Source: a virus
IMG/VR virus record: IMGVR_UViG_3300046170_000173
DNA: 64,000 bases
Strand: one strand, 5' to 3'
Shown here: positions 1 to 64,000 of the stretch, in pieces
How positions within the stretch are numbered: the first letter of the stretch is position 1
Layout: each line of letters opens with the position of its first letter
Made by a program: the position numbers and the translations under genes
Notes under the pieces: generated by a model
What the model was told of the DNA's origin: nothing
Database searches by the model: none
What the model saw: only the letters and a program-made list of their open reading frames with translations

Positions 1-2
1 AG

Positions 3-602
3 TTCGGTCAACCAAAGGACGACCACTCCCCTACAGAGAAGGCGGGGATGTGTTCTCACTGGGAGATCATGCGTCAGTGTGCGGTTAGCGGTGAACGCGT
101 GTGGGTCATCGAACATGACACGTGGATGTTAGAAGAACGATACGAGTCCTTTAAGGCTCTGGTAACTCTAACACCCGAAACTCTCTATGCAAACATTGGA
201 CTGTTCATGGGTATGTATTCTCTCGACCCAAGATTCTGTCACTGGGCGTATCACATGTTGACTACCAATGACTTTCCGATAAACTGCGGTCCTTACTGTG
301 TTCTTCAACGTCTTTTCAGAACATACACCACAAATCACCTATCACATCCGGATATTAATTACTACGGAAAGCACGTTACTTCTTTACACCCATGGCATAA
401 CTGTGATACTATAGGCGTTGGTCGTGAAATTGGGAAGTTCTTTAATACAAATGATCCATTGGATAAATCACACGGGTTGCCTACGCCCACAACTCAGGTT
501 GTTTCGAAAAGACTCGCTGTCACTCAGGAACATCACAGTTACAAACAGCAGTTACAAGACGAACCTTGGAAGAGGCATAAATTTTTTCACGTTATTGATT
601 GA
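3..602 (+). CDS. 5'-truncated glycosyltransferase family 25-like protein
   Basis: Frame open from the window edge; EKAGMCSHWEI...VWVIEHD resembles GT25 ExGCxxSH...ILEDD. Confidence 0.5.
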   Translation, partial: FGQPKDDHSPTEKAGMCSHWEIMRQCAVSGERVWVIEHDTWMLEERYESFKALVTLTPETLYANIGLFMGMYSLDPRFCHWAYHMLTTNDFPINCGPYCVLQRLFRTYTTNHLSHPDINYYGKHVTSLHPWHNCDTIGVGREIGKFFNTNDPLDKSHGLPTPTTQVVSKRLAVTQEHHSYKQQLQDEPWKRHKFFHVID

Positions 603-627
603 CATAGCCTTTACAATGGGGTATAAT
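599..627 (+). promoter_or_regulatory. sigma70-type promoter of gp43
   Basis: TTGACA-17-TATAAT, ATG 7 nt downstream. Confidence 0.85.
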
Positions 628-634
628 GCGTCCC

Positions 635-3106
635 ATGAGTAAATTTTATACATCCGTGTTGCGAATGGGCAACAACATACTGTATCGCGGTTACGACAAC
701 GGTCGTCAAATTAAACTGCGCGTACCCTTCAAACCCAAACTCTATGTTACCGGAAACTCTCCGTCAGACTGGAGAACCCTAGACGGCACTTCCGTGATGG
801 AAATGCAGTTTGACTCGATGAAGGAGGCTACGGAATTCACCAAACAGTATCGAGATGTCTCCAACTTCAAGGTCTACGGTATGACCAACTACGCGATGCA
901 GTTCATCGCGGAGACCTTCCCTAACGACATCAAGTTCGATCGCGAACAGGTTCGGGTACTTAACATCGATATTGAGGTCGCGTCCGACCAAGGGTTCCCA
1001 TCACCAGACATTGCGGAACATCCGATAATTTCTATCTCAATACGCAACAACGATGGTATGTATTGGGTCTGGGGGCTCAACGACTACACGCCCACGCGCG
1101 AGGATGTTCTGTTTATCAAGTGCGACAACGAGGATGATCTACTGCGTAAGTTTGTAGACCACTGGGTCACCTACTCACCCGATATCATCACCGGATGGAA
1201 CACACGATTCTTCGATATCCCCTACATCGTCAACCGATGTTACCGAATGTATGGTGACGACACGTTAGTAAAACGTCTCTCACCTTGGGGTGCGGTGCGT
1301 GAACGTGTACAGAAGATCAATGGGCGTGACAATCAAGAATATATCATTGAGGGTGTCGAACATCTCGACTATCTTGAGGTCTTCAAGAAATTCACCCTGA
1401 ACACTTTGGGACAACAAGAGTCATATCGACTTGACCATATCGCCCACGTCGTCCTAGACGAACGCAAACTCTCATATGAGGAACACGGAAACCTACACAC
1501 TCTCTATCGTGAGGACTACCAGAAGTTTATTGACTACAACGTCAAAGACGTGGAGTTGGTACACAAACTCGATGAGAAACTCGACCTTATTTCTCTGGTT
1601 CTGACTATGGCGTATCGCGGTGGTGTGAACTACGGAGACACCTTGGGTACCACGAACATTTGGGACTCGATCATCTATCGACTTCTGAATAAGAACAAGA
1701 TCGCAATCCCACCCAAGACCGAAAAACCGAAGACTCCATATCCAGGCGGTTATGTTAAAGAACCACAGGTAGGATCGCATGAATGGGTCACCTCGTTCGA
1801 CTTGAACTCTCTATACCCGAACATCATTGTTCAGTATAACATGTCTCCAGAGACCGTTATGGACGGTCTGGTGGACGTATCGGTAGAGTCTTTCCTTGAT
1901 GGTCAACAGATACAAGGTGAAGGATATTCCCTCGCGCCCACGGGTGTGCGATTCTCTCACGAACGCAAAGGTGTGATCCCGCAGATCATTGAACAGTACT
2001 ATGCAGAACGTCGGATCATCAAGGATCAGATGCTCAAGTTGGATCAAGAGTATCAGAACAATCCGTCCAAGTCTCTTCAGTACAAGATCACATCACTAAA
2101 CAACCAACAGATGGCGATCAAGATCCTAATGAACTCACTCTATGGTGCGTTGGGTAACAAGTGGTTCCGTTACTTTGATCAACGGGTCGCCGAGTCTATC
2201 ACGATGGCAGGTCAGTTGGCAATCAAATGGGCAGAGAGGGCCGTTAATAATGAAATGCAAAAAATACTTGAAACAGAAGAAGACTATGTGGTGGCAATTG
2301 ATACGGACTCTGTTTATATTAGGATGGGGTGCCTTGTTGACAAGTTTGCTCCTAAAAATCCAGTAAAGTTTTTAGACAATATTTGCCGAGAACACTTTGA
2401 AAAAACACTTGATGAGTCATACGCAAAGATGGCAGAGATCACAGGTGCATATGTCAACCGCATGGAGATGGGTCGTGAGGTTATCGCAGATCGTGGGATT
2501 TGGATGGCGAAGAAACGATACATCCTAAACGTCCACAACAATGAAGGTGTCCAGTACACAGAACCTAAACTCAAGATGATGGGTATCGAAGCGATCAAAT
2601 CTTCCACTCCGCAGGTCGTCCGTGATAAGTTCAAGGAGATCTTCCGCGTCATTGTGGAGGGTACTGAGACTGACACTCAAGGATATATTCGAGACTTCCG
2701 GTCCCACTTCAAGACTCTGCCTCCCGAAGATGTGTCTTTCCCTCGTGGTGTTTCCAACCTTGATAAGTGGATCGACCGTGAACATGTTTTTAAGAAATCA
2801 TGCCCGATTCACGTGCGTGGCGCGTTGACCTATAACAACGCGATCAAACAGAACGATCTCACCACACGTTATGAAAACGTGACGACCGGAACCAAGATCA
2901 AGTTCTGTTACCTCAAACTGCCTAACCGATTGGGACAGAACGTCGTATCGTTCCCTCTCAATCTACCCCCTGAACTCGGTCTACACAAGTTCGTAGACTA
3001 TGACATGATGTTCGACAAGACCTTCCTTGACCCACTGGAACCGATCCTTGATGCGGTCGGGTGGAAGGCAGAACCAGCCGCAACCCTTGAGGACTTTTTT
3101 GGATGA
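635..3106 (+). CDS. gp43: family B DNA polymerase (T4 gp43)
   Basis: Exo DIE motif, [27 protein letters not shown]. Confidence 0.98.
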
Positions 3107-3471
3107 TTACTGATTTCTGTGTAATATGTGGTACGAAGGATGATCTTCACGTCCACCATATTGTTTGTAAAAAAAGTGTACTGAAACCTGTATCTGGCGA
3201 TTATGATGACCCTACAAATCTGATAACTCTTTGTGTCGAACATCATGGGTGGATACATGGTTTGAAACCTAATAGATTCAATAACCACCATAATCTAACA
3301 AGAAATGGTGTAGAGAGAGCAAAAAAGGAAGGAAAATATAAAGGACGCGCACCAACTGCGAGAAAGTTGGGTAACCGCATTCAAGAACTGCATCTCGGAG
3401 GAATGAAACCCTCTGCAATTGCAAAGGAACTCAATATCGGAGTTGCGTCGGTTTATCGATATAGAACCTAA
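3103..3471 (+). CDS. HNH endonuclease with C-terminal resolvase-type HTH
   Basis: CxxC...HVHH...NLITLCxxHH; then [14 protein letters not shown] and [15 protein letters not shown]. Confidence 0.8.
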
Positions 3472-3474
3472 AAA

Positions 3475-3550
3475 TGGGAATATTACCATAAAAAAGTTTT
3501 AAAAAAGTGTTGACTTTCTCTCATCCTTTGGTATAATGGGTACATAAAGT
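3475..3550 (+). promoter_or_regulatory. repeated early promoter cassette, copy 1
   Basis: TTGACT(3510)-16-TATAAT(3532) followed by GGGTACATAAA; near-identical to copy 2. Confidence 0.85.
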
Positions 3551-3564
3551 GATGAGAGATGATT

Positions 3565-3732
3565 ATGACTTACGAAGAAAAGATTGCAATGTACGATGAG
3601 AAGCTGAAGTACGAAGTGTGCCCGATGCGCATTCGTCAACTTGAGGGTCGAAAGTACACTTTGATGTTCGAAGAAGTTGAACGCCGCCTCAACGAGTTTG
3701 TTGGTCCTAAGATGGAGATCCCACTGCAATGA
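3565..3732 (+). CDS. hypothetical early protein, 55 aa
   Basis: MTYEEKIAMYDEKLK... directly after promoter and purine-rich SD; stop overlaps next ATG. Confidence 0.75.
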   Translation: MTYEEKIAMYDEKLKYEVCPMRIRQLEGRKYTLMFEEVERRLNEFVGPKMEIPLQ

Positions 3733-4307
3733 ATGTAACAAAGTCACAGATAGAACAATATGGTAAAGTGTTTAAGGATAGGTCGAATTCTTTCGATGAT
3801 TGTGGAGACTTAGACCTCTTCATTCATCGTCATTTAAGAAACAACTCCTACTTCAGAGAATATATCACTTCCATTGTGGGAGAAATGTCCTTGACTGTCG
3901 GTCGTCATGTAGATGGTCAAATGGGTGTTGATTTGTCATTATTTAACCATGATACCGGAGAGCGCGTTCTCGATATTGATCTTGAACGATGGAATGCATG
4001 GGGCACTGAGTGGCCAACTAACTATCGTTGGATACACGTCTTGGGTAGAAAGACAAAGTATGTTGAGTCCAATGTCCCTTTTTTATTCTGTCCCATGAGT
4101 CAAAATCGGGATCGTTTTTTAGTTGTTGATACCAAAGTGATCAAAAAGTATCCAGTTAAGAACAAGTATTTTGTCGGTAAAGGTCATAGTGATAATGTTC
4201 GAGAAGTACCAATGACTCAGGGATACATCTTTGGGTCGTATACTCTGAGAGAAAAGTCGCTTTTTAAGACTTGGACAGAGACAGTAAATCTCTTCTCTAT
4301 AATGTGA
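3729..4307 (+). CDS. hypothetical protein, possible PD-(D/E)XK-like nuclease
   Basis: GVDL...DIDLER...WP..IH...RK pattern; 192-aa ORF. Confidence 0.45.
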   Translation: MNVTKSQIEQYGKVFKDRSNSFDDCGDLDLFIHRHLRNNSYFREYITSIVGEMSLTVGRHVDGQMGVDLSLFNHDTGERVLDIDLERWNAWGTEWPTNYRWIHVLGRKTKYVESNVPFLFCPMSQNRDRFLVVDTKVIKKYPVKNKYFVGKGHSDNVREVPMTQGYIFGSYTLREKSLFKTWTETVNLFSIM

Positions 4308-4380
4308 CTTATTACCTAAAAAAAGTCACGTTTAAGTGTTGACTTTCTCTCATACTTTGGTATAATGGTTACATAAAGTC
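4303..4380 (+). promoter_or_regulatory. repeated early promoter cassette, copy 2
   Basis: GTGACT...AGTCAC inverted repeat, TTGACT(4339)-16-TATAAT(4361) with extended TG, GGTTACATAAA. Confidence 0.88.
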
Positions 4381-4395
4381 ATGAGAGAGGTTGTT

Positions 4396-4581
4396 ATGGG
4401 ATACAGAATTTTGAACATTTCAGATGAAACCCGCGAGAAGTATCAAGAGCGTGTGGGTCTGGAAGGTCCGTTTTTCTATGACGGTGATAGAGTCTTATAT
4501 TATGATGCACGTGAAGGTGCCTATCTCGATCCCACTACCGACATGTACTTAACCTATGATGAATATCAGGAGTTTGTGTAA
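4396..4581 (+). CDS. small conserved phage protein
   Basis: GLEGPF...VLYYDxxEGxYxDPxTDxY; SD GAGG. Confidence 0.8.
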   Translation: MGYRILNISDETREKYQERVGLEGPFFYDGDRVLYYDAREGAYLDPTTDMYLTYDEYQEFV

Positions 4582-5102
4582 TGAGTAATTCAATTATTGT
4601 TGTTATCGCCACTCAGTTTCGTGAGAACTACGGTGCCCACGATTGGGACGGTGAGGGTTACTGCCCTCAACACTGGAAGTCTAAGGGTGGCGACACCTAC
4701 TTCATTAACGCGTCGGCGGATGATATCGCCAACACTCAGTGGTGGGTCGACGTTGAGCGTTCTATCGAGCACTCATCTGCATACTCTGAGGAGTACATCA
4801 TCTCTGAGTCGGTCGTCGATCTTATCGACTTCCGTGAGGAAGACCACATCGAGTTCTGGGAGTCCGCGATCTACGCGTCGGTAGACTTCGGTCAGTTGTA
4901 CTGCGAGAAGAAGGCACTCAACTTCGAGAACGAGGTTGTCGGTGTCCGTCGATGGGAACAGGACTCTATGGGTAAGGACGCATGTTCTCTCACGGACCTT
5001 GATGAACCTGTGCGCGAGGAATGGCGCGTCAAGAAAGAGATGGGTATGTATGGTGTCGAAGAACAGTTCGATGAAATAGAGTCTTTACTGGGAGCCGCAT
5101 AA
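4581..5102 (+). CDS. conserved T4-like phage hypothetical protein
   Basis: TQFRENYGAHDWDGEGxCPQHWKxKGG; coupled by TAATG. Confidence 0.8.
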   Translation: MSNSIIVVIATQFRENYGAHDWDGEGYCPQHWKSKGGDTYFINASADDIANTQWWVDVERSIEHSSAYSEEYIISESVVDLIDFREEDHIEFWESAIYASVDFGQLYCEKKALNFENEVVGVRRWEQDSMGKDACSLTDLDEPVREEWRVKKEMGMYGVEEQFDEIESLLGAA

Positions 5103-5107
5103 TCTTC

Positions 5108-5136
5108 TTGACACCAGAGGCTATATACTGTATACT
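5108..5136 (+). promoter_or_regulatory. sigma70-type promoter of the MTase-cmoA pair
   Basis: TTGACA-17-TATACT with TG extension. Confidence 0.75.
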
Positions 5137-5160
5137 AGTCGAAAATAGTAAAGGTATATT

Positions 5161-6309
5161 ATGAATTACTCCCCATACACATTACAGGATGTCTATGACG
5201 CGGCATCCCAGAAAAAGTTCAACGTCATCTCCACCTTCGCCGGTGGGGGTGGTTCGTCTACAGGTTATCGCCTTGCGGGAGGAGACATCCTCGCTATCAA
5301 TGAGTTTGTTGAAGAGGCACGAAACACCTATCAGGATAACTACCCAACAACACCCATTGTACCGGACGATATTAAAGAGTTAACCGGACAAACCTTCCTT
5401 GATCTTACAGGTCTCAAAAAAGGTGAACTGGATATCTTAGATGGATCACCGCCCTGTTCCGCATTCTCTGTTGCGGGTAAACTGTCACATTCATCTGACG
5501 GTAAACACTCAGATGGTTGGGGCCAGACCAAGACCTATTCGGACGGCAAGGTTGTCGAGAATATCGAAGATCTGTTCTTTGAGTTCTTGCGTGTCGCGAA
5601 CGACATTCAACCCAAGGTTATCGTTGCAGAGAATGTGAAAGGTCTCACTGTCGGTGAGGCGAAAGAGTATTACAATCGTATCCTGAATGAGTTTGAGAAC
5701 ATCGGGTACGAGGTCGTATCTGAAGTTATGGATTCACGCTACTACGGAGTATCGCAAACACGTACACGTGTGATCTTTATTGCAGTACGCAACGACGTTG
5801 CGGAAGAGGTGGGTCTTAATTTTTTGACAATGAACCACTTATTTCCTGCCCCATCGCGTGAGGTCATCCCGTTAAAGAACGCTCTAGTTAATCTGGAGTA
5901 CGATGAAGATGAGGTAAAGGAACTAACAGAAAAGTTTGAAAGAACCGCATACTGGAAACAAACGGGATCTCAGATGCCCACATATCCAGACAAAGTACTG
6001 ACGGGTATGGACTATCATCCGAAGGGTCATCACTTCAATTTAAAACGTGTATCACTTGAGGTGCCTGCACCAACACTAACCGCGATGGGTAATGGTAACT
6101 CGACTGCGGGTGCATTCCATTGGGCAGAACCAAGGAAGTTGACACTCGGCGAATTAAAGCGTATAATGTCTCTACCAGATGATTTTAAACTTACGGGTAA
6201 GTGGAACCAGAAGGCAGAACGCATCGGACGCATGGTGCCTCCGTTGATGATGAAGTCGGTGGCAGAATCCGTATATGAGAACGTGTTGAAGGTATACAAT
6301 GAAAGATAG
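5161..6309 (+). CDS. C5-cytosine DNA methyltransferase homologue (predicted carboxymethyltransferase)
   Basis: Motifs I FAGGGG, IV GSPPC, VI ENV, VIII QTRTR; motif X reads GRMVPP instead of GNxV. Confidence 0.95.
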   Translation: MNYSPYTLQDVYDAASQKKFNVISTFAGGGGSSTGYRLAGGDILAINEFVEEARNTYQDNYPTTPIVPDDIKELTGQTFLDLTGLKKGELDILDGSPPCSAFSVAGKLSHSSDGKHSDGWGQTKTYSDGKVVENIEDLFFEFLRVANDIQPKVIVAENVKGLTVGEAKEYYNRILNEFENIGYEVVSEVMDSRYYGVSQTRTRVIFIAVRNDVAEEVGLNFLTMNHLFPAPSREVIPLKNALVNLEYDEDEVKELTEKFERTAYWKQTGSQMPTYPDKVLTGMDYHPKGHHFNLKRVSLEVPAPTLTAMGNGNSTAGAFHWAEPRKLTLGELKRIMSLPDDFKLTGKWNQKAERIGRMVPPLMMKSVAESVYENVLKVYNER

Positions 6310-7021
6310 AGAGAGTTATAACAAACCAGACTTTAGTTTTGCCCACCGTGAGGAAGGATTCGATAATCACATCGAAAACTCGATTCGTGGTTACAGTAAT
6401 CTACATCATGATGTCATAAAGTTATCCGAATACTTCGTCGAGGATCTAACCGACGTTGTCGACATCGGTTGTTCGACGGGTAAGACTATCTACGAAATGA
6501 TGAAACAGAACAATCGATTCGCACCTCTAGCACATTACTCTGGTATTGAGTACGCATCCGGATTTGTTGATGATATGAATGCTCGTCACAAGCAGATTGA
6601 TAATGAGGGTCTGGGTGATGTAGACTTTCATAACATGGACGTGCGTAACGCATCATTTGCAAACTGTTCTCTTATCACTTCTCTGTTCACTTTACAGTTC
6701 ATGCCCCCTCATTCACGACGTGACTTGATGAAGAAAATATATCACGGTCTGAACACAGGTGGCGCTTTCATATTTGCAGAGAAGACTATGGCGAGAGATG
6801 CTCGTCTTCAGGAAATCATGACGTTTCAATTCTATGACCATAAGTCTAAGAACTTTGAGGCGGAAGACTTGTTATCAAAAGAACGGGAACTCCGCTCAAT
6901 GATGAAATGTTGTACTTGGAGGGAATTGCACTCACTTTGCATGACCGCAGGGTTTGACTCTACGAAGATCCAACCATTCTGGCAGAACCATCTATTTGTC
7001 GGTGCAATCGCCATCAAATAA
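6299..7021 (+). CDS. cmoA: CmoA-like carboxy-SAM synthase / class I SAM enzyme
   Basis: FDNHIENSIRGY, DIGCSTG, SLFTLQF, IYHGLNTGGAFIFAEK, FWQ match the CmoA layout. Confidence 0.85.
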   Translation: MKDRESYNKPDFSFAHREEGFDNHIENSIRGYSNLHHDVIKLSEYFVEDLTDVVDIGCSTGKTIYEMMKQNNRFAPLAHYSGIEYASGFVDDMNARHKQIDNEGLGDVDFHNMDVRNASFANCSLITSLFTLQFMPPHSRRDLMKKIYHGLNTGGAFIFAEKTMARDARLQEIMTFQFYDHKSKNFEAEDLLSKERELRSMMKCCTWRELHSLCMTAGFDSTKIQPFWQNHLFVGAIAIK

Positions 7022-7022
7022 A

Positions 7023-7100
7023 TGTGACTAATTACCAAAAATAAGTCACGATTAGCTGTTGACAATTCCGTCAGATTTAGTATAATGGTTACATAAATTG
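7023..7100 (+). promoter_or_regulatory. repeated early promoter cassette, copy 3
   Basis: TGTGACT...AGTCAC, TTGACA(7059)-16-TATAAT(7081), GGTTACATAAA. Confidence 0.88.
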
Positions 7101-7119
7101 ATGAGAGAGAGAAATTGAT

Positions 7120-8091
7120 ATGACCATTCCAAACATCCGATTAGTAGAAAGTCAGTATTGCGCTCCAGAATATGATGGTTGTGAAATCATCGCTGCCGGT
7201 TGGGTCTCTATTGATGATATCCACCGTGGTCCTAACTGGGCTCGTGCCGGTGATTATGACGAAGAGAAAGTTAACGAATTCCGAGAGATGATTGAGACTG
7301 GGTACTACATGCCCTATGCTCATGAAGCCCCTGTCACTGAGTACGTCAATGGAAAGTTTGTCCTTTCTATGGGGAACCATCGGCATCAAGGTCACCTTCG
7401 AGCCAACCAAGAAGAGATGTTTGTTTGCGTCGTGAACTGGAGAGACGAAGAGTCTAAACAGGTTGCAATGTCATGTGAGAACGGTAACATTTCTCCTCGT
7501 TACACTAAGAACTACCGAACTGTTGCTGACATTGTTCAGAGTGCTTCTAAGATCTTGAACATTCGAATGGTTAACGGTACGATCTCTAAGATCAACGAAG
7601 AATCGATTGACGATGTCCTCAAGACGTTGAAAGTCACTCAGAAGGAAGGTCTCGTTGAGGTACACTCATCTCTGATGGCAGATCATCACGTGCGACAAGG
7701 CGTTAAGAAGTATTCTCAAGATTGCATTGAAGATTATGTATCTAGTAACTCAGATCTCTTCGGAGACTCTCTAGTGGTTCCTCAATTGTTCCGTGACAAG
7801 GCCAGTAAGGCAGGTTATCGTGCGTTAGTTAACATGTCTCTGTCGTGTCTCGATTTGATAGAGTCTGGTCAAGACCTTCCAGAGGTCTTGAGGGTCGCCG
7901 GAGCTTTCACTAATGTTACTGAGAAGAATCTTACTTCTGCCCGTGCCGCTGCGCGTGAAGATCTAGTTCGTCAACATCGAGTTCTTCAACGATTAGGTAC
8001 TTTCTTGACTTCTGAACAGTTTGTAGTTCCTGAACTCCACGAAGTTCCTCAGTTACATGGTGTTGAGCTTGACGATACTGTTGTTGCATAA
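7120..8091 (+). CDS. ParB/Srx-like N-terminal domain protein
   Basis: VSIDDI...P...LSMGNHR motif. Confidence 0.6.
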   Translation: MTIPNIRLVESQYCAPEYDGCEIIAAGWVSIDDIHRGPNWARAGDYDEEKVNEFREMIETGYYMPYAHEAPVTEYVNGKFVLSMGNHRHQGHLRANQEEMFVCVVNWRDEESKQVAMSCENGNISPRYTKNYRTVADIVQSASKILNIRMVNGTISKINEESIDDVLKTLKVTQKEGLVEVHSSLMADHHVRQGVKKYSQDCIEDYVSSNSDLFGDSLVVPQLFRDKASKAGYRALVNMSLSCLDLIESGQDLPEVLRVAGAFTNVTEKNLTSARAAAREDLVRQHRVLQRLGTFLTSEQFVVPELHEVPQLHGVELDDTVVA

Positions 8092-8164
8092 TGTGAATAT
8101 TTACACTTGACTTTTTCTCAAATAGAGTTATAATGAAAGTGTAAATTGAGTTGAGGGATTGAAT

Positions 8165-8698
8165 ATGATGACAAAACGAGATCGAACATTCTATACTGTA
8201 TTTTGTGCCATGCGAGGCCTCTACGAAGATTGGAAAGACGATAGTCAGATGATATGTCGTCGAACCATCACTCGTTTTTTCTACGAGGGAGTGGCCAACA
8301 TATCTACCGGATACGTGTCTGTCGCTGCCAAGAATGCGAAGTCAGGCGAGAGAACTCAAGATCATTTTGCTGGTCCTCAATGGATCGGCCGGTTCATTAT
8401 GGATAATGGTCATATCTACTTGGAAGATTTCATTAAGTTCAAGAAGATTGCAGAGTTTGCATCACAGACTATTACTGTAACTAAGAAAGAGAATACTATA
8501 CTTCGAGATCAGACTTCTGTTATTTCTGACATCGATGGAGTTTCGGTCTTCATCGAAACCCCCATGTTAGAGAAATATAAAGAGGCAGGTATTGTTTTAA
8601 CACATAAAGAGTTCGAGAAGCAACCCGCACATAAGTGGGGTTTTCCTCTCGAAGTTCCTAGAGAGCTTTTAGATTATGAGTCGAAGTTTTTACGTTGA
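8165..8698 (+). CDS. hypothetical protein, weak His-Me nuclease-like motif
   Basis: Own TTGACT/TATAAT promoter and SD; TQDH..PQ and VTKKEN. Confidence 0.55.
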   Translation: MMTKRDRTFYTVFCAMRGLYEDWKDDSQMICRRTITRFFYEGVANISTGYVSVAAKNAKSGERTQDHFAGPQWIGRFIMDNGHIYLEDFIKFKKIAEFASQTITVTKKENTILRDQTSVISDIDGVSVFIETPMLEKYKEAGIVLTHKEFEKQPAHKWGFPLEVPRELLDYESKFLR

Positions 8699-8724
8699 CA
8701 GATACGCTAAGTTTGTAGTATAAT
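8695..8724 (+). promoter_or_regulatory. sigma70-type promoter of primase-like gene
   Basis: TTGACA-18-TATAAT, ATG 7 nt downstream. Confidence 0.8.
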
Positions 8725-8731
8725 ACGTCCC

Positions 8732-9676
8732 ATGTATGAACTAACTCTATTCAAAAATCAGTTTGATAATAAGACACATCGACGAACCACCTTCTTTAAT
8801 TGGTTGGACTTCGTGGTGTGTCTTCGTGATTCCTACACAAAGCCGGGAGAAAAAGGTGGACCCAATAGTTCTCCTCTTCTTACTCCTGCTGTGTTCGACG
8901 TGGGTTCGACGCGTAGTAACAAATCTGTTCTTTATTGGAGTCCTTGGTGTTGCGTTGACGTGGATGACCCTATTGACGGCTGCGGTGATATTGAGTCCCT
9001 AAGAACGTGGTTGAACCGCAAGTACGGTCAGTATGACTATGTCGTCTACAACACAGCAAGCAGTTCAGAAGAGCATTTAAAGTTTCGAATCATATTCCGT
9101 CTCGACGAACAGATCGAGAACAATCGCATCAAGGCGTTCTGGCACGCTCTCAATACCGAACTGGGTGAACTGGGAGATCCGCAGACCAAAGACCTCGCGC
9201 GTATGTATTACGTACCCGCGCAATATCCTAATGCCTACTCGTTCTTTATGGTCAACTCTGGAGGGTCTGCACTTAATGTTTCTGAGTTGATCGCGAAGCA
9301 TCCCTACGTCGAAAAGACAGGTAATTCTTTCCTAGATAGATTACCACCAGAAATGCAGAAGGCGGTAATTGAACATCGTAAAAATGGACTAAATAACACC
9401 GACTACCGATGGACATCTTATCGGGATTGTCCTTTCTGGCCAAAGAAAATGGGTGCAGAATATCAGACGATTTCTGGGACAGGTTGGTATTCAAAGATTT
9501 ATGCGATCATGGTCGCAATCGCAGGGAACGCATACTCGCGAGGGTATCCGATCACTGCAAAACAAATAGAAGAACTTTGTAGAGAGTTCGACCGCGAAAC
9601 GGGTAACTGGTATGGTAATAGACCACTGCATGTGGAGGCGGATCGCGCACTAGAATATGTTTATAGGAATGGATAA
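8732..9676 (+). CDS. AEP/prim-pol-like DNA primase
   Basis: VDVDD, YNTASS, KFRIIFRL, DPQTKDLARMYYVP. Confidence 0.7.
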   Translation: MYELTLFKNQFDNKTHRRTTFFNWLDFVVCLRDSYTKPGEKGGPNSSPLLTPAVFDVGSTRSNKSVLYWSPWCCVDVDDPIDGCGDIESLRTWLNRKYGQYDYVVYNTASSSEEHLKFRIIFRLDEQIENNRIKAFWHALNTELGELGDPQTKDLARMYYVPAQYPNAYSFFMVNSGGSALNVSELIAKHPYVEKTGNSFLDRLPPEMQKAVIEHRKNGLNNTDYRWTSYRDCPFWPKKMGAEYQTISGTGWYSKIYAIMVAIAGNAYSRGYPITAKQIEELCREFDRETGNWYGNRPLHVEADRALEYVYRNG

Positions 9677-10618
9677 ATGGAACGTGTTTTGATTACAGGA
9701 GCTGCGGGTTTTATTGGGTCGCAGCTCATGAACCGATTGAGAAACAGAGGTCTTGACGTTATCGGTCTGGATAACTTTAATAGTCACCTCTATGACCCAA
9801 AACTGAAAAGAGATCGAGTCAAAAACTTTGATCTAAATGTCTATAATTGTGACCTTCGTGATGACATCAAGTTAGAAGGTTTGTTACGAGATTTTCAACC
9901 AGACACAATTGTTCACCTCGCCGCAATGGCTGGTGTGCGTGACTCTCTGGGTAAAGAGAAGAGTTATCACGCGAACAACATTGACGCAACCCAGAATTTA
10001 ATTGACCTTTGTAAGAGATACCTACCGGACGTTCGTATCGTTTACGCATCTACTTCATGCGTATACGCGGGATCCCCAGTGCCGTGGGTTGAAGGTAAAG
10101 AGACAGGTAAACAACTTAATGCATATGGGTATACCAAGTGGGCCAACGAGTGTCAAATGCAGTCCTCTACTCTAAACACCACAGGTCTACGTTTCTTCAC
10201 GGTCTACGGACCTTGGGGTCGACCGGACATGGCGTTGTTTGACTTCACCAAGAATATCCTTGCGGGTAATGAGATCACCGTCTACAACTATGGTGATATG
10301 AAACGCGACTTTACCTATGTCGACGACATCAATGACGGCATTGAGATCGTCCTAGATAATGACATCCCGTCCGGTGAGATCTTCAACATCGGACGTGGAG
10401 AACAGGTCGCTTTGATGGACTTTATTTCGGAGATTGAGAAGAACACAGGTAAGGACGCGGATAAGAATCTTGCTCCTAAACATCCGGCAGACACATTAGA
10501 GACTTGGTCCGACACAAGCAAGTTGGCCCAGTATGGATATAATCCAAAGGTCAGTATCGCGGAAGGAGTAGAACGATTCTATGAATGGTATAAAAAATAT
10601 AATGAGGTAGATGCCTAA
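9677..10618 (+). CDS. NAD-dependent epimerase (UDP-glucuronate 4-epimerase-like)
   Basis: TGAAGFIG, HLAAMAGVR, YxxxK, RFFTVYGPWGRPDMA. Confidence 0.93.
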   Translation: MERVLITGAAGFIGSQLMNRLRNRGLDVIGLDNFNSHLYDPKLKRDRVKNFDLNVYNCDLRDDIKLEGLLRDFQPDTIVHLAAMAGVRDSLGKEKSYHANNIDATQNLIDLCKRYLPDVRIVYASTSCVYAGSPVPWVEGKETGKQLNAYGYTKWANECQMQSSTLNTTGLRFFTVYGPWGRPDMALFDFTKNILAGNEITVYNYGDMKRDFTYVDDINDGIEIVLDNDIPSGEIFNIGRGEQVALMDFISEIEKNTGKDADKNLAPKHPADTLETWSDTSKLAQYGYNPKVSIAEGVERFYEWYKKYNEVDA

Positions 10619-11601
10619 TGGCAACTGACAATACGGAAAAAACTTTCCGACTTGCAATAGTTGGACATGGGTTTGTGGGACAGGCGGTTGAGTTTGCCTT
10701 TACACATCCTCTTGTGCAACACATGTTAATCGATCCAAAAAAATACAATAATGACGTGGAAGACTTCAAGTCCATGTTACCAGACGAACAGCCACATTGC
10801 GTTTTCGTATGTGCACCAACACCGTCGAACGACGACGGTTCGGTAAACTCATCGATCGTAGAGAGTTCGGTATTGAAAGCACTGAACTACACAAACGCAT
10901 TGGTTGTTGTAAAATCAACTATCACACCGGACGTGGTCGATCGTTTGTACGCGTCCATGTCCAAAGAACAACACGACAGATTTTGTTACAACCCAGAGTT
11001 CCTAACAGAGAAGAATGCGAAGGCGGATTTCGTCTCTGCAAAATTCCACGTGATGGGAGGTACACCACAGGCAGTACTTGAAATAGTAGATATCTATGAG
11101 ATCTTTGGTTCATGTGAGTCTAATGACTATCACAGAATGAGTGCTTATGAAGCGTCCTTTGTTAAATACACGATAAACTCTTTCCTATCAACTAAGGTGA
11201 CCTTCTTCAATCAGTTGTACGATCTGGTTAACTTGTATGGGTGCAACTTTAACACAGTTGTTCGTGCTGTTGGACAAGACGATCGTGTAGGTGTGGGACA
11301 TACTCGTGTACCAGGCTTCGATGGAAAACGTGGATTCGGTGGTGCGTGTTTACCAAAAGACACCAAGGCATTCTTACGATTTTCTACACATGATATGGAC
11401 GACGGCACAGTTGCGTCGTTTGATTTACTTGAAAAAGTTCTTGACATCAACAGCGATTATAGGGTACAATACGACCTCGATGAACGTGAAAAAGTCAACA
11501 ACATTACATTCGTAGATTTCGGAGGAAGCAAGAATGTCGATAATGGACAAACTAAAGAAGAACAGCAAGATCAAGGAGACAGCGACCCTCTCGACGAGTA
11601 A
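10618..11601 (+). CDS. ugd: UDP-glucose 6-dehydrogenase family
   Basis: GHGFVG, KST, NPEFL, GFGGACLPKD. Confidence 0.92.
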   Translation: MATDNTEKTFRLAIVGHGFVGQAVEFAFTHPLVQHMLIDPKKYNNDVEDFKSMLPDEQPHCVFVCAPTPSNDDGSVNSSIVESSVLKALNYTNALVVVKSTITPDVVDRLYASMSKEQHDRFCYNPEFLTEKNAKADFVSAKFHVMGGTPQAVLEIVDIYEIFGSCESNDYHRMSAYEASFVKYTINSFLSTKVTFFNQLYDLVNLYGCNFNTVVRAVGQDDRVGVGHTRVPGFDGKRGFGGACLPKDTKAFLRFSTHDMDDGTVASFDLLEKVLDINSDYRVQYDLDEREKVNNITFVDFGGSKNVDNGQTKEEQQDQGDSDPLDE

Positions 11602-12589
11602 GTTCTTCACTGAAAAAGATATGGTACCTACCGACGTTCCGATGGTGAACGTCGCGTTATCCGGTTCGGTTAATGGTGGTATCTCGCCTGGGCTTACCGT
11701 TCTTGCGGGACCATCAAAACACTTTAAGACATCATTCGCATTACTTATGGCGGGTGCATACTTGAACGCAAAACCAGAGGCAGTTGTCCTCTTTTATGAT
11801 TCGGAGTTCGGTTCTCCGCAATCATACTTTGAACAGTTCGGTGTCGACACTGACCGTGTCCTACACACACCGATCGCAAACGTCGAAGAACTCAAGTTCG
11901 ATCTGATCAACCAGTTGGAAGAACTCGACCGTGACGATGACGTGATTATTATCATCGACTCTATCGGTAACCTTGCGTCCAAGAAAGAACTAGAGGATGC
12001 ACTGAACGAGAAGGGTGTCGCAGACATGTCTCGTGCGAAAGCACTGAAAGGTCTGTTCCGTATGGCGACCCCATACTTGACGATGAAGAATATCCCTCTT
12101 ATCGCAATCAACCACACATACAAAGAGATCGGTTTATTTCCAAAAGATATCGTTGGTGGTGGAACAGGTATCTACTACTCTGCTGACAATATTTGGATTA
12201 TTGGTCGTCAACAAGAGAAACAAGGAACAGAAGTTGTTGGATACAATTTTGTTATCAATATAGAGAAATCTCGTTATGTCAAAGAGAAGTCAAAAATTCC
12301 TATCGGAGTTTCGTGGGAAGGGGGTGTTCAAAAGTATAGTGGTCTTCTCGATGTCGCTCTTGCTGGCGGTTATGTCGCTAAGCCTTCTAACGGTTGGTAT
12401 CAAAAAGTTGACACAACTACAGGCGAACTCGTTGGGACTAAAGTACGAACAAAGGACACCTTGAACGCGGAGTTCTGGGAACCTGTTTTCGAAACAACAA
12501 ATTTCTCAGACTTCTTACAGAAGACCTATAGGATTGGTTATTCCAGTGAAGTCGACGCAGAACTCATTGCTGAGTTGGAGGAAGTATGA
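11534..12589 (+). CDS. uvsX: RecA-like recombinase UvsX
   Basis: AGPSKHFKT, YDSEFG, IDSIGNLAS. Confidence 0.97.
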   Translation: MSIMDKLKKNSKIKETATLSTSKFFTEKDMVPTDVPMVNVALSGSVNGGISPGLTVLAGPSKHFKTSFALLMAGAYLNAKPEAVVLFYDSEFGSPQSYFEQFGVDTDRVLHTPIANVEELKFDLINQLEELDRDDDVIIIIDSIGNLASKKELEDALNEKGVADMSRAKALKGLFRMATPYLTMKNIPLIAINHTYKEIGLFPKDIVGGGTGIYYSADNIWIIGRQQEKQGTEVVGYNFVINIEKSRYVKEKSKIPIGVSWEGGVQKYSGLLDVALAGGYVAKPSNGWYQKVDTTTGELVGTKVRTKDTLNAEFWEPVFETTNFSDFLQKTYRIGYSSEVDAELIAELEEV

Positions 12590-12936
12590 AAGATTTAAAT
12601 TTAGACAAACCAAACGAAGGGATTGACTACGATCTCGAAGCGGTCTCACATAGTGGTGAAAATATGTGGAACGTTAACATCTATCGGGCACCCTATAACA
12701 ACGTGTCGATTCGTTACCGGAATGTCCAGATCAATGAAGAAATGGGTGGTATAAATTTTAACTTCGATATTGTTGACACACCCGACGAATCCGTGTATAA
12801 TGTAGAAAATGTCGAGTTACAAAGTTTTGCGGCGGATGTTCTGCAAGACATTATTGAACGACTAGCTTCTAAATCTGAGGGTTCAAATGACGGAAATCAA
12901 TCTACAACAGACGATTCTACGGAATCTACTGACTAA
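12586..12936 (+). CDS. gp40-like protein
   Basis: Syntenic position between uvsX and gp41; acidic, 116 aa. Confidence 0.5.
   Translation: MKDLNLDKPNEGIDYDLEAVSHSGENMWNVNIYRAPYNNVSIRYRNVQINEEMGGINFNFDIVDTPDESVYNVENVELQSFAADVLQDIIERLASKSEGSNDGNQSTTDDSTESTD
12773..12801 (+). promoter_or_regulatory. internal sigma70-type promoter for gp41
   Basis: TTGACA-17-TATAAT. Confidence 0.75.
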
Positions 12937-14281
12937 CGATCCATACACGAGGAAGGTCGCCGCCTTCCTCTCACCGGATTACTTTGAGGGGACATACCAG
13001 TCCATTCTCAAAGAGACACTCAAATACATCGGGAAGTTCAATCGCCTACCGACACTGGAGGCATTCAAGATTGAGATTGATGATAACGATCGTCTACCGG
13101 ACGAACAGTATCGTCATGCGATGGAAATCCTTCCCAATATTTTCACACGTGCCGATGAAGATATGGACTGGTTGGTCGAGAAGACCGAAAAGTTCTGTCA
13201 GGACCGTGCGGTTTTCAATGCGGTCATGGAGTCAATCTCTATTATCGACGGCAAACACCAGACTCTCAGTAAGAACGCAATCCCAGACGTATTGACCAAG
13301 GCACTGTCAGTGTCGTTCGATACCAACATCGGTCACGACTATCTTGAGAACTCTGACGCACGATTCGACTTCTACCATCTAGAAGAGGAACGCATCCCGT
13401 TCGATCTGGACTACTTTAACAGAATCACCAAGGGCGGTCTGCCTAACAAGACCTTAAACATCGCTCTCGCGGGCACGGGTGTGGGTAAGTCTCTATTCAT
13501 GTGTCACTCTGCCGCAGGGGCTCTCAGTTCTGGTAAGAACGTTCTATACCTCACTATGGAAATGTCCGAAGAACGGATCGCGGAACGTATCGACGCGAAC
13601 CTACTTAACGTGCCTATAGACCAACTCGAACACTTGAGCAAACCAATGTTCGATGACCGCGTCTCAAGAGTCAAGGGTAAGACCGAAGGTAAACTGATCA
13701 TCAAGGAATACCCAACGGGCAGTGCACACGCGAACCATTTCCGTGCGTTGTTTAATGAACTCAAACTGAAGAAACAGTTTGTCCCCGATATCATCTATAT
13801 CGATTATCTCAACATCTGCGCCAGTGCGCGTATGAAAGGAATGGGCGGTGCTATTAACTCGTATTCGTATATCAAGTCTATTGCTGAAGAGTTACGTGGT
13901 CTTGCCGTGGAATTCGACGTGCCGATCGTGTCTGCAACGCAGACGACTCGTTCGGGTTTTAATAATGATGACGTGGGGTTGGAAGATACGTCCGAGTCTT
14001 TTGGACTACCCGCAACCGCCGACTTCATGTTCGCACTTATATCCAATGACGAACTCAAAGCAAACAACCAGATCCTAGTCAAACAGTTGAAAAACCGATA
14101 TAACGATTTGAATACATACCAGAGATTTGTTGTAGGTATTGACCGTAGTAAAATGCGTCTATATGACGTTGATCAAAATGATTCACCCCTAAATAAAGAA
14201 GTAGATAATGGACCAGCGTTTGATAACTCTAATTCCGGTCAACGAATTGATTCCGAAAAATTCGAAAACTTTAAATTTTAA
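12887..14281 (+). CDS. gp41: DnaB-like replicative helicase (T4 gp41)
   Basis: AGTGVGKS, IDYLNI, SATQTTR, SESFGLPATAD, KNRY. Confidence 0.97.
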   Translation: MTEINLQQTILRNLLTNDPYTRKVAAFLSPDYFEGTYQSILKETLKYIGKFNRLPTLEAFKIEIDDNDRLPDEQYRHAMEILPNIFTRADEDMDWLVEKTEKFCQDRAVFNAVMESISIIDGKHQTLSKNAIPDVLTKALSVSFDTNIGHDYLENSDARFDFYHLEEERIPFDLDYFNRITKGGLPNKTLNIALAGTGVGKSLFMCHSAAGALSSGKNVLYLTMEMSEERIAERIDANLLNVPIDQLEHLSKPMFDDRVSRVKGKTEGKLIIKEYPTGSAHANHFRALFNELKLKKQFVPDIIYIDYLNICASARMKGMGGAINSYSYIKSIAEELRGLAVEFDVPIVSATQTTRSGFNNDDVGLEDTSESFGLPATADFMFALISNDELKANNQILVKQLKNRYNDLNTYQRFVVGIDRSKMRLYDVDQNDSPLNKEVDNGPAFDNSNSGQRIDSEKFENFKF

Positions 14282-14290
14282 GGGGAAGTT

Positions 14291-14473
14291 ATGGATCCAA
14301 TCCTACACACATTAATAGCGGTAGTACTTATGTGGACGTGCTACTTTGTTGGAGGCATTTTGGGGAAACAAAGAGGTATAGAAAACACTCTTGTGTATCT
14401 TCTAAATACGGGTGCCTGTACTGAAGAAGATTTAAGAAAGGCTAATGAGGAATTCGACAAAAAAAACCAATAA
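14291..14473 (+). CDS. small membrane protein
   Basis: N-terminal hydrophobic helix, SD. Confidence 0.7.
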   Translation: MDPILHTLIAVVLMWTCYFVGGILGKQRGIENTLVYLLNTGACTEEDLRKANEEFDKKNQ

Positions 14474-14642
14474 GGTTTATACCTGTCCGGTGGTGGATAC
14501 CATCTTAGAGGGCGACTGTGCCTTCGAAATACCGGATGAACTTTACCAAAAGTTCGATCTGAAAGATGGAGATAAAGTCTCTTTTAAACACCAGATCGGC
14601 GATCGGTATTCTATGATTATTAAACGAGGTGGCCGCGTATGA
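14445..14642 (+). CDS. AbrB/SpoVT-like small DNA-binding protein
   Basis: FEIPDELYQKFDLKDGDKVSF. Confidence 0.55.
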   Translation: MRNSTKKTNKVYTCPVVDTILEGDCAFEIPDELYQKFDLKDGDKVSFKHQIGDRYSMIIKRGGRV

Positions 14643-15319
14643 CAGAAGTGGTTATTCGTAACAAAGACATGTTGAAAACTCTGAACAGTTTTTCAGATGA
14701 GATGCTGTCTAAACCGTCGTACAACGACGAAAAGTATTGGACCTATCATGAACGCAAGGATGTGGATCTAGGGTCGTACTACACATCACGTGAGTATCTC
14801 CTAGACTGTTTATCCCGCGGCCGTGATGGTCTAGTTGGCCCGCCCGATAGATACTTCGCACAACCAATCTCCAAAATGGTGCGTGAAGACAAAGAGATGT
14901 GGGGTGGATTTATGCAAAAGGTCAAATATGACTTTGCGTCAGAACTTGGCGCACATACATCTGCCCTACTATCTTACTATCCACCAGGCGGTTTTGTGGG
15001 TTGGCATACTAACTTTGATGCCAATGCGTATCAAGTCTTGTTTACGTGGTCAGAGACCGGAGACGGGTTCTTTGAATACTATGACAAGAAGAACGATGAG
15101 ATTGTAAAAATACCAGATGTCCCTGGCTGGCAATGCCGACACTATTATTTTGGTGCGGGTCATGAAGAAGACCTACACTGTTGGCACGCCGCATACGCTG
15201 AGTGTCAACGTATCACCCTTGCGTACAAGTTTGTGAATAATGGTAGTGTAGATAATCCTGAAGACGCACAGGCACGTGCTATGCGCGACATGTTGATTGA
15301 AGATATTGAGACAGAGTAA
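14639..15319 (+). CDS. 2OG-Fe(II) oxygenase-like protein
   Basis: YYPPGGFVGWHTN...WHAA...R. Confidence 0.65.
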   Translation: MTEVVIRNKDMLKTLNSFSDEMLSKPSYNDEKYWTYHERKDVDLGSYYTSREYLLDCLSRGRDGLVGPPDRYFAQPISKMVREDKEMWGGFMQKVKYDFASELGAHTSALLSYYPPGGFVGWHTNFDANAYQVLFTWSETGDGFFEYYDKKNDEIVKIPDVPGWQCRHYYFGAGHEEDLHCWHAAYAECQRITLAYKFVNNGSVDNPEDAQARAMRDMLIEDIETE

Positions 15320-15694
15320 TGTATTCCGACAAGGTTATAGATCACTACGAGAACCCACGCAATGTGGGTAAGATGGACAAGGAAGACGACAACGTAGGAA
15401 CTGGCATGGTCGGTGCACCCGGCGTGTGGTGATGTGATGCAACTCCAGATCCTTGTCGGTGATGATGGAATCATTGAAGATGCGAAATTCAAAACTTATG
15501 GTTGTGGTAGTGCTATTGCTTCTAGTTCTCTACTCACTGAATGGGTCAAAGGTAAAAATATCGAAGACGCAGGGAATATCCGTAATACAGACATCGCCAA
15601 AGAACTCGCACTTCCACCCGTAAAAATCCATTGCAGTGTACTCGCAGAGGATGCGATCAAAGCTGCTATCAAAGACTATAAAGAGAAGAATTAA
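15319..15694 (+). CDS. iscU: Fe-S cluster scaffold IscU (one extra C at ~15418-15420)
   Basis: MYSDKVIDHYENPRNVG...GAP/ACGDVM, GCGSAIAS, LPPVKIHCS. Confidence 0.95.
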
Positions 15695-16482
15695 TGTTAA
15701 TGACAGCAGGATGCAGTTTCGTCTGGGGAGACGAACTGGAAGGTTTTGATAATGACCCAGCAACGCACTGGGAACTAACTTTCACTCACTTATTGGGTCA
15801 GAAGTTAGGTATTGAACACAAGAACCTTGGAATTTGTGGTGCGTGTAACGACAAGATTTTCCGTCAAGCGACAGACTTTTTACACGAAAACCCAGGCCGA
15901 GTGACTCACATGGTTATCATGTGGTCTGCACTTCAACGCAAAGAACTCGTTGAGTATATGCCACCAAAACGTCAAGTTAAGATCGGTCGACAAAACGATG
16001 TTACTCAGTTTTCTTCATTGAGAACCGACTGCATCTACAGTGATCAAAAAAGATCCCGTTGGCAAGATTGGTATGACAACGCATATGATTCCAAAACAGA
16101 TATCCTACACATGTTAGTGATGATGAAGAACATGGAGGTTATAGCAAGAGCCGCAGGTATCAAGTTGATACAGGGATCCTTTCACCAAAGAAACTGGTCT
16201 AATATTCTTTCTGTTTTGACTGACAAATTACCACCTGATTCTCAATTTGCCCGCCTTCCTTTTGATTCTAGGATTGATAACATCCCAGAGTATAAACAGT
16301 GGTTGAAAGATTCTATCGGTAACCTTGATGACAATAGTCGTGTTGGTATGGGTCGTGGAAAAGATCTCTACACTCTCGCAATAGAAGGCGACGATCTCAA
16401 ACCACATGGACACCCAGGCGAAAAAACTCAGGTAGTGTTCACAGACTTCTTATATGAAAAATTTGTTGACATGGACTCATAG
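15694..16482 (+). CDS. SGNH-hydrolase-like phage protein
   Basis: GCSF..G, NLG..G..N, C-terminal HP. Confidence 0.6.
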   Translation: MLMTAGCSFVWGDELEGFDNDPATHWELTFTHLLGQKLGIEHKNLGICGACNDKIFRQATDFLHENPGRVTHMVIMWSALQRKELVEYMPPKRQVKIGRQNDVTQFSSLRTDCIYSDQKRSRWQDWYDNAYDSKTDILHMLVMMKNMEVIARAAGIKLIQGSFHQRNWSNILSVLTDKLPPDSQFARLPFDSRIDNIPEYKQWLKDSIGNLDDNSRVGMGRGKDLYTLAIEGDDLKPHGHPGEKTQVVFTDFLYEKFVDMDS

Positions 16483-16530
16483 TTGTAGTATACTGTTCCT
16501 CGTAAATTAGTAAACCAATGAGGTAATGCA

Positions 16531-16755
16531 GTGCCCTACATCGATGTTTTTGTAGACGACGATCAATTCGATAGAATCATAGTTGAAGAAATAGACTTCG
16601 CAATGGCAGAAGACCGCGAGATGGACACTGATCCTGAGTTGCGTCGTGCCATGATGGTAGTCCGAAACTATTTCAACAATCAATCAAACATGATTCAAAA
16701 ATCTTTCCCATTCATGTATACCCAAGAGGAGATGGATAATGTCCTATCAAGATAA
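16531..16755 (+). CDS. hypothetical protein
   Basis: GTG start, SD GAGG, upstream TTGACA/TATACT promoter. Confidence 0.7.
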   Translation: MPYIDVFVDDDQFDRIIVEEIDFAMAEDREMDTDPELRRAMMVVRNYFNNQSNMIQKSFPFMYTQEEMDNVLSR

Positions 16756-16873
16756 TTTAGTCCAAGAGTACGGCCACCTTGTTAAAAAGTGGGGAGAAAA
16801 CCCAAGTTCAAAATACAAGCGTGAACACCTTGTGAAACTGCGAAAGTATCTGTTTCGAACAATGTTCAAATAA
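16739..16873 (+). CDS. hypothetical protein, 44 aa
   Basis: MSYQDNLVQEYGH...; SD GAGGAG; TAATG-coupled to next gene. Confidence 0.65.
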   Translation: MSYQDNLVQEYGHLVKKWGENPSSKYKREHLVKLRKYLFRTMFK

Positions 16874-17355
16874 TGTTTCGTTATATTGCAATAGCGTTTG
16901 TTGTGGGTATAACGTCCTACGCATACGCACAGGAAGAAAAGACGAATAATGAGATTGAATGCCTTGCGATGAATATCTATCACGAGGCGAGATCTGAGAG
17001 TCTTGCTGGACAATATGCGGTTGCTGACGTGGTTCTCAATCGCGTAGAGTCCAGACTCTATCCTAACAGTATTTGCGGGGTTGTATTCCAAGCAGTGACT
17101 TGGGAGGAAGTTCCAGTCCGTAACAAGTGCCAGTTCAGTTGGTACTGTGATGGTAAGTCGGACCATCCTACCGAAGTTGACTCATGGTTGCGATCTATCA
17201 CTGTTGCAGTTAACATCTTACACAAGGCACAATTTCGTGGTCTCACAGAGAGTGCGACTCACTATCACACCGACTATGTCAGTCCTAACTGGAACAAGTC
17301 TATGGACTACATTGGTCGTATCGGAAATCACCTATTTTATCTGGAGACAAGATGA
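16873..17355 (+). CDS. SleB/Hydrolase_2 cell wall hydrolase
   Basis: CLAMNIYHEARSE, VVLNRV, CQFSWYCDGK, ATHYH; signal peptide. Confidence 0.93.
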   Translation: MFRYIAIAFVVGITSYAYAQEEKTNNEIECLAMNIYHEARSESLAGQYAVADVVLNRVESRLYPNSICGVVFQAVTWEEVPVRNKCQFSWYCDGKSDHPTEVDSWLRSITVAVNILHKAQFRGLTESATHYHTDYVSPNWNKSMDYIGRIGNHLFYLETR

Positions 17356-17582
17356 TTTTAGAATGCTTGATGTGTTTGTCACTAGAATCTGATATTCCCT
17401 ATATACCTAAAGAAACAAAAACACGGCGTATCGTGCGCGAGTTGTTTGAAGACTCTTATCAAAAAAAGAAGTCGTTTCTAAATGTACGTAAAGTCATCGT
17501 TCCGATTGACCAGCGTACAGATTTTGTCGTGAGAATTAAGAAGAAAAAATTCTTAACTGTTGTTTATTATTTCGATATCTGA
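17352..17582 (+). CDS. hypothetical protein
   Basis: ATGA overlap, SD GGAG. Confidence 0.6.
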   Translation: MILECLMCLSLESDIPYIPKETKTRRIVRELFEDSYQKKKSFLNVRKVIVPIDQRTDFVVRIKKKKFLTVVYYFDI

Positions 17583-17634
17583 TATAATTAACTATTGACA
17601 AATCAATCATTCAGAGGTATAATTAGGGGACGAA

Positions 17635-17889
17635 ATGGAAGGATTAACTTACCCGTCGACATATTTTCGTGATGGCGCTGTTGATCTTGGTAATGTTTAC
17701 ATAGCGATGGATCCACTTGGATTTATCATTGGTGTTTACAGATGTCCGGAGAGGGCAATAGACAGGGCGATATCAGAAGTCAATGGTCATTTTCTCGACC
17801 AGTGTCACGTTGATGCGACCGACTATGCTATCTTCGTCGAAGGAGAAAAAGGGAAGGTTACGATACTGATTGAATCGATCTTAGCGTAA
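17635..17889 (+). CDS. hypothetical protein
   Basis: Own TTGACA/TATAAT promoter, SD. Confidence 0.7.
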   Translation: MEGLTYPSTYFRDGAVDLGNVYIAMDPLGFIIGVYRCPERAIDRAISEVNGHFLDQCHVDATDYAIFVEGEKGKVTILIESILA

Positions 17890-17910
17890 CCCTATATAAT
17901 GTGCATTTGA

Positions 17911-17986
17911 GTCCCGTTCGTCTAGTGGTCTAGGACTCCGCCCTTTCACGGCGGCAACAGGGGTTCGAACCCCCTACGGGATACCA
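17911..17986 (+). tRNA. tRNA-Glu(TTC)
   Basis: Cloverleaf, anticodon loop CT-TTC-AC, encoded CCA. Confidence 0.97.
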
Positions 17987-18007
17987 CTCACACAGTTGGA
18001 ATTTATT

Positions 18008-19249
18008 ATGAAAAAACGCGACTACACACTTGAACAAGTATGGCAATTACAGGGAACTGTGCAAATTGACCACACCCTCGCAAAGATGGGTGCAACCAAA
18101 CTACGTCAACTTTTTGAAGAAAATGAGTATATTAATACTTTTGGAGCATATAATGGTCAACAAGCAGTACAACACGTCAAAGCAGGACTCAAAGCGATAT
18201 ATCTTTCAGGATGGCAAGTGGCTGCGTCGGCCAACTCTCATGGCGAAGTTTATCCGGATCAGTCGTTATATGCTGTCGATAGCGTTCCTAATGTTGTGCG
18301 TAGCATCAATAATGCATTTCGACGCCAAGACCAGATCGAATATCTGGAAAATGGAAACGGGTTTGAATTTGCCCCTATTATTGCCGATGCTGAAGCAGGA
18401 TTCGGTGGAGTTCTAAATTCTTATGAACTCGCTCGTAACCTCATTGAGGCAGGTGCTGCCGCTGTTCACTTTGAAGACCAAGTTGCTGCCGAAAAGAAGT
18501 GCGGACACCTTGGAGGAAAAGTTCTTATTCCTACTAGTCAGGCTATACGCAATCTTAACGCCGCCCGCCTTGCTAGTGACGTTGCTCGCACCGATACTGT
18601 TGTTATTGCTCGTACTGACGCAGAGTCCGCAAAACTAATCTCCAGTAACATCTCAGACATCGATAAACCATTCATCAAGAGAGTCGCGCAGGGAACTGCG
18701 GGATCCATTCAATGTCGCACACAAGAAGGTTTCTATATGCTCGAAGAGGGCAAGGGACTAGAGTTCGGTTGTGTGCGTGGTCAAGCATACGCAGAATACG
18801 CAGACCTCGTTTGGTGTGAAACATCGACACCAGACTTGAAGGATGCGAAGCGTTTCGCTGACGCGGTCAAAGGTGCAGTCCCAGACGCAATGTTGGCATA
18901 CAACTGTTCACCGTCATTCAACTGGCGCAAGTCAATCCCAGGCGATCAAGAACTAAAAGATTTTCAACGTGAGTTGGGTAAGATGGGATTCAAGTTCCAG
19001 TTTATCACACTTGCAGGATTCCACCAGACTAACTACTCTGTCTTTGATTTCGCAAACCGATACAAAGACGAAGGTATGTACGCATACTCGTTGTTACAAG
19101 AAGCAGAGTTTGCCGCAGAGTCACGTGGATACACAGGTGCGAAGCACCAGAGAGAAGTGGGTGTCGGTTACTTCGATGCCATCACCACTACATTGGGGTC
19201 TAGTTCAACTGCCGCGATGTCAGGATCAACTGAAGAGGACCAGTTCTAA
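18008..19249 (+). CDS. aceA: isocitrate lyase
   Basis: YLSGWQVA, YPDQSLY, KKCGH catalytic motif, AYNCSPSFNW, HQREVG. Confidence 0.98.
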   Translation: MKKRDYTLEQVWQLQGTVQIDHTLAKMGATKLRQLFEENEYINTFGAYNGQQAVQHVKAGLKAIYLSGWQVAASANSHGEVYPDQSLYAVDSVPNVVRSINNAFRRQDQIEYLENGNGFEFAPIIADAEAGFGGVLNSYELARNLIEAGAAAVHFEDQVAAEKKCGHLGGKVLIPTSQAIRNLNAARLASDVARTDTVVIARTDAESAKLISSNISDIDKPFIKRVAQGTAGSIQCRTQEGFYMLEEGKGLEFGCVRGQAYAEYADLVWCETSTPDLKDAKRFADAVKGAVPDAMLAYNCSPSFNWRKSIPGDQELKDFQRELGKMGFKFQFITLAGFHQTNYSVFDFANRYKDEGMYAYSLLQEAEFAAESRGYTGAKHQREVGVGYFDAITTTLGSSSTAAMSGSTEEDQF

Positions 19250-19587
19250 TGTTTAAGAGTATTGGATTTGCAATTTACGACCTTTACAGATATTTCTTTG
19301 ATTTGAAGATCAATCCGCTGAGACACATTCCTAACGAACTTGTGCAGTTTATTCTCATGTTCTACTTGTCGGTGATGTGGTCAGTAGTATTCACCTTCTG
19401 GGCTGGATACACTTGGATGTATGGAATCTATAGTGTGGGTGGTCACCTTATGGTACTTGGTGCATTCTTTATCACCGTTGCTATATTCAGCGATGCTGAG
19501 AAGAATGGTCACTTGTGGGTACAGAGGAGTAAGTTACCCGCAGTACCGAAACGCCGTATTGTTTGGGATGTGGAGAAGGAAGGATGA
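19249..19587 (+). CDS. membrane protein
   Basis: Two hydrophobic helices; NPLRHIP motif. Confidence 0.75.
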   Translation: MFKSIGFAIYDLYRYFFDLKINPLRHIPNELVQFILMFYLSVMWSVVFTFWAGYTWMYGIYSVGGHLMVLGAFFITVAIFSDAEKNGHLWVQRSKLPAVPKRRIVWDVEKEG

Positions 19588-19811
19588 TTGAGATTGCGGA
19601 GTCGCCTATTTCCAAAACAGGTAACTCAGAGTGGGATGACACTTTTAACGAGTGTTTTTATGAAAACGCAAAAACCGTGATGTGGCCACATAGTTGTATG
19701 CATGACGGTTACATATATGTCGCACGAGGAGAAGAATGTTCTTGGTGCGGTGGAAAAGAAGAAGACGAACCACAGGGTGAAAATGTTGTGGTCCCTATAT
19801 TAAAGCTGTGA
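19584..19811 (+). CDS. hypothetical protein, Cys/His-rich
   Basis: WxHxC...CSWC. Confidence 0.65.
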   Translation: MIEIAESPISKTGNSEWDDTFNECFYENAKTVMWPHSCMHDGYIYVARGEECSWCGGKEEDEPQGENVVVPILKL

Positions 19812-19818
19812 GGTAACA

Positions 19819-20031
19819 ATGCCAATTAAGTACAAAGAAGATAGTATCGTGAAAGATCGTATGACATTAAAGGTCACGACATCACGTTTCTATGTAAAGA
19901 ACCTTTCGACGGAATCGTTGTGGAATGAGTTTTTATCATGCCGCACACCTAAGTTGAAACAGAAGTTCCGCAATGAACTCGTGGCACGTAAAGTCACTCA
20001 TGAAGAGATGGTGGAACGGGCAAACGCGTGA
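19819..20031 (+). CDS. hypothetical protein
   Basis: SD GAGG; PKLKQKFRNEL. Confidence 0.7.
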   Translation: MPIKYKEDSIVKDRMTLKVTTSRFYVKNLSTESLWNEFLSCRTPKLKQKFRNELVARKVTHEEMVERANA

Positions 20032-20159
20032 GTGTAGGAATGTTGGGTATTCTTGCGGTCTTTTTGTGCCCTATGGTATTTGGTGGTATTACGATGTACT
20101 ACTGTCACAAAACTATACATAAAGAAACACTAAGACGATGGGGTAAGGATGAAGTTTAA
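20028..20159 (+). CDS. small membrane protein, 43 aa
   Basis: GTGA overlap; hydrophobic N-terminus. Confidence 0.5.
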   Translation: MSVGMLGILAVFLCPMVFGGITMYYCHKTIHKETLRRWGKDEV

Positions 20160-20526
20160 GATTGTGTACAAAAACGAGAGCGAGTCTATATTCCCTTGGA
20201 AGTCTCGTTTTCGTGGTGTTGTATTGTGGCCCTATATGATCATGCGACCTAGAAAATACGCAACTGGGGAGATCGCTCAATCAGAAATGATGACACGTCG
20301 TTCTCTCGTGAAGCTGTATCGTCATGAGTTACAACATTGTTATCAGATCAAACAGAGAGGGATATTGGGGTTCTATATACGATATGTCTTTCTTAATTTC
20401 ACTAAGGGATATCAGAACCACCCAGACGAACTAGAGGCGCGTCAGTACGAGAATGAAAGACTGACCCCGTTAGAAGAAAAGTGGCTCCATGAAGGGGTCG
20501 TGAATTTAAACGATTTGGACACTTGA
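20149..20526 (+). CDS. HExxH zincin-like protein
   Basis: RHELQHCYQ...HPDELEA. Confidence 0.7.
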   Translation: MKFKIVYKNESESIFPWKSRFRGVVLWPYMIMRPRKYATGEIAQSEMMTRRSLVKLYRHELQHCYQIKQRGILGFYIRYVFLNFTKGYQNHPDELEARQYENERLTPLEEKWLHEGVVNLNDLDT

Positions 20527-20564
20527 CAGGTCTCTTAGTTTTTGATACAATATACACATAATTT

Positions 20565-20640
20565 TGGCGAGTAGCTCAGTTGGTAGAGCCGATGACTGTT
20601 AATCATCTGGTCGCAGGTTCGAGCCCTGCCTCGCCAGCCA
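20565..20640 (+). tRNA. tRNA-Asn(GTT)
   Basis: Cloverleaf, CT-GTT-AA, CCA. Confidence 0.97.
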
Positions 20641-20644
20641 TTTT

Positions 20645-20729
20645 GCGAGAGTGGTGGAATTGGTAGACACGCTGGTTTTAGGTACCAGTGCCGCAAGGCG
20701 TGAGAGTTCGAGTCTCTCCTTTCGCACCA
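20645..20729 (+). tRNA. tRNA-Leu(TAG)
   Basis: Long variable arm, TT-TAG-GT, CCA. Confidence 0.96.
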
Positions 20730-20754
20730 TTTATTATGATCCAGTGAGAGTAGT

Positions 20755-21109
20755 ATGACTATGAAGGCAGGAAAGATTTGGGGACAGACAGAACTCATTC
20801 ATGCGAATGGCGTTCTAGAATTTCATCGTATCGAATACAAGAAAGGTTTCAAGTGCTCCGAACATCTCCACGAATATAAGTGGAACGGGTTCTTCGTAGA
20901 GTCCGGTGAGATGATCGTGCGCGTATGGCAAGATGACCAAGACGGTCTTGTTGATGAGACCATACTACGTGCGGGTGAGTTTCACCCAAGTCAGGCCAGG
21001 TAAGATTCACCAGTTCGAAGGTGTAAAAGACGGTGTTGCATTTGAGTTGTATTGGGCAGAGTTCAATCACAACGATATCGTTCGACGCACCATTGGGAGC
21101 AAATCTTAA
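20755..21109 (+). CDS. cupin-fold protein (one extra T at ~20980)
   Basis: KIWG, SEHLHEYK, and after correction PGKIHQF...AFELY. Confidence 0.8.
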
Positions 21110-21411
21110 TGCCTCCTAAACAAGGACGTGGAGACCCAATGGTACGTGCAGACGGTCGCACTAAACCCGATCGCGCATGGTACCCCGACAACTTCGATTG
21201 GTATCTAAAGTGGGTTGCCTCTATTTTAATTCTAGTTTCAATGGCCATGCGTTCTGCCGGACCAGATTATCGCATGTATGACTTGACAATCGGGTTCGTA
21301 GGCATTATACTATGGACTTGGGTATCAGTTATTTGGAAGGATCGCGCACTGATTATGCTAAATGCGGTTTCCTTGTTTATGTTAGGCACAACTATATTGA
21401 GAGAATGGTAA
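21109..21411 (+). CDS. three-helix membrane protein
   Basis: WYLKWVAS...WKDRALIMLN. Confidence 0.75.
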   Translation: MPPKQGRGDPMVRADGRTKPDRAWYPDNFDWYLKWVASILILVSMAMRSAGPDYRMYDLTIGFVGIILWTWVSVIWKDRALIMLNAVSLFMLGTTILREW

Positions 21412-21412
21412 T

Positions 21413-21799
21413 ATGGCTAAGAAGGTATATGCACACACTCCACCCTACTTCAATGAGACGGTAGAATTTGAAAGATACTCGGAAGGTGTGACAATGCGAG
21501 AGGCTGCTGATATTAGTACAGTAGACTATAAGTTTAGTGAAGGTAAGTTGATTGAAGAATTCAAGAATTATGTAGATTCTACATATGGCCAACACTACGC
21601 GAAGCAGAAGTTTCAGGCGACTGAGTTCATCGTAGACGGTGGACACGGTACAGGGTTTTGTATTGGAAACGTGTTGAAGTATGCACAACGGTATGGTAAG
21701 AAAGGAACCGATGCAGACGCACGTAAAGACCTAATGAAAGTTCTCCACTACGCATTGATTCAGTTACACGTACATGACCAATCTACTACTAACCAATAA
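21413..21799 (+). CDS. DUF3310-like protein
   Basis: HY...GFCIGNVLKYAQRYGKK...DLMK. Confidence 0.8.
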   Translation: MAKKVYAHTPPYFNETVEFERYSEGVTMREAADISTVDYKFSEGKLIEEFKNYVDSTYGQHYAKQKFQATEFIVDGGHGTGFCIGNVLKYAQRYGKKGTDADARKDLMKVLHYALIQLHVHDQSTTNQ

Positions 21800-22409
21800 G
21801 ATTTACTATGTCGGTCTGGGCGACCGACTTGACGTAATGGGTGTCGCAAAACATCTCAGCGAACAGGGTCGTGTAAAGATCCTACAACCGCGTGGATGGT
21901 TTCGACAACTAGACGAACTCGTAGACCTGTTCGATTTGAACTGCGTCTACTACCACGGGAAGCCGGTGGATCATGAGGAATATCATCTCCATGATCCAGA
22001 TGGTGATCACTCGTTTTACGACAACCGCGACTTTATTCGATTGAGCGTCGATCTCGATCTGGAGTTGCCAGAGAAATTCGTGACTGTCCAATTCGATGGG
22101 ACACACGGTCATAATAGAATCCGCAACCCGAATAAAATTTTATCGGAGTGGCGAGAAAGGGGGTATGAAATTATCCACGTTGGAGGAAAAGCGAACGATG
22201 ACAGGTTCGCACCGAAGGCGGGTAATCTCAAAAACATTGCGTATGCCATGTCCAAGTCTCACGGACATATCGGTGTCGATTCGGGAATGATGCACCTCGC
22301 AAAGTTCTCAATGGACGCAGATAAAATTTGTGTATATACAGTCATGGAACGAAAAACCAGTTTTGTGCATACCTTAGAACGAAAGGGGGCACAAGTCCTA
22401 ACATATTAG
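21774..22409 (+). CDS. GT9-like glycosyltransferase
   Basis: GLGD and IGVDSGMMHLA. Confidence 0.7.
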   Translation: MTNLLLTNKIYYVGLGDRLDVMGVAKHLSEQGRVKILQPRGWFRQLDELVDLFDLNCVYYHGKPVDHEEYHLHDPDGDHSFYDNRDFIRLSVDLDLELPEKFVTVQFDGTHGHNRIRNPNKILSEWRERGYEIIHVGGKANDDRFAPKAGNLKNIAYAMSKSHGHIGVDSGMMHLAKFSMDADKICVYTVMERKTSFVHTLERKGAQVLTY

Positions 22410-22485
22410 GAGCGGTAGTTCAGTTGGTTAGAATACCGGCCTGTCACGCCGGGGGTCGCGGGTTCGAGTCCCGTCCGCTCCGCCA
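22409..22485 (+). tRNA. tRNA-Asp(GTC)
   Basis: Cloverleaf, CT-GTC-AC, CCA; close to proteobacterial tRNA-Asp. Confidence 0.97.
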
Positions 22486-22502
22486 ACTTTCGAGAGGAAT
22501 TT

Positions 22503-22724
22503 ATGAGATTTCTTGTTGTTATAGTATTGACATTTGTAGTAGGATGTAGTATAATTGTTGCCAATGAAGATGAAAGAATATGTCTTGATTGGAAGTCTAG
22601 GGTAATAGTTCAAGAAAGATGTATTCCCTATTATGGCACAATAATGTGTGCTGATGAAGAGAAAGTTCAAACGTGGTGTGTCCTCTATGAGGAACTTGAA
22701 CCGATGAGGAAAGACGATGCGTAA
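22503..22724 (+). CDS. small putative lipoprotein
   Basis: Signal peptide ending VVGC; Cys-rich. Confidence 0.6.
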   Translation: MRFLVVIVLTFVVGCSIIVANEDERICLDWKSRVIVQERCIPYYGTIMCADEEKVQTWCVLYEELEPMRKDDA

Positions 22725-22956
22725 AAGCATAACCCCATACCTACTAAAATTAGATGACCGACTTTGGGATGAGATTGAAGACAATCGAATGGCACTCAAG
22801 GCATTGTTCCCTTCAGGTGTATCAAAAAAAGAGTTTATCCAGAATGCGATAATCGCATATAACCAGTCGTTTGTTGAGTCTGGGGTTAAGGAAAAGTTAA
22901 GACAAATCCGGCAAGTGGAGATTGAAGATCCACTGTCGCCATACTACGGAGAGTAA
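22717..22956 (+). CDS. hypothetical protein
   Basis: ORF with SD. Confidence 0.65.
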   Translation: MRKSITPYLLKLDDRLWDEIEDNRMALKALFPSGVSKKEFIQNAIIAYNQSFVESGVKEKLRQIRQVEIEDPLSPYYGE

Positions 22957-22957
22957 A

Positions 22958-23158
22958 ATGGCAAGAGGAAAGTTAGAAACCAAGCGCCGTCGTGAAGGTG
23001 CTTTAGAGCGTCTCCGTGCGTCAAAGTTCTTTGAGAAGAACGATCGCACAGAGACAAAATGGCAGGCACGTAAGGACAAGGAGATCGCGATTCTTGAGAT
23101 CTCCCTTGGTCTGAAACAGGCAGCCAAAGTGAAGAGAGAGGAAATCTCTCTCGATTGA
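22958..23158 (+). CDS. small basic protein
   Basis: SD GGAG; RREGALERL. Confidence 0.7.
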   Translation: MARGKLETKRRREGALERLRASKFFEKNDRTETKWQARKDKEIAILEISLGLKQAAKVKREEISLD

Positions 23159-23170
23159 TAGGGGAATGGT

Positions 23171-23323
23171 ATGGAAATCCTAGCAGTTGTAGCAGTAGTT
23201 GTAGTAGTATATTTTATCGTGCGTAGTCGCGGCGGTAAAGGTGGTTCAGGCGGTTCAGGAGGATCCGGAGGTGGCGGTGGTTCAACGCGACCTGACGATG
23301 GTAACAGCGTCAACCGGAAGTGA
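23171..23323 (+). CDS. single-pass Gly-rich microprotein, 50 aa
   Basis: MEILAVVAVVVVVYFIVRSRGGKGGSGGSGGSGGGGGS. Confidence 0.7.
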   Translation: MEILAVVAVVVVVYFIVRSRGGKGGSGGSGGSGGGGGSTRPDDGNSVNRK

Positions 23324-23328
23324 GCTTT

Positions 23329-23397
23329 GGTCCTGAGATGACTTTAAACTCACTCTGGTCGTTACGCCCGTCACCTGAGTATGTGGAAAACTGCTCA
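23329..23397 (+). ncRNA. candidate structured RNA: two tandem small H-type pseudoknots
   Basis: GGTC-C-TGAG-AT-GACT-TTAAA-CTCA and TCAC-C-TGAGTA-T-GTGG-AAAAC-TGCTCA. Confidence 0.5.
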
Positions 23398-23429
23398 ACA
23401 CACAAACACACACACAAAAGGAGACAATT

Positions 23430-23642
23430 ATGTCTAATCCAAACCCATACGAACTTCGGTTCCAAATCTTTAACGAAGCAAGAAATGTCCTAACAGATGA
23501 GTACTGGGCTAAAGTAAATCGCCGAGAAGTTTTGATTGAAACTGGTGGCGTCGATACCGTCCCAGAATTTCCGACATACCCTACTATGCAAGATATCATG
23601 GAAAGGGTAAAAGTCATCAACGAGTTTGTTTCAAACAGTTAA
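23430..23642 (+). CDS. conserved small T4-like phage protein
   Basis: NPYELRFQIF...YPT...INEFVS; CA-rich leader and AAGGAG. Confidence 0.8.
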   Translation: MSNPNPYELRFQIFNEARNVLTDEYWAKVNRREVLIETGGVDTVPEFPTYPTMQDIMERVKVINEFVSNS

Positions 23643-23719
23643 CGGAGATTGGCGCAGTCTGGTAGCGCATTCGCTTTGGGAGCGAAGGGTCGTAGGTTCG
23701 AGTCCTACATCTCCGACCA
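23643..23719 (+). tRNA. tRNA-Pro(TGG)
   Basis: Cloverleaf, TT-TGG-GA, CCA. Confidence 0.96.
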
Positions 23720-23732
23720 ATAAGGAAATGTT

Positions 23733-23894
23733 ATGATACACGAATGGAAAATTTTCTATAAAGGTATTCAGGTGGGTCTCACCTATTCATTGACAGAGTA
23801 CGGTGCGAGAGAACGTTGGTACAATGCACACTCTATGAGTTCAAGTAAGTATTGCGGTCTTTCATTTGATGATGTCTTTGCAAAGCGGGCATGA
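23733..23894 (+). CDS. hypothetical protein, 53 aa
   Basis: SD TAAGGA; MIHEWKIFYKG. Confidence 0.65.
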   Translation: MIHEWKIFYKGIQVGLTYSLTEYGARERWYNAHSMSSSKYCGLSFDDVFAKRA

Positions 23895-23895
23895 C

Positions 23896-24054
23896 ATGTC
23901 TTTGGAAGATTTACATAAATGGGAATTTTATGGGGGTCGTTTCGGCGATTACCAAACACGGTGCCTGCGAAAAGTATTGCGCAGTCTTCGGAATTCCCAC
24001 AGACATGACTCGCACAGGATATGTCCATGTCGTAGCAGAGAGGTTCAAATATGA
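23896..24054 (+). CDS. hypothetical protein
   Basis: Fills gap, ATGA overlap with next gene. Confidence 0.45.
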   Translation: MSLEDLHKWEFYGGRFGDYQTRCLRKVLRSLRNSHRHDSHRICPCRSREVQI

Positions 24055-24302
24055 ACTTTAAATTACCAAGTCCCAATGACATGGGCAATGTGGTCCGTCA
24101 CTCTCTCCATCAATATTTGGAGTGGCACATATGTGAACACTATGGTGTTCACCGTATAGGTGATCTCACAGTAACAGAGATTACCGAAGTCATGGCCGAA
24201 TACTTTAACCAAAAATCTGAAAGACTCGATTCGATGGTTGCGCAGGCACTTAGGATCGCGATAGGAAACTGGGAGGCCAGTAACGGAAAAGGAATCCTAT
24301 GA
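24051..24302 (+). CDS. hypothetical protein
   Basis: SD GAGG. Confidence 0.65.
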   Translation: MNFKLPSPNDMGNVVRHSLHQYLEWHICEHYGVHRIGDLTVTEITEVMAEYFNQKSERLDSMVAQALRIAIGNWEASNGKGIL

Positions 24303-24667
24303 AAAGTTTAACCTTATCTATTTTAATTTTGTTTATTATATCTTTCCAACCACTTCAGGTCAGTGCACAGAAATATTATGGAAAGGATGATTTCAGATTT
24401 TTAAAAAAGGAATATGAAAACCTTACGCCAGGCGTTGAATTTGTTTTGATAAAGAACAAACAAGAATATGACAGGGTAAGAAAGGAACATCTTGGAGTTC
24501 AGTGGGACACTATTAGTGCCTTTGCGTATTGGAACCCTAAGAAAGGTACTTGTAAGATATATATTAAAGATCCGTCATGGAAGTACGAACCTGAGTTGAT
24601 CGGACACGAAGTCGCTCACTGTATCTGGGGTCGTTTTCATAACGGAAGAAAAGGAATGAAACCATAA
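24299..24667 (+). CDS. secreted HExxH protein
   Basis: Signal peptide; GHEVAHCIWG. Confidence 0.7.
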   Translation: MKSLTLSILILFIISFQPLQVSAQKYYGKDDFRFLKKEYENLTPGVEFVLIKNKQEYDRVRKEHLGVQWDTISAFAYWNPKKGTCKIYIKDPSWKYEPELIGHEVAHCIWGRFHNGRKGMKP

Positions 24668-24699
24668 TGAATTCCTTCTTTGGTTTGTTTGAAAAACTA

Positions 24700-24796
24700 A
24701 TAGGGTCTGATTCCCCTATCCAAATAACTGAATCAGTGGTGCCCAGAAGAGCAGAGAGTCTCGTTCCTCTCTCAAATCAACGAACGAGTGGTACCG
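24700..24796 (+). ncRNA. candidate structured RNA: two tandem covarying H-type pseudoknots
   Basis: 6-bp S1 / 1-nt loop / 7-bp S2 in both copies with different stem sequences. Confidence 0.7.
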
Positions 24797-24813
24797 GAGG
24801 CTGGAAAGAATTG

Positions 24814-24890
24814 GCGGGTGTAGCTCAGATGGATAGAGTGTCGGTCTACGAAACCGAAGGTCATAGGTTCGAATCCTATCACCCGCGCCA
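24814..24890 (+). tRNA. tRNA-Arg(ACG)
   Basis: Cloverleaf, CT-ACG-AA, CCA. Confidence 0.96.
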
Positions 24891-24895
24891 GAAAT

Positions 24896-24970
24896 TGGGG
24901 TGTCGCCAAGTGGTAAGGCAACGGGTTTTGATCCCGTCATTCGTAGGTTCGAATCCTTCCACCCCAGCCA
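24896..24970 (+). tRNA. tRNA-Gln(TTG)
   Basis: Cloverleaf, TT-TTG-AT, CCA. Confidence 0.96.
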
Positions 24971-24986
24971 TATGATGAGGAATAGT

Positions 24987-25223
24987 ATGAGTTTTATTAA
25001 AGAGTTAGAAAGACTGCAACAGAACATCAAAGAGTTGAATCAGACATTCGAAGCTCTGACGGAAAGTGTTGAGCGATACCAAAACACTAGAACTCCACCA
25101 GAGTATCCTAACGAATTGCTTGAACACAATGTAGATCTCGAACCAAGATTATCAATTGATGAGATATCTCCACGAGAGTGGGACGCAATTTCTAAAAGGT
25201 TCTATAGAGAACGCAAGTTATAA
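24987..25223 (+). CDS. coiled-coil hypothetical protein
   Basis: SD GAGGA; heptad pattern. Confidence 0.7.
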   Translation: MSFIKELERLQQNIKELNQTFEALTESVERYQNTRTPPEYPNELLEHNVDLEPRLSIDEISPREWDAISKRFYRERKL

Positions 25224-25228
25224 GATTA

Positions 25229-25316
25229 GGTGGGCTGGCTGAGCGGTCGAAAGCGGCGGTCTTGAAAACCGTTGAACCGAGAGGTTCCGTAGGTTCGAAT
25301 CCTACGCCCACCGCCA
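25229..25316 (+). tRNA. tRNA-Ser(TGA)
   Basis: Long variable arm, CT-TGA-AA, CCA. Confidence 0.96.
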
Positions 25317-25402
25317 CTTATTTTCAAAAAGTGTAATATTAACACTTGACACATGCCTATCATTATAGTATACTTGTTTCTGAAATGTGAGAGAGGTTTC
25401 AA

Positions 25403-25975
25403 GTGATCAAGATTTTTTATGTCCACGGTTGGGGTTCTGAGTTTGATCCGACTAGTGACAAGGTTCGTGCGCTGTCTGAGTTAGGTGAAGTTCACGGTGT
25501 TACTGTGACATGGGCAGACGGACATCAACGTGTATTCGATCAACTTACTGAAGAGATTAGTGCGTATCAACCCGACTTACTCGTTGGTACTTCTATGGGT
25601 GGTTACGGTGTCAGTCATCTAGGTACCGAACTCGGCATTCCCTTTGTAGCAATCAACCCCGCAATACGACCCCACGAGACACTTATGAGTCGTGTCGGTA
25701 CTGGTACTGATTACTATGGTCGCGAGTATGAATTGACTTGGCAGACTGTGAGTGCATTCCCTGAGTTTGCTGTCGGTGGTTACGGACTTGTTCTTGTTGC
25801 GATGGATGATGATGTTATTAACGCGCAAGAAACTATAAATAGATACGCAGAACATTACGACTGTCGTGTCTATGAGACTGGTGGACACCGATTCACTAAC
25901 TTACCTGAAGCGATAGTTGAAATTCGAACTTTCTATAACATTGCCGAAGAGGTTTACGGACTTGCTGACATTTAA
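25403..25975 (+). CDS. YqiA/YcfP-like alpha/beta hydrolase (esterase)
   Basis: YVHGWGS, GTSMGG, INPA, DDVI, GGHRF. Confidence 0.88.
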   Translation: MIKIFYVHGWGSEFDPTSDKVRALSELGEVHGVTVTWADGHQRVFDQLTEEISAYQPDLLVGTSMGGYGVSHLGTELGIPFVAINPAIRPHETLMSRVGTGTDYYGREYELTWQTVSAFPEFAVGGYGLVLVAMDDDVINAQETINRYAEHYDCRVYETGGHRFTNLPEAIVEIRTFYNIAEEVYGLADI

Positions 25976-26567
25976 GGGATATTTGAACGAAGGGTTCGTC
26001 AACCTAATCAATGATGATCCTAAGAAATCAGACTACATTGATGCCGTATGGAATATGATTCAGAAGTCATATGCTCCGATCGGTGGTATCAAGAGTAATG
26101 GATTCCAAACGAAAGAAGCGATGATGTCGTTACCGTTCTGGAAGATTGGAACAGTGAAAGGCAAACCTGTCGCAGTAACTATCTACAAAGACAAGGGTGG
26201 ACGAAAGTCTGTCGCGTCTGCGACCGATGGTTCTGACGAAGGTAAGATGCGCATCAAGAACATGATGGCAAACGAACTAAAGCGTTCATATGGTGAGAAA
26301 AGTAAGGCGGCACTTGGTACCGCACTGAAGGTGACTCCACCAGATGTGATCAAACAGTTTCTTATTTTACCTAAAGATGTACAGGCACTAGATCCAAAAG
26401 ATAAGATCATCCCTATCAAGGGGACTCCTAAGAAAGATTGGCCAGCAGACGCCAAGACTACTCTTGAGAAATACCCTTACTTGATCGACTATGGTTATCT
26501 ACGAGACTTCGGAGGAACCATGTTGTTCAAAGTCATGATGGGCACGCCAGGAAAAACAATAAAATAA
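25962..26567 (+). CDS. putative internal virion protein
   Basis: TTG start with SD, N-terminus MLTFKGYLNE; TATAAATA at 25834. Confidence 0.65.
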   Translation: MLTFKGYLNEGFVNLINDDPKKSDYIDAVWNMIQKSYAPIGGIKSNGFQTKEAMMSLPFWKIGTVKGKPVAVTIYKDKGGRKSVASATDGSDEGKMRIKNMMANELKRSYGEKSKAALGTALKVTPPDVIKQFLILPKDVQALDPKDKIIPIKGTPKKDWPADAKTTLEKYPYLIDYGYLRDFGGTMLFKVMMGTPGKTIK

Positions 26568-26654
26568 TTTCAAAAAAAAACTTGACAAACGCCATCTGAT
26601 TATTATATAATTCTGTTCTAACTTGAAAAAGAGTATTTGAGAGGCTCTTATATT

Positions 26655-28070
26655 ATGAAGAAACTATTGACAGTAGCGGTGTCTACTGCACTCCTTAGTG
26701 CATGTTCTGGGGGTGTGGATAACCCATCCGTACCCGACCCCGTAGTCGTAACTCCCCCACCCACAACAATACCTGTCGACCCAGCGGTCGAGTCACGTGA
26801 CAATCTACTCACGTTACTTGACTCTACGTCACCGACAGGTTCATACGAAGTATACATCCTACCCGCAAGTGATGACTTCGACAACATCCCCCAAGATCCC
26901 AGTAATGAGATCACCGCAGAGAAAGTTGCACTGGGCAAGTTGATCTATCACGAAACTGGTATCACCGATGGTAACATCGCGGGTATGGAAGATACTTTCT
27001 CTTGTGCATCATGTCACAACGCACAGAACGGATTCAAGTCCGGTATTCGTCAAGGTATTGGCGAAGGTGGTATCGGTTTTGATCATCGCATGATTGCTGA
27101 AGGAATTAATCCAGAAGATGCTGATGTACAACCAGTAACATCACCTACAGTACTGAATACTGCCTACCAAGAAGTTATGCTTTGGAATGGTCAGTTCGGT
27201 AATGAAGTTGGTGGTATTGTGAACATAGGCATTGACCCAGATCGTCACTTCACGGAAGGTACTCCTAAAGAAGCAAACTTACGAAATCTATCCGGACTAG
27301 AGACTCAGGCAGTCGCGGGTCTTGGTGTTCATCGAATGAATGTTGAAGAAGGTTCCATACTCACAACCAATGAATTGTATCAAATGATGTTCGAAGATGC
27401 ATATGGAATCGCACAACCAGACGACATGTTGGAAGCTGCTGCTCTTGCGGTCGCTGCATTCGAACGAACCGTCCTATCTAACGAGGCACCATTCCAAGAC
27501 TATCTCCGTGGAGATGAGACTGCGATGACTGAGACTCAGGTCGCTGGTGCAGAAGTATTCTTCGGAAAGGGTAACTGTCACTCATGTCACAACGGTGCTG
27601 CACTATCATCACCCAAGGGTGCGATGGCAGACCAAATCTTCATGACTGTCGGATTCCACGATCTCGACATCTGGGAAGACGTGATTGGTGACGTGAATGA
27701 AGCAACACGTGAGGGACGTGGGGGTTTCACTGGAGATACACTGGACAAGTTCAAGTTCAAAGTACCACCACTTTACAATCTTATAGATACAGAAGTGTTT
27801 GGTCATGGTGCTTCGTTCTCTAGCGTAGAAGATGTTGTTAGGTACAAGATTGAAGCGATACCACAACACCCACAAGTAGAGATTGCGGATCTTGACTACA
27901 GGTTCACACCTCTGGATCTGACTGAGGATGAGATTGCAAATCTCGTTGAATTCCTTGAAGTTGGTCTACGAGATGACAATTTGATGCGGTATGTACCTGA
28001 ATCTTTACCCAGTGGTAACTGCCCCGTCAACAACGACGAAGTGTCGCGACAAGAACTAGGTTGCGACTAA
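26655..28070 (+). CDS. di-haem cytochrome c peroxidase/MauG-family lipoprotein
   Basis: Lipobox LLSAC; LGKLIY, CASCH, SPTVLN, CHSCH, FKVPPL. Confidence 0.9.
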   Translation: MKKLLTVAVSTALLSACSGGVDNPSVPDPVVVTPPPTTIPVDPAVESRDNLLTLLDSTSPTGSYEVYILPASDDFDNIPQDPSNEITAEKVALGKLIYHETGITDGNIAGMEDTFSCASCHNAQNGFKSGIRQGIGEGGIGFDHRMIAEGINPEDADVQPVTSPTVLNTAYQEVMLWNGQFGNEVGGIVNIGIDPDRHFTEGTPKEANLRNLSGLETQAVAGLGVHRMNVEEGSILTTNELYQMMFEDAYGIAQPDDMLEAAALAVAAFERTVLSNEAPFQDYLRGDETAMTETQVAGAEVFFGKGNCHSCHNGAALSSPKGAMADQIFMTVGFHDLDIWEDVIGDVNEATREGRGGFTGDTLDKFKFKVPPLYNLIDTEVFGHGASFSSVEDVVRYKIEAIPQHPQVEIADLDYRFTPLDLTEDEIANLVEFLEVGLRDDNLMRYVPESLPSGNCPVNNDEVSRQELGCD

Positions 28071-28081
28071 GAAGGAGAATT

Positions 28082-28291
28082 ATGTCTTACAAAGAATATC
28101 ACGGTGATATCGCTAAGGTCTGTGACCAGTGTGGATATATCATCCAACACATCGAAGATACAGAAACGCAACGTGATATTCTTACAGGTCAATTGAAGTT
28201 TTATGTGAAGTCTCTCAAGGTGGAGTCGGAATTACGCGAAACCTTGGTGCAATCATACGACAAATGCGACGATTGTAAGACATATAAATAG
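28082..28291 (+). CDS. hypothetical protein with two CxxC
   Basis: SD AAGGAG. Confidence 0.65.
   Translation: MSYKEYHGDIAKVCDQCGYIIQHIEDTETQRDILTGQLKFYVKSLKVESELRETLVQSYDKCDDCKTYK
28283..28290 (+). promoter_or_regulatory. T4-type late promoter for tRNA-Ala and downstream RNA
   Basis: TATAAATA 9 nt before the tRNA. Confidence 0.7.
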
Positions 28292-28299
28292 GGAGTATA

Positions 28300-28375
28300 G
28301 GGGCTATAGCTCAGTTGGGAGAGCGCTTGATTTGCATTCAAGAGGTCGTGGGTTCGACTCCCTCTAGCTCCACCA
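28300..28375 (+). tRNA. tRNA-Ala(TGC)
   Basis: GGGGCTA acceptor with G3-U70, TT-TGC-AT, CCA. Confidence 0.96.
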
Positions 28376-28378
28376 GTT

Positions 28379-28544
28379 TCCCCGCTTTGCGGGACTCGAC
28401 ATAAGATCGGATAAGCGCAATATCTATGCTGTGCGCCCACGAACGTGATCTCTCAAACGTGCATGTTGAAAATGCCTTGACGTTCGTTGGATCTGACTTG
28501 CCATCACATGTCCTTTGAGTCCCGCATAAGCGGGGATCTTTTTT
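28379..28544 (+). ncRNA. candidate ~160-nt structured ncRNA
   Basis: Long closing helix TCCCCGCTT-TGCGGGACTC / GAGTCCCGCA-T-AAGCGGGGA, nested helices, T-tract. Confidence 0.7.
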
Positions 28545-28581
28545 ACTTGACATTGACTTTTAACTGTGGTATTATTATATT

Positions 28582-29259
28582 ATGTTTGAACACGTATTTA
28601 CAGAACTAACCGAAATGAATGCTGTTACCACTGAGAAGGGGCGACAGTACCGCACACCTGAAGGCATCAACCTTCCATCCATCACAACAGTTCTTTCGAT
28701 ACTGTCCCGTGAATCTATTGCAAAGTGGCGAGCAAGAGTAGGTCATGAAGAAGCGAATCGTATTTCTCACCGTGCATCTACCCGTGGGACATCTGTCCAC
28801 GAAATCATTGAGAAATACATCAACAATGAAGAGAGTTTCAAAGATGGATATACTCCAGATATTATTAGTAGTTTCCTTGATCTTAAGCCCATTCTCGATG
28901 ATCGTATTGGCGGAGTATATGCACAGGAGGCACCACTCTACTCGAACCACCTTGGTGTCGCTGGTCGGGTGGACTGTGTTGCTGAGTTTGATGGTCAGTT
29001 ATCTATCATCGATTTTAAAACCTCTATGAAACCCAAACGGAAGGATTGGATCACCAATTACTTCATGCAAGAGTCCGCCTACGCAATCATGTGGGAGGAA
29101 CGCACGGGTCGTCCCATCACTCAACTTGTCACCATCATATCCGTAGACAACCACGAACCTCAGATCTTTGTCGAACACAGAGATACGTGGGTCCGTCCCC
29201 TGCGCGAAACAATCGCTCAATATAAAGAAGAAAATTCACACAATTCCCTTGACATATAA
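28582..29259 (+). CDS. PD-(D/E)XK exonuclease (Cas4-like phage family)
   Basis: PSITTVL, RGTSVH, AGRVD, IIDFKTS, QESAYA. Confidence 0.9.
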   Translation: MFEHVFTELTEMNAVTTEKGRQYRTPEGINLPSITTVLSILSRESIAKWRARVGHEEANRISHRASTRGTSVHEIIEKYINNEESFKDGYTPDIISSFLDLKPILDDRIGGVYAQEAPLYSNHLGVAGRVDCVAEFDGQLSIIDFKTSMKPKRKDWITNYFMQESAYAIMWEERTGRPITQLVTIISVDNHEPQIFVEHRDTWVRPLRETIAQYKEENSHNSLDI

Positions 29260-29276
29260 ATAGAATCATGTATATT
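29249..29276 (+). promoter_or_regulatory. late promoter nested in a sigma70-like promoter
   Basis: TATAAATA at 29255-29262 directly after TTGACA. Confidence 0.6.
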
Positions 29277-29304
29277 CACCATATCAAATTATTAGGGAAT
29301 TGAT

Positions 29305-30771
29305 ATGAAAACTTTTAGAACATTCTTGGCCTTGTCTGAAGCGGTAACACAGGATGCCACGAACACAGAGATGGCGATCTGCTACCATTACAATTTTAAA
29401 AGAACGAAGGACCATAGTGAGTCCTTGTCAGATTCTGGTATCTCTGAAAAAGACTTCAAGAAATTAACACCAGATCTTTTGACGATTGGTGAAAAGGTCG
29501 CAGCTCAAATGGGTGACAGAGGTCCATTGTTAATTCACTCCGGTTCTGCAACCGCATCTAAAAATTACTACGAAGGTGCGTCTGATAAAACCCCAAAGGC
29601 AGACTTCTTTGGTAATTCCGAAAATTACATATCACTCAAAAAGGGAGGATCAAGTGGATCTGGCGCACAGTTGATGAGTGCGAAATCCTCAGAGGCGGCT
29701 GGCGTATTTAAGGCCGCGGTTGGTCATTTAGAGAGTGTTAGTAAAACGTCTATTTCCAAAAACAAAGATTTTCAAAGTGCCCTCAAGATTCTTGAGGACG
29801 AGATGAAGTCGACTGCTAGAAATGATTTGAATATAGAAGTTGGTAAGGGAAAGGTTAGTTTTGAAAATTGGTATACAACGTCAAGTTCCAGAAAAGACGA
29901 AGTGGCCAAAAAAGAAAGGAATGCAAAGAAGGTTGAGAAACACTTAAAGGCGGAATTGTCTTTAATAGGTGCAACTAGAGCGTCTAAAGGCGCATCGAAG
30001 AATCTTATACAAGGTATCTCTCCAATTACAAAAGACCAGTTGCAGAAAATGTATACTGAATACGAAGGAGACACGTCCTATAAGGTTGGTGATGTAACCG
30101 TTAGTGCAAAGCACTTAGAAAAAGTTGCAGACGACCAACTGTCTGATCCAGCACTAAAGAAACAGATTACCGATGTTATTCAAACATCTGTTAACTCGCA
30201 AGAATGGCAAGATGAGTTGACCAAGTTCTTCACTAATAATGAAGACCTAAAACAATACATGGTCTATGAAGCGGGTTCTGGTCTTTACAAATTTACTGGT
30301 GAATATACTAACGGGAATAATTATTTTGGTTCAGATCAAAATGTCGCCAATAAGATTCTGGTGTTTTATGATAACGGAATTAAATCAGAATACGATATGA
30401 TGGATTACGCGAAAAATAACACCGCACTAGTGAATAATATCAGTGTCAGTTACAAGGGTTCTGGAAGAAGCAAATACATCAAGTTAGGCATTCAGTCATC
30501 TATGGATCACGAACTTCCAACGTTGATGGAAGAAGTAGAACAGATACAACAACAGTATTATTTGTGTGAAGGTATTTTCAGTAATCTAAAGAACAGGGCA
30601 AAAACATTCTTCACATCAATCAAAAAGGCCGTCATGAAATTCATCGACAAGGTGATTCTGAGAGTGATCGGTAATCTTAAAACCCTTGCACAGAAAGGGG
30701 TATCAACCCTTATGGATGCTCTTGGTTTAGAGTTTTCTGGAAACGTGGCAATGAGTTCACCAACATGGTAA
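29305..30771 (+). CDS. putative internal virion protein with restriction-endonuclease-like motif
   Basis: MKTFRTFLALSE N-terminus; TPKAD...ISLKK...QLMS. Confidence 0.6.
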   Translation: MKTFRTFLALSEAVTQDATNTEMAICYHYNFKRTKDHSESLSDSGISEKDFKKLTPDLLTIGEKVAAQMGDRGPLLIHSGSATASKNYYEGASDKTPKADFFGNSENYISLKKGGSSGSGAQLMSAKSSEAAGVFKAAVGHLESVSKTSISKNKDFQSALKILEDEMKSTARNDLNIEVGKGKVSFENWYTTSSSRKDEVAKKERNAKKVEKHLKAELSLIGATRASKGASKNLIQGISPITKDQLQKMYTEYEGDTSYKVGDVTVSAKHLEKVADDQLSDPALKKQITDVIQTSVNSQEWQDELTKFFTNNEDLKQYMVYEAGSGLYKFTGEYTNGNNYFGSDQNVANKILVFYDNGIKSEYDMMDYAKNNTALVNNISVSYKGSGRSKYIKLGIQSSMDHELPTLMEEVEQIQQQYYLCEGIFSNLKNRAKTFFTSIKKAVMKFIDKVILRVIGNLKTLAQKGVSTLMDALGLEFSGNVAMSSPTW

Positions 30772-31991
30772 TAGAAAACTTCTCTTCCTACATTACTGAA
30801 CAAAAGAACACTCACATGACCCACATTGAGGACAAGGTTCTCTACGGTGGTGTCGACGGTACGCGTGAAGCAATTTATGCATTAACGGGACTACGTGATA
30901 TGTTAGCGGGAAAGAAGGCGGGTAATGTGTCGGTCAAGTGGGACGGTGCACCCGCCATCTTTTGTGGCACCGACCCGTCAGACGGTCAGTTCTTTGTCGC
31001 GAAGAAGGGCATCTTCAACAAGAACCCGAAGGTCTACAAGACCGACGCGGACATCGACGCGGACACCAAGGGAGACCTAAACTCAAAATTGAAACAGGCA
31101 CTCAAGTATCTCCCAGACCTAAACATCAAGGGTGTTGTTCAGGGAGACTTCCTGTTTAGTCGTGCAGACCTACAGGGTAAGAAAATTGGAGGAAAGAAAT
31201 ACGTTGTCTTTCACCCAAACACTATCGCATACGCAGTACCTTGGGAACAGGCAGCAGATATACGCGCCGCAAAGATTGGTATTGTATGGCATACGACCTA
31301 CACCGGAACATCTTTTGAGAACATGAAGGCGTCCTATGGTGTGGACATGTCTCGGTTCCGCACGTCGCGCAATGTATGGTCGCAAGACGCTATGCTCCGC
31401 GACGTGACTAACGCGACCATGAGTTCAGAAGACACCAAAGAGGTCAATTCTCTGTTAACTAAAATTGGTCGTCTTTTTGGTCAGACTTCTGAGATCACAA
31501 TCAAGTCTCTAGAATCAAATCAGAACCTTGCACAGGCGATCGAGACATACAATAATTCGTTCGTTCGTGCAGGCGCACTCATCCCAGACTCTACCAAACA
31601 CGTCACGGGATTGGTCGCAAACCGTCAAGCATACTATCAAAAAGAGATCGCCAGTAAGAAGTCCCAACGTGGAAAAGACACGTGGATTCAGAAATATGCA
31701 GATGAAATGAAGTTTTTCTCGTCAGACAACAAGGCAAATCTCGTAAAAATGTTTGAAATGCAACGTTTGATGGTACTGGTCAAATTAAAACTTATAAATA
31801 GTTTGGACAAACTAAAGACGATCGATACCTTCGTTCAGACAGTTGACGGATACCAAGTCACTGGAGAAGAGGGGTATGTGGTGATCGATACACTTGGTGG
31901 TGATGCGGTGAAATTGGTTGATCGTATGGAGTTCTCATACAACAACTTTTCATCTGATATATTGAAAGGGTGGGATTCCGCCCGTAGATAA
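30765..31991 (+). CDS. conserved T4-like protein (DUF6267-like)
   Basis: KNTHMTHIED, KWDGAPA, HPNTI, EGYV, KLVDRMEFS. Confidence 0.8.
   Translation: MVIENFSSYITEQKNTHMTHIEDKVLYGGVDGTREAIYALTGLRDMLAGKKAGNVSVKWDGAPAIFCGTDPSDGQFFVAKKGIFNKNPKVYKTDADIDADTKGDLNSKLKQALKYLPDLNIKGVVQGDFLFSRADLQGKKIGGKKYVVFHPNTIAYAVPWEQAADIRAAKIGIVWHTTYTGTSFENMKASYGVDMSRFRTSRNVWSQDAMLRDVTNATMSSEDTKEVNSLLTKIGRLFGQTSEITIKSLESNQNLAQAIETYNNSFVRAGALIPDSTKHVTGLVANRQAYYQKEIASKKSQRGKDTWIQKYADEMKFFSSDNKANLVKMFEMQRLMVLVKLKLINSLDKLKTIDTFVQTVDGYQVTGEEGYVVIDTLGGDAVKLVDRMEFSYNNFSSDILKGWDSARR
31793..31800 (+). promoter_or_regulatory. T4-type late promoter
   Basis: TATAAATA. Confidence 0.5.
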
Positions 31992-32014
31992 CATGGGAAA
32001 AACCAAAGGGGATA

Positions 32015-32380
32015 ATGACTGTGGAGTCGTTTAAACAATTTGTGGACGAAGTCCTAGATAACGCCCAGCGACGTAAACTCGCAATGCGAATGAAAAAGAA
32101 CAAGGCGAAGATCGCTATTGCTCGAAAGAAATCAGAACGCAAGATGGCGAACATGGACACACTAAAGAAACGCGCACGTAGATCCGCGCGTAACCAGATG
32201 GTAGACAAACTTGCAAAGGGTAAGTCAAAAGATCAAATGTCACTCGCGCAGAAGAAGAACATCGAGAAGCGTCTAGACAATCCTGCCATGCAAAAGAAAA
32301 TTGACCGTGGTGCCAAGAAACAACTAAAGGTTGTTCGTAAGGCAGAAATACAACGTAAACGTGGACGCGGTCAAAAGTAA
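32015..32380 (+). CDS. highly basic putative internal virion protein
   Basis: SFKQFVDE N-terminus; K/R-rich. Confidence 0.7.
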   Translation: MTVESFKQFVDEVLDNAQRRKLAMRMKKNKAKIAIARKKSERKMANMDTLKKRARRSARNQMVDKLAKGKSKDQMSLAQKKNIEKRLDNPAMQKKIDRGAKKQLKVVRKAEIQRKRGRGQK

Positions 32381-33996
32381 TGATAAAGAATTTTTCACAA
32401 TACCTCGTAGAAGAGGAGCGTGAAGTATTTTTCACGTTTGGTCGCATGAACCCGCCCACCGTTGGTCACGGCAAGGTCATGGACACACTATCAACCAAGT
32501 CGGGTAAGTCTGACTACAAAGTCTTCGTGTCGCAATCTCAAGACCCGAAAAAGAACCCGTTGTCGTATAGTGATAAGATCAAACACACACGTAAGATGTT
32601 TCCAAAACATGCACGAAACATCATCGCAGATAAGTCGGTAAAGACCGCAATCAATGCGATGGTCGCTCTGTATGACCAAGGTTACAAGTCAGTAACAATG
32701 GTCGTTGGGGAAGACCGTATTACAGAATTCGATGTCCTGTTGAAAAAATACAACGGGACGAAGGGCCGTCATGGCTTCTACAATTTTAAAAACATTAACA
32801 TAGTATCTGCTGGTGAGAGAGATCCAGACGCTAGTGGTGTGGAAGGGATGTCAGCGTCTAAACAGCGAGAGAATGCAGCGAATAATGATTTCGTAACGTT
32901 CGCGCAAGGCGTTCCCAAGTCTATGTCCGATAAAGACACACGTAAGTTATTTAACGACGTGCGTAAGGGTATGGGACTTAAAGAAGCCCTAGAATTCCGT
33001 AATCACCTAGAACTAAAAACAGTATCAGAAACTCGCGAACAATATGTTGCGGGTTCTCTGTTTGAAGTCGGCGATACAGTAGTCATCAAAGAAAGTGATG
33101 AGGTGGCTACTGTAGTCGTTTTAGGAGCAAATTACGTCATTGTAGAACACAATGGCAAGAAGTCCCGCAAGTGGTTAGACGCAGTCGAGAAACTTGAAGA
33201 GGATGTATCACAAAGACAAATAGACGACCTAGAGAAGTTCGGTGATCGTTTGTTGAAGAAGTTCGACATCGATGTCGAGTTCACCCGTCATTTCGCAGAT
33301 CGTATGAACGACAAGCGCAATGACCCAGAGATCAAGGTCGCAGAGATTCAGCGTTTGTTCAAGAAGATTGCAAAGAACAAGGGCAAAGACATTAAGAAAC
33401 ACGGAGATGCAGAAGCGGTCCTCAAGGACATGCAGTCAGATCTGAATCTTCCGGTTGTTGTAAATTTCAAAGACGGTGAGTTCGAGGTGGTCAACAAGAC
33501 CATCATGCGCAAGAAGGGATTCAAGACAACAAGTCCAGAGATCAAGTATGAGGCTCAGGATCCTGATATAAAGGATAAGGAAGGAACTCAACCAGCGCGA
33601 TATCACGCAGGACTCAAGAAGTCCACCAAAGATAAACGTGATGCGCACTTCAAGAAACACGGTAAAAAAGCAGACAACGATTCATCTGCATACAAACCAG
33701 CGCCAGGCGATGCAACCGCAAAGACCAAACCATCGAAGTATACCAAGGCGTTCAAGGACATGTATGAAGAACAGGATAAGATCCTAGAGAACTGGGTGAC
33801 TGATCTCATGAATAAGTTGGACGCTAAGTCTATCCATAGGAATAAATATAAGAAAGTCGCACAGTACATCAAGAAAGAACTTGATAAATCTGGAGACGGA
33901 CGTTCAATAGAATATCACGCCGCTAACACTATTCGTAAGTTCAATCTGGACATGGATAGAAAGGCATTGGCGGGTATGATAAGGCAATTGGCATGA
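32380..33996 (+). CDS. cytidylyltransferase-like (HIGH-fold) multidomain protein
   Basis: TFGRMNPPTVGH, KNPL, SAGERDPD, MSASKQR; extra C-terminal domains. Confidence 0.8.
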   Translation: MIKNFSQYLVEEEREVFFTFGRMNPPTVGHGKVMDTLSTKSGKSDYKVFVSQSQDPKKNPLSYSDKIKHTRKMFPKHARNIIADKSVKTAINAMVALYDQGYKSVTMVVGEDRITEFDVLLKKYNGTKGRHGFYNFKNINIVSAGERDPDASGVEGMSASKQRENAANNDFVTFAQGVPKSMSDKDTRKLFNDVRKGMGLKEALEFRNHLELKTVSETREQYVAGSLFEVGDTVVIKESDEVATVVVLGANYVIVEHNGKKSRKWLDAVEKLEEDVSQRQIDDLEKFGDRLLKKFDIDVEFTRHFADRMNDKRNDPEIKVAEIQRLFKKIAKNKGKDIKKHGDAEAVLKDMQSDLNLPVVVNFKDGEFEVVNKTIMRKKGFKTTSPEIKYEAQDPDIKDKEGTQPARYHAGLKKSTKDKRDAHFKKHGKKADNDSSAYKPAPGDATAKTKPSKYTKAFKDMYEEQDKILENWVTDLMNKLDAKSIHRNKYKKVAQYIKKELDKSGDGRSIEYHAANTIRKFNLDMDRKALAGMIRQLA

Positions 33997-34265
33997 TAAA
34001 TTTCAAGAAGTACCTTGAAGAAAAAAGATATGGTCTCTACTCCGATCTCGATTTAGAGGAAGGTCCAGACGGTATCGCAGCGAAGGCGAAGAAGTCGGGT
34101 ATCTCACCAGACACACTTCGCAAGGTTTATAATAGAGGTGTTGCTGCATGGAAGACGGGTCACCGCCCAGGCACCACACCGCAACAATGGGGAATGGCAA
34201 GGGTTAACGCCTTCATCGTAAAGAAGAAGAAAGGTAACCTAAACCATGACAAAGACTTAGCATAA
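33993..34265 (+). CDS. small conserved phage protein
   Basis: KSGI...LRKVYNRGVAAWKTGHRPG...ARVN. Confidence 0.75.
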   Translation: MINFKKYLEEKRYGLYSDLDLEEGPDGIAAKAKKSGISPDTLRKVYNRGVAAWKTGHRPGTTPQQWGMARVNAFIVKKKKGNLNHDKDLA

Positions 34266-34290
34266 AACTCAAAAGAGGTTTTAAACAAAA

Positions 34291-36732
34291 ATGGCAAATC
34301 AAATTTTAGCGGGTGCGGTGTTTCAGGCTGGTCAAGTAATTGCCGGTGTTGACGCAGACAATCCGCCATACGTAGGACCACCACCACCAACATTAATAGT
34401 AGGTGCAAAATTTAATGATCAAACAGGTTCATTATATTCTTACAATTTAATGGATCTTTCTTCCGAACCAACTAAAATCACGGCTAGTGATGGAGAACCT
34501 TGGGAACAATTTGGTGTCTCTCTTGACATCTCAGGAAATGTTGCGGTTGTAGGTGCATATGACGATGATGATGGTGGAACCTACGCAGGATCAGTATATG
34601 TCTATAATCTATTAGATTTATCTGAAGCACCAACTAAACTGGTTCCTTCTGAACTCGATGATTACGATGATTTCGGCCTTTATGCTGCAACCAACGGAAA
34701 CCTTATTGCAGTCGGTGCAAGAATGGACGACGATGCCGCCGGAAATGCTGGTGCAGTTTATGTGTACGACGCATCTAACCTATCCGCGCAACCAACTAAA
34801 TTAATTCCACCATCAAGTGTTGACAGTCAATATTTTGGTAGTGATGGATTGTCAATGGACGACAGTTCTTTAGTGGTAGGTGCCTTGGGATCTAGTACAG
34901 TTTATGTTTACGATGTAAATGACCTATCCGCACAACCAACCGCACTAACTGCGTTTGACGCTGCAGCAAACGATGGGTTTGGTAAAGCAGTTGCAATGAC
35001 ATCTACTAAGATATTCGTTGGTTCTTTGAATGACGATGATAATGGTCAGGACACCGGATCTGTTTATATCTTTGATAGAAGTGACCTATCCGCACAAGCA
35101 ACTAAACTAACTGCCTATGACTCCACATCACAACAAAGATTTGGTGGGACTTTGGCAGTTAGTGATAACTATCTATACGTCGGCGCTCAAGGATACTTAA
35201 GCAATCAGGGTAGAGTTTACGCATATACACTCAGCAATTTATCCGCACAACCAAGTCAACTAGTTGCATACGATGGTCAATCAGGTGATGTGTATAGTAT
35301 CGGTTTGTATGCATCCAACGGATTCTTGGCAGTAGGAGCGTATTTAGACGACGATCCAAATCAGTCAGGTGCGGTGTATGTTTACGATGAAAGTGATCTA
35401 TCCGCACAACCTACCAAGTTAAAACCTTCGGATATAGATACAAGCGCTCATTTTGGATATGCCTTTGCGATTGGCGCAGCAACACCACCAGTAACAGTAT
35501 CATCTGGATCATCTTCTTCCGTAACATCTTTATCTCCAAAATGGTTGGTTGTTGGCGCTCCTAATGATCCCGACGCGGTCGGCGCAGCGTCAGGTTCGGT
35601 CTATCTTTTCGATGCGAACGATCTATCCGCACAACCGACTAAAATACTTTCTCCAGACCCAAACACTTACGATGAATTTGGTAAAGAGGTATCTGCCTTA
35701 GGTGACACCTTTGTTGTAGGTGTCTGGGGAGACGATGACGACGGTAGCTACTCAGGTTCGGCATATGTGTATGACGCAAATGACCTTTCTTCTCCTACCA
35801 AACTAACTGCGTTTGACGGTAGTAATATGGATACTTTCGGTTGGTCAAATACAATTACAACTAGTCAAATCGTCATTGGTGCTCCTAAAGAAAGTAATGA
35901 GAAAGGTTCGATCTATGTTTATGATAGAAACGATCTAACTGCTCAGGCAACTAAACTAATGGCACCAGACGCAGAGAACGGAGACCAGTTATCTTGGTCT
36001 GTTGATGCTACGGATTCTTTGATTGTTGCAGGTGCCCGATATGATGACAACACTGCGTCGAATAATGGATCTGCTTATGTTTGGAACGCAAATGATCTAA
36101 CTTCTGCCCCAACCAGATTAACTGCGTTTGACGAATCCGAGTCCGAATATTTCGGCGAGGCGGTTTCTGTAAGTGACAAGCATGTAGTCGTAGGCGCATG
36201 GGCAGAAGATCCTACTAACCCAGCTAATGGTGCGGTAGTTAACAACGGTGGAGCGGTATATGTCTTCAATACTTCAGATCTATCTGCACAAGCGACTAAA
36301 CTAACTCCTCTTGATGCCGGATCTGCCCAACCGAACGAATATTTTGGACGAGCGGTATCGGCTACTAATGATTGGATCGTCGTTGGTGCACGAGGAAATA
36401 ATAGTATGAATCTTCGCCGAGGCGTAATATACGTATACGATGCGAACGATTTATCAGCAGAACCTACTGTAGTGCATCCGCCAGGAAATCATCACGCACA
36501 AAGAAACCTATACTTCGGGTCTCATGTAGACATAATCGGAAATATGATTGTCGTTGGTGTTCCTAGTGATGATACTAATGCAAATGATGCTGGTGCAGTA
36601 TATGTATATGATGCAAGCGATCTTTCCGCGGCACCTACACAGTTAACTCAATATGACAATATGACTGCAAACGGTATAGGCGGAACCGGCGATTGGTTCG
36701 GATCTGCGGTTGCTATCGGTGGCGTTGAATAA
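34291..36732 (+). CDS. FG-GAP repeat beta-propeller protein
   Basis: About 14 repeats of FG...VVGA..DD....GxVYVY, each linked by DLSAQPTKL. Confidence 0.88.
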   Translation: MANQILAGAVFQAGQVIAGVDADNPPYVGPPPPTLIVGAKFNDQTGSLYSYNLMDLSSEPTKITASDGEPWEQFGVSLDISGNVAVVGAYDDDDGGTYAGSVYVYNLLDLSEAPTKLVPSELDDYDDFGLYAATNGNLIAVGARMDDDAAGNAGAVYVYDASNLSAQPTKLIPPSSVDSQYFGSDGLSMDDSSLVVGALGSSTVYVYDVNDLSAQPTALTAFDAAANDGFGKAVAMTSTKIFVGSLNDDDNGQDTGSVYIFDRSDLSAQATKLTAYDSTSQQRFGGTLAVSDNYLYVGAQGYLSNQGRVYAYTLSNLSAQPSQLVAYDGQSGDVYSIGLYASNGFLAVGAYLDDDPNQSGAVYVYDESDLSAQPTKLKPSDIDTSAHFGYAFAIGAATPPVTVSSGSSSSVTSLSPKWLVVGAPNDPDAVGAASGSVYLFDANDLSAQPTKILSPDPNTYDEFGKEVSALGDTFVVGVWGDDDDGSYSGSAYVYDANDLSSPTKLTAFDGSNMDTFGWSNTITTSQIVIGAPKESNEKGSIYVYDRNDLTAQATKLMAPDAENGDQLSWSVDATDSLIVAGARYDDNTASNNGSAYVWNANDLTSAPTRLTAFDESESEYFGEAVSVSDKHVVVGAWAEDPTNPANGAVVNNGGAVYVFNTSDLSAQATKLTPLDAGSAQPNEYFGRAVSATNDWIVVGARGNNSMNLRRGVIYVYDANDLSAEPTVVHPPGNHHAQRNLYFGSHVDIIGNMIVVGVPSDDTNANDAGAVYVYDASDLSAAPTQLTQYDNMTANGIGGTGDWFGSAVAIGGVE

Positions 36733-37185
36733 ATGAAAAGGTTTACTGAAATAAGAGAAGCAAGGCGGTCTGCACAAGACCGTCTTTCCGCACGTGCGGC
36801 GAAACATGGTCTTGGGTCTCAAAAGAAACTAGACAGGATCAAGAAGTCGGCTGACTTTTTCAGTAAACCACCACCATCCTTCTCCAAGGCAGAATTGAAG
36901 AAGATGGGTTACGCAGTAGAATCTACTGACGCCCAGTTTGATGCGTGGTATAATAAGTCACGAGAACTTGATAAGATGCAAAGAGTCTCGGCGGATAAAC
37001 TTAAAAAGTTTCCTAGAGGTTCTACAGGGTTGACTCCTGATTCGGTAAAGAAAGATCCTAAGTTTAAAAAAGCAAAGGCGGAGTCTGAAAAGATTTTCAG
37101 TGCGGTCAGACAACATAACAGTCGCGCATCAAAAGACTGGTTGCGAATGGCCCGAGATCGTCGACGACAGGACAAATTAAAATAA
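36733..37185 (+). CDS. basic putative internal virion protein
   Basis: MKRFTEIRE; GLTPDSVK motif. Confidence 0.7.
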   Translation: MKRFTEIREARRSAQDRLSARAAKHGLGSQKKLDRIKKSADFFSKPPPSFSKAELKKMGYAVESTDAQFDAWYNKSRELDKMQRVSADKLKKFPRGSTGLTPDSVKKDPKFKKAKAESEKIFSAVRQHNSRASKDWLRMARDRRRQDKLK

Positions 37186-37194
37186 GGAATAAAT

Positions 37195-37377
37195 ATGAGT
37201 AAGACTAAGAAACCACGCAACAAAAAGATGTCTCAAGAGAAACGAGAAAGGTTGCAGTCTACTAGTTCTGAAAATAATAGGTTTAGTTTAAAGGGCGATC
37301 CCGGCCCAAATCTGAAAAGTAATAATACAAATCGCGCACAATCTAAGGTATTTCGAGGCGCATCAAGAGGAAGTTAA
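37195..37377 (+). CDS. small basic protein
   Basis: SD TAAGGA; K/R-rich. Confidence 0.6.
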   Translation: MSKTKKPRNKKMSQEKRERLQSTSSENNRFSLKGDPGPNLKSNNTNRAQSKVFRGASRGS

Positions 37378-37378
37378 A

Positions 37379-38560
37379 GTGAAAGATTTTTTTGAATTAA
37401 GAGAAGGTAAGGTCACTGCTGAGCTTGAGTCTGTCGAAGAGTCGGTACAGCTTGATCTAACAGAGGCAGCAGTATCACGGTCCGACTTTGAGAAGTTAAA
37501 GAAGGGAATGCGAATTGAGATTGAATTCGGTTCTTCTATTAGTTCTAGTCAGAAGCGAGTTTTCACTGTAAAGAGTACATCTCGTAGTGCAAAGTACAAT
37601 GTCGACAAGGTTAATATGACCATTGATGGTAAAGGTAAGTATCACCTATACAGTCGTAATGGTAAGGACGCGACTCTTGCGCTAGGTAATATGGCTGCAA
37701 GTATCAAATCATACAAGATTCTAGGTACTAATGAGTCGGTCGAACTTGACGAAGCAGTAAACATGGGACCGTGGAATCGTGGTGCTATCAATAAAGCAAT
37801 GGCTAAGGCAGGCATCAAAGGTCCACAAGGCAAGGCATTCATCGCAGCATTGCGTGTGTCCGGAACTGTTAAAGAAGATGTTGAGGATGTAGAACTTGAC
37901 GAAGCCGCAGATTTTGAAAAGATATCTAATGAACTCTTGAAACATAAGAAAAAGGGTATTGAGTTCGAGAAGGCCGCTGCATTCGCACGTGTTATGTTTA
38001 TGAATTCCTCTTTAAGTGTACAGGATAAGGCATTCATGGGTTTGACTAAGTTGCTCAAGGATATGGACGACTTGGTAAAGAAGACCACTATTACTAAAAT
38101 CCTAAAAGATAACGGATTCAGGGTAAAAGGTGGTAAACTTATGCGTGAAGGGTTAGAGGACTCAGTAGAATCGCTTGATGAAAATTACCGAACTCTTGCA
38201 ACTAAAGGCATGGGCGCAGAGACAAAGAACTCAATCAACGTTGGAAGAGGTGTTGATTTCTACGAACCTAAGAATGGCGATAAGAGAATGGGCAAGATCA
38301 CTAAGATGACCAAATCTGGTTATGTGGTCAAGGACGAAAAAGACGGTAAGTCTTATACATTCTCTTTCCACGATAGTTCCAAGGCAAAAGAATTACTTGC
38401 AAAACATGGCAAGGGTAAGTACAACGAGTCAGTCAAGACCGAAGACAAAGGTCAGTTCATCTACGCCGCGAAACAGGCGAAGGCGAAAGGTGACTCTACG
38501 TTTGTATTCGCGGGTAAGACCTACAACTGTGAAGAGGTTCTGGAGAATGAAACCGTTTAA
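37379..38560 (+). CDS. putative internal virion polyprotein
   Basis: MKDFFELRE; repeated LxE linkers (LTE, VELDE twice, SLDE). Confidence 0.7.
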   Translation: MKDFFELREGKVTAELESVEESVQLDLTEAAVSRSDFEKLKKGMRIEIEFGSSISSSQKRVFTVKSTSRSAKYNVDKVNMTIDGKGKYHLYSRNGKDATLALGNMAASIKSYKILGTNESVELDEAVNMGPWNRGAINKAMAKAGIKGPQGKAFIAALRVSGTVKEDVEDVELDEAADFEKISNELLKHKKKGIEFEKAAAFARVMFMNSSLSVQDKAFMGLTKLLKDMDDLVKKTTITKILKDNGFRVKGGKLMREGLEDSVESLDENYRTLATKGMGAETKNSINVGRGVDFYEPKNGDKRMGKITKMTKSGYVVKDEKDGKSYTFSFHDSSKAKELLAKHGKGKYNESVKTEDKGQFIYAAKQAKAKGDSTFVFAGKTYNCEEVLENETV

Positions 38561-38897
38561 TACATTCCTTGAAGACACTATTGACGCCTGCTGCGAATCA
38601 TGTGCGGGCGAGACTCTTGTCGTCGAGGAATCGGAGTATCAGGGCAAGAAGGTTAAACTGAACAATCCGTTCCGTACACCCGATGGTCCAAAGAAGTTTT
38701 CTGTGTATGTAAAAAATGAAAAAGGTAATGTAGTCAAGGTGAACTTTGGTGACCCTAACATGGAAATCAAGAGAGACGATCCAAATCGTCGTAAAAGTTT
38801 CAGGGCAAGACACAACTGTGACGACCCTGGCCCGAAGTGGAAGGCACGTTACTGGTCATGTTATCAGTGGCGATCAGGTGCCAAGGTAGATAATTGA
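38547..38897 (+). CDS. conserved phage protein
   Basis: MKPFNTFLE; KVNFGDP...RKSFRARHNC...ARYWSC. Confidence 0.8.
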   Translation: MKPFNTFLEDTIDACCESCAGETLVVEESEYQGKKVKLNNPFRTPDGPKKFSVYVKNEKGNVVKVNFGDPNMEIKRDDPNRRKSFRARHNCDDPGPKWKARYWSCYQWRSGAKVDN

Positions 38898-38902
38898 TTT
38901 CG

Positions 38903-38910
38903 TATAAATA
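38903..38910 (+). promoter_or_regulatory. T4-type late promoter
   Basis: Intergenic TATAAATA. Confidence 0.75.
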
Positions 38911-38998
38911 GAAACATTAACTCGTAAGTCAGAACAAGGATCCACTAGATCATATAGATGACTTATATCATTTAACACATACTAATGGAACAATCGAA

Positions 38999-39310
38999 AT
39001 GAGCGATAACTCCAAAGACTTGTATGAGCATGTGCAACGTGAAGAACAACGCCTCGCTAGAATTGAGGACAAAATCGACAAACTTTCCGATGCAATGATT
39101 AACTTAGCTCGTGCAGAGGAGAAGTTGATCAATATAGAGAAAGCCAACGCACAAAACTTCGAACGTATGAACCGTTTCTCTCAGAGAATGGACGACATCG
39201 AAGATAGTGTAAACGAACAAGGTAAGACCGTGAAGGTGATGCAGTATATCATTACTCTAACCGCAACAGTCTTTGCCGGTGTGATCGTCAAAATATTTTT
39301 TGACGCCTAA
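38999..39310 (+). CDS. coiled-coil protein with C-terminal TM helix
   Basis: RLARIEDKIDKL...; hydrophobic tail. Confidence 0.75.
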   Translation: MSDNSKDLYEHVQREEQRLARIEDKIDKLSDAMINLARAEEKLINIEKANAQNFERMNRFSQRMDDIEDSVNEQGKTVKVMQYIITLTATVFAGVIVKIFFDA

Positions 39311-39322
39311 TTAACGGAGACT

Positions 39323-40066
39323 ATGATGTCAGATATCACTAAAATTATGGAGGCGTATTTGGAAATGGTCTCTGAGCGTAAGCAAAAAGAAGAGACTGAA
39401 TGTCCTAAGTGCAAGGGCGAAGGATGCGACCATTGCGATGGTAAAGGCGTCCACGAGAAGAAACTTGATCCAGTAAACGACAAAGAGAACGATAAGAAGT
39501 TCGATGATCGTAAGGACAAGGACATCGACAATGATGGCGATGTAGATTCTTCTGACGAATACCTACACAAGCGTCGTAAGGCAACTGACGATGCAATCGA
39601 TGGTGGTAAGAAACCAGCGAAGGAAGAGGTTGAGAAGGACGAAGAAGAGTCTGAAGAAAAACCAAAGAAGAAGAAGTCCCCAGTCCCACCTAAGAAAGAC
39701 GACGGCGAAGAAGAGTCCGAAAAACCAGCACCAGAGAGTGATGACGATGAGGAAGAAGAAAAGCCAGAACCAGAAGGTGGTGACAGCAAGTTGAAACAGA
39801 ACCCAAAGACCTCTGATAAGAAAGCAGAGATCTCTAAGATCGAGACCAAGGAAGCGTTTGAAGAGTTCTGGTCTGCATTGATCGAAGCTACTCAAAAGGC
39901 TGCGAAGGGAGAAACCCCAGAAGATTCTACTACTCCAGACACCAAACGTGCTCAAGAAATTCACAAAGGTAAGTCTGATAAGAAGATTGAAGACATGGAA
40001 GACGATAGTCATGAAACTGTGTCTAAAGCGGGTAAATCTACCAAGAAGGCCCCAGAGCCTAAGTAG
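39323..40066 (+). CDS. charged low-complexity protein with Zn-finger and EF-hand-like motifs
   Basis: CPKCKGEGCDHCDGKG; DIDNDGDVDSSD. Confidence 0.75.
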   Translation: MMSDITKIMEAYLEMVSERKQKEETECPKCKGEGCDHCDGKGVHEKKLDPVNDKENDKKFDDRKDKDIDNDGDVDSSDEYLHKRRKATDDAIDGGKKPAKEEVEKDEEESEEKPKKKKSPVPPKKDDGEEESEKPAPESDDDEEEEKPEPEGGDSKLKQNPKTSDKKAEISKIETKEAFEEFWSALIEATQKAAKGETPEDSTTPDTKRAQEIHKGKSDKKIEDMEDDSHETVSKAGKSTKKAPEPK

Positions 40067-40072
40067 TGTATT

Positions 40073-40279
40073 ATGAACTCGCTATGGGAGTTACTCATTA
40101 AGTTAGTGGGTCTGAGAAAGACCCACGAAACCTGTGCTGAAAAACTTCCCATACACAAAATGAGGAAAGATCGACTCATTGAGATAGCAATTAAGGAAGG
40201 CGTTGACAGGGAGTGTTCCCTTAAACGCCTAACAAAAGACGAACTCGCTGAGAAGATTTACCAGAAACGAAGCGCTTAA
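40073..40279 (+). CDS. hypothetical protein
   Basis: Rho-N-like LTKDEL tail; TAATG coupling. Confidence 0.55.
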   Translation: MNSLWELLIKLVGLRKTHETCAEKLPIHKMRKDRLIEIAIKEGVDRECSLKRLTKDELAEKIYQKRSA

Positions 40280-41232
40280 TGTCAAGTCTGAGATTCTACG
40301 TATTGACTAGTAGTGATATCGATACGCTTATTCGTCAATTCGACACCCTATCTAAAGACCAAACCACGGTCGTTATTAACACCCAAGACTCTGAATACGA
40401 GTATGAGGTGATAGGATACTGCGAAAGGAACAAGATCGAGTGGTTCGCCACCGACTCCGACGGCACACCCGCAACGGGTAAGAACGCAGTCCTCAAAATA
40501 TTCCTAGAGAGCAAACACGATTACATGGTCCACGTGGACGGTGATGATCTCATTACGCCTTATGGAAAGAACTTCTACCGCGCAGTCGTCGATACAGACG
40601 CACCCGACGTGATCTGTCTCTACAACCAGATATCTTTCTCCCGATGGGATGAGGGTCTGTTGAAGATTCTAAATGCGAGACCGGACTCTCGTTCCGAAGA
40701 CTTCATCTACTTCCCCAAGAAATATGTCCCCAAGTGGAGATATGAGTCCGCGAAGAAGCCGGGTAGTAACAATGGGGTGGAAAGTAAGGTTAGATATTAC
40801 AAGAGACACCACCCACATATTGATGAGGACAAACGCCTACACTGGGCGATATGTGCGGAGGAACTGACGGACTGGTGCCACCGATACAACGACAGAGGGA
40901 ACTCTCTGAACCGAATGGTATTCTTCTCGCGCAAGGCGGCAGAGATGATGGACTACGATCCCGCGATTGTCGTGGGTGAGGATCAGGTTCAATACTACAA
41001 ACTGAAGAAACTGGCATTCGACGGTGAGTTGGACATGCGAGTACATAACGAGAGACCTAGATACACATACCTCTACATGCAAGATATGCAGAGTACAACA
41101 CGCAACGATGAGGTCGATTATGATTGGAGAGAGTTGTTACTAGAACAACTAAATAAGATCAAACCGGACATGTGCCCCGAAAAATACCAACTACCAGAGT
41201 TGATACCGCCATATTATGAAGTTAACAAGTAA
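40279..41232 (+). CDS. GT-A fold glycosyltransferase-like protein
   Basis: GKNAVL, VDGDD, GED. Confidence 0.6.
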   Translation: MSSLRFYVLTSSDIDTLIRQFDTLSKDQTTVVINTQDSEYEYEVIGYCERNKIEWFATDSDGTPATGKNAVLKIFLESKHDYMVHVDGDDLITPYGKNFYRAVVDTDAPDVICLYNQISFSRWDEGLLKILNARPDSRSEDFIYFPKKYVPKWRYESAKKPGSNNGVESKVRYYKRHHPHIDEDKRLHWAICAEELTDWCHRYNDRGNSLNRMVFFSRKAAEMMDYDPAIVVGEDQVQYYKLKKLAFDGELDMRVHNERPRYTYLYMQDMQSTTRNDEVDYDWRELLLEQLNKIKPDMCPEKYQLPELIPPYYEVNK

Positions 41233-41584
41233 GAGTATCGTCGTTTACGCAGCAAAGAACTACTACAATCCGACCTGTATTGATGGGGAAGAGTTCTTTG
41301 ACGACCTCAAACGTTTTAAATACGTCAAGAGACTGGTCAATCGATACTACCAGAACAACGATCTCGCAGAGCGTCTCATCCTGAATCACCTTATTGTCAT
41401 CTTCAACGTGTTTGGTCACGAGGCCGGTGTGGAGATCCTCGCTGCAAAAATCCCACTTGAACAGTGGTCTGCATTAAAACCTTTCCTTATTTTTCTCCGT
41501 GCGGTCCATAATACCGATCTTACCGGAATTAAAATGGATAAATACGTAGTAGAAAAGTTAAGAGGTCTCCGATGGGAATCCTAA
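41216..41584 (+). CDS. conserved T4-like hypothetical protein
   Basis: YYNP.C...EFFDDLKRFKY...RLILNH. Confidence 0.8.
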   Translation: MKLTSKSIVVYAAKNYYNPTCIDGEEFFDDLKRFKYVKRLVNRYYQNNDLAERLILNHLIVIFNVFGHEAGVEILAAKIPLEQWSALKPFLIFLRAVHNTDLTGIKMDKYVVEKLRGLRWES

Positions 41585-42168
41585 AATCTGCGGCAGATGT
41601 CGTTTATACAATTCGTTTCTTGAAACTACTCGTTACTCCATTCGAGGACACACCTGCGTTTAAGGCAGGAATCATCGATGAGAAGGGCAATCGTCGCAAA
41701 GATTTTAATACAGACTCTATGGATGATCGTGAGGCGTATCGTGAAAACTATACTGCATTTCACCGTCTAGTTTATAATCTGAAGAAGATCATGGCGAAGG
41801 CACCAGGCGGACAGTCTATTGTTGCTCGTTACGGTGCCGCACTCGCACTCATCAAAGAACACGGTGATTTGTCTGATAAAGGCGTCGAGAAGATCCACAC
41901 AGAGACGGGCATCGACATAATGGACTTCCTATTGGAGTCTCAGTCCAAGTGGTATCTCGTAGAGAATGGTAACCTAGGGCCAGGCGTGTATCGTATGGAA
42001 AACGACACACTCACCGATCAAGCAGAAGATATAGTCCGTAAGGACGATCAAATCCGCGTTACTGATCACAACCATATTGATGACATCTTGGGTATCTCCA
42101 TTTACGAAGGTGTCCATATCAAGACAGGACGTAGAGTTCTGTTCTCCGCAAATGAGGTGCGAAAGTGA
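41572..42168 (+). CDS. conserved T4-like hypothetical protein
   Basis: YTIRFLKLL..PF...AFKAGIIDEKG...YTAFHRLV. Confidence 0.8.
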   Translation: MGILKSAADVVYTIRFLKLLVTPFEDTPAFKAGIIDEKGNRRKDFNTDSMDDREAYRENYTAFHRLVYNLKKIMAKAPGGQSIVARYGAALALIKEHGDLSDKGVEKIHTETGIDIMDFLLESQSKWYLVENGNLGPGVYRMENDTLTDQAEDIVRKDDQIRVTDHNHIDDILGISIYEGVHIKTGRRVLFSANEVRK

Positions 42169-42758
42169 GAACCCTAGATGATCTACAACTCGACTTCGTC
42201 TTGGAGTCGATGAACAATCCTTATAAGGCTACCCTGAATAAAACAGGGAAGACCGAATACCGATCCGACTTTACTACCGACAGTGGTGATAAGGTCAGTG
42301 TCTACTTTGAAGGTGACGAACACATCGATGACTACGATGAAACGGACTGGGAGATCTCATTCGTTCGCAATGGAAGTCAGTCGTTAACTGGAGAAGGTGA
42401 CGCTATGCGTATTTTCGCGACTGTTATAAAACTTCTCAGAGAATTTATCAAGAAAGAGAAACCCGTTTACTTCAACCTGTCTGCTGCAAAGGATGACAGG
42501 AACAACACCAACAAGTTGCAAAGTCGTGAGAAACTTTATGCGCGACTGATCAAACGATACATCACTGGATACAACATCCAACCAGAAAGATCTAGAAGTG
42601 GTACGACCTTCTACTTCTCTGCCAAAGAAATTCAGATGGAGATGACCACAACATCTGGTGTTGTGGGCACCGGAGACGACACAGATACTGTGATTGTCCG
42701 TCGCCGTAAGAAGAAAACTCCTGTCCAGATTGCCCGTCGATTCGTTCCTAAAAAATAG
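42165..42758 (+). CDS. hypothetical protein
   Basis: TGEGDAMRIFATV...SREKLY. Confidence 0.7.
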   Translation: MRTLDDLQLDFVLESMNNPYKATLNKTGKTEYRSDFTTDSGDKVSVYFEGDEHIDDYDETDWEISFVRNGSQSLTGEGDAMRIFATVIKLLREFIKKEKPVYFNLSAAKDDRNNTNKLQSREKLYARLIKRYITGYNIQPERSRSGTTFYFSAKEIQMEMTTTSGVVGTGDDTDTVIVRRRKKKTPVQIARRFVPKK

Positions 42759-42829
42759 TCAAAATAATCCTTGTCACCGAACCAATTTTGATATATAATT
42801 CTACTCGTTAATTTTAGGAATTGTATCAA

Positions 42830-43165
42830 ATGAAGTGTGAAGATTATGGTGACTATAAAGTCGTCATCCTTGAAACCCCCGACGACAACCCCGATGAAAC
42901 ACTTCGATCTTTAGATGCAAATACTCTAATCTTTGTATCCATGTGCGGATACACGGGCGATGACATCCCACCAAACAGATTCCTAGTAAAGAATTTCGAA
43001 AACTCATTTGAGAATCATCTCATGTGGGAGGGACTTCTTGACGCTGAAGAACAGGAAGAATACATCGCAAAATGTTGTCGCAAGTTCTGGGATACCGGAA
43101 AACAGATGGTGATTGAGAACTACTCTTTTCAACAAGATGAACCGTTCTACGACTATAGTAAGTAG
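42830..43165 (+). CDS. hypothetical protein
   Basis: Upstream TTGTCA-17-TATAAT. Confidence 0.65.
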   Translation: MKCEDYGDYKVVILETPDDNPDETLRSLDANTLIFVSMCGYTGDDIPPNRFLVKNFENSFENHLMWEGLLDAEEQEEYIAKCCRKFWDTGKQMVIENYSFQQDEPFYDYSK

Positions 43166-43230
43166 TTGACAGACCACTTCGATTTTGTTATAATGACAAA
43201 TCTAGCAAAAAATATTAATATGGGATAAAA

Positions 43231-45222
43231 ATGACAATAGATGTTAAATATGATCGTGATCGTCTGTTGAAAGATTATGCTGTGGGTATGTTGAAAGACT
43301 TCTATATGATAGAAGATGAGACCTCTCCACAAGACGCTTACATGAGAGCATCAAATGCATGGGCGATCTTTCAAGGTGAGTTAGACGAAAAACTAGCAGA
43401 AAGGTTGTACGAGTATGTGAGTAAAAAGTGGTTCATGTTCGCATCTCCTGTACTATCTAATGCTCCAAAAAACGGTGAGACCAAAGGAAAGGGTCTGCCT
43501 ATCTCATGTTTTCTTACCTATGTTCCAGACACACTCGAAGGATTGATTGAACACTCATCCGAACTAAGATGGTTGTCTGTCATGGGTGGTGGTGTCGGAG
43601 GACACTGGGGTAGTGTCCGAACGGTCTCAGACATCGCGCCTGGCCCGATTCCTTTTATGCATACGGTCGATGCGGACATGATTGCATACCGTCAGGGGAA
43701 GACGCGTAAAGGGTCATACGCGGCATATCTGGACGTGTCACACCCAGATATCATAGAGTTCCTTAACATCCGTATACCTACGGGAGACGTACAACGTAAG
43801 GCACTAAACATACACAACGCAGTCAATATCTCCGATGAGTTCATGGCGGCGGTTATCAACAATACCGACTTCGATCTACGTGATCCGAAAGGCGGTGCGG
43901 TCAAGGACACAGTCAATGCTCGCAAACTATGGGAACGCATTCTCGAAATTCGTTTCCGTACAGGTGAACCTTACCTGAATTTTATCGACACTGCGAATCG
44001 TGGTCTACCAATGTCTCTCAAGGAAAAGGGATTGCGCATTCACGGTTCGAACTTATGTAATGAAATTCACTTACCGACAAGCGAAGACCGCACTGCCGTC
44101 TGTTGTTTGTCTTCTTTAAACTTAGAGTACTATGATGAATGGAAAGACACTAATATCGTGCGGGATCTTATTCGTATGTTGGATAACGTTCTCGAATACT
44201 TCATCGGTCATGCGCCAGATAGTATTTCCCGCGCCCGTTATTCGGCGACACGTGAAAGAAGCATTGGACTTGGAGCAATGGGTTTCCATTCACTCCTACA
44301 AAAACACTCTGTTGCTTGGGAATCAGACAAGGCACGTGAAATCAATCAAGTCGTCTTTCAACATATCTCAGACGACGCTATCGCTGAAACCGAACTATTG
44401 GCAAAAGAACGAGGCGAGTATCTTGACGGAGAAAATACTGGAAGAAGAAACTCACACCTCTTAGCGATCGCACCTAATGCGTCATCGGGCGTAATCCTAT
44501 CAACATCCCCATCTATTGAACCCCTCAAGGCATGTGCGTACACGCATCGTACACGTGCGGGATCCTTCCTTGTGAAGAACGCGCACCTAGAGAAACTCCT
44601 AGAAGAGAAGGGTCATAACAACGAATCTACATGGTCTAGTATCATTACTAAAAAAGGGTCGGTGCAACACCTACCATTCCTTAACGAAGGAGAGAAGGCG
44701 GTATACAAGACCGCTCAGGAACTAGACCAGAACTGGGTAGTAACACATGCCGCTGACCGACAAAAATATATCTGTCAGGGTCAGTCGGTTAATTTGTTCT
44801 TCCCATCCGGTGCACCGAAGAGATATGTCAACAAGGTGCACTTCAACGCGTGGAGACAAGGACTAAAGGGTCTTTATTATCTGCGCACCGAAGCCAAGTC
44901 AAGGGCAGAGACGGTTTCGGACAAAGTCGAACGGGTAGCACTCGAAGACGATAACCGCACCATCATCTACGGTAAGAGTAACTGTCCGTGGTGTAAGTTG
45001 GCGACCGAAGAGTTGTCACTGCGCGGCACTCCGTTTGACTATATCGATCTGGAAGAGATCGGTAAAACCGCTGCAGAAGTAACTGGGCGAAAGGTCAAAA
45101 CTGTCCCACAGATTTACATCGAAGGTCGATATGTGGGTGGGTATGAAGACCTAATGAGTCACTTGGAAAGTGATTACAACGAGACCGAATCAGGCGATGA
45201 ATGTCGTGCCTGTGAAGGTTAA
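43231..45222 (+). CDS. nrdA: class Ia ribonucleotide reductase alpha subunit with fused glutaredoxin
   Basis: PISCF, SNLCNEI, APNASS, LYYLR; CPWC...TVPQI; terminal CRAC; TTGACA-17-TATAAT promoter. Confidence 0.96.
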   Translation: MTIDVKYDRDRLLKDYAVGMLKDFYMIEDETSPQDAYMRASNAWAIFQGELDEKLAERLYEYVSKKWFMFASPVLSNAPKNGETKGKGLPISCFLTYVPDTLEGLIEHSSELRWLSVMGGGVGGHWGSVRTVSDIAPGPIPFMHTVDADMIAYRQGKTRKGSYAAYLDVSHPDIIEFLNIRIPTGDVQRKALNIHNAVNISDEFMAAVINNTDFDLRDPKGGAVKDTVNARKLWERILEIRFRTGEPYLNFIDTANRGLPMSLKEKGLRIHGSNLCNEIHLPTSEDRTAVCCLSSLNLEYYDEWKDTNIVRDLIRMLDNVLEYFIGHAPDSISRARYSATRERSIGLGAMGFHSLLQKHSVAWESDKAREINQVVFQHISDDAIAETELLAKERGEYLDGENTGRRNSHLLAIAPNASSGVILSTSPSIEPLKACAYTHRTRAGSFLVKNAHLEKLLEEKGHNNESTWSSIITKKGSVQHLPFLNEGEKAVYKTAQELDQNWVVTHAADRQKYICQGQSVNLFFPSGAPKRYVNKVHFNAWRQGLKGLYYLRTEAKSRAETVSDKVERVALEDDNRTIIYGKSNCPWCKLATEELSLRGTPFDYIDLEEIGKTAAEVTGRKVKTVPQIYIEGRYVGGYEDLMSHLESDYNETESGDECRACEG

Positions 45223-45254
45223 TATAATTTAACAATAACATTAATAGGACTTAT

Positions 45255-46233
45255 ATGTCATCTTTACTAAAATTTTCAGAAACATATAAACCGTTCCACT
45301 ATCCGTGGGCGGTCGATTTAGCAAAGAAACATGAAGAAATCCACTGGATTGAGGACGAAGCAGAACTATCAGAAGACGTACAGGATTGGAAGACCAAACT
45401 GTCCGCCGCAGAGAAAGAGTTCATCACACACGTCCTACGACTCTTCACGCAGTCAGACGTTCAGGTAGGAGAGAACTACCACGAACTACTGATTCCAAAA
45501 TTTAAAAACAACGAAGTCCGCAACATGCTATCATCATTTGCGGCACGAGAGGCAGTGCACCAACGTGCGTATGCCTTACTGAATGATACCCTTGGTCTAC
45601 CAGACGAAGACTTCCACAAGTTTCTTGATTATAAAGAAATGGCGGACAAGATCGATTTCATGAAAGAGGGAAATACCCAATCGCATATGGGTCTTGCACT
45701 TGCGTTGGCACAGTCTGTGTTCAACGAAGGTATGTCTGTTTTCGCGTCGTTTGTCATGCTACTTGAACTTCCAGAGGTTCGGCAAGATGAAGGGTATGGC
45801 AACTATCGTAGAATGGTCCATCCGTGATGAGACTATCCACGTACAAGGTAACGCAAAGTTGTTCCGCACGTTCTGCGAGGAACACCCCCGCGCAGTTAAC
45901 GATGAACTTAAATCCAAGATATATAAGATGGCGCGAAACGCTGTCAAATTAGAAGACAAATTTATTGACCTTGCGTTTGATGGTAATGATGTACAGGGAC
46001 TAACCAAACAAGAAGTCCGCGACTACATTAGACACATTGCAGATAGACGATTGCTTCAGTTGGGACTGAAGCCTAAATTTAATCAAAAAGACAATCCTCT
46101 ACCTTGGTTAGACTGGGTACTAAACGGTGCATCACACGACAACTTCTTTGAGAAACGTGTTACCGAATACTCAGTTGCTGGAATGGAAGGCGACGACTTC
46201 GGTTGGGAGGAATTGGAAACTGAGGTTGCATGA
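45255..46233 (+). CDS. nrdB: ribonucleotide reductase beta subunit (one extra T at ~45762)
   Basis: EAVHQRAY, NEG, DETIH, NFFEKRVTEY across two frames. Confidence 0.95.
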
Positions 46234-46376
46234 TGGAACAAGATTACATAATTGAATGTCCGATATGTGATATGACCACGGTTATTCGTGTACAGTACGC
46301 AAGTCTGTACGAAGACGAAGTTCCGTGTTATTGTCCCATGTGTGGTGCAGATGCTGAGGCGGAAGAATCGGATTAA
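46233..46376 (+). CDS. small Zn-ribbon protein, 47 aa
   Basis: CPIC...CPMCG; SD GAGG. Confidence 0.75.
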   Translation: MEQDYIIECPICDMTTVIRVQYASLYEDEVPCYCPMCGADAEAEESD

Positions 46377-46383
46377 TAGTGAT

Positions 46384-46914
46384 ATGAATTTAAAACAAGT
46401 TATACATTCCGTACCAGACTGGCCGGAGGAAGGGATAAACTTCGTAGACGTAACCAGTCTCCTTACAGAACCCGCAGGCATTTCAGCAGAGTGTCCGTAC
46501 CCTTGTAAACCATATGGAAGGTAAGGGTTATACGGACATCGTCGCACCGGATGCGCGTGGGTTTCTGTGGGGTGCGCCTATTGCACTTTACCTTGGAATA
46601 CCACTACACATTGTGCGCAAACCTAACAAGTTGCCCCCACCAGTGAGTTCTCGCAAATACAAATGCGAGTATGCTTCACGCACACTTGAAATCAAAACGA
46701 CTGCACCGCTGAACAAGAATAGTCAAGGTATGCATCATTGATGACGTGAGTGCGACAGGTGGGAACGGCACTTGCCATCGCAGAGTTGTTACAGACATTC
46801 GATGTCACGCAGATCTCATATGGTTGCGTCATTGACCTTGCATTCTTGGGTGGTACAGAGAAGTTACGTGGTCAACAGATCAAAACATACAGTGTGGTCA
46901 ACTACGATGAGTAG
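46384..46914 (+). CDS. apt: adenine phosphoribosyltransferase (three single-base insertions)
   Basis: PDWPEEGINFVD, DARGF, RKPNKLP, IIDDVSATGGT after correction. Confidence 0.88.
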
Positions 46915-47437
46915 TATTATACTAGTCGCACTTGAACTAGAAACTCCTAAGATGTCATCTTGGAAGAATGTTTACTTCACTGGAGTTGGTAAAGTCAATG
47001 CGGCGATGACTGCTGCAGAGATGATCGAACGACACAAACCAGATGTTGTATGGAACTTCGGTACCGCTGGCGGTATCACTGTTGATAACGGACTACATCG
47101 AGTCACACAGTTCGTGCAACGCGACATGGTATGTGGTGGTATCGGTTGTGACCCCGGCCAGACTCCATTCGAACAGGGCATCATCCTTGGTGAGGGTGAT
47201 GGTCTAACATGCAGTACTGGAGACAATTTCGTTTCCGACCCAAACCTAGAGATCCCTGCTGACCTCGTGGACATGGAAGCATATGCAATCGCCAAGGTCT
47301 GCGAACGTGCCGGTGTAGAATTCCGTTGCTACAAATACGTCAGTGATCAGGCAGACGGAGACGCATCTGCTGAGTGGTCGAAGACCGTCGCAAACGGAGA
47401 ACCCTACTTCATAAGGACTTATAGTACCTATAGATAG
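46907..47437 (+). CDS. mtnN: MTA/SAH nucleosidase-like protein
   Basis: TGVGKVNAA, NFGTAGG, STGDNFV, DMEAYA, SD. Confidence 0.85.
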   Translation: MSSIILVALELETPKMSSWKNVYFTGVGKVNAAMTAAEMIERHKPDVVWNFGTAGGITVDNGLHRVTQFVQRDMVCGGIGCDPGQTPFEQGIILGEGDGLTCSTGDNFVSDPNLEIPADLVDMEAYAIAKVCERAGVEFRCYKYVSDQADGDASAEWSKTVANGEPYFIRTYSTYR

Positions 47438-47441
47438 GTGC

Positions 47442-47858
47442 ATGACATGGTTGTATGAAGACAAGATATTCGAACCCGAAGAGACCTTCCTAGAAGACTA
47501 CCAAGGGTTCGTCTACCAAATCACCGAACTGGACACTGGTATGAAATATATCGGTAAGAAGTTCTTTTGGAAACCCAAGACACTTCCTGTCACCAAGACC
47601 CGCAAACGCCGTGTCAAGACGCGCGTCCAATCTGACTGGCCCAAGTACTACGGGTCGAGTCAAGACCTCAAAGAAGCCGTCGCATCCCGTGGCGCAGACA
47701 ACTACAAACGCGAAGTCCTCAAACTCTGTCGCACCAAGGGAGAGTGTTCCTACTATGAGGCAAAACTCCAATTCGAGCACGACGTGCTCCTACGTGACGA
47801 CTATTACAACGCATTCATCGGTTGTAAGATCCACGCGAAACATTTGCCAGAAATGTGA
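47442..47858 (+). CDS. GIY-YIG nuclease-like protein
   Basis: GFVY...KYIGKK, YYGSS. Confidence 0.75.
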   Translation: MTWLYEDKIFEPEETFLEDYQGFVYQITELDTGMKYIGKKFFWKPKTLPVTKTRKRRVKTRVQSDWPKYYGSSQDLKEAVASRGADNYKREVLKLCRTKGECSYYEAKLQFEHDVLLRDDYYNAFIGCKIHAKHLPEM

Positions 47859-47920
47859 TAAATTACCACAAATAACTCTTGCGTCTTTTCGAAACATGTA
47901 CTATAATGGTTACATAAAGT
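47854..47920 (+). promoter_or_regulatory. repeated early promoter cassette, copy 4 (shortened)
   Basis: TGTGATAAATTACC, TTGCGT-17-TATAAT(47902), GGTTACATAAA. Confidence 0.8.
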
Positions 47921-47941
47921 TGAGATAGAGAGAGAAAAGAC

Positions 47942-48217
47942 ATGGCACGAATTATTTACCAAGATTCATTTGACCGCGAAGAGATGGAATCATCAGACAT
48001 TGGTTTTAACCAAGCGCTTCGAATTATCAAAGGTTTCATGGGTACTGAAGATACTCTTGATGCTCTCCAAGGTTTTGAGAAGCGTTACGAGAAAGCAGAA
48101 CGTGATGCCTACGAGTCTGAAGACTATGGTTTTGATCATGAGTGGAAATACGAGATCTACTCTTACAACCTTCTGGTCGAAGGTTTCGGTAAACTGTTTG
48201 CGCCTAAGGAGGCATAA
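47942..48217 (+). CDS. early hypothetical protein
   Basis: Directly after cassette. Confidence 0.75.
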   Translation: MARIIYQDSFDREEMESSDIGFNQALRIIKGFMGTEDTLDALQGFEKRYEKAERDAYESEDYGFDHEWKYEIYSYNLLVEGFGKLFAPKEA

Positions 48218-48218
48218 T

Positions 48219-48368
48219 ATGGATTCGGTAGTAGGTAACCTTTATAATGAGTTGATGTGCCTCTGTGAGGTGCGTGGGGAGTTGTCTCCCGAAGACAACG
48301 CACGTGTCGAGGATCGTATCCTCACGCTTCAACTTCAAATCGAGAAACTGGAGAAATCCAGTTTGTGA
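48219..48368 (+). CDS. early hypothetical protein, 49 aa
   Basis: SD AAGGAGG. Confidence 0.7.
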   Translation: MDSVVGNLYNELMCLCEVRGELSPEDNARVEDRILTLQLQIEKLEKSSL

Positions 48369-48440
48369 CTAATTACCTAAAATAAGTCACGTTTAAGTGT
48401 TGACATATGTTTCCAAAAGAAGTATAATGGTTACATAAAT
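48364..48440 (+). promoter_or_regulatory. repeated early promoter cassette, copy 5
   Basis: TGTGACT...AGTCAC, TTGACA(48400)-17-TATAAT(48423), GGTTACATAAA. Confidence 0.88.
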
Positions 48441-48462
48441 TAATGAGAAGAGAGATTTGATT

Positions 48463-48735
48463 ATGACTACTAACTATATTGCAATGCGTTCTAACCCAGA
48501 CCTAGTTGAATTCCGTAACTATGTGTTGTCCTTTTATGCCTATGACGGTTTGTACCCTGTAGAGGGTTTGTCAGTGTCTATCGTTGAACGTGCAATCATG
48601 AAGTATCTCGAAATCTGTTCTAGTACTACGCGGCACGAGACTTGGGGTCATGGTGACTCTCTTGATCGTGAACGTGTTCGTGACATTATCATCGATACGT
48701 CTTCTCAAAAATTGAAAGTAAAGGAGTCAGTGTAA
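48463..48735 (+). CDS. early hypothetical protein
   Basis: F..YVLSFY..DGLYP...GDSLDRERVRD. Confidence 0.75.
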   Translation: MTTNYIAMRSNPDLVEFRNYVLSFYAYDGLYPVEGLSVSIVERAIMKYLEICSSTTRHETWGHGDSLDRERVRDIIIDTSSQKLKVKESV

Positions 48736-49037
48736 TGAGTTTCAATACTAACCCTGCGAATGCAGTTACTTACATCACCGATCCTTCAGCGTCATTCCTG
48801 AAGGTTCCCGTTCGTGTCATCAACAACCTGAATGTTCCGGTTCATAAGATATCGGAGAACTCTTTCTTCAACGATGACTTCTTCTGGTTAGAAATAGAAA
48901 ATGATTCTATGGTGTATTATGATGCCCTTGATGCGAAGTGTTTGATGGACCCCATCACATACACTCAGACTCTTACTGAGTTGGCACACTTTCGACTCTA
49001 CCCTAGATTCTCACCTAAGTCGGAGTTTGCGGCATGA
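48735..49037 (+). CDS. early hypothetical protein
   Basis: TAATG coupling, SD. Confidence 0.7.
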   Translation: MSFNTNPANAVTYITDPSASFLKVPVRVINNLNVPVHKISENSFFNDDFFWLEIENDSMVYYDALDAKCLMDPITYTQTLTELAHFRLYPRFSPKSEFAA

Positions 49038-49234
49038 GACCTGAAATGGAATTGTTGGAGAGTATGCTCCAGAATCACGATTGGACCTATCACTTCAGTG
49101 ATGACCATCGTGCATACATTAAGGGGAGAGATGAGTCTCAAAAGATTCGTGTTATGATGGGTCGTCTCAAGAAGATGGGACTCGAAGATGAGTCGGTAAA
49201 ACTCTACCACAAATACCGCCCAGATTATTTGTAA
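49034..49234 (+). CDS. early hypothetical protein
   Basis: HDWTYHFSDDHR motif. Confidence 0.75.
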   Translation: MRPEMELLESMLQNHDWTYHFSDDHRAYIKGRDESQKIRVMMGRLKKMGLEDESVKLYHKYRPDYL

Positions 49235-49311
49235 TTTATTTTAAAAACGCCTTGACAAGTAATCAAAACATATGATACAATAGCTACTCAATTGAATAAG
49301 GAATCTATATT

Positions 49312-50274
49312 ATGTCTTTTATGAACAATGTATTGCAAATCGAAACGTCTGCCGCAGTAGGTGGATGTCCTTGGGGTATCGGAACTGAGGTGTCTAGTGA
49401 CATGACTCCGATACAAATGATGGAAAAAGCTGGTGTAAACTGGGAAGTTGAGAAGGTTCCTACGTATGCAGCGAAAGAGGGTGTCGATCTGATCCCTACA
49501 GGCATGGAAGCACTCGTGCGTTCATCTGACAATAAAGTATTGACCCAAGTTGGTGGTAACTGGGAACCTTGTCAGAACGAAGAAGCGTTCACCTTCTTTA
49601 ACGAGTACTGTGCCGCTGGTGACATGGAGATGAACTCTGCGGGTTCACTCAAAGAAGGTAAGTTCGTCTACGCACTCGCGAAGATCAAGGAGTCGTTTGA
49701 CGTGTTGAAGGGCGATCAAGTTGATTCATACCTTCTGTTCTCTAACCCACACGAGTACGGTAAGTCTATTGACATCCGATTCACACCGATCCGTGTGACT
49801 TGTATGAACACGCTGACACTTGCACTCAAGGGTTCTGCGAACAACGGAATCAAAGTGAACCATCGACGTGCGTTTGACCCACAGATGGTCAAGCAACACT
49901 TGGGTCTCGCACACGAGAAGTTTGACCAGTACAAAGAGATGGCACAGTTCCTGTCTTCGCGTCAGTTCTCTTCTGAGACACTGATCAACTACTACAACAC
50001 TTTGTTCCCATCACAGGCACCTGCCGATGAAGTGCGTGAGTACAAAGATCTCGCACCTAACGCGAAGAAGGCATTTGAGTTGCTGGAGACACAGCCAGGT
50101 GCTGAGTTCGGTCGTGGTTCATGGTGGCAGGCGTTCAACTCTGTGACCTACTTAACTGACCACGTTGCTGGTCGTACCGCTGACGGTCGTATGACTTCTG
50201 CATGGTATGGTGCAAACGGTGTCAAGAAGAAAAAGGCCGCTGAACTCGCAGTAGAAATGGCGGTGGCAGCATGA
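49312..50274 (+). CDS. DUF932 family protein
   Basis: PW.G.G, QNEEAF, AGSL, TPIRVTCMNTL, WQAFNSVT. Confidence 0.85.
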   Translation: MSFMNNVLQIETSAAVGGCPWGIGTEVSSDMTPIQMMEKAGVNWEVEKVPTYAAKEGVDLIPTGMEALVRSSDNKVLTQVGGNWEPCQNEEAFTFFNEYCAAGDMEMNSAGSLKEGKFVYALAKIKESFDVLKGDQVDSYLLFSNPHEYGKSIDIRFTPIRVTCMNTLTLALKGSANNGIKVNHRRAFDPQMVKQHLGLAHEKFDQYKEMAQFLSSRQFSSETLINYYNTLFPSQAPADEVREYKDLAPNAKKAFELLETQPGAEFGRGSWWQAFNSVTYLTDHVAGRTADGRMTSAWYGANGVKKKKAAELAVEMAVAA

Positions 50275-50471
50275 GTTATAACAAACTGATAGAGACCACT
50301 GAGTGGGATGGACGTGCGAGTAACTACATTTACTACACGTCCGAACGCAACACGCACCTTCACGGTTACCAAACCAAAGAGGGTGCGCCCTTCATCCCGT
50401 TTGTGACACGACTGTTTAGTACTAAGGGACGCTCATTTGTTAAAACAAAAGTAGACAAACTGCCCGACTAG
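50271..50471 (+). CDS. hypothetical protein
   Basis: ETTEW...NYIY...FSTKGRSF. Confidence 0.7.
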   Translation: MSYNKLIETTEWDGRASNYIYYTSERNTHLHGYQTKEGAPFIPFVTRLFSTKGRSFVKTKVDKLPD

Positions 50472-50484
50472 AGACCTCTCCGTC

Positions 50485-50492
50485 TATAAATA
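50485..50492 (+). promoter_or_regulatory. T4-type late promoter
   Basis: Intergenic TATAAATA. Confidence 0.75.
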
Positions 50493-50517
50493 ATTATAGA
50501 CTAGAGGAGAGAGTCGA

Positions 50518-50787
50518 ATGCGCACTTTATATACAGCGGCACTTAGTGCCTTGTTGTGCTCTTTGGTCTGGATTGTCGGCACAACAAAGTTACTTGATGA
50601 ATATATAAAGGTGATAGATCAGAAGAACAATCAAATCTCTCAACTAGAGAGAAAGATTGGTCAAGATCGTAATACAATTATTAGGTATGATATCGGACTA
50701 AGGCAATTCTTGTTTGCTTGTACTACGAAACAGGAAATACTCATTGAGAGGAAGCGATACGTCTGTTATCCAATTGAGAAGGCATAA
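50518..50787 (+). CDS. membrane-anchored coiled-coil protein
   Basis: N-terminal TM helix, SD GAGGAG. Confidence 0.65.
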   Translation: MRTLYTAALSALLCSLVWIVGTTKLLDEYIKVIDQKNNQISQLERKIGQDRNTIIRYDIGLRQFLFACTTKQEILIERKRYVCYPIEKA

Positions 50788-50788
50788 C

Positions 50789-51226
50789 ATGATTAATCAG
50801 TCATATAATAGAGAAGTTTTCGAAATTTTCGAAGAATTCAAAAAGGCGGACGGTCGAGATAATCGACTTAATGTCTTAAATAGGTACTCAGAAAACTGGG
50901 CGTTACGCGATATTCTTCGCGGTTCGTTTGACGAATCTTTGGTGTTTAATCTCCCCAAAGGACGCCCACCTTTCACTCCGAACCAACCCCAATCGGTTCC
51001 ATCTACCCTTAACAAATTACATAAAAACTTTGGATGGTTTATCCAAGGTGGTGCAGGCGATCGCCTGAATGATTTTAAAAGGGAGAACAAGTTCATTGAA
51101 CTACTCGAATCCATCCATCCGGAGGATGCAGAGTTGGTCTTGAAGATGGTTGCCAAGAAGGCACCATGTCGTTATATAACCAAAAAACTAGTACAGGAGG
51201 CATTTCCAGACTTGATCGTCGAGTGA
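50789..51226 (+). CDS. conserved T4-like hypothetical protein
   Basis: LPKGRPPF...KRENKFIELLESIHPEDAEL. Confidence 0.8.
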   Translation: MINQSYNREVFEIFEEFKKADGRDNRLNVLNRYSENWALRDILRGSFDESLVFNLPKGRPPFTPNQPQSVPSTLNKLHKNFGWFIQGGAGDRLNDFKRENKFIELLESIHPEDAELVLKMVAKKAPCRYITKKLVQEAFPDLIVE

Positions 51227-51275
51227 TAACACTCAAACAATTCGACACATTACACTAACATTAAGGAGAAACACC

Positions 51276-51386
51276 ATGTCGAGACAAAAGTTGAACCAAC
51301 GCAATCGAGGAAAGTATACGAGTAATCGAACGAGAGTGAATAATTATTCAAACTCTGTCCGTTCCGCTTTTCAACAATTTCGATAG
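51276..51386 (+). CDS. basic micropeptide, 36 aa
   Basis: TAAGGAG SD after an A/C-rich leader; MSRQKLNQRNRGKY. Confidence 0.6.
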   Translation: MSRQKLNQRNRGKYTSNRTRVNNYSNSVRSAFQQFR

Positions 51387-51463
51387 GAGGTGACTATCTC
51401 TTCAGGTGCGACCGTGAGACTCCTGTCGTAGTGACGTGATCAAATCTTGGTAATGGAAATATA

Positions 51464-51706
51464 ATGCCACAGTATGAGTTTAAAAACAAGGATACCGGAG
51501 AAGTCATTGACGTGATTCTCCGGATATCCGAATACGATCAGTGGAAGGCTGATCATCCGGAATACGAACGATATCATAGTGCGTCTTCCGCCCCTAAAGT
51601 AGTATCGGGAACTAGAGATGCCCACTCAATTGCGGGTAAGGACTGGTCCGATAAACTAAAAGAAATAAAAGCAACGTCCGGTAAGGACAATACAATTAAC
51701 GTATAG
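51464..51706 (+). CDS. FmdB-like small protein
   Basis: MPQYEFKNKDTGEV. Confidence 0.7.
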   Translation: MPQYEFKNKDTGEVIDVILRISEYDQWKADHPEYERYHSASSAPKVVSGTRDAHSIAGKDWSDKLKEIKATSGKDNTINV

Positions 51707-51714
51707 GGAAGATC

Positions 51715-51906
51715 ATGCTCTTTTCAAAGTGGTTTCAACATGCGAAGGTGAATAAGGTAGATAATGATCCAGATCCACAAGATATTTCGGTTGATAACGC
51801 ATACAAAACGCGTTGGATCTGGTACCACACAATCCTAGCACTGGAACTGTTGATGACCAACGTTCTTCTCGCGGGTATTCTTACCGCGTTAGTGGTTAAA
51901 CTATAG
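51715..51906 (+). CDS. small membrane protein
   Basis: C-terminal TM helix. Confidence 0.65.
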   Translation: MLFSKWFQHAKVNKVDNDPDPQDISVDNAYKTRWIWYHTILALELLMTNVLLAGILTALVVKL

Positions 51907-51914
51907 GAGAGACC

Positions 51915-52430
51915 ATGCGTTCGCTGTGGGCGAAGTTTGTAGATAAGATAGTGCCCATCGGTAAATCAGACGCAGTCGTTTTTGAAATGAATAGACAGGC
52001 AGTATTTGAACAGTTAAAAATCGATGAAGGAGTTGTTTATGAGATTTACCTCGACCATCTCAACTATCCCACGTTCGGTGTTGGGCATCTCATCACGAAA
52101 AGTGACGGCGAGTACGGCGCTCCAGTCGGAACGAAAGTTTCCCCAGAAAGGGTTGCACAGGTCTTCGAATCAGATCTCGACATCGCCTTGCGAGAGTGTG
52201 GTGTGTTATACGGACACATGTGGTCTTGTTTTCCAGGCGAGGTCAAAGAGATCTTGGTCAACATGATGTTTAACCTTGGTAGACCAAGACTAAGTAAGTT
52301 TAAGAAAATGAACGGTCACCTAGAACGTGGTGACTATAAGAATGCGGCAGTTGAAGGTCGCGATTCGAGATGGTACCGTCAAGTAGGCAACCGTGCCGAA
52401 CGACTTATGACAAGGTTAGAGAATGTCTAA
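51915..52430 (+). CDS. T4-type lysozyme (GH24)
   Basis: DEG...YLD..YPTFGVGHLI, NMMFNLG, SRWYRQVGNRA. Confidence 0.92.
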   Translation: MRSLWAKFVDKIVPIGKSDAVVFEMNRQAVFEQLKIDEGVVYEIYLDHLNYPTFGVGHLITKSDGEYGAPVGTKVSPERVAQVFESDLDIALRECGVLYGHMWSCFPGEVKEILVNMMFNLGRPRLSKFKKMNGHLERGDYKNAAVEGRDSRWYRQVGNRAERLMTRLENV

Positions 52431-53289
52431 AAATGTAATCTTTCAGTATATGATCACGTCTAAGGAAGTCGACAAGCGTGGTGGTATCAAAGGGTGGGAC
52501 GGTTCTCGTTCCTCTCTCTATGAAGAGGTCGCGAAGATCTCACGCGAGTCGTTTGAAAAGTATGCAGAACGAATCGACGCAACACACATTTACTCCAACA
52601 AACGCGTAGCGACCGAAGGTCACGGATGTTCGACATCCTTACTGCACGAGTGCGCACGTGTCTGGTTAGACCCTATTTTTGACCAATACGACAACCTGTT
52701 GTTTGCAGATACAGACATCGTGGTCAACACTGACGAAAATATCTTTGATCTCATGGAGTCCGGTGCGGATGTCTATGGTGTCTTAGAATCAGATTTCGTT
52801 ACTGCCTCCGGCGGTGGTTACAATTCATGGGATGGGCCTGGCGACACCTACGACAACTTCTGTCGTAAGTTCTCCCTACACGACTGCCCAATCGTCCCAG
52901 TGATGCCGCCCAATCGTCCCTCTAAGATAACCATCATGAACACGGGTGTGGTCCTATGGACCAAAGAAGCGCGTCTACGTGCACGTGAACTGTTCCTACC
53001 TTGGGAAGAGTGGTGTTACTCTGGCGACTTCCACATGTCCATCATGAATGATCAACCCTACATCTCCGCGCAGTTGATGAAACACGATTTCGATATCGAA
53101 ACCATCGACCAGACGTGGAATGACTCCCCCCACTATGCATCGGAAGAAGAGTTCTTCCAAAAGGCACGTTTCTGTCACTACACTGGTGGTGAATGGAAAG
53201 TAGACATGGTACGCCACTGGAACGATCGTAGATACAATACGCAACGGGAAGGCGACGAAACCAAATTCACTAGAGCATTATTCCCATAG
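52423..53289 (+). CDS. GT8-like glycosyltransferase
   Basis: DTD, NTGVV, NDQ, WN, HYTG. Confidence 0.75.
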   Translation: MSKNVIFQYMITSKEVDKRGGIKGWDGSRSSLYEEVAKISRESFEKYAERIDATHIYSNKRVATEGHGCSTSLLHECARVWLDPIFDQYDNLLFADTDIVVNTDENIFDLMESGADVYGVLESDFVTASGGGYNSWDGPGDTYDNFCRKFSLHDCPIVPVMPPNRPSKITIMNTGVVLWTKEARLRARELFLPWEEWCYSGDFHMSIMNDQPYISAQLMKHDFDIETIDQTWNDSPHYASEEEFFQKARFCHYTGGEWKVDMVRHWNDRRYNTQREGDETKFTRALFP

Positions 53290-53393
53290 GAGTTTTTTGT
53301 GAATAATACCAGCATATTTTTAAAATGAGTGTTGACAAACACTCCTCTCTCATGTATAGTATAGACTTGGAAGTGAGAGAACGGAGATTAGAA

Positions 53394-53600
53394 ATGGAAA
53401 CACTTTATCGAGTTGAGAACGCCGAACTAGGTATTGCGTCTGAGATACGCAAAACCTTAGAAGGTTCTAAACGAACATATGCCCTGTATATGGTCGATAC
53501 CGATGCTGACGCGATTGTAATGACTCAGTTAGGTGATAACTATGATCGATTCATCGACAAGGCAGATGAGTTTGCACATGTGAATGCATGGGCAAACTAA
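53394..53600 (+). CDS. early hypothetical protein
   Basis: TTGACA promoter, SD GGAG. Confidence 0.7.
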   Translation: METLYRVENAELGIASEIRKTLEGSKRTYALYMVDTDADAIVMTQLGDNYDRFIDKADEFAHVNAWAN

Positions 53601-53786
53601 ATGTACGAAGCGGTAAACCATAAACATGGTCGTCGTGCGGTAGTCGATGAGGCACCAACCGACAAATATGAATATCGTCTAGTGATGTATCAAGACGGTC
53701 TATCAGTAGCTGTGAAATTCGGTGAAAATCGCCACGATTTAGAGTGGTACGCCGACAAATTTATACGAGAGGGCAAGGTGGTATGA
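53601..53786 (+). CDS. hypothetical protein
   Basis: Abuts previous gene. Confidence 0.65.
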   Translation: MYEAVNHKHGRRAVVDEAPTDKYEYRLVMYQDGLSVAVKFGENRHDLEWYADKFIREGKVV

Positions 53787-53956
53787 CCAGAGAAATCCAA
53801 GTTAAAATCGACGACATCGTCACTCACTATATGTACACAACAGAATATGCGCCTGATTGGGCAAATATGCAGGTCGCACTGTATGATGAGGGATTAAGTC
53901 CCAGTGAGGTTTATGTTATTATGCAAAATGTTAGAGAGGAGGGAGTCGCCCCGTGA
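53783..53956 (+). CDS. hypothetical protein
   Basis: ATGA overlap. Confidence 0.6.
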   Translation: MTREIQVKIDDIVTHYMYTTEYAPDWANMQVALYDEGLSPSEVYVIMQNVREEGVAP

Positions 53957-54525
53957 GGGATAAAGTAATACTTGTTGATTGTGATGGTGTTTTGTTAGAC
54001 TGGGGATATGCATTCCAACAGTGGATGAAACGACACGGTTATGTGGTAAAGAGTCCAGACGTGTATGACGTAGGTATCATGTATGGTTTGGAACGAAATG
54101 AGAAGCAACGACTTTGTCGTATGTTCAACGAGAGTGCAACAGTTAGAAAGATCCCACCACTCCGTGACGCAATCAAGTATGTTCGTAAGTTGCACGAAGA
54201 TCACGGTTATATATTTCACGCAATCACCTCTTTGAGTAACGACGAATACGCGCAGCACTTGCGCACCAAAAATCTCCAAGAACTCTTTGGTCCAACCGTC
54301 TTTGAGAAGTATGTTTATCTCGACACGGGAGCCGACAAAGACGAAAAGTTGGAGTTCTACCGCGACACAGGATGTCTGTGGGTAGAGGACAAGGTAGAGA
54401 ATGCCGTCGCTGGTGCGAAGGTAGGTCTAGAGTCTGTAGTGATGTCACACGGTTACAATCAGGACAGTGAGTTCCCATTGATGCGTAATTGGAAAGATAT
54501 ATATGACTACGTTTTAGGACATTAA
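53953..54525 (+). CDS. HAD-family phosphatase / deoxyribonucleotidase-like (T4 gp30.2-like)
   Basis: DCDGVLLDW, ITS, K, WVEDK. Confidence 0.85.
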   Translation: MRDKVILVDCDGVLLDWGYAFQQWMKRHGYVVKSPDVYDVGIMYGLERNEKQRLCRMFNESATVRKIPPLRDAIKYVRKLHEDHGYIFHAITSLSNDEYAQHLRTKNLQELFGPTVFEKYVYLDTGADKDEKLEFYRDTGCLWVEDKVENAVAGAKVGLESVVMSHGYNQDSEFPLMRNWKDIYDYVLGH

Positions 54526-54548
54526 GTTCCCGCTCAAGGTAGCATGTC

Positions 54549-54576
54549 GGGGGGTCTTTCGACCCCCCTTTTTTTT
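54549..54576 (+). terminator. intrinsic terminator
   Basis: GGGGGGTC-TTTC-GACCCCCC + T8. Confidence 0.9.
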
Positions 54577-54583
54577 ATAAATA
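54576..54583 (+). promoter_or_regulatory. T4-type late promoter
   Basis: TATAAATA overlapping terminator tail. Confidence 0.75.
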
Positions 54584-54611
54584 ATTAAGTTATTAACTAC
54601 GGAATATACTC

Positions 54612-56130
54612 ATGAGATTTGTTGGTTACAGTGAATATTATCATGATGCTGGATTCGCGATCATCAATGAAGATGGTACCGTCGAGTTCGCAACTCACGG
54701 AGAACGTTACTCCAAAAAGAAAAACGATCCCCACCTACCAGAAGTCCTCTGGGACATGGTCAGAGACGACGATCACCTATCATTCTACGAGGACCAAACC
54801 CTCAAGTTTGATATGCGTGGAGGAATCGACACCACAGGAACCACTGCACATCTGAAGAACCGTCCAGAGATGGCCGAAGAAACCTTCAATCGCATGATCA
54901 TCCCGAACGCGCAACACTTTGATGTAAACCATATGCACCACGAGTCACACTGTGCGGCAGCGTTCTACACGCGCCCTTGGGACTCCGCAGAGGATACCGT
55001 TTTGGTATCGATCGATGGTGTCGGTGAGTTACAGACCGCGACCATCATGGACCACAAGTTCAATCTAATCAAAGAGTGGCACTATCCGAAGTCGGTCGGT
55101 CTGGTCTACACAGTCGCGACCAAGATACTAGGTCTACGCCCACTCGAAGACGAATACGTCGTCATGGGACTGTCCGCATACCACGAAACCGATGAAACGT
55201 CCAACGAACTGACGCAGTGGTTGATCAACTGGTATGATGACCTAGAGGACATCGCACCAGAGATCGCAGAGGGTATTGCAGTTGGTATCGAAACATCACC
55301 TCGCGAGATCGCACGTAAGAAGTGGAGAGACGAATTCAAAATAAGGATCAGTGCGTTAGAAGACAAAGTTGTCGCACGTGCGGTTCAAGACTTTCGCGGA
55401 CTATGCAATCATGGGTATAATGCGCGAAGCGTCTAAATACGGTAAGAAGTTGTGTTACTCTGGGGGGTGCGCACAGAACGTCGTAATCAACTCGCGTCTG
55501 TTTGAGTTGTTCGACGAAGTGCACATTGCAGTATCACCAACGGACGCTGGTTCAGGTCTAGGTACTGCCGCACGTTCATGGGCAAAAGCAACAGGTAAGG
55601 ATAAACTTATTTGGAGTCCATATGCGGGATATGATATTACCAATCCTATTGATCCCAGTTCTGTCGTTGACCATCTGCTTGAACATAAGTATTGTGGTAT
55701 TGCTAATGGAAGGGCTGAGTTTGGGCCTCGAGCTCTTGGCAACCGATCTCTTATCGCTGATGTAAGATTCGACGTACAGGACACGGTCAATACGATCAAA
55801 CGTCGTCAGAAGTATCGTCCATTTGCTCCTGCAATTCTAGAGGAATATGCAGAGGAGTATTTTGATGGTCCGATGAACGAACACATGCAGTTTACTTCGT
55901 GGGCGAAGCATGACTATGCACCCGTCACACACGTGGACGGTACTGCACGAGTACAGATTGTGCGCAAGGATTGCGAATCGGTGTTCCGTAAGGTCATCGA
56001 GGAGTACTACGACAGGACAGGAGTACCAATGCTCCTGAACACCTCTCTCAACATTCGCGGTCGTCCTATGGTTAATGACGAACTGGACGCCGAGATGTGG
56101 GAACAGAAGTATGAGGTGAAGGTGTTCTAG
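54612..56130 (+). CDS. NodU/CmcH/TobZ-family carbamoyltransferase (one extra T at ~55393)
   Basis: HDA, HHESH, DGVGE, SGGCAQN, EFGPRALGNRS, RPFAP, LLNTSLN. Confidence 0.92.
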
Positions 56131-56152
56131 GCACCGAATCCCGACTTCGCTC

Positions 56153-56177
56153 GGGGTGCCTTCGGGCACCCCATTTT
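56153..56177 (+). terminator. intrinsic terminator
   Basis: GGGGTGCC-TTCG-GGCACCCC + ATTTT. Confidence 0.75.
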
Positions 56178-56197
56178 AATAAAAATAAAGGTTGAAT

Positions 56198-56359
56198 ATG
56201 GGACATCTAAAGGATATAGGTCTTAATTACTTCGAACACTTATACAGAGCATGGACGATTGCGTTTGTGTCGTTTGTGCATGGACTGTTACCATTCGTCT
56301 GGGAAGATAAGGCGAAGGAACTGATCAACGGCGACCCAAAAGATTTTAAGGTTAAGTGA
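56198..56359 (+). CDS. small conserved protein (DUF6356-like)
   Basis: HL.....YFEH...A...VHGLLP. Confidence 0.7.
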   Translation: MGHLKDIGLNYFEHLYRAWTIAFVSFVHGLLPFVWEDKAKELINGDPKDFKVK

Positions 56360-56628
56360 TGGAAGAAGAATTTATCTGCCCAGATGATCTGGTCTGTATG
56401 GACGTAGATACATGGAATGGAATAGTAGACGAATACAACGTCGCTATGGACATGACAGATGTTTCTAGAACAAGTGATGTGCAGGCAATCGTAGATCTTT
56501 CGTGGGAGTTGTTATTTCTTCATCCGTGGGAGTTGATCTACATCGGTCTGCCAATGAGTGTTCTTGCGTTCTATGGATTGTCCATATATGCCGCCTACAA
56601 ATGGATTAATAAAAGGTTCACCAAATGA
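56359..56628 (+). CDS. membrane protein
   Basis: C-terminal TM helix. Confidence 0.65.
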   Translation: MEEEFICPDDLVCMDVDTWNGIVDEYNVAMDMTDVSRTSDVQAIVDLSWELLFLHPWELIYIGLPMSVLAFYGLSIYAAYKWINKRFTK

Positions 56629-56961
56629 CAGAAGAAACAGTAGTAGTAGCACCTATCAAGAAAAAACTAGAACTGGAGGTCGAATTCGATACCACCCAGA
56701 AAGAAGTGGTACCGACTCGTTTTGAACCTCTACTACAGTTCGCGGATGTAATCGATGCGTATCGACTTTTCCCGCGAGCATTCATTGGGACGTACCTATT
56801 ACCTACTCATTGAAACCACACAATGGTTCATGACGATACCTGAACCAAATGCATCACAAGCAGGTCTTATATCTGTAGTGGTCGGAGCAGGAGCTGCTTG
56901 GTTTGGTCTATATACTTCAACAGGATCGGCACGTAAAGTGAAGAGTATTAAGACGAACTGA
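56625..56961 (+). CDS. two-helix membrane protein (one extra base at ~56799)
   Basis: RLFPRAF...WFM...QAGLISVVVGAGAAWFGLY across two frames. Confidence 0.7.
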
Positions 56962-57842
56962 TGGCCTCAGAATTAGTGACTTGGAGAGGAACGCCTGGTG
57001 TAGGTGATTTCATGTGGGCGTTGAACTCGTGTCACAGGTATGCCGCGGATCAAAACGTTTCCAAAATAAACTTAGAGTTTCACTGGGAACACGATGAAGA
57101 CCACCTTCATCATTTCGAAGACCCAGAAACCATTATTGAGCGATGTGATTATATTCACAACTTCTACCACCAAAAAGAACGCATAGAGATACACCATGTC
57201 TTTAACGCGCAAGGTAGATACAAACACTGGAAGTTTGCGGACGACATTGTTACCGATCCCAGTGGAGAGAAACGTATCGCTGCGAAAAGTCATGGTATGG
57301 AAAAGGCAAGATTTTGGTTCGAGAGCGGTTACTACAATGACATGACCGGATCTACTGCCCCCGACAACGACTGGATTTTTCGTGAGGACGCGTTTAGAAA
57401 CATTGTTGATAACCGTGTGGTCATATGGAGACCGACGTGGAACGCAGAGAAACCGCGCACGTGGAAGAGACAGTTCACCAACGAAGATTGGGAACATCTG
57501 ATCATCCACCTCAAGACAATGGGGTTCAACGTGTACGAGTTGGGATACCGCACACCCGTGCGTGAGGCAATGGAGTTGATCTCTACCTCGCGTTTGGTGA
57601 TATGTTACGACGGTATCTGGCACTACATCGCAAAGAATTTTGCACGTCCGACGGCCGTAATCTCTGGTGAGGGTGTGACTAAATACCATACACCGAATGC
57701 GTTAAGGATGAACCCAACGGTGTCGTATGAGAAAAAGAACCCTTGGTGGTGGTTGTCCAATATGGGAGATCTATTAGGACACACTAAAGATAAAGCAGTA
57801 GATTACGAAAATAGAATGAGACAATATTATGGAAATGACTAG
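56961..57842 (+). CDS. glycosyltransferase-like protein (GT-B-like)
   Basis: GVGD, WKR, YDGIWHYIA. Confidence 0.5.
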   Translation: MASELVTWRGTPGVGDFMWALNSCHRYAADQNVSKINLEFHWEHDEDHLHHFEDPETIIERCDYIHNFYHQKERIEIHHVFNAQGRYKHWKFADDIVTDPSGEKRIAAKSHGMEKARFWFESGYYNDMTGSTAPDNDWIFREDAFRNIVDNRVVIWRPTWNAEKPRTWKRQFTNEDWEHLIIHLKTMGFNVYELGYRTPVREAMELISTSRLVICYDGIWHYIAKNFARPTAVISGEGVTKYHTPNALRMNPTVSYEKKNPWWWLSNMGDLLGHTKDKAVDYENRMRQYYGND

Positions 57843-58821
57843 AGAAACCTTTACGATCGACCGTGCGGTCATCGAGGTCGCGGGCGGATGTAACTACTCG
57901 TGTTCGATGTGCCCACAAGATCTTCGTGAGGGAGGTCGTCATAGAGGATTCCGTCGCATCATGAAACTCGATGAGTTTGAGGGATACGTCGCAGACTGTG
58001 CGAAGCACGGAGTTCGTGTCGTGAACCTTGACGGATCTGGTGAAGCGACGATGGCAAAAAATCTACCTGAATACATCAAGGTAGTAAAGAAGTATGGAGC
58101 GAAGTGTTTCATCTTCTCGAACGGATTCAAAATGGAAGGTCAGTACATGCGCGACTGTGTCGATGCGGGACTGGACTTCTACCGATTTTCATTCATTGGG
58201 TCAGACGAACAAGACTACACCAAATGGATGTACAACGCTGTGGGTGGGCACTACGCGCATATTAAGCGCAACATTCAGGAAATGGTTTCCTATGTAAATG
58301 AGACAGGCGCAGATTGCGTAGTGTCCACCTATCACTTAATCACCGACAACGAAAAGATAGATGAGGAACTCACTAAATATAAAGCGTTAGTCGAGGAGTT
58401 GGGCGTCAAGACAGAGATCTGGAAGATGCACAACTGGTCAGGGGCATATGAGATTGGTGATAATGCAAGAGCAGGTAAGGTAAAAAGTTGTGGACGACCA
58501 TTTAGCCCAGATGTTGTTATACGTGCTGGAGGTCTTGACGGTAAACATGGTGCTGTACACCCTTGTTGTCAGGTACTGGGACGTGATGACGAAGCGGTCC
58601 TTGGACACTGTCAGGACGACACTATTGAAGACATCTTCTTCGGTGAGGCATACGAAGAGTTACGACAACAACACAGAACAGGCGAATACCCAGATTTCTG
58701 TAAGGACTGCGACTTCCTAGTCGACGATCCAGAGGTTCTGGTCTATACTAATCACGAACGTGATCTTATGAAGATGCACGGAACAAACTTTACACTTAAC
58801 GACTATAGGGATAATAAGTAA
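57829..58821 (+). CDS. radical SAM protein with SPASM/twitch domain
   Basis: CNYSCSMC, GSGE, C...PCC...LG...CKDC. Confidence 0.9.
   Translation: MEMTRETFTIDRAVIEVAGGCNYSCSMCPQDLREGGRHRGFRRIMKLDEFEGYVADCAKHGVRVVNLDGSGEATMAKNLPEYIKVVKKYGAKCFIFSNGFKMEGQYMRDCVDAGLDFYRFSFIGSDEQDYTKWMYNAVGGHYAHIKRNIQEMVSYVNETGADCVVSTYHLITDNEKIDEELTKYKALVEELGVKTEIWKMHNWSGAYEIGDNARAGKVKSCGRPFSPDVVIRAGGLDGKHGAVHPCCQVLGRDDEAVLGHCQDDTIEDIFFGEAYEELRQQHRTGEYPDFCKDCDFLVDDPEVLVYTNHERDLMKMHGTNFTLNDYRDNK

Positions 58822-64000: not shown

Follow-up and report, generated by a model that had tools for sequence, protein, structure and literature searches.

The locus at positions 5161-7021 raises the question of whether a phage can make its own carboxy-SAM (Cx-SAM) and use it to write 5-carboxymethylcytosine (5cxmC) on its DNA as a shield against restriction. 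An initial annotation had proposed this and mentioned a similar pairing in a cyanophage. That pairing is the one of Synechococcus phage S-B43, where the phage CmoA makes Cx-SAM, a C5-methyltransferase (C5-MTase) homologue, CmoX, writes 5cxmC, and the modified DNA withstands restriction (Yang et al., Nat Commun 2025, PMC12783734). Since that report already exists, the finding is not novel: the CmoX-CmoA pair is a further example of a system published in December 2025 (PMC12783734), and because the system is already established, the copy described here adds little to the basic discovery. The best explanation of the locus, held with high confidence, is that the pair makes Cx-SAM, writes 5cxmC at GC, leaves it as the bare end product and blocks restriction. 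The analysis covered a window of 64 kb, meaning the whole stretch of DNA presented, out of a genome that measures roughly 150 kb or more.

Table. Features of the cmoX-cmoA locus and its downstream neighbours.
Feature	Position	Strand	Description	Basis or remark
cmoX	5161..6309	+	382 aa, DNA cytosine C5-carboxymethyltransferase homologue	PF00145 and PDB 8YF3 matches
cmoA	6299..7021	+	240 aa, carboxy-SAM synthase homologue	TIGR00740, 4GEK and SpCmoA matches
Sigma-70-type promoter-like site, TTGACA-17-TATACT	5108..5136	+	Upstream of cmoX	11/12 matches; consensus match only, putative function
Internal promoter-like site, TTGACA-N17-TATAAT	6139..6167	+	In the 3' end of cmoX	12/12 matches; putative function
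SPPC motif, Ser96-Cys99	5446..5457	+	Cys99, predicted catalytic nucleophile	Equivalent to SpCmoX Cys98
Codon CGC, Arg357, motif X GRMVPP	6229..6231	+	Predicted Cx-SAM carboxylate ligand	Equivalent to SpCmoX Arg350 and HhaI Asn304
Codon CGC, CmoA Arg199, motif LRxM[LM]K (LRSMMK here)	6893..6895	+	Probable equivalent of E. coli CmoA Arg199	
ParB/KorB-like protein gene	7120..8091	+	323 aa	Own promoter-like site at 7059-7086; membership in the CmoX system doubtful
179-aa ORF	8159..8698	+	Conserved partner of the ParB-like gene	

Homology searches place the cmoX product among the C5-MTases. PF00145 covers it from end to end (E=1.3e-53), further matches are TIGR00675 dcm (E=7e-43) and the SpCmoX structure PDB 8YF3 (E=4e-153, residues 5-377), and tblastn gives 64% full-length identity to SpCmoX. 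The C5-MTase motifs are all present, with FAGGGG at residues 26-31, SPPC at 96-99, ENV at 157-159 and QTRTR at 199-203. Cys98 is the catalytic nucleophile of SpCmoX (PMC12783734), and all 80 relatives share the GSPPCSAFS segment unchanged. The annotation had read motif X as ERIGRMVPP with an arginine, Arg357, at the usual Asn position, and both readings were confirmed: the arginine aligns with the Asn of the HaeIII 'IGNAVP' motif and with Arg350 in the SpCmoX sequence 'VGRMVPP'. In the SpCmoX structure PDB 8YF3 the carboxylate of Cx-SAM is contacted by this arginine, and the wild-type enzyme, which accepts only Cx-SAM and not SAM, produces 5cxmC at GC and makes DNA resistant to HhaI (PMC12783734). 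By analogy, the CmoX described here would use Cx-SAM to form 5cxmC. Its target-recognition part is divergent from that of SpCmoX and contains a 6-residue insertion.

A change of the motif X Asn to a basic residue likewise lets M.MpeI N374K use Cx-SAM and form 5cxmC (PMC12783734), although there the residue is an engineered Lys and the target is CG, whereas the window has a natural Arg and a predicted GC target. M.MpeI (4DKJ) belongs to a different MTase lineage, and its phmmer match to the window's CmoX (E=1e-9) does not cover motif X. An engineered E. coli Dcm, N436K, is also said to be a Cx-SAM-using variant that forms 5-carboxymethylcytosine.

The second gene encodes a 240-aa product whose best NCBIfam match is CmoA TIGR00740 (E=4.3e-31, positions 10-231 of 239), with a score of 108 bits that lies below the equivalog cut-off of 193. 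It also matches phrog_4752 (E=1e-56) and E. coli CmoA 4GEK (E=1.5e-23), and is 54% identical to SpCmoA, a biochemically active, proven Cx-SAM synthase (PMC12783734). Residues Y32, D55, G57, S59, E84 and F134 match Y39, D62, G64, S66, D89 and F137 of the E. coli enzyme, in which Arg199 forms a salt bridge to the carboxymethyl carboxylate (PMC3663124). The probable counterpart of that residue is also Arg199 in the phage protein, with a register uncertain by three residues; all 43 distinct phage CmoA sequences, SpCmoA among them, have it. A pairwise HMMER alignment had pointed to Arg196 instead, but the family alignment shows Arg196 to be variable. Compared with the bacterial CmoA-CmoB system (E. 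coli CmoA, PDB 4GEK/4IWN), the phage protein shares the Cx-SAM synthase fold and the cofactor-binding residues, but scores below the equivalog level, lacks a CmoB in the window and would serve DNA cytosine rather than tRNA ho5U as acceptor. Public records label the CmoA homologue 'tRNA methyltransferase'.

As the annotation had stated, a complete C5-MTase gene overlaps the CmoA-like gene by 11 nt, from the cmoA ATG at 6299 to the cmoX stop codon TAG at 6307-6309. It had also suggested a test of whether a motif X Arg or Lys goes together with an adjacent cmoA across phages: GRMVPP is kept in all 79 relatives that reach the C-terminus, and of the 77 whose contigs extend far enough, 72 have cmoA as the next gene after cmoX, loci that are not independent of each other. 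The further claim that the pair lies under one promoter held only in part. A promoter-like site does precede cmoX, but because a conserved second one lies within cmoX, at a distance of 132 nt ahead of the cmoA start codon, the arrangement is not simply one promoter. This internal site keeps its full 12/12 match in 47 of 79 relatives, and among the 14 relatives compared, synonymous changes at the site are confined to the spacer. Near-consensus promoter-like sites also stand ahead of neighbouring early genes, at 3510, 4339, 7059, 8107 and 8695. The cassette would be transcribed from host-type early promoters, and its carrier is probably a T4-like (Kyanoviridae-type) marine phage that appears to carry it in the variable slot separating the DNA polymerase gene from the primase gene. 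IMG/VR contains at least 256 relatives, one of them 100% identical. One 10.7-kb fragment (G001) matches the window only at the intergenic stretch 7023-7124.

The composition of the phage DNA bears on the target of the enzyme. All 32 CCNGG sites in the window have a G on the 5' side or a C on the 3' side (chance value 0.26-0.27, p about 1e-19). Measured against synonymous-codon shuffles, flanked CCNGG sites are about as frequent as expected (32 observed vs 29.5±4.6), whereas unflanked sites are absent where 64±7 were expected, with a minimum of 49. The survivors of the other depleted C-initial palindromes are likewise GC-flanked, namely CCATGG (1/1), CTTAAG (2/2), CTGCAG (3/3) and CCGCGG (4/4), the last being only mildly depleted (4 vs 9.1 expected). 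Over the five depleted C-initial palindromes this gives 42 GC-flanked survivors out of 42, an indirect reading and not a map of modified bases. ACCGGT and GACGTC, which no flank can cover, are missing from the window altogether (12 and 18 expected), and non-avoided sites show no flank bias. This flank-rescue pattern indicates that the CmoX target is very probably GC. What the footprint proves is only the importance of a G on the 5' side of the outer C, an outcome compatible with GC and GC[C/T] alike. GC[C/T] specificity is reported for related phage MTases (PMC8256090). The footprint thereby supports, in silico, both the GC target and an anti-restriction role.

Control genomes show how far this signature extends. 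S-B43, whose GC modification has been demonstrated experimentally (PMC12783734), displays flank rescue at its own avoided sites, with 8 of 8 CCGG (120 expected in total) and 6 of 6 CACGTG sites flanked. Two whole genomes in which CmoX is the sole C5-MTase, G002 and G003, have 59 of 60 and 143 of 144 sites flanked. Phages are also known to pair GpC-specific C5-methyltransferases with TET/JBP dioxygenases, and GpC or GpC[C/T] specificity has been shown experimentally for them (Burke et al., PNAS 2021, PMC8256090). Methylophilales phage Melnitz encodes such a GpC-type MTase, 41% identical and located in the same place, directly after the DNA polymerase gene, and retains only flanked CCNGG (74/74). 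Its motif X has Leu and not Arg, and its partner is a Tet/JBP oxygenase and not CmoA, which therefore suggests methylation followed by oxidation, not carboxymethylation. Venkman, an unrelated siphovirus on the same host with no cmoX-type gene in its annotation, is completely purged of CCNGG (zero vs 32-42 expected), CCGG, CTGCAG and GATC. This complete purge in an unrelated phage on Melnitz's host points to host restriction; a phage-encoded nuclease against host DNA, considered as the cause of the clade-wide loss of unflanked CCNGG, is disfavoured by the same genome. The footprint is missing in three CmoA-positive relatives, and in S-B43 at CCNGG, so it depends on the host's restriction enzymes.

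Taken with the homology and motifs found in this DNA, the S-B43 experiments and the footprint suggest the chemistry, GC target and end product of the following scheme. CmoA would convert SAM and prephenate into carboxy-SAM. CmoX would flip out the cytosine of GC dinucleotides, Cys99 would attack C6, and the carboxymethyl group of Cx-SAM would pass to C5 while Arg357 holds the cofactor carboxylate. GC sites would thereby carry 5-carboxymethylcytosine in both strands, and as many as about 16% of all cytosines would be modified. This mark may block host type II restriction enzymes wherever GC overlaps their site, and sites that GC cannot cover would be purged from the genome. The proposal that the phage makes Cx-SAM and writes an anti-restriction 5cxmC thus gains support, as the same chemistry was demonstrated for the S-B43 pair (PMC12783734).

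The two systems have more in common than the predicted chemistry. Apart from the identities given above, both have the SPPC motif, the motif X Arg and the CmoA Arg, both reside in T4-like phages of the Kyanoviridae type, and both combine a GC target, inferred for the window, with a flank-rescue footprint at avoided sites. They also differ. S-B43 has the order cmoA-cmoY-cmoX, whereas the window has cmoX-cmoA with its overlap in the polymerase-primase slot; the avoided sites are CCGG in S-B43, but CCNGG and others here; and the window lacks CmoY, with 5cxmC as predicted product instead of the 5-glycyl-cxmC of S-B43.

The last of these differences bears on what the end product would be. A tblastn search of the 64-kb window with SpCmoY gave nothing below E=0.8, and the window ORFs scanned contained no Asn-synthase (PF00733-type), ATP-grasp or AMP-ligase domain. 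Because the search of these 64 kb turned up no CmoY ligase, bare 5cxmC is the likely end product, and the mark probably stays in that form and does not become a glycine amide as in phage S-B43. Until now, 5cxmC has been observed solely in recombinant systems or as an intermediate. For the wider claim, the odds are evenly balanced: that this phage and roughly half its clade, those without CmoY, package DNA with bare, negatively charged 5cxmC as the final modification and main anti-restriction device, sculpting all remaining CCNGG, CCATGG, CTTAAG, CTGCAG and CCGCGG sites to overlap GC.

A competing account, tentative but the most serious, is that 5cxmC is an intermediate here too, and that a ligase or tailoring enzyme outside the window, or unrecognisable by sequence, turns it into an amide or other hypermodified base. 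Native S-B43 DNA contains the glycine amide only and no 5cxmC, and several ligase clusters have been described, with families besides CmoY and unknown amine specificity (PMC12783734). CmoY homologues lie within 10 kb in 38 of 72 CmoA-positive relatives, some with a 96%-identical CmoX (L010-L012), and the island around the pair holds ORFs without assigned function at 3729-4307, 4581-5102 and 8159-8698. Against this account, S-B43, G002 and G003, all three complete or near-complete genomes examined, have the ligase no more than 3 kb from cmoX, while the window shows no sequence or domain of the kinds sought. L007 and L008, the relatives with the closest polymerase (94%), likewise have no CmoY, and only 2,251 of 5,615 CmoX contigs carry a ligase (PMC12783734).

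It is very improbable that the cassette no longer matters, with the GC-flank footprint inherited or due to another GC-specific modification encoded elsewhere. The idea arises from C48C1, the closest relative, which has no C5-MTase. There CCNGG is relaxed, yet 69 of 88 sites are still flanked and 19 are unflanked, other sites being at chance, and a search of C48C1 for a C5-MTase elsewhere that might explain the residual footprint found none. Since most of the pattern persists in C48C1, the footprint outlives the gene and could be inherited in part. However, 0 unflanked sites in the window against 19 in C48C1 indicate ongoing selection. Moreover, cmoX and cmoA are both intact with every catalytic motif present, metagenomes contain one 100%-identical copy and many copies that are 90-96% identical, and four whole genomes have no C5-MTase other than their CmoX-family gene.

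The window also carries nine tRNAs, four of them with the cmo5U-type anticodons Leu-UAG, Pro-UGG, Ser-UGA and Ala-UGC, which bear cmo5U in Gram-negative bacteria. These tRNAs and the public label of the CmoA homologue favour the reading that CmoA mainly supplies Cx-SAM to a host CmoB for cmo5U34 wobble modification of both host and phage tRNAs, with the MTase homologue acting as a plain 5mC methylase, but this is the most far-fetched of the alternatives, as cmoA overlaps cmoX and follows it in the 72 relatives, SpCmoX takes only Cx-SAM (PMC12783734) and the window's CmoX has the same Arg, and, as annotated, no CmoB-like protein appeared in Pfam scans of nearly all window ORFs of at least 190 aa (a few ORFs overlapping longer scanned ones were left out). 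The phage CmoA may still bring a side benefit for tRNA.

Downstream of the pair lies a ParB-like module. The first product matches phrog_1033 (E=9e-5), and its AlphaFold2 model (pLDDT 87.5) gives Foldseek matches to KorB, ParB and Noc with E down to 6e-6. ParBc proteins co-occur with CmoX (PMC12783734). Among the relatives, L006, the fragment with 100% identity, is the sole one to have the ParB-like gene beside cmoX, and a homologue occurs in a contig showing no cmoX within 6 kb. An exhaustive HMMER search recovered 39 representatives of the protein, and a word-indexed search only its own cluster. The 179-aa ORF that follows has no Pfam or PHROG match, and a 50-55% identical counterpart sits directly 3' of a ParB-like gene in each of L132 and L133, two unrelated contigs, neither showing cmoX, one a 1.8-kb fragment and the other a Mom-carrying phage contig. 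A functional partnership of the ParB-like gene with CmoX is doubtful, and the 179-aa ORF probably does not belong to the CmoX system.

For marine T4-like phages, these findings portray the cassette as abundant and mobile, in a polymerase-primase slot that holds a Dam-type methylase or a GpC-methylase/TET pair in relatives, and its ligase-less version probably ends at bare 5cxmC. Restriction sites that survive only under GC overlap offer a sequence-only readout of both target motif and protective efficacy. The specificities of other CmoX homologues were explicitly left open in the S-B43 work (PMC12783734), and the flank-rescue readout addresses them. If bare 5cxmC and the footprint-sculpted genome prove true, such footprints could be used to read computationally both the modification specificity of a phage and the restriction repertoire of its unknown host.

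The DNA carries a complete cytosine C5-methyltransferase-type gene, cmoX, followed by cmoA, a homologue of carboxy-SAM (Cx-SAM) synthase genes. The CmoX protein has a complete C5-cytosine methyltransferase fold by Pfam and NCBIfam profile matches, and the cmoA ATG lies 11 nt ahead of the end of the cmoX stop codon. The ORFs, together with the PF00145, TIGR00675 and TIGR00740 matches, thus bear out the initial annotation of a complete methyltransferase overlapping a CmoA-like gene by 11 nt. CmoX also contains FAGGGG (residues 26-31), SPPC (96-99), ENV (157-159) and QTRTR (199-203), and Arg357, encoded by CGC at 6229-6231, lies within ERIGRMVPP. Among solved structures it matches PDB 8YF3 (E=4e-153, residues 5-377), which a literature search identified as SpCmoX of Synechococcus phage S-B43 (PMC12783734). 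Identity to the S-B43 enzymes is 64% for CmoX and 54% for CmoA.

Features of the cmoX-cmoA region and the tRNA cluster
Feature	Coordinates	Strand	Details
Sigma-70-type promoter-like site	5108-5136	+	11/12 consensus matches; 5' of cmoX
cmoX ORF	5161-6309	+	382 aa; PF00145 E=1.3e-53, TIGR00675 E=7e-43
Internal promoter-like site	6139-6167	+	TTGACA-N17-TATAAT, perfect; inside cmoX, codons 327-336
cmoA ORF	6299-7021	+	240 aa; overlaps cmoX
ParB/KorB-like gene	7120-8091	+	323 aa; phrog_1033 E=9e-5; next gene after cmoA
179-aa ORF	8159-8698	+	Partner of ParB/KorB-like gene
tRNA cluster, 9 genes	17911-28375		Glu-UUC, Asn-GUU, Leu-UAG, Asp-GUC, Pro-UGG, Arg-ACG, Gln-UUG, Ser-UGA, Ala-UGC

Phage S-B43 provides the biochemical reference. 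Its CmoA converts SAM and prephenate into Cx-SAM (Yang et al., Nat Commun 2025, PMC12783734), which SpCmoX uses as sole cofactor to write 5-carboxymethylcytosine (5cxmC) at GC; Arg350 of SpCmoX occupies the place of HhaI Asn304 and touches the Cx-SAM carboxylate, and the modified DNA resists HhaI (PMC12783734). CmoY, an Asn-synthetase-like ligase, then attaches glycine (PMC12783734). A census of phage data that included IMG/VR, published with the system in December 2025, counted 5,615 CmoX candidates, with 4,257 CmoA, 2,251 ligase and 1,660 ParBc genes on their contigs (PMC12783734). In the translated S-B43 record, SPPC stands at 95-98 and Arg at 350; Arg357 aligns with this Arg350, which confirms its predicted location at the motif X Asn position. 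The cyanophage precedent raised in the initial annotation also exists, namely S-B43 CmoX-CmoA (PMC12783734), and the present pair is another example of that published system, not a new one.

The best NCBIfam match of the window CmoA is full-length CmoA (TIGR00740, E=4.3e-31), with a score below the equivalog cut-off. By alignment, Y32, D55, G57, S59, E84 and F134 match cofactor-binding residues listed for E. coli CmoA (PMC3663124). A family alignment identifies the invariant Arg as Arg199 of the LRxM[LM]K motif (43/43 distinct phage CmoAs), while pairwise alignment instead puts window Arg196 on E. coli Arg199.

The proposal that both genes share one promoter holds in part: there is a promoter-like site 5' of cmoX, but a second, conserved one lies inside cmoX. 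Of 79 relatives, 47 keep the internal site intact at 12/12 positions; among 14 whose sequences were inspected, synonymous changes there are confined to the spacer. The cmoA gene probably has its own promoter inside cmoX, beside read-through and translational coupling. Separately, the intergenic promoter-bearing stretch after cmoA (7023-7124) matches two places at 8085-8656 of a 10.7-kb viral fragment (G001:C1) with 81-86% identity, suggesting a repeated early-promoter or intergenic element that phages have in common.

IMG/VR holds at least 256 CmoX relatives, and the best 80, 74-100% identical, were compared; one fully identical CmoX is on a 2.6-kb fragment. GSPPCSAFS is kept in 80/80 and GRMVPP in all 79 that reach the C-terminus. 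Among these 80, cmoX is followed by cmoA in 72 loci, and no downstream cmoA was found in five loci, all of one lineage. The cassette parts are mosaic, as some relatives combine 96% identity in CmoX with 72% in CmoA and others 90% with 95%. The phage itself is T4-like, and its closest sequenced relative is Phage C48C1 (Kyanoviridae, 156 kb; polymerase 86% identical), whose polymerase-primase slot holds a Dam-type (DPPY) methylase (L004:14501-15385; OQ984149.1) and whose whole genome contains no C5-methyltransferase. Methylophilales phage Melnitz carries in this slot a methyltransferase that is 41% identical to the window CmoX and has Leu at the motif X position, with a Tet/JBP oxygenase gene after it; in Melnitz-3 (L124:4010-6194) motif X reads ARIGLMVAP and the two genes overlap. 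This pair belongs to the GpC-methylase/TET class (Burke et al. 2021, PMC8256090). Various exchangeable modules for DNA modification thus occupy this position, and the cassette is one of them. Melnitz-3 also has a RimK-like ATP-grasp gene just 5' of its polymerase gene. In the window, the DNA polymerase gene is overlapped at its end by an ORF (3103-3471) for a 122-aa HNH endonuclease whose C-terminus has a resolvase-type HTH; this is probably a homing endonuclease, and it is not found at the same position in C48C1.

Restriction-site statistics offer a footprint of the modification. All 32 CCNGG sites in the window are flanked by G on the 5' side or C on the 3' side (binomial p ~1e-19), and a flanking G places the outer C in a GC dinucleotide, the SpCmoX target. 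Markov models of order 1-3 predict 92-124 sites, 66-87 of them unflanked, and synonymous-codon shuffles predict 93±7. With 0 unflanked sites against 64±7 in the shuffles (minimum 49) and 32 flanked against 29.5±4.6, the unflanked class has been eliminated and the flanked class stands at expectation. Survivors of other depleted C-initial palindromes are all GC-flanked: CCATGG 1/1, CTTAAG 2/2, CTGCAG 3/3 and the only mildly depleted CCGCGG 4/4 (9.1 expected). ACCGGT and GACGTC, which no flank can cover, are absent (12 and 18 expected), and the non-avoided CATG, CCGG, CTAG and CGCG sites of the window show no flank bias. The pattern indirectly supports restriction avoidance rescued by a predicted GC-specific cytosine modification in this phage. 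It fits a GC and also a GC[C/T] target, the latter reported for related phage methyltransferases (PMC8256090). The window has 2,259 GC sites, so that modification could reach as many as 16% of its cytosines. GC is under-represented (observed/expected 0.72) and CG is not (1.08).

Comparable footprints occur in other phages. In S-B43, whose GC modification has experimental proof, 8/8 CCGG (120 expected in total) and 6/6 CACGTG sites are flanked; its CCNGG sites show no rescue pattern, with flanking at chance. Two whole genomes in which CmoX is the sole C5-methyltransferase (G002 and G003) have 59/60 and 143/144 CCNGG flanked. The 72 CmoA-positive loci, which are related so that counts are non-independent, contain 307 flanked and 17 unflanked sites, all 17 in three loci. 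The L057-L062 lineage, whose CmoX is 78% identical with GRMVPP intact and lies directly after the polymerase gene without a downstream cmoA, shows no such CCNGG footprint, with 8 flanked sites against 30 unflanked ones. This lineage may depend on CmoA from the host or infect different hosts. C48C1 has a relaxed CCNGG pattern (69/88 flanked) with other sites at chance, consistent with a fading relic after recent loss of a GC-modification cassette. In Melnitz, with its GpC-type enzyme, all surviving CCNGG (74/74) and CCGG (17/17) are flanked. Venkman, an unrelated siphovirus of the same host annotated with only a small 194-aa 'DNA methyltransferase', has no CCNGG (32-42 expected), CCGG, CTGCAG or GATC. 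This purge, set against the flanked-only CCNGG of Melnitz in one host, points to host restriction as the pressure, with flanked sites rescued by GC modification.

The mark itself may remain untailored. A tblastn search of the window with SpCmoY returned nothing below E=0.8, and Pfam scans of nearly all its ORFs of at least about 160 aa found no Asn-synthase, ATP-grasp or AMP-ligase domain. In S-B43, G002 and G003, no more than 3 kb separates cmoX from a CmoY-type ligase gene, and 38 of the 72 cmoA-positive loci have a CmoY homologue within 10 kb; CmoY was likewise not found in L007 and L008, the nearest relatives by polymerase. Judged from these 64 kb, the ligase's absence here and in L007 and L008, set beside its proximity to cmoX elsewhere, points to bare 5cxmC as the likeliest end product. 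A tailoring enzyme beyond the window, or missed within it, might still modify 5cxmC further, which is the less probable reading. Phage CmoA might instead serve mainly tRNA modification by passing Cx-SAM to host CmoB, as four phage tRNAs bear cmo5U-type anticodons: Leu-UAG, Pro-UGG, Ser-UGA and Ala-UGC are cmo5U carriers in Gram-negative bacteria. Against this as the main function stand the coupling of cmoX to cmoA and the exclusive use of Cx-SAM by SpCmoX, although phage Cx-SAM could also supply host CmoB. That the cassette is a relic is unlikely, given its intact motifs and the lack of any unflanked CCNGG in the window.

The ParB/KorB-like gene and its 179-aa partner form a two-gene module (7120-8698), each with a consensus promoter-like site. 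The AlphaFold2 model of the former (pLDDT 87.5) matches KorB, ParB and Noc in Foldseek; G85 is invariant and H87-R88 near-invariant. The module recurs in a 1.8-kb fragment and in a phage contig that also encodes a Mom-like protein (L133), neither with a visible cmoX, and among CmoX relatives only in the identical fragment L006. The ParB/KorB-like gene is not counted as a member of the system. Elsewhere, carbamoyltransferase homology is divided between overlapping ORFs (54612-56130), one with the N-terminal domain (54612-55436) and one with that domain's end and the C-terminal domain (55369-56130), suggesting a frameshift, sequencing error or programmed shift. In the ribonucleotide reductase region (43231-46233), the large subunit (663 aa) has a glutaredoxin domain at its C-terminus; small-subunit homology ends at 190 aa (45255-45827), followed by an overlapping 179-aa ORF (45694-46233), so that the small-subunit gene may be split or interrupted. 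Two auxiliary genes are unusual for a T4-like phage, one for an isocitrate lyase homologue (17996-19249; PF00463 E=1e-91) and one for a di-haem cytochrome c peroxidase/MauG-like protein (26637-28070).

Beyond the published CmoX-CmoA system, this window contributes a cassette that lacks a ligase, a conserved probable promoter within cmoX, and a footprint, read from sequence only, of GC specificity and anti-restriction function.
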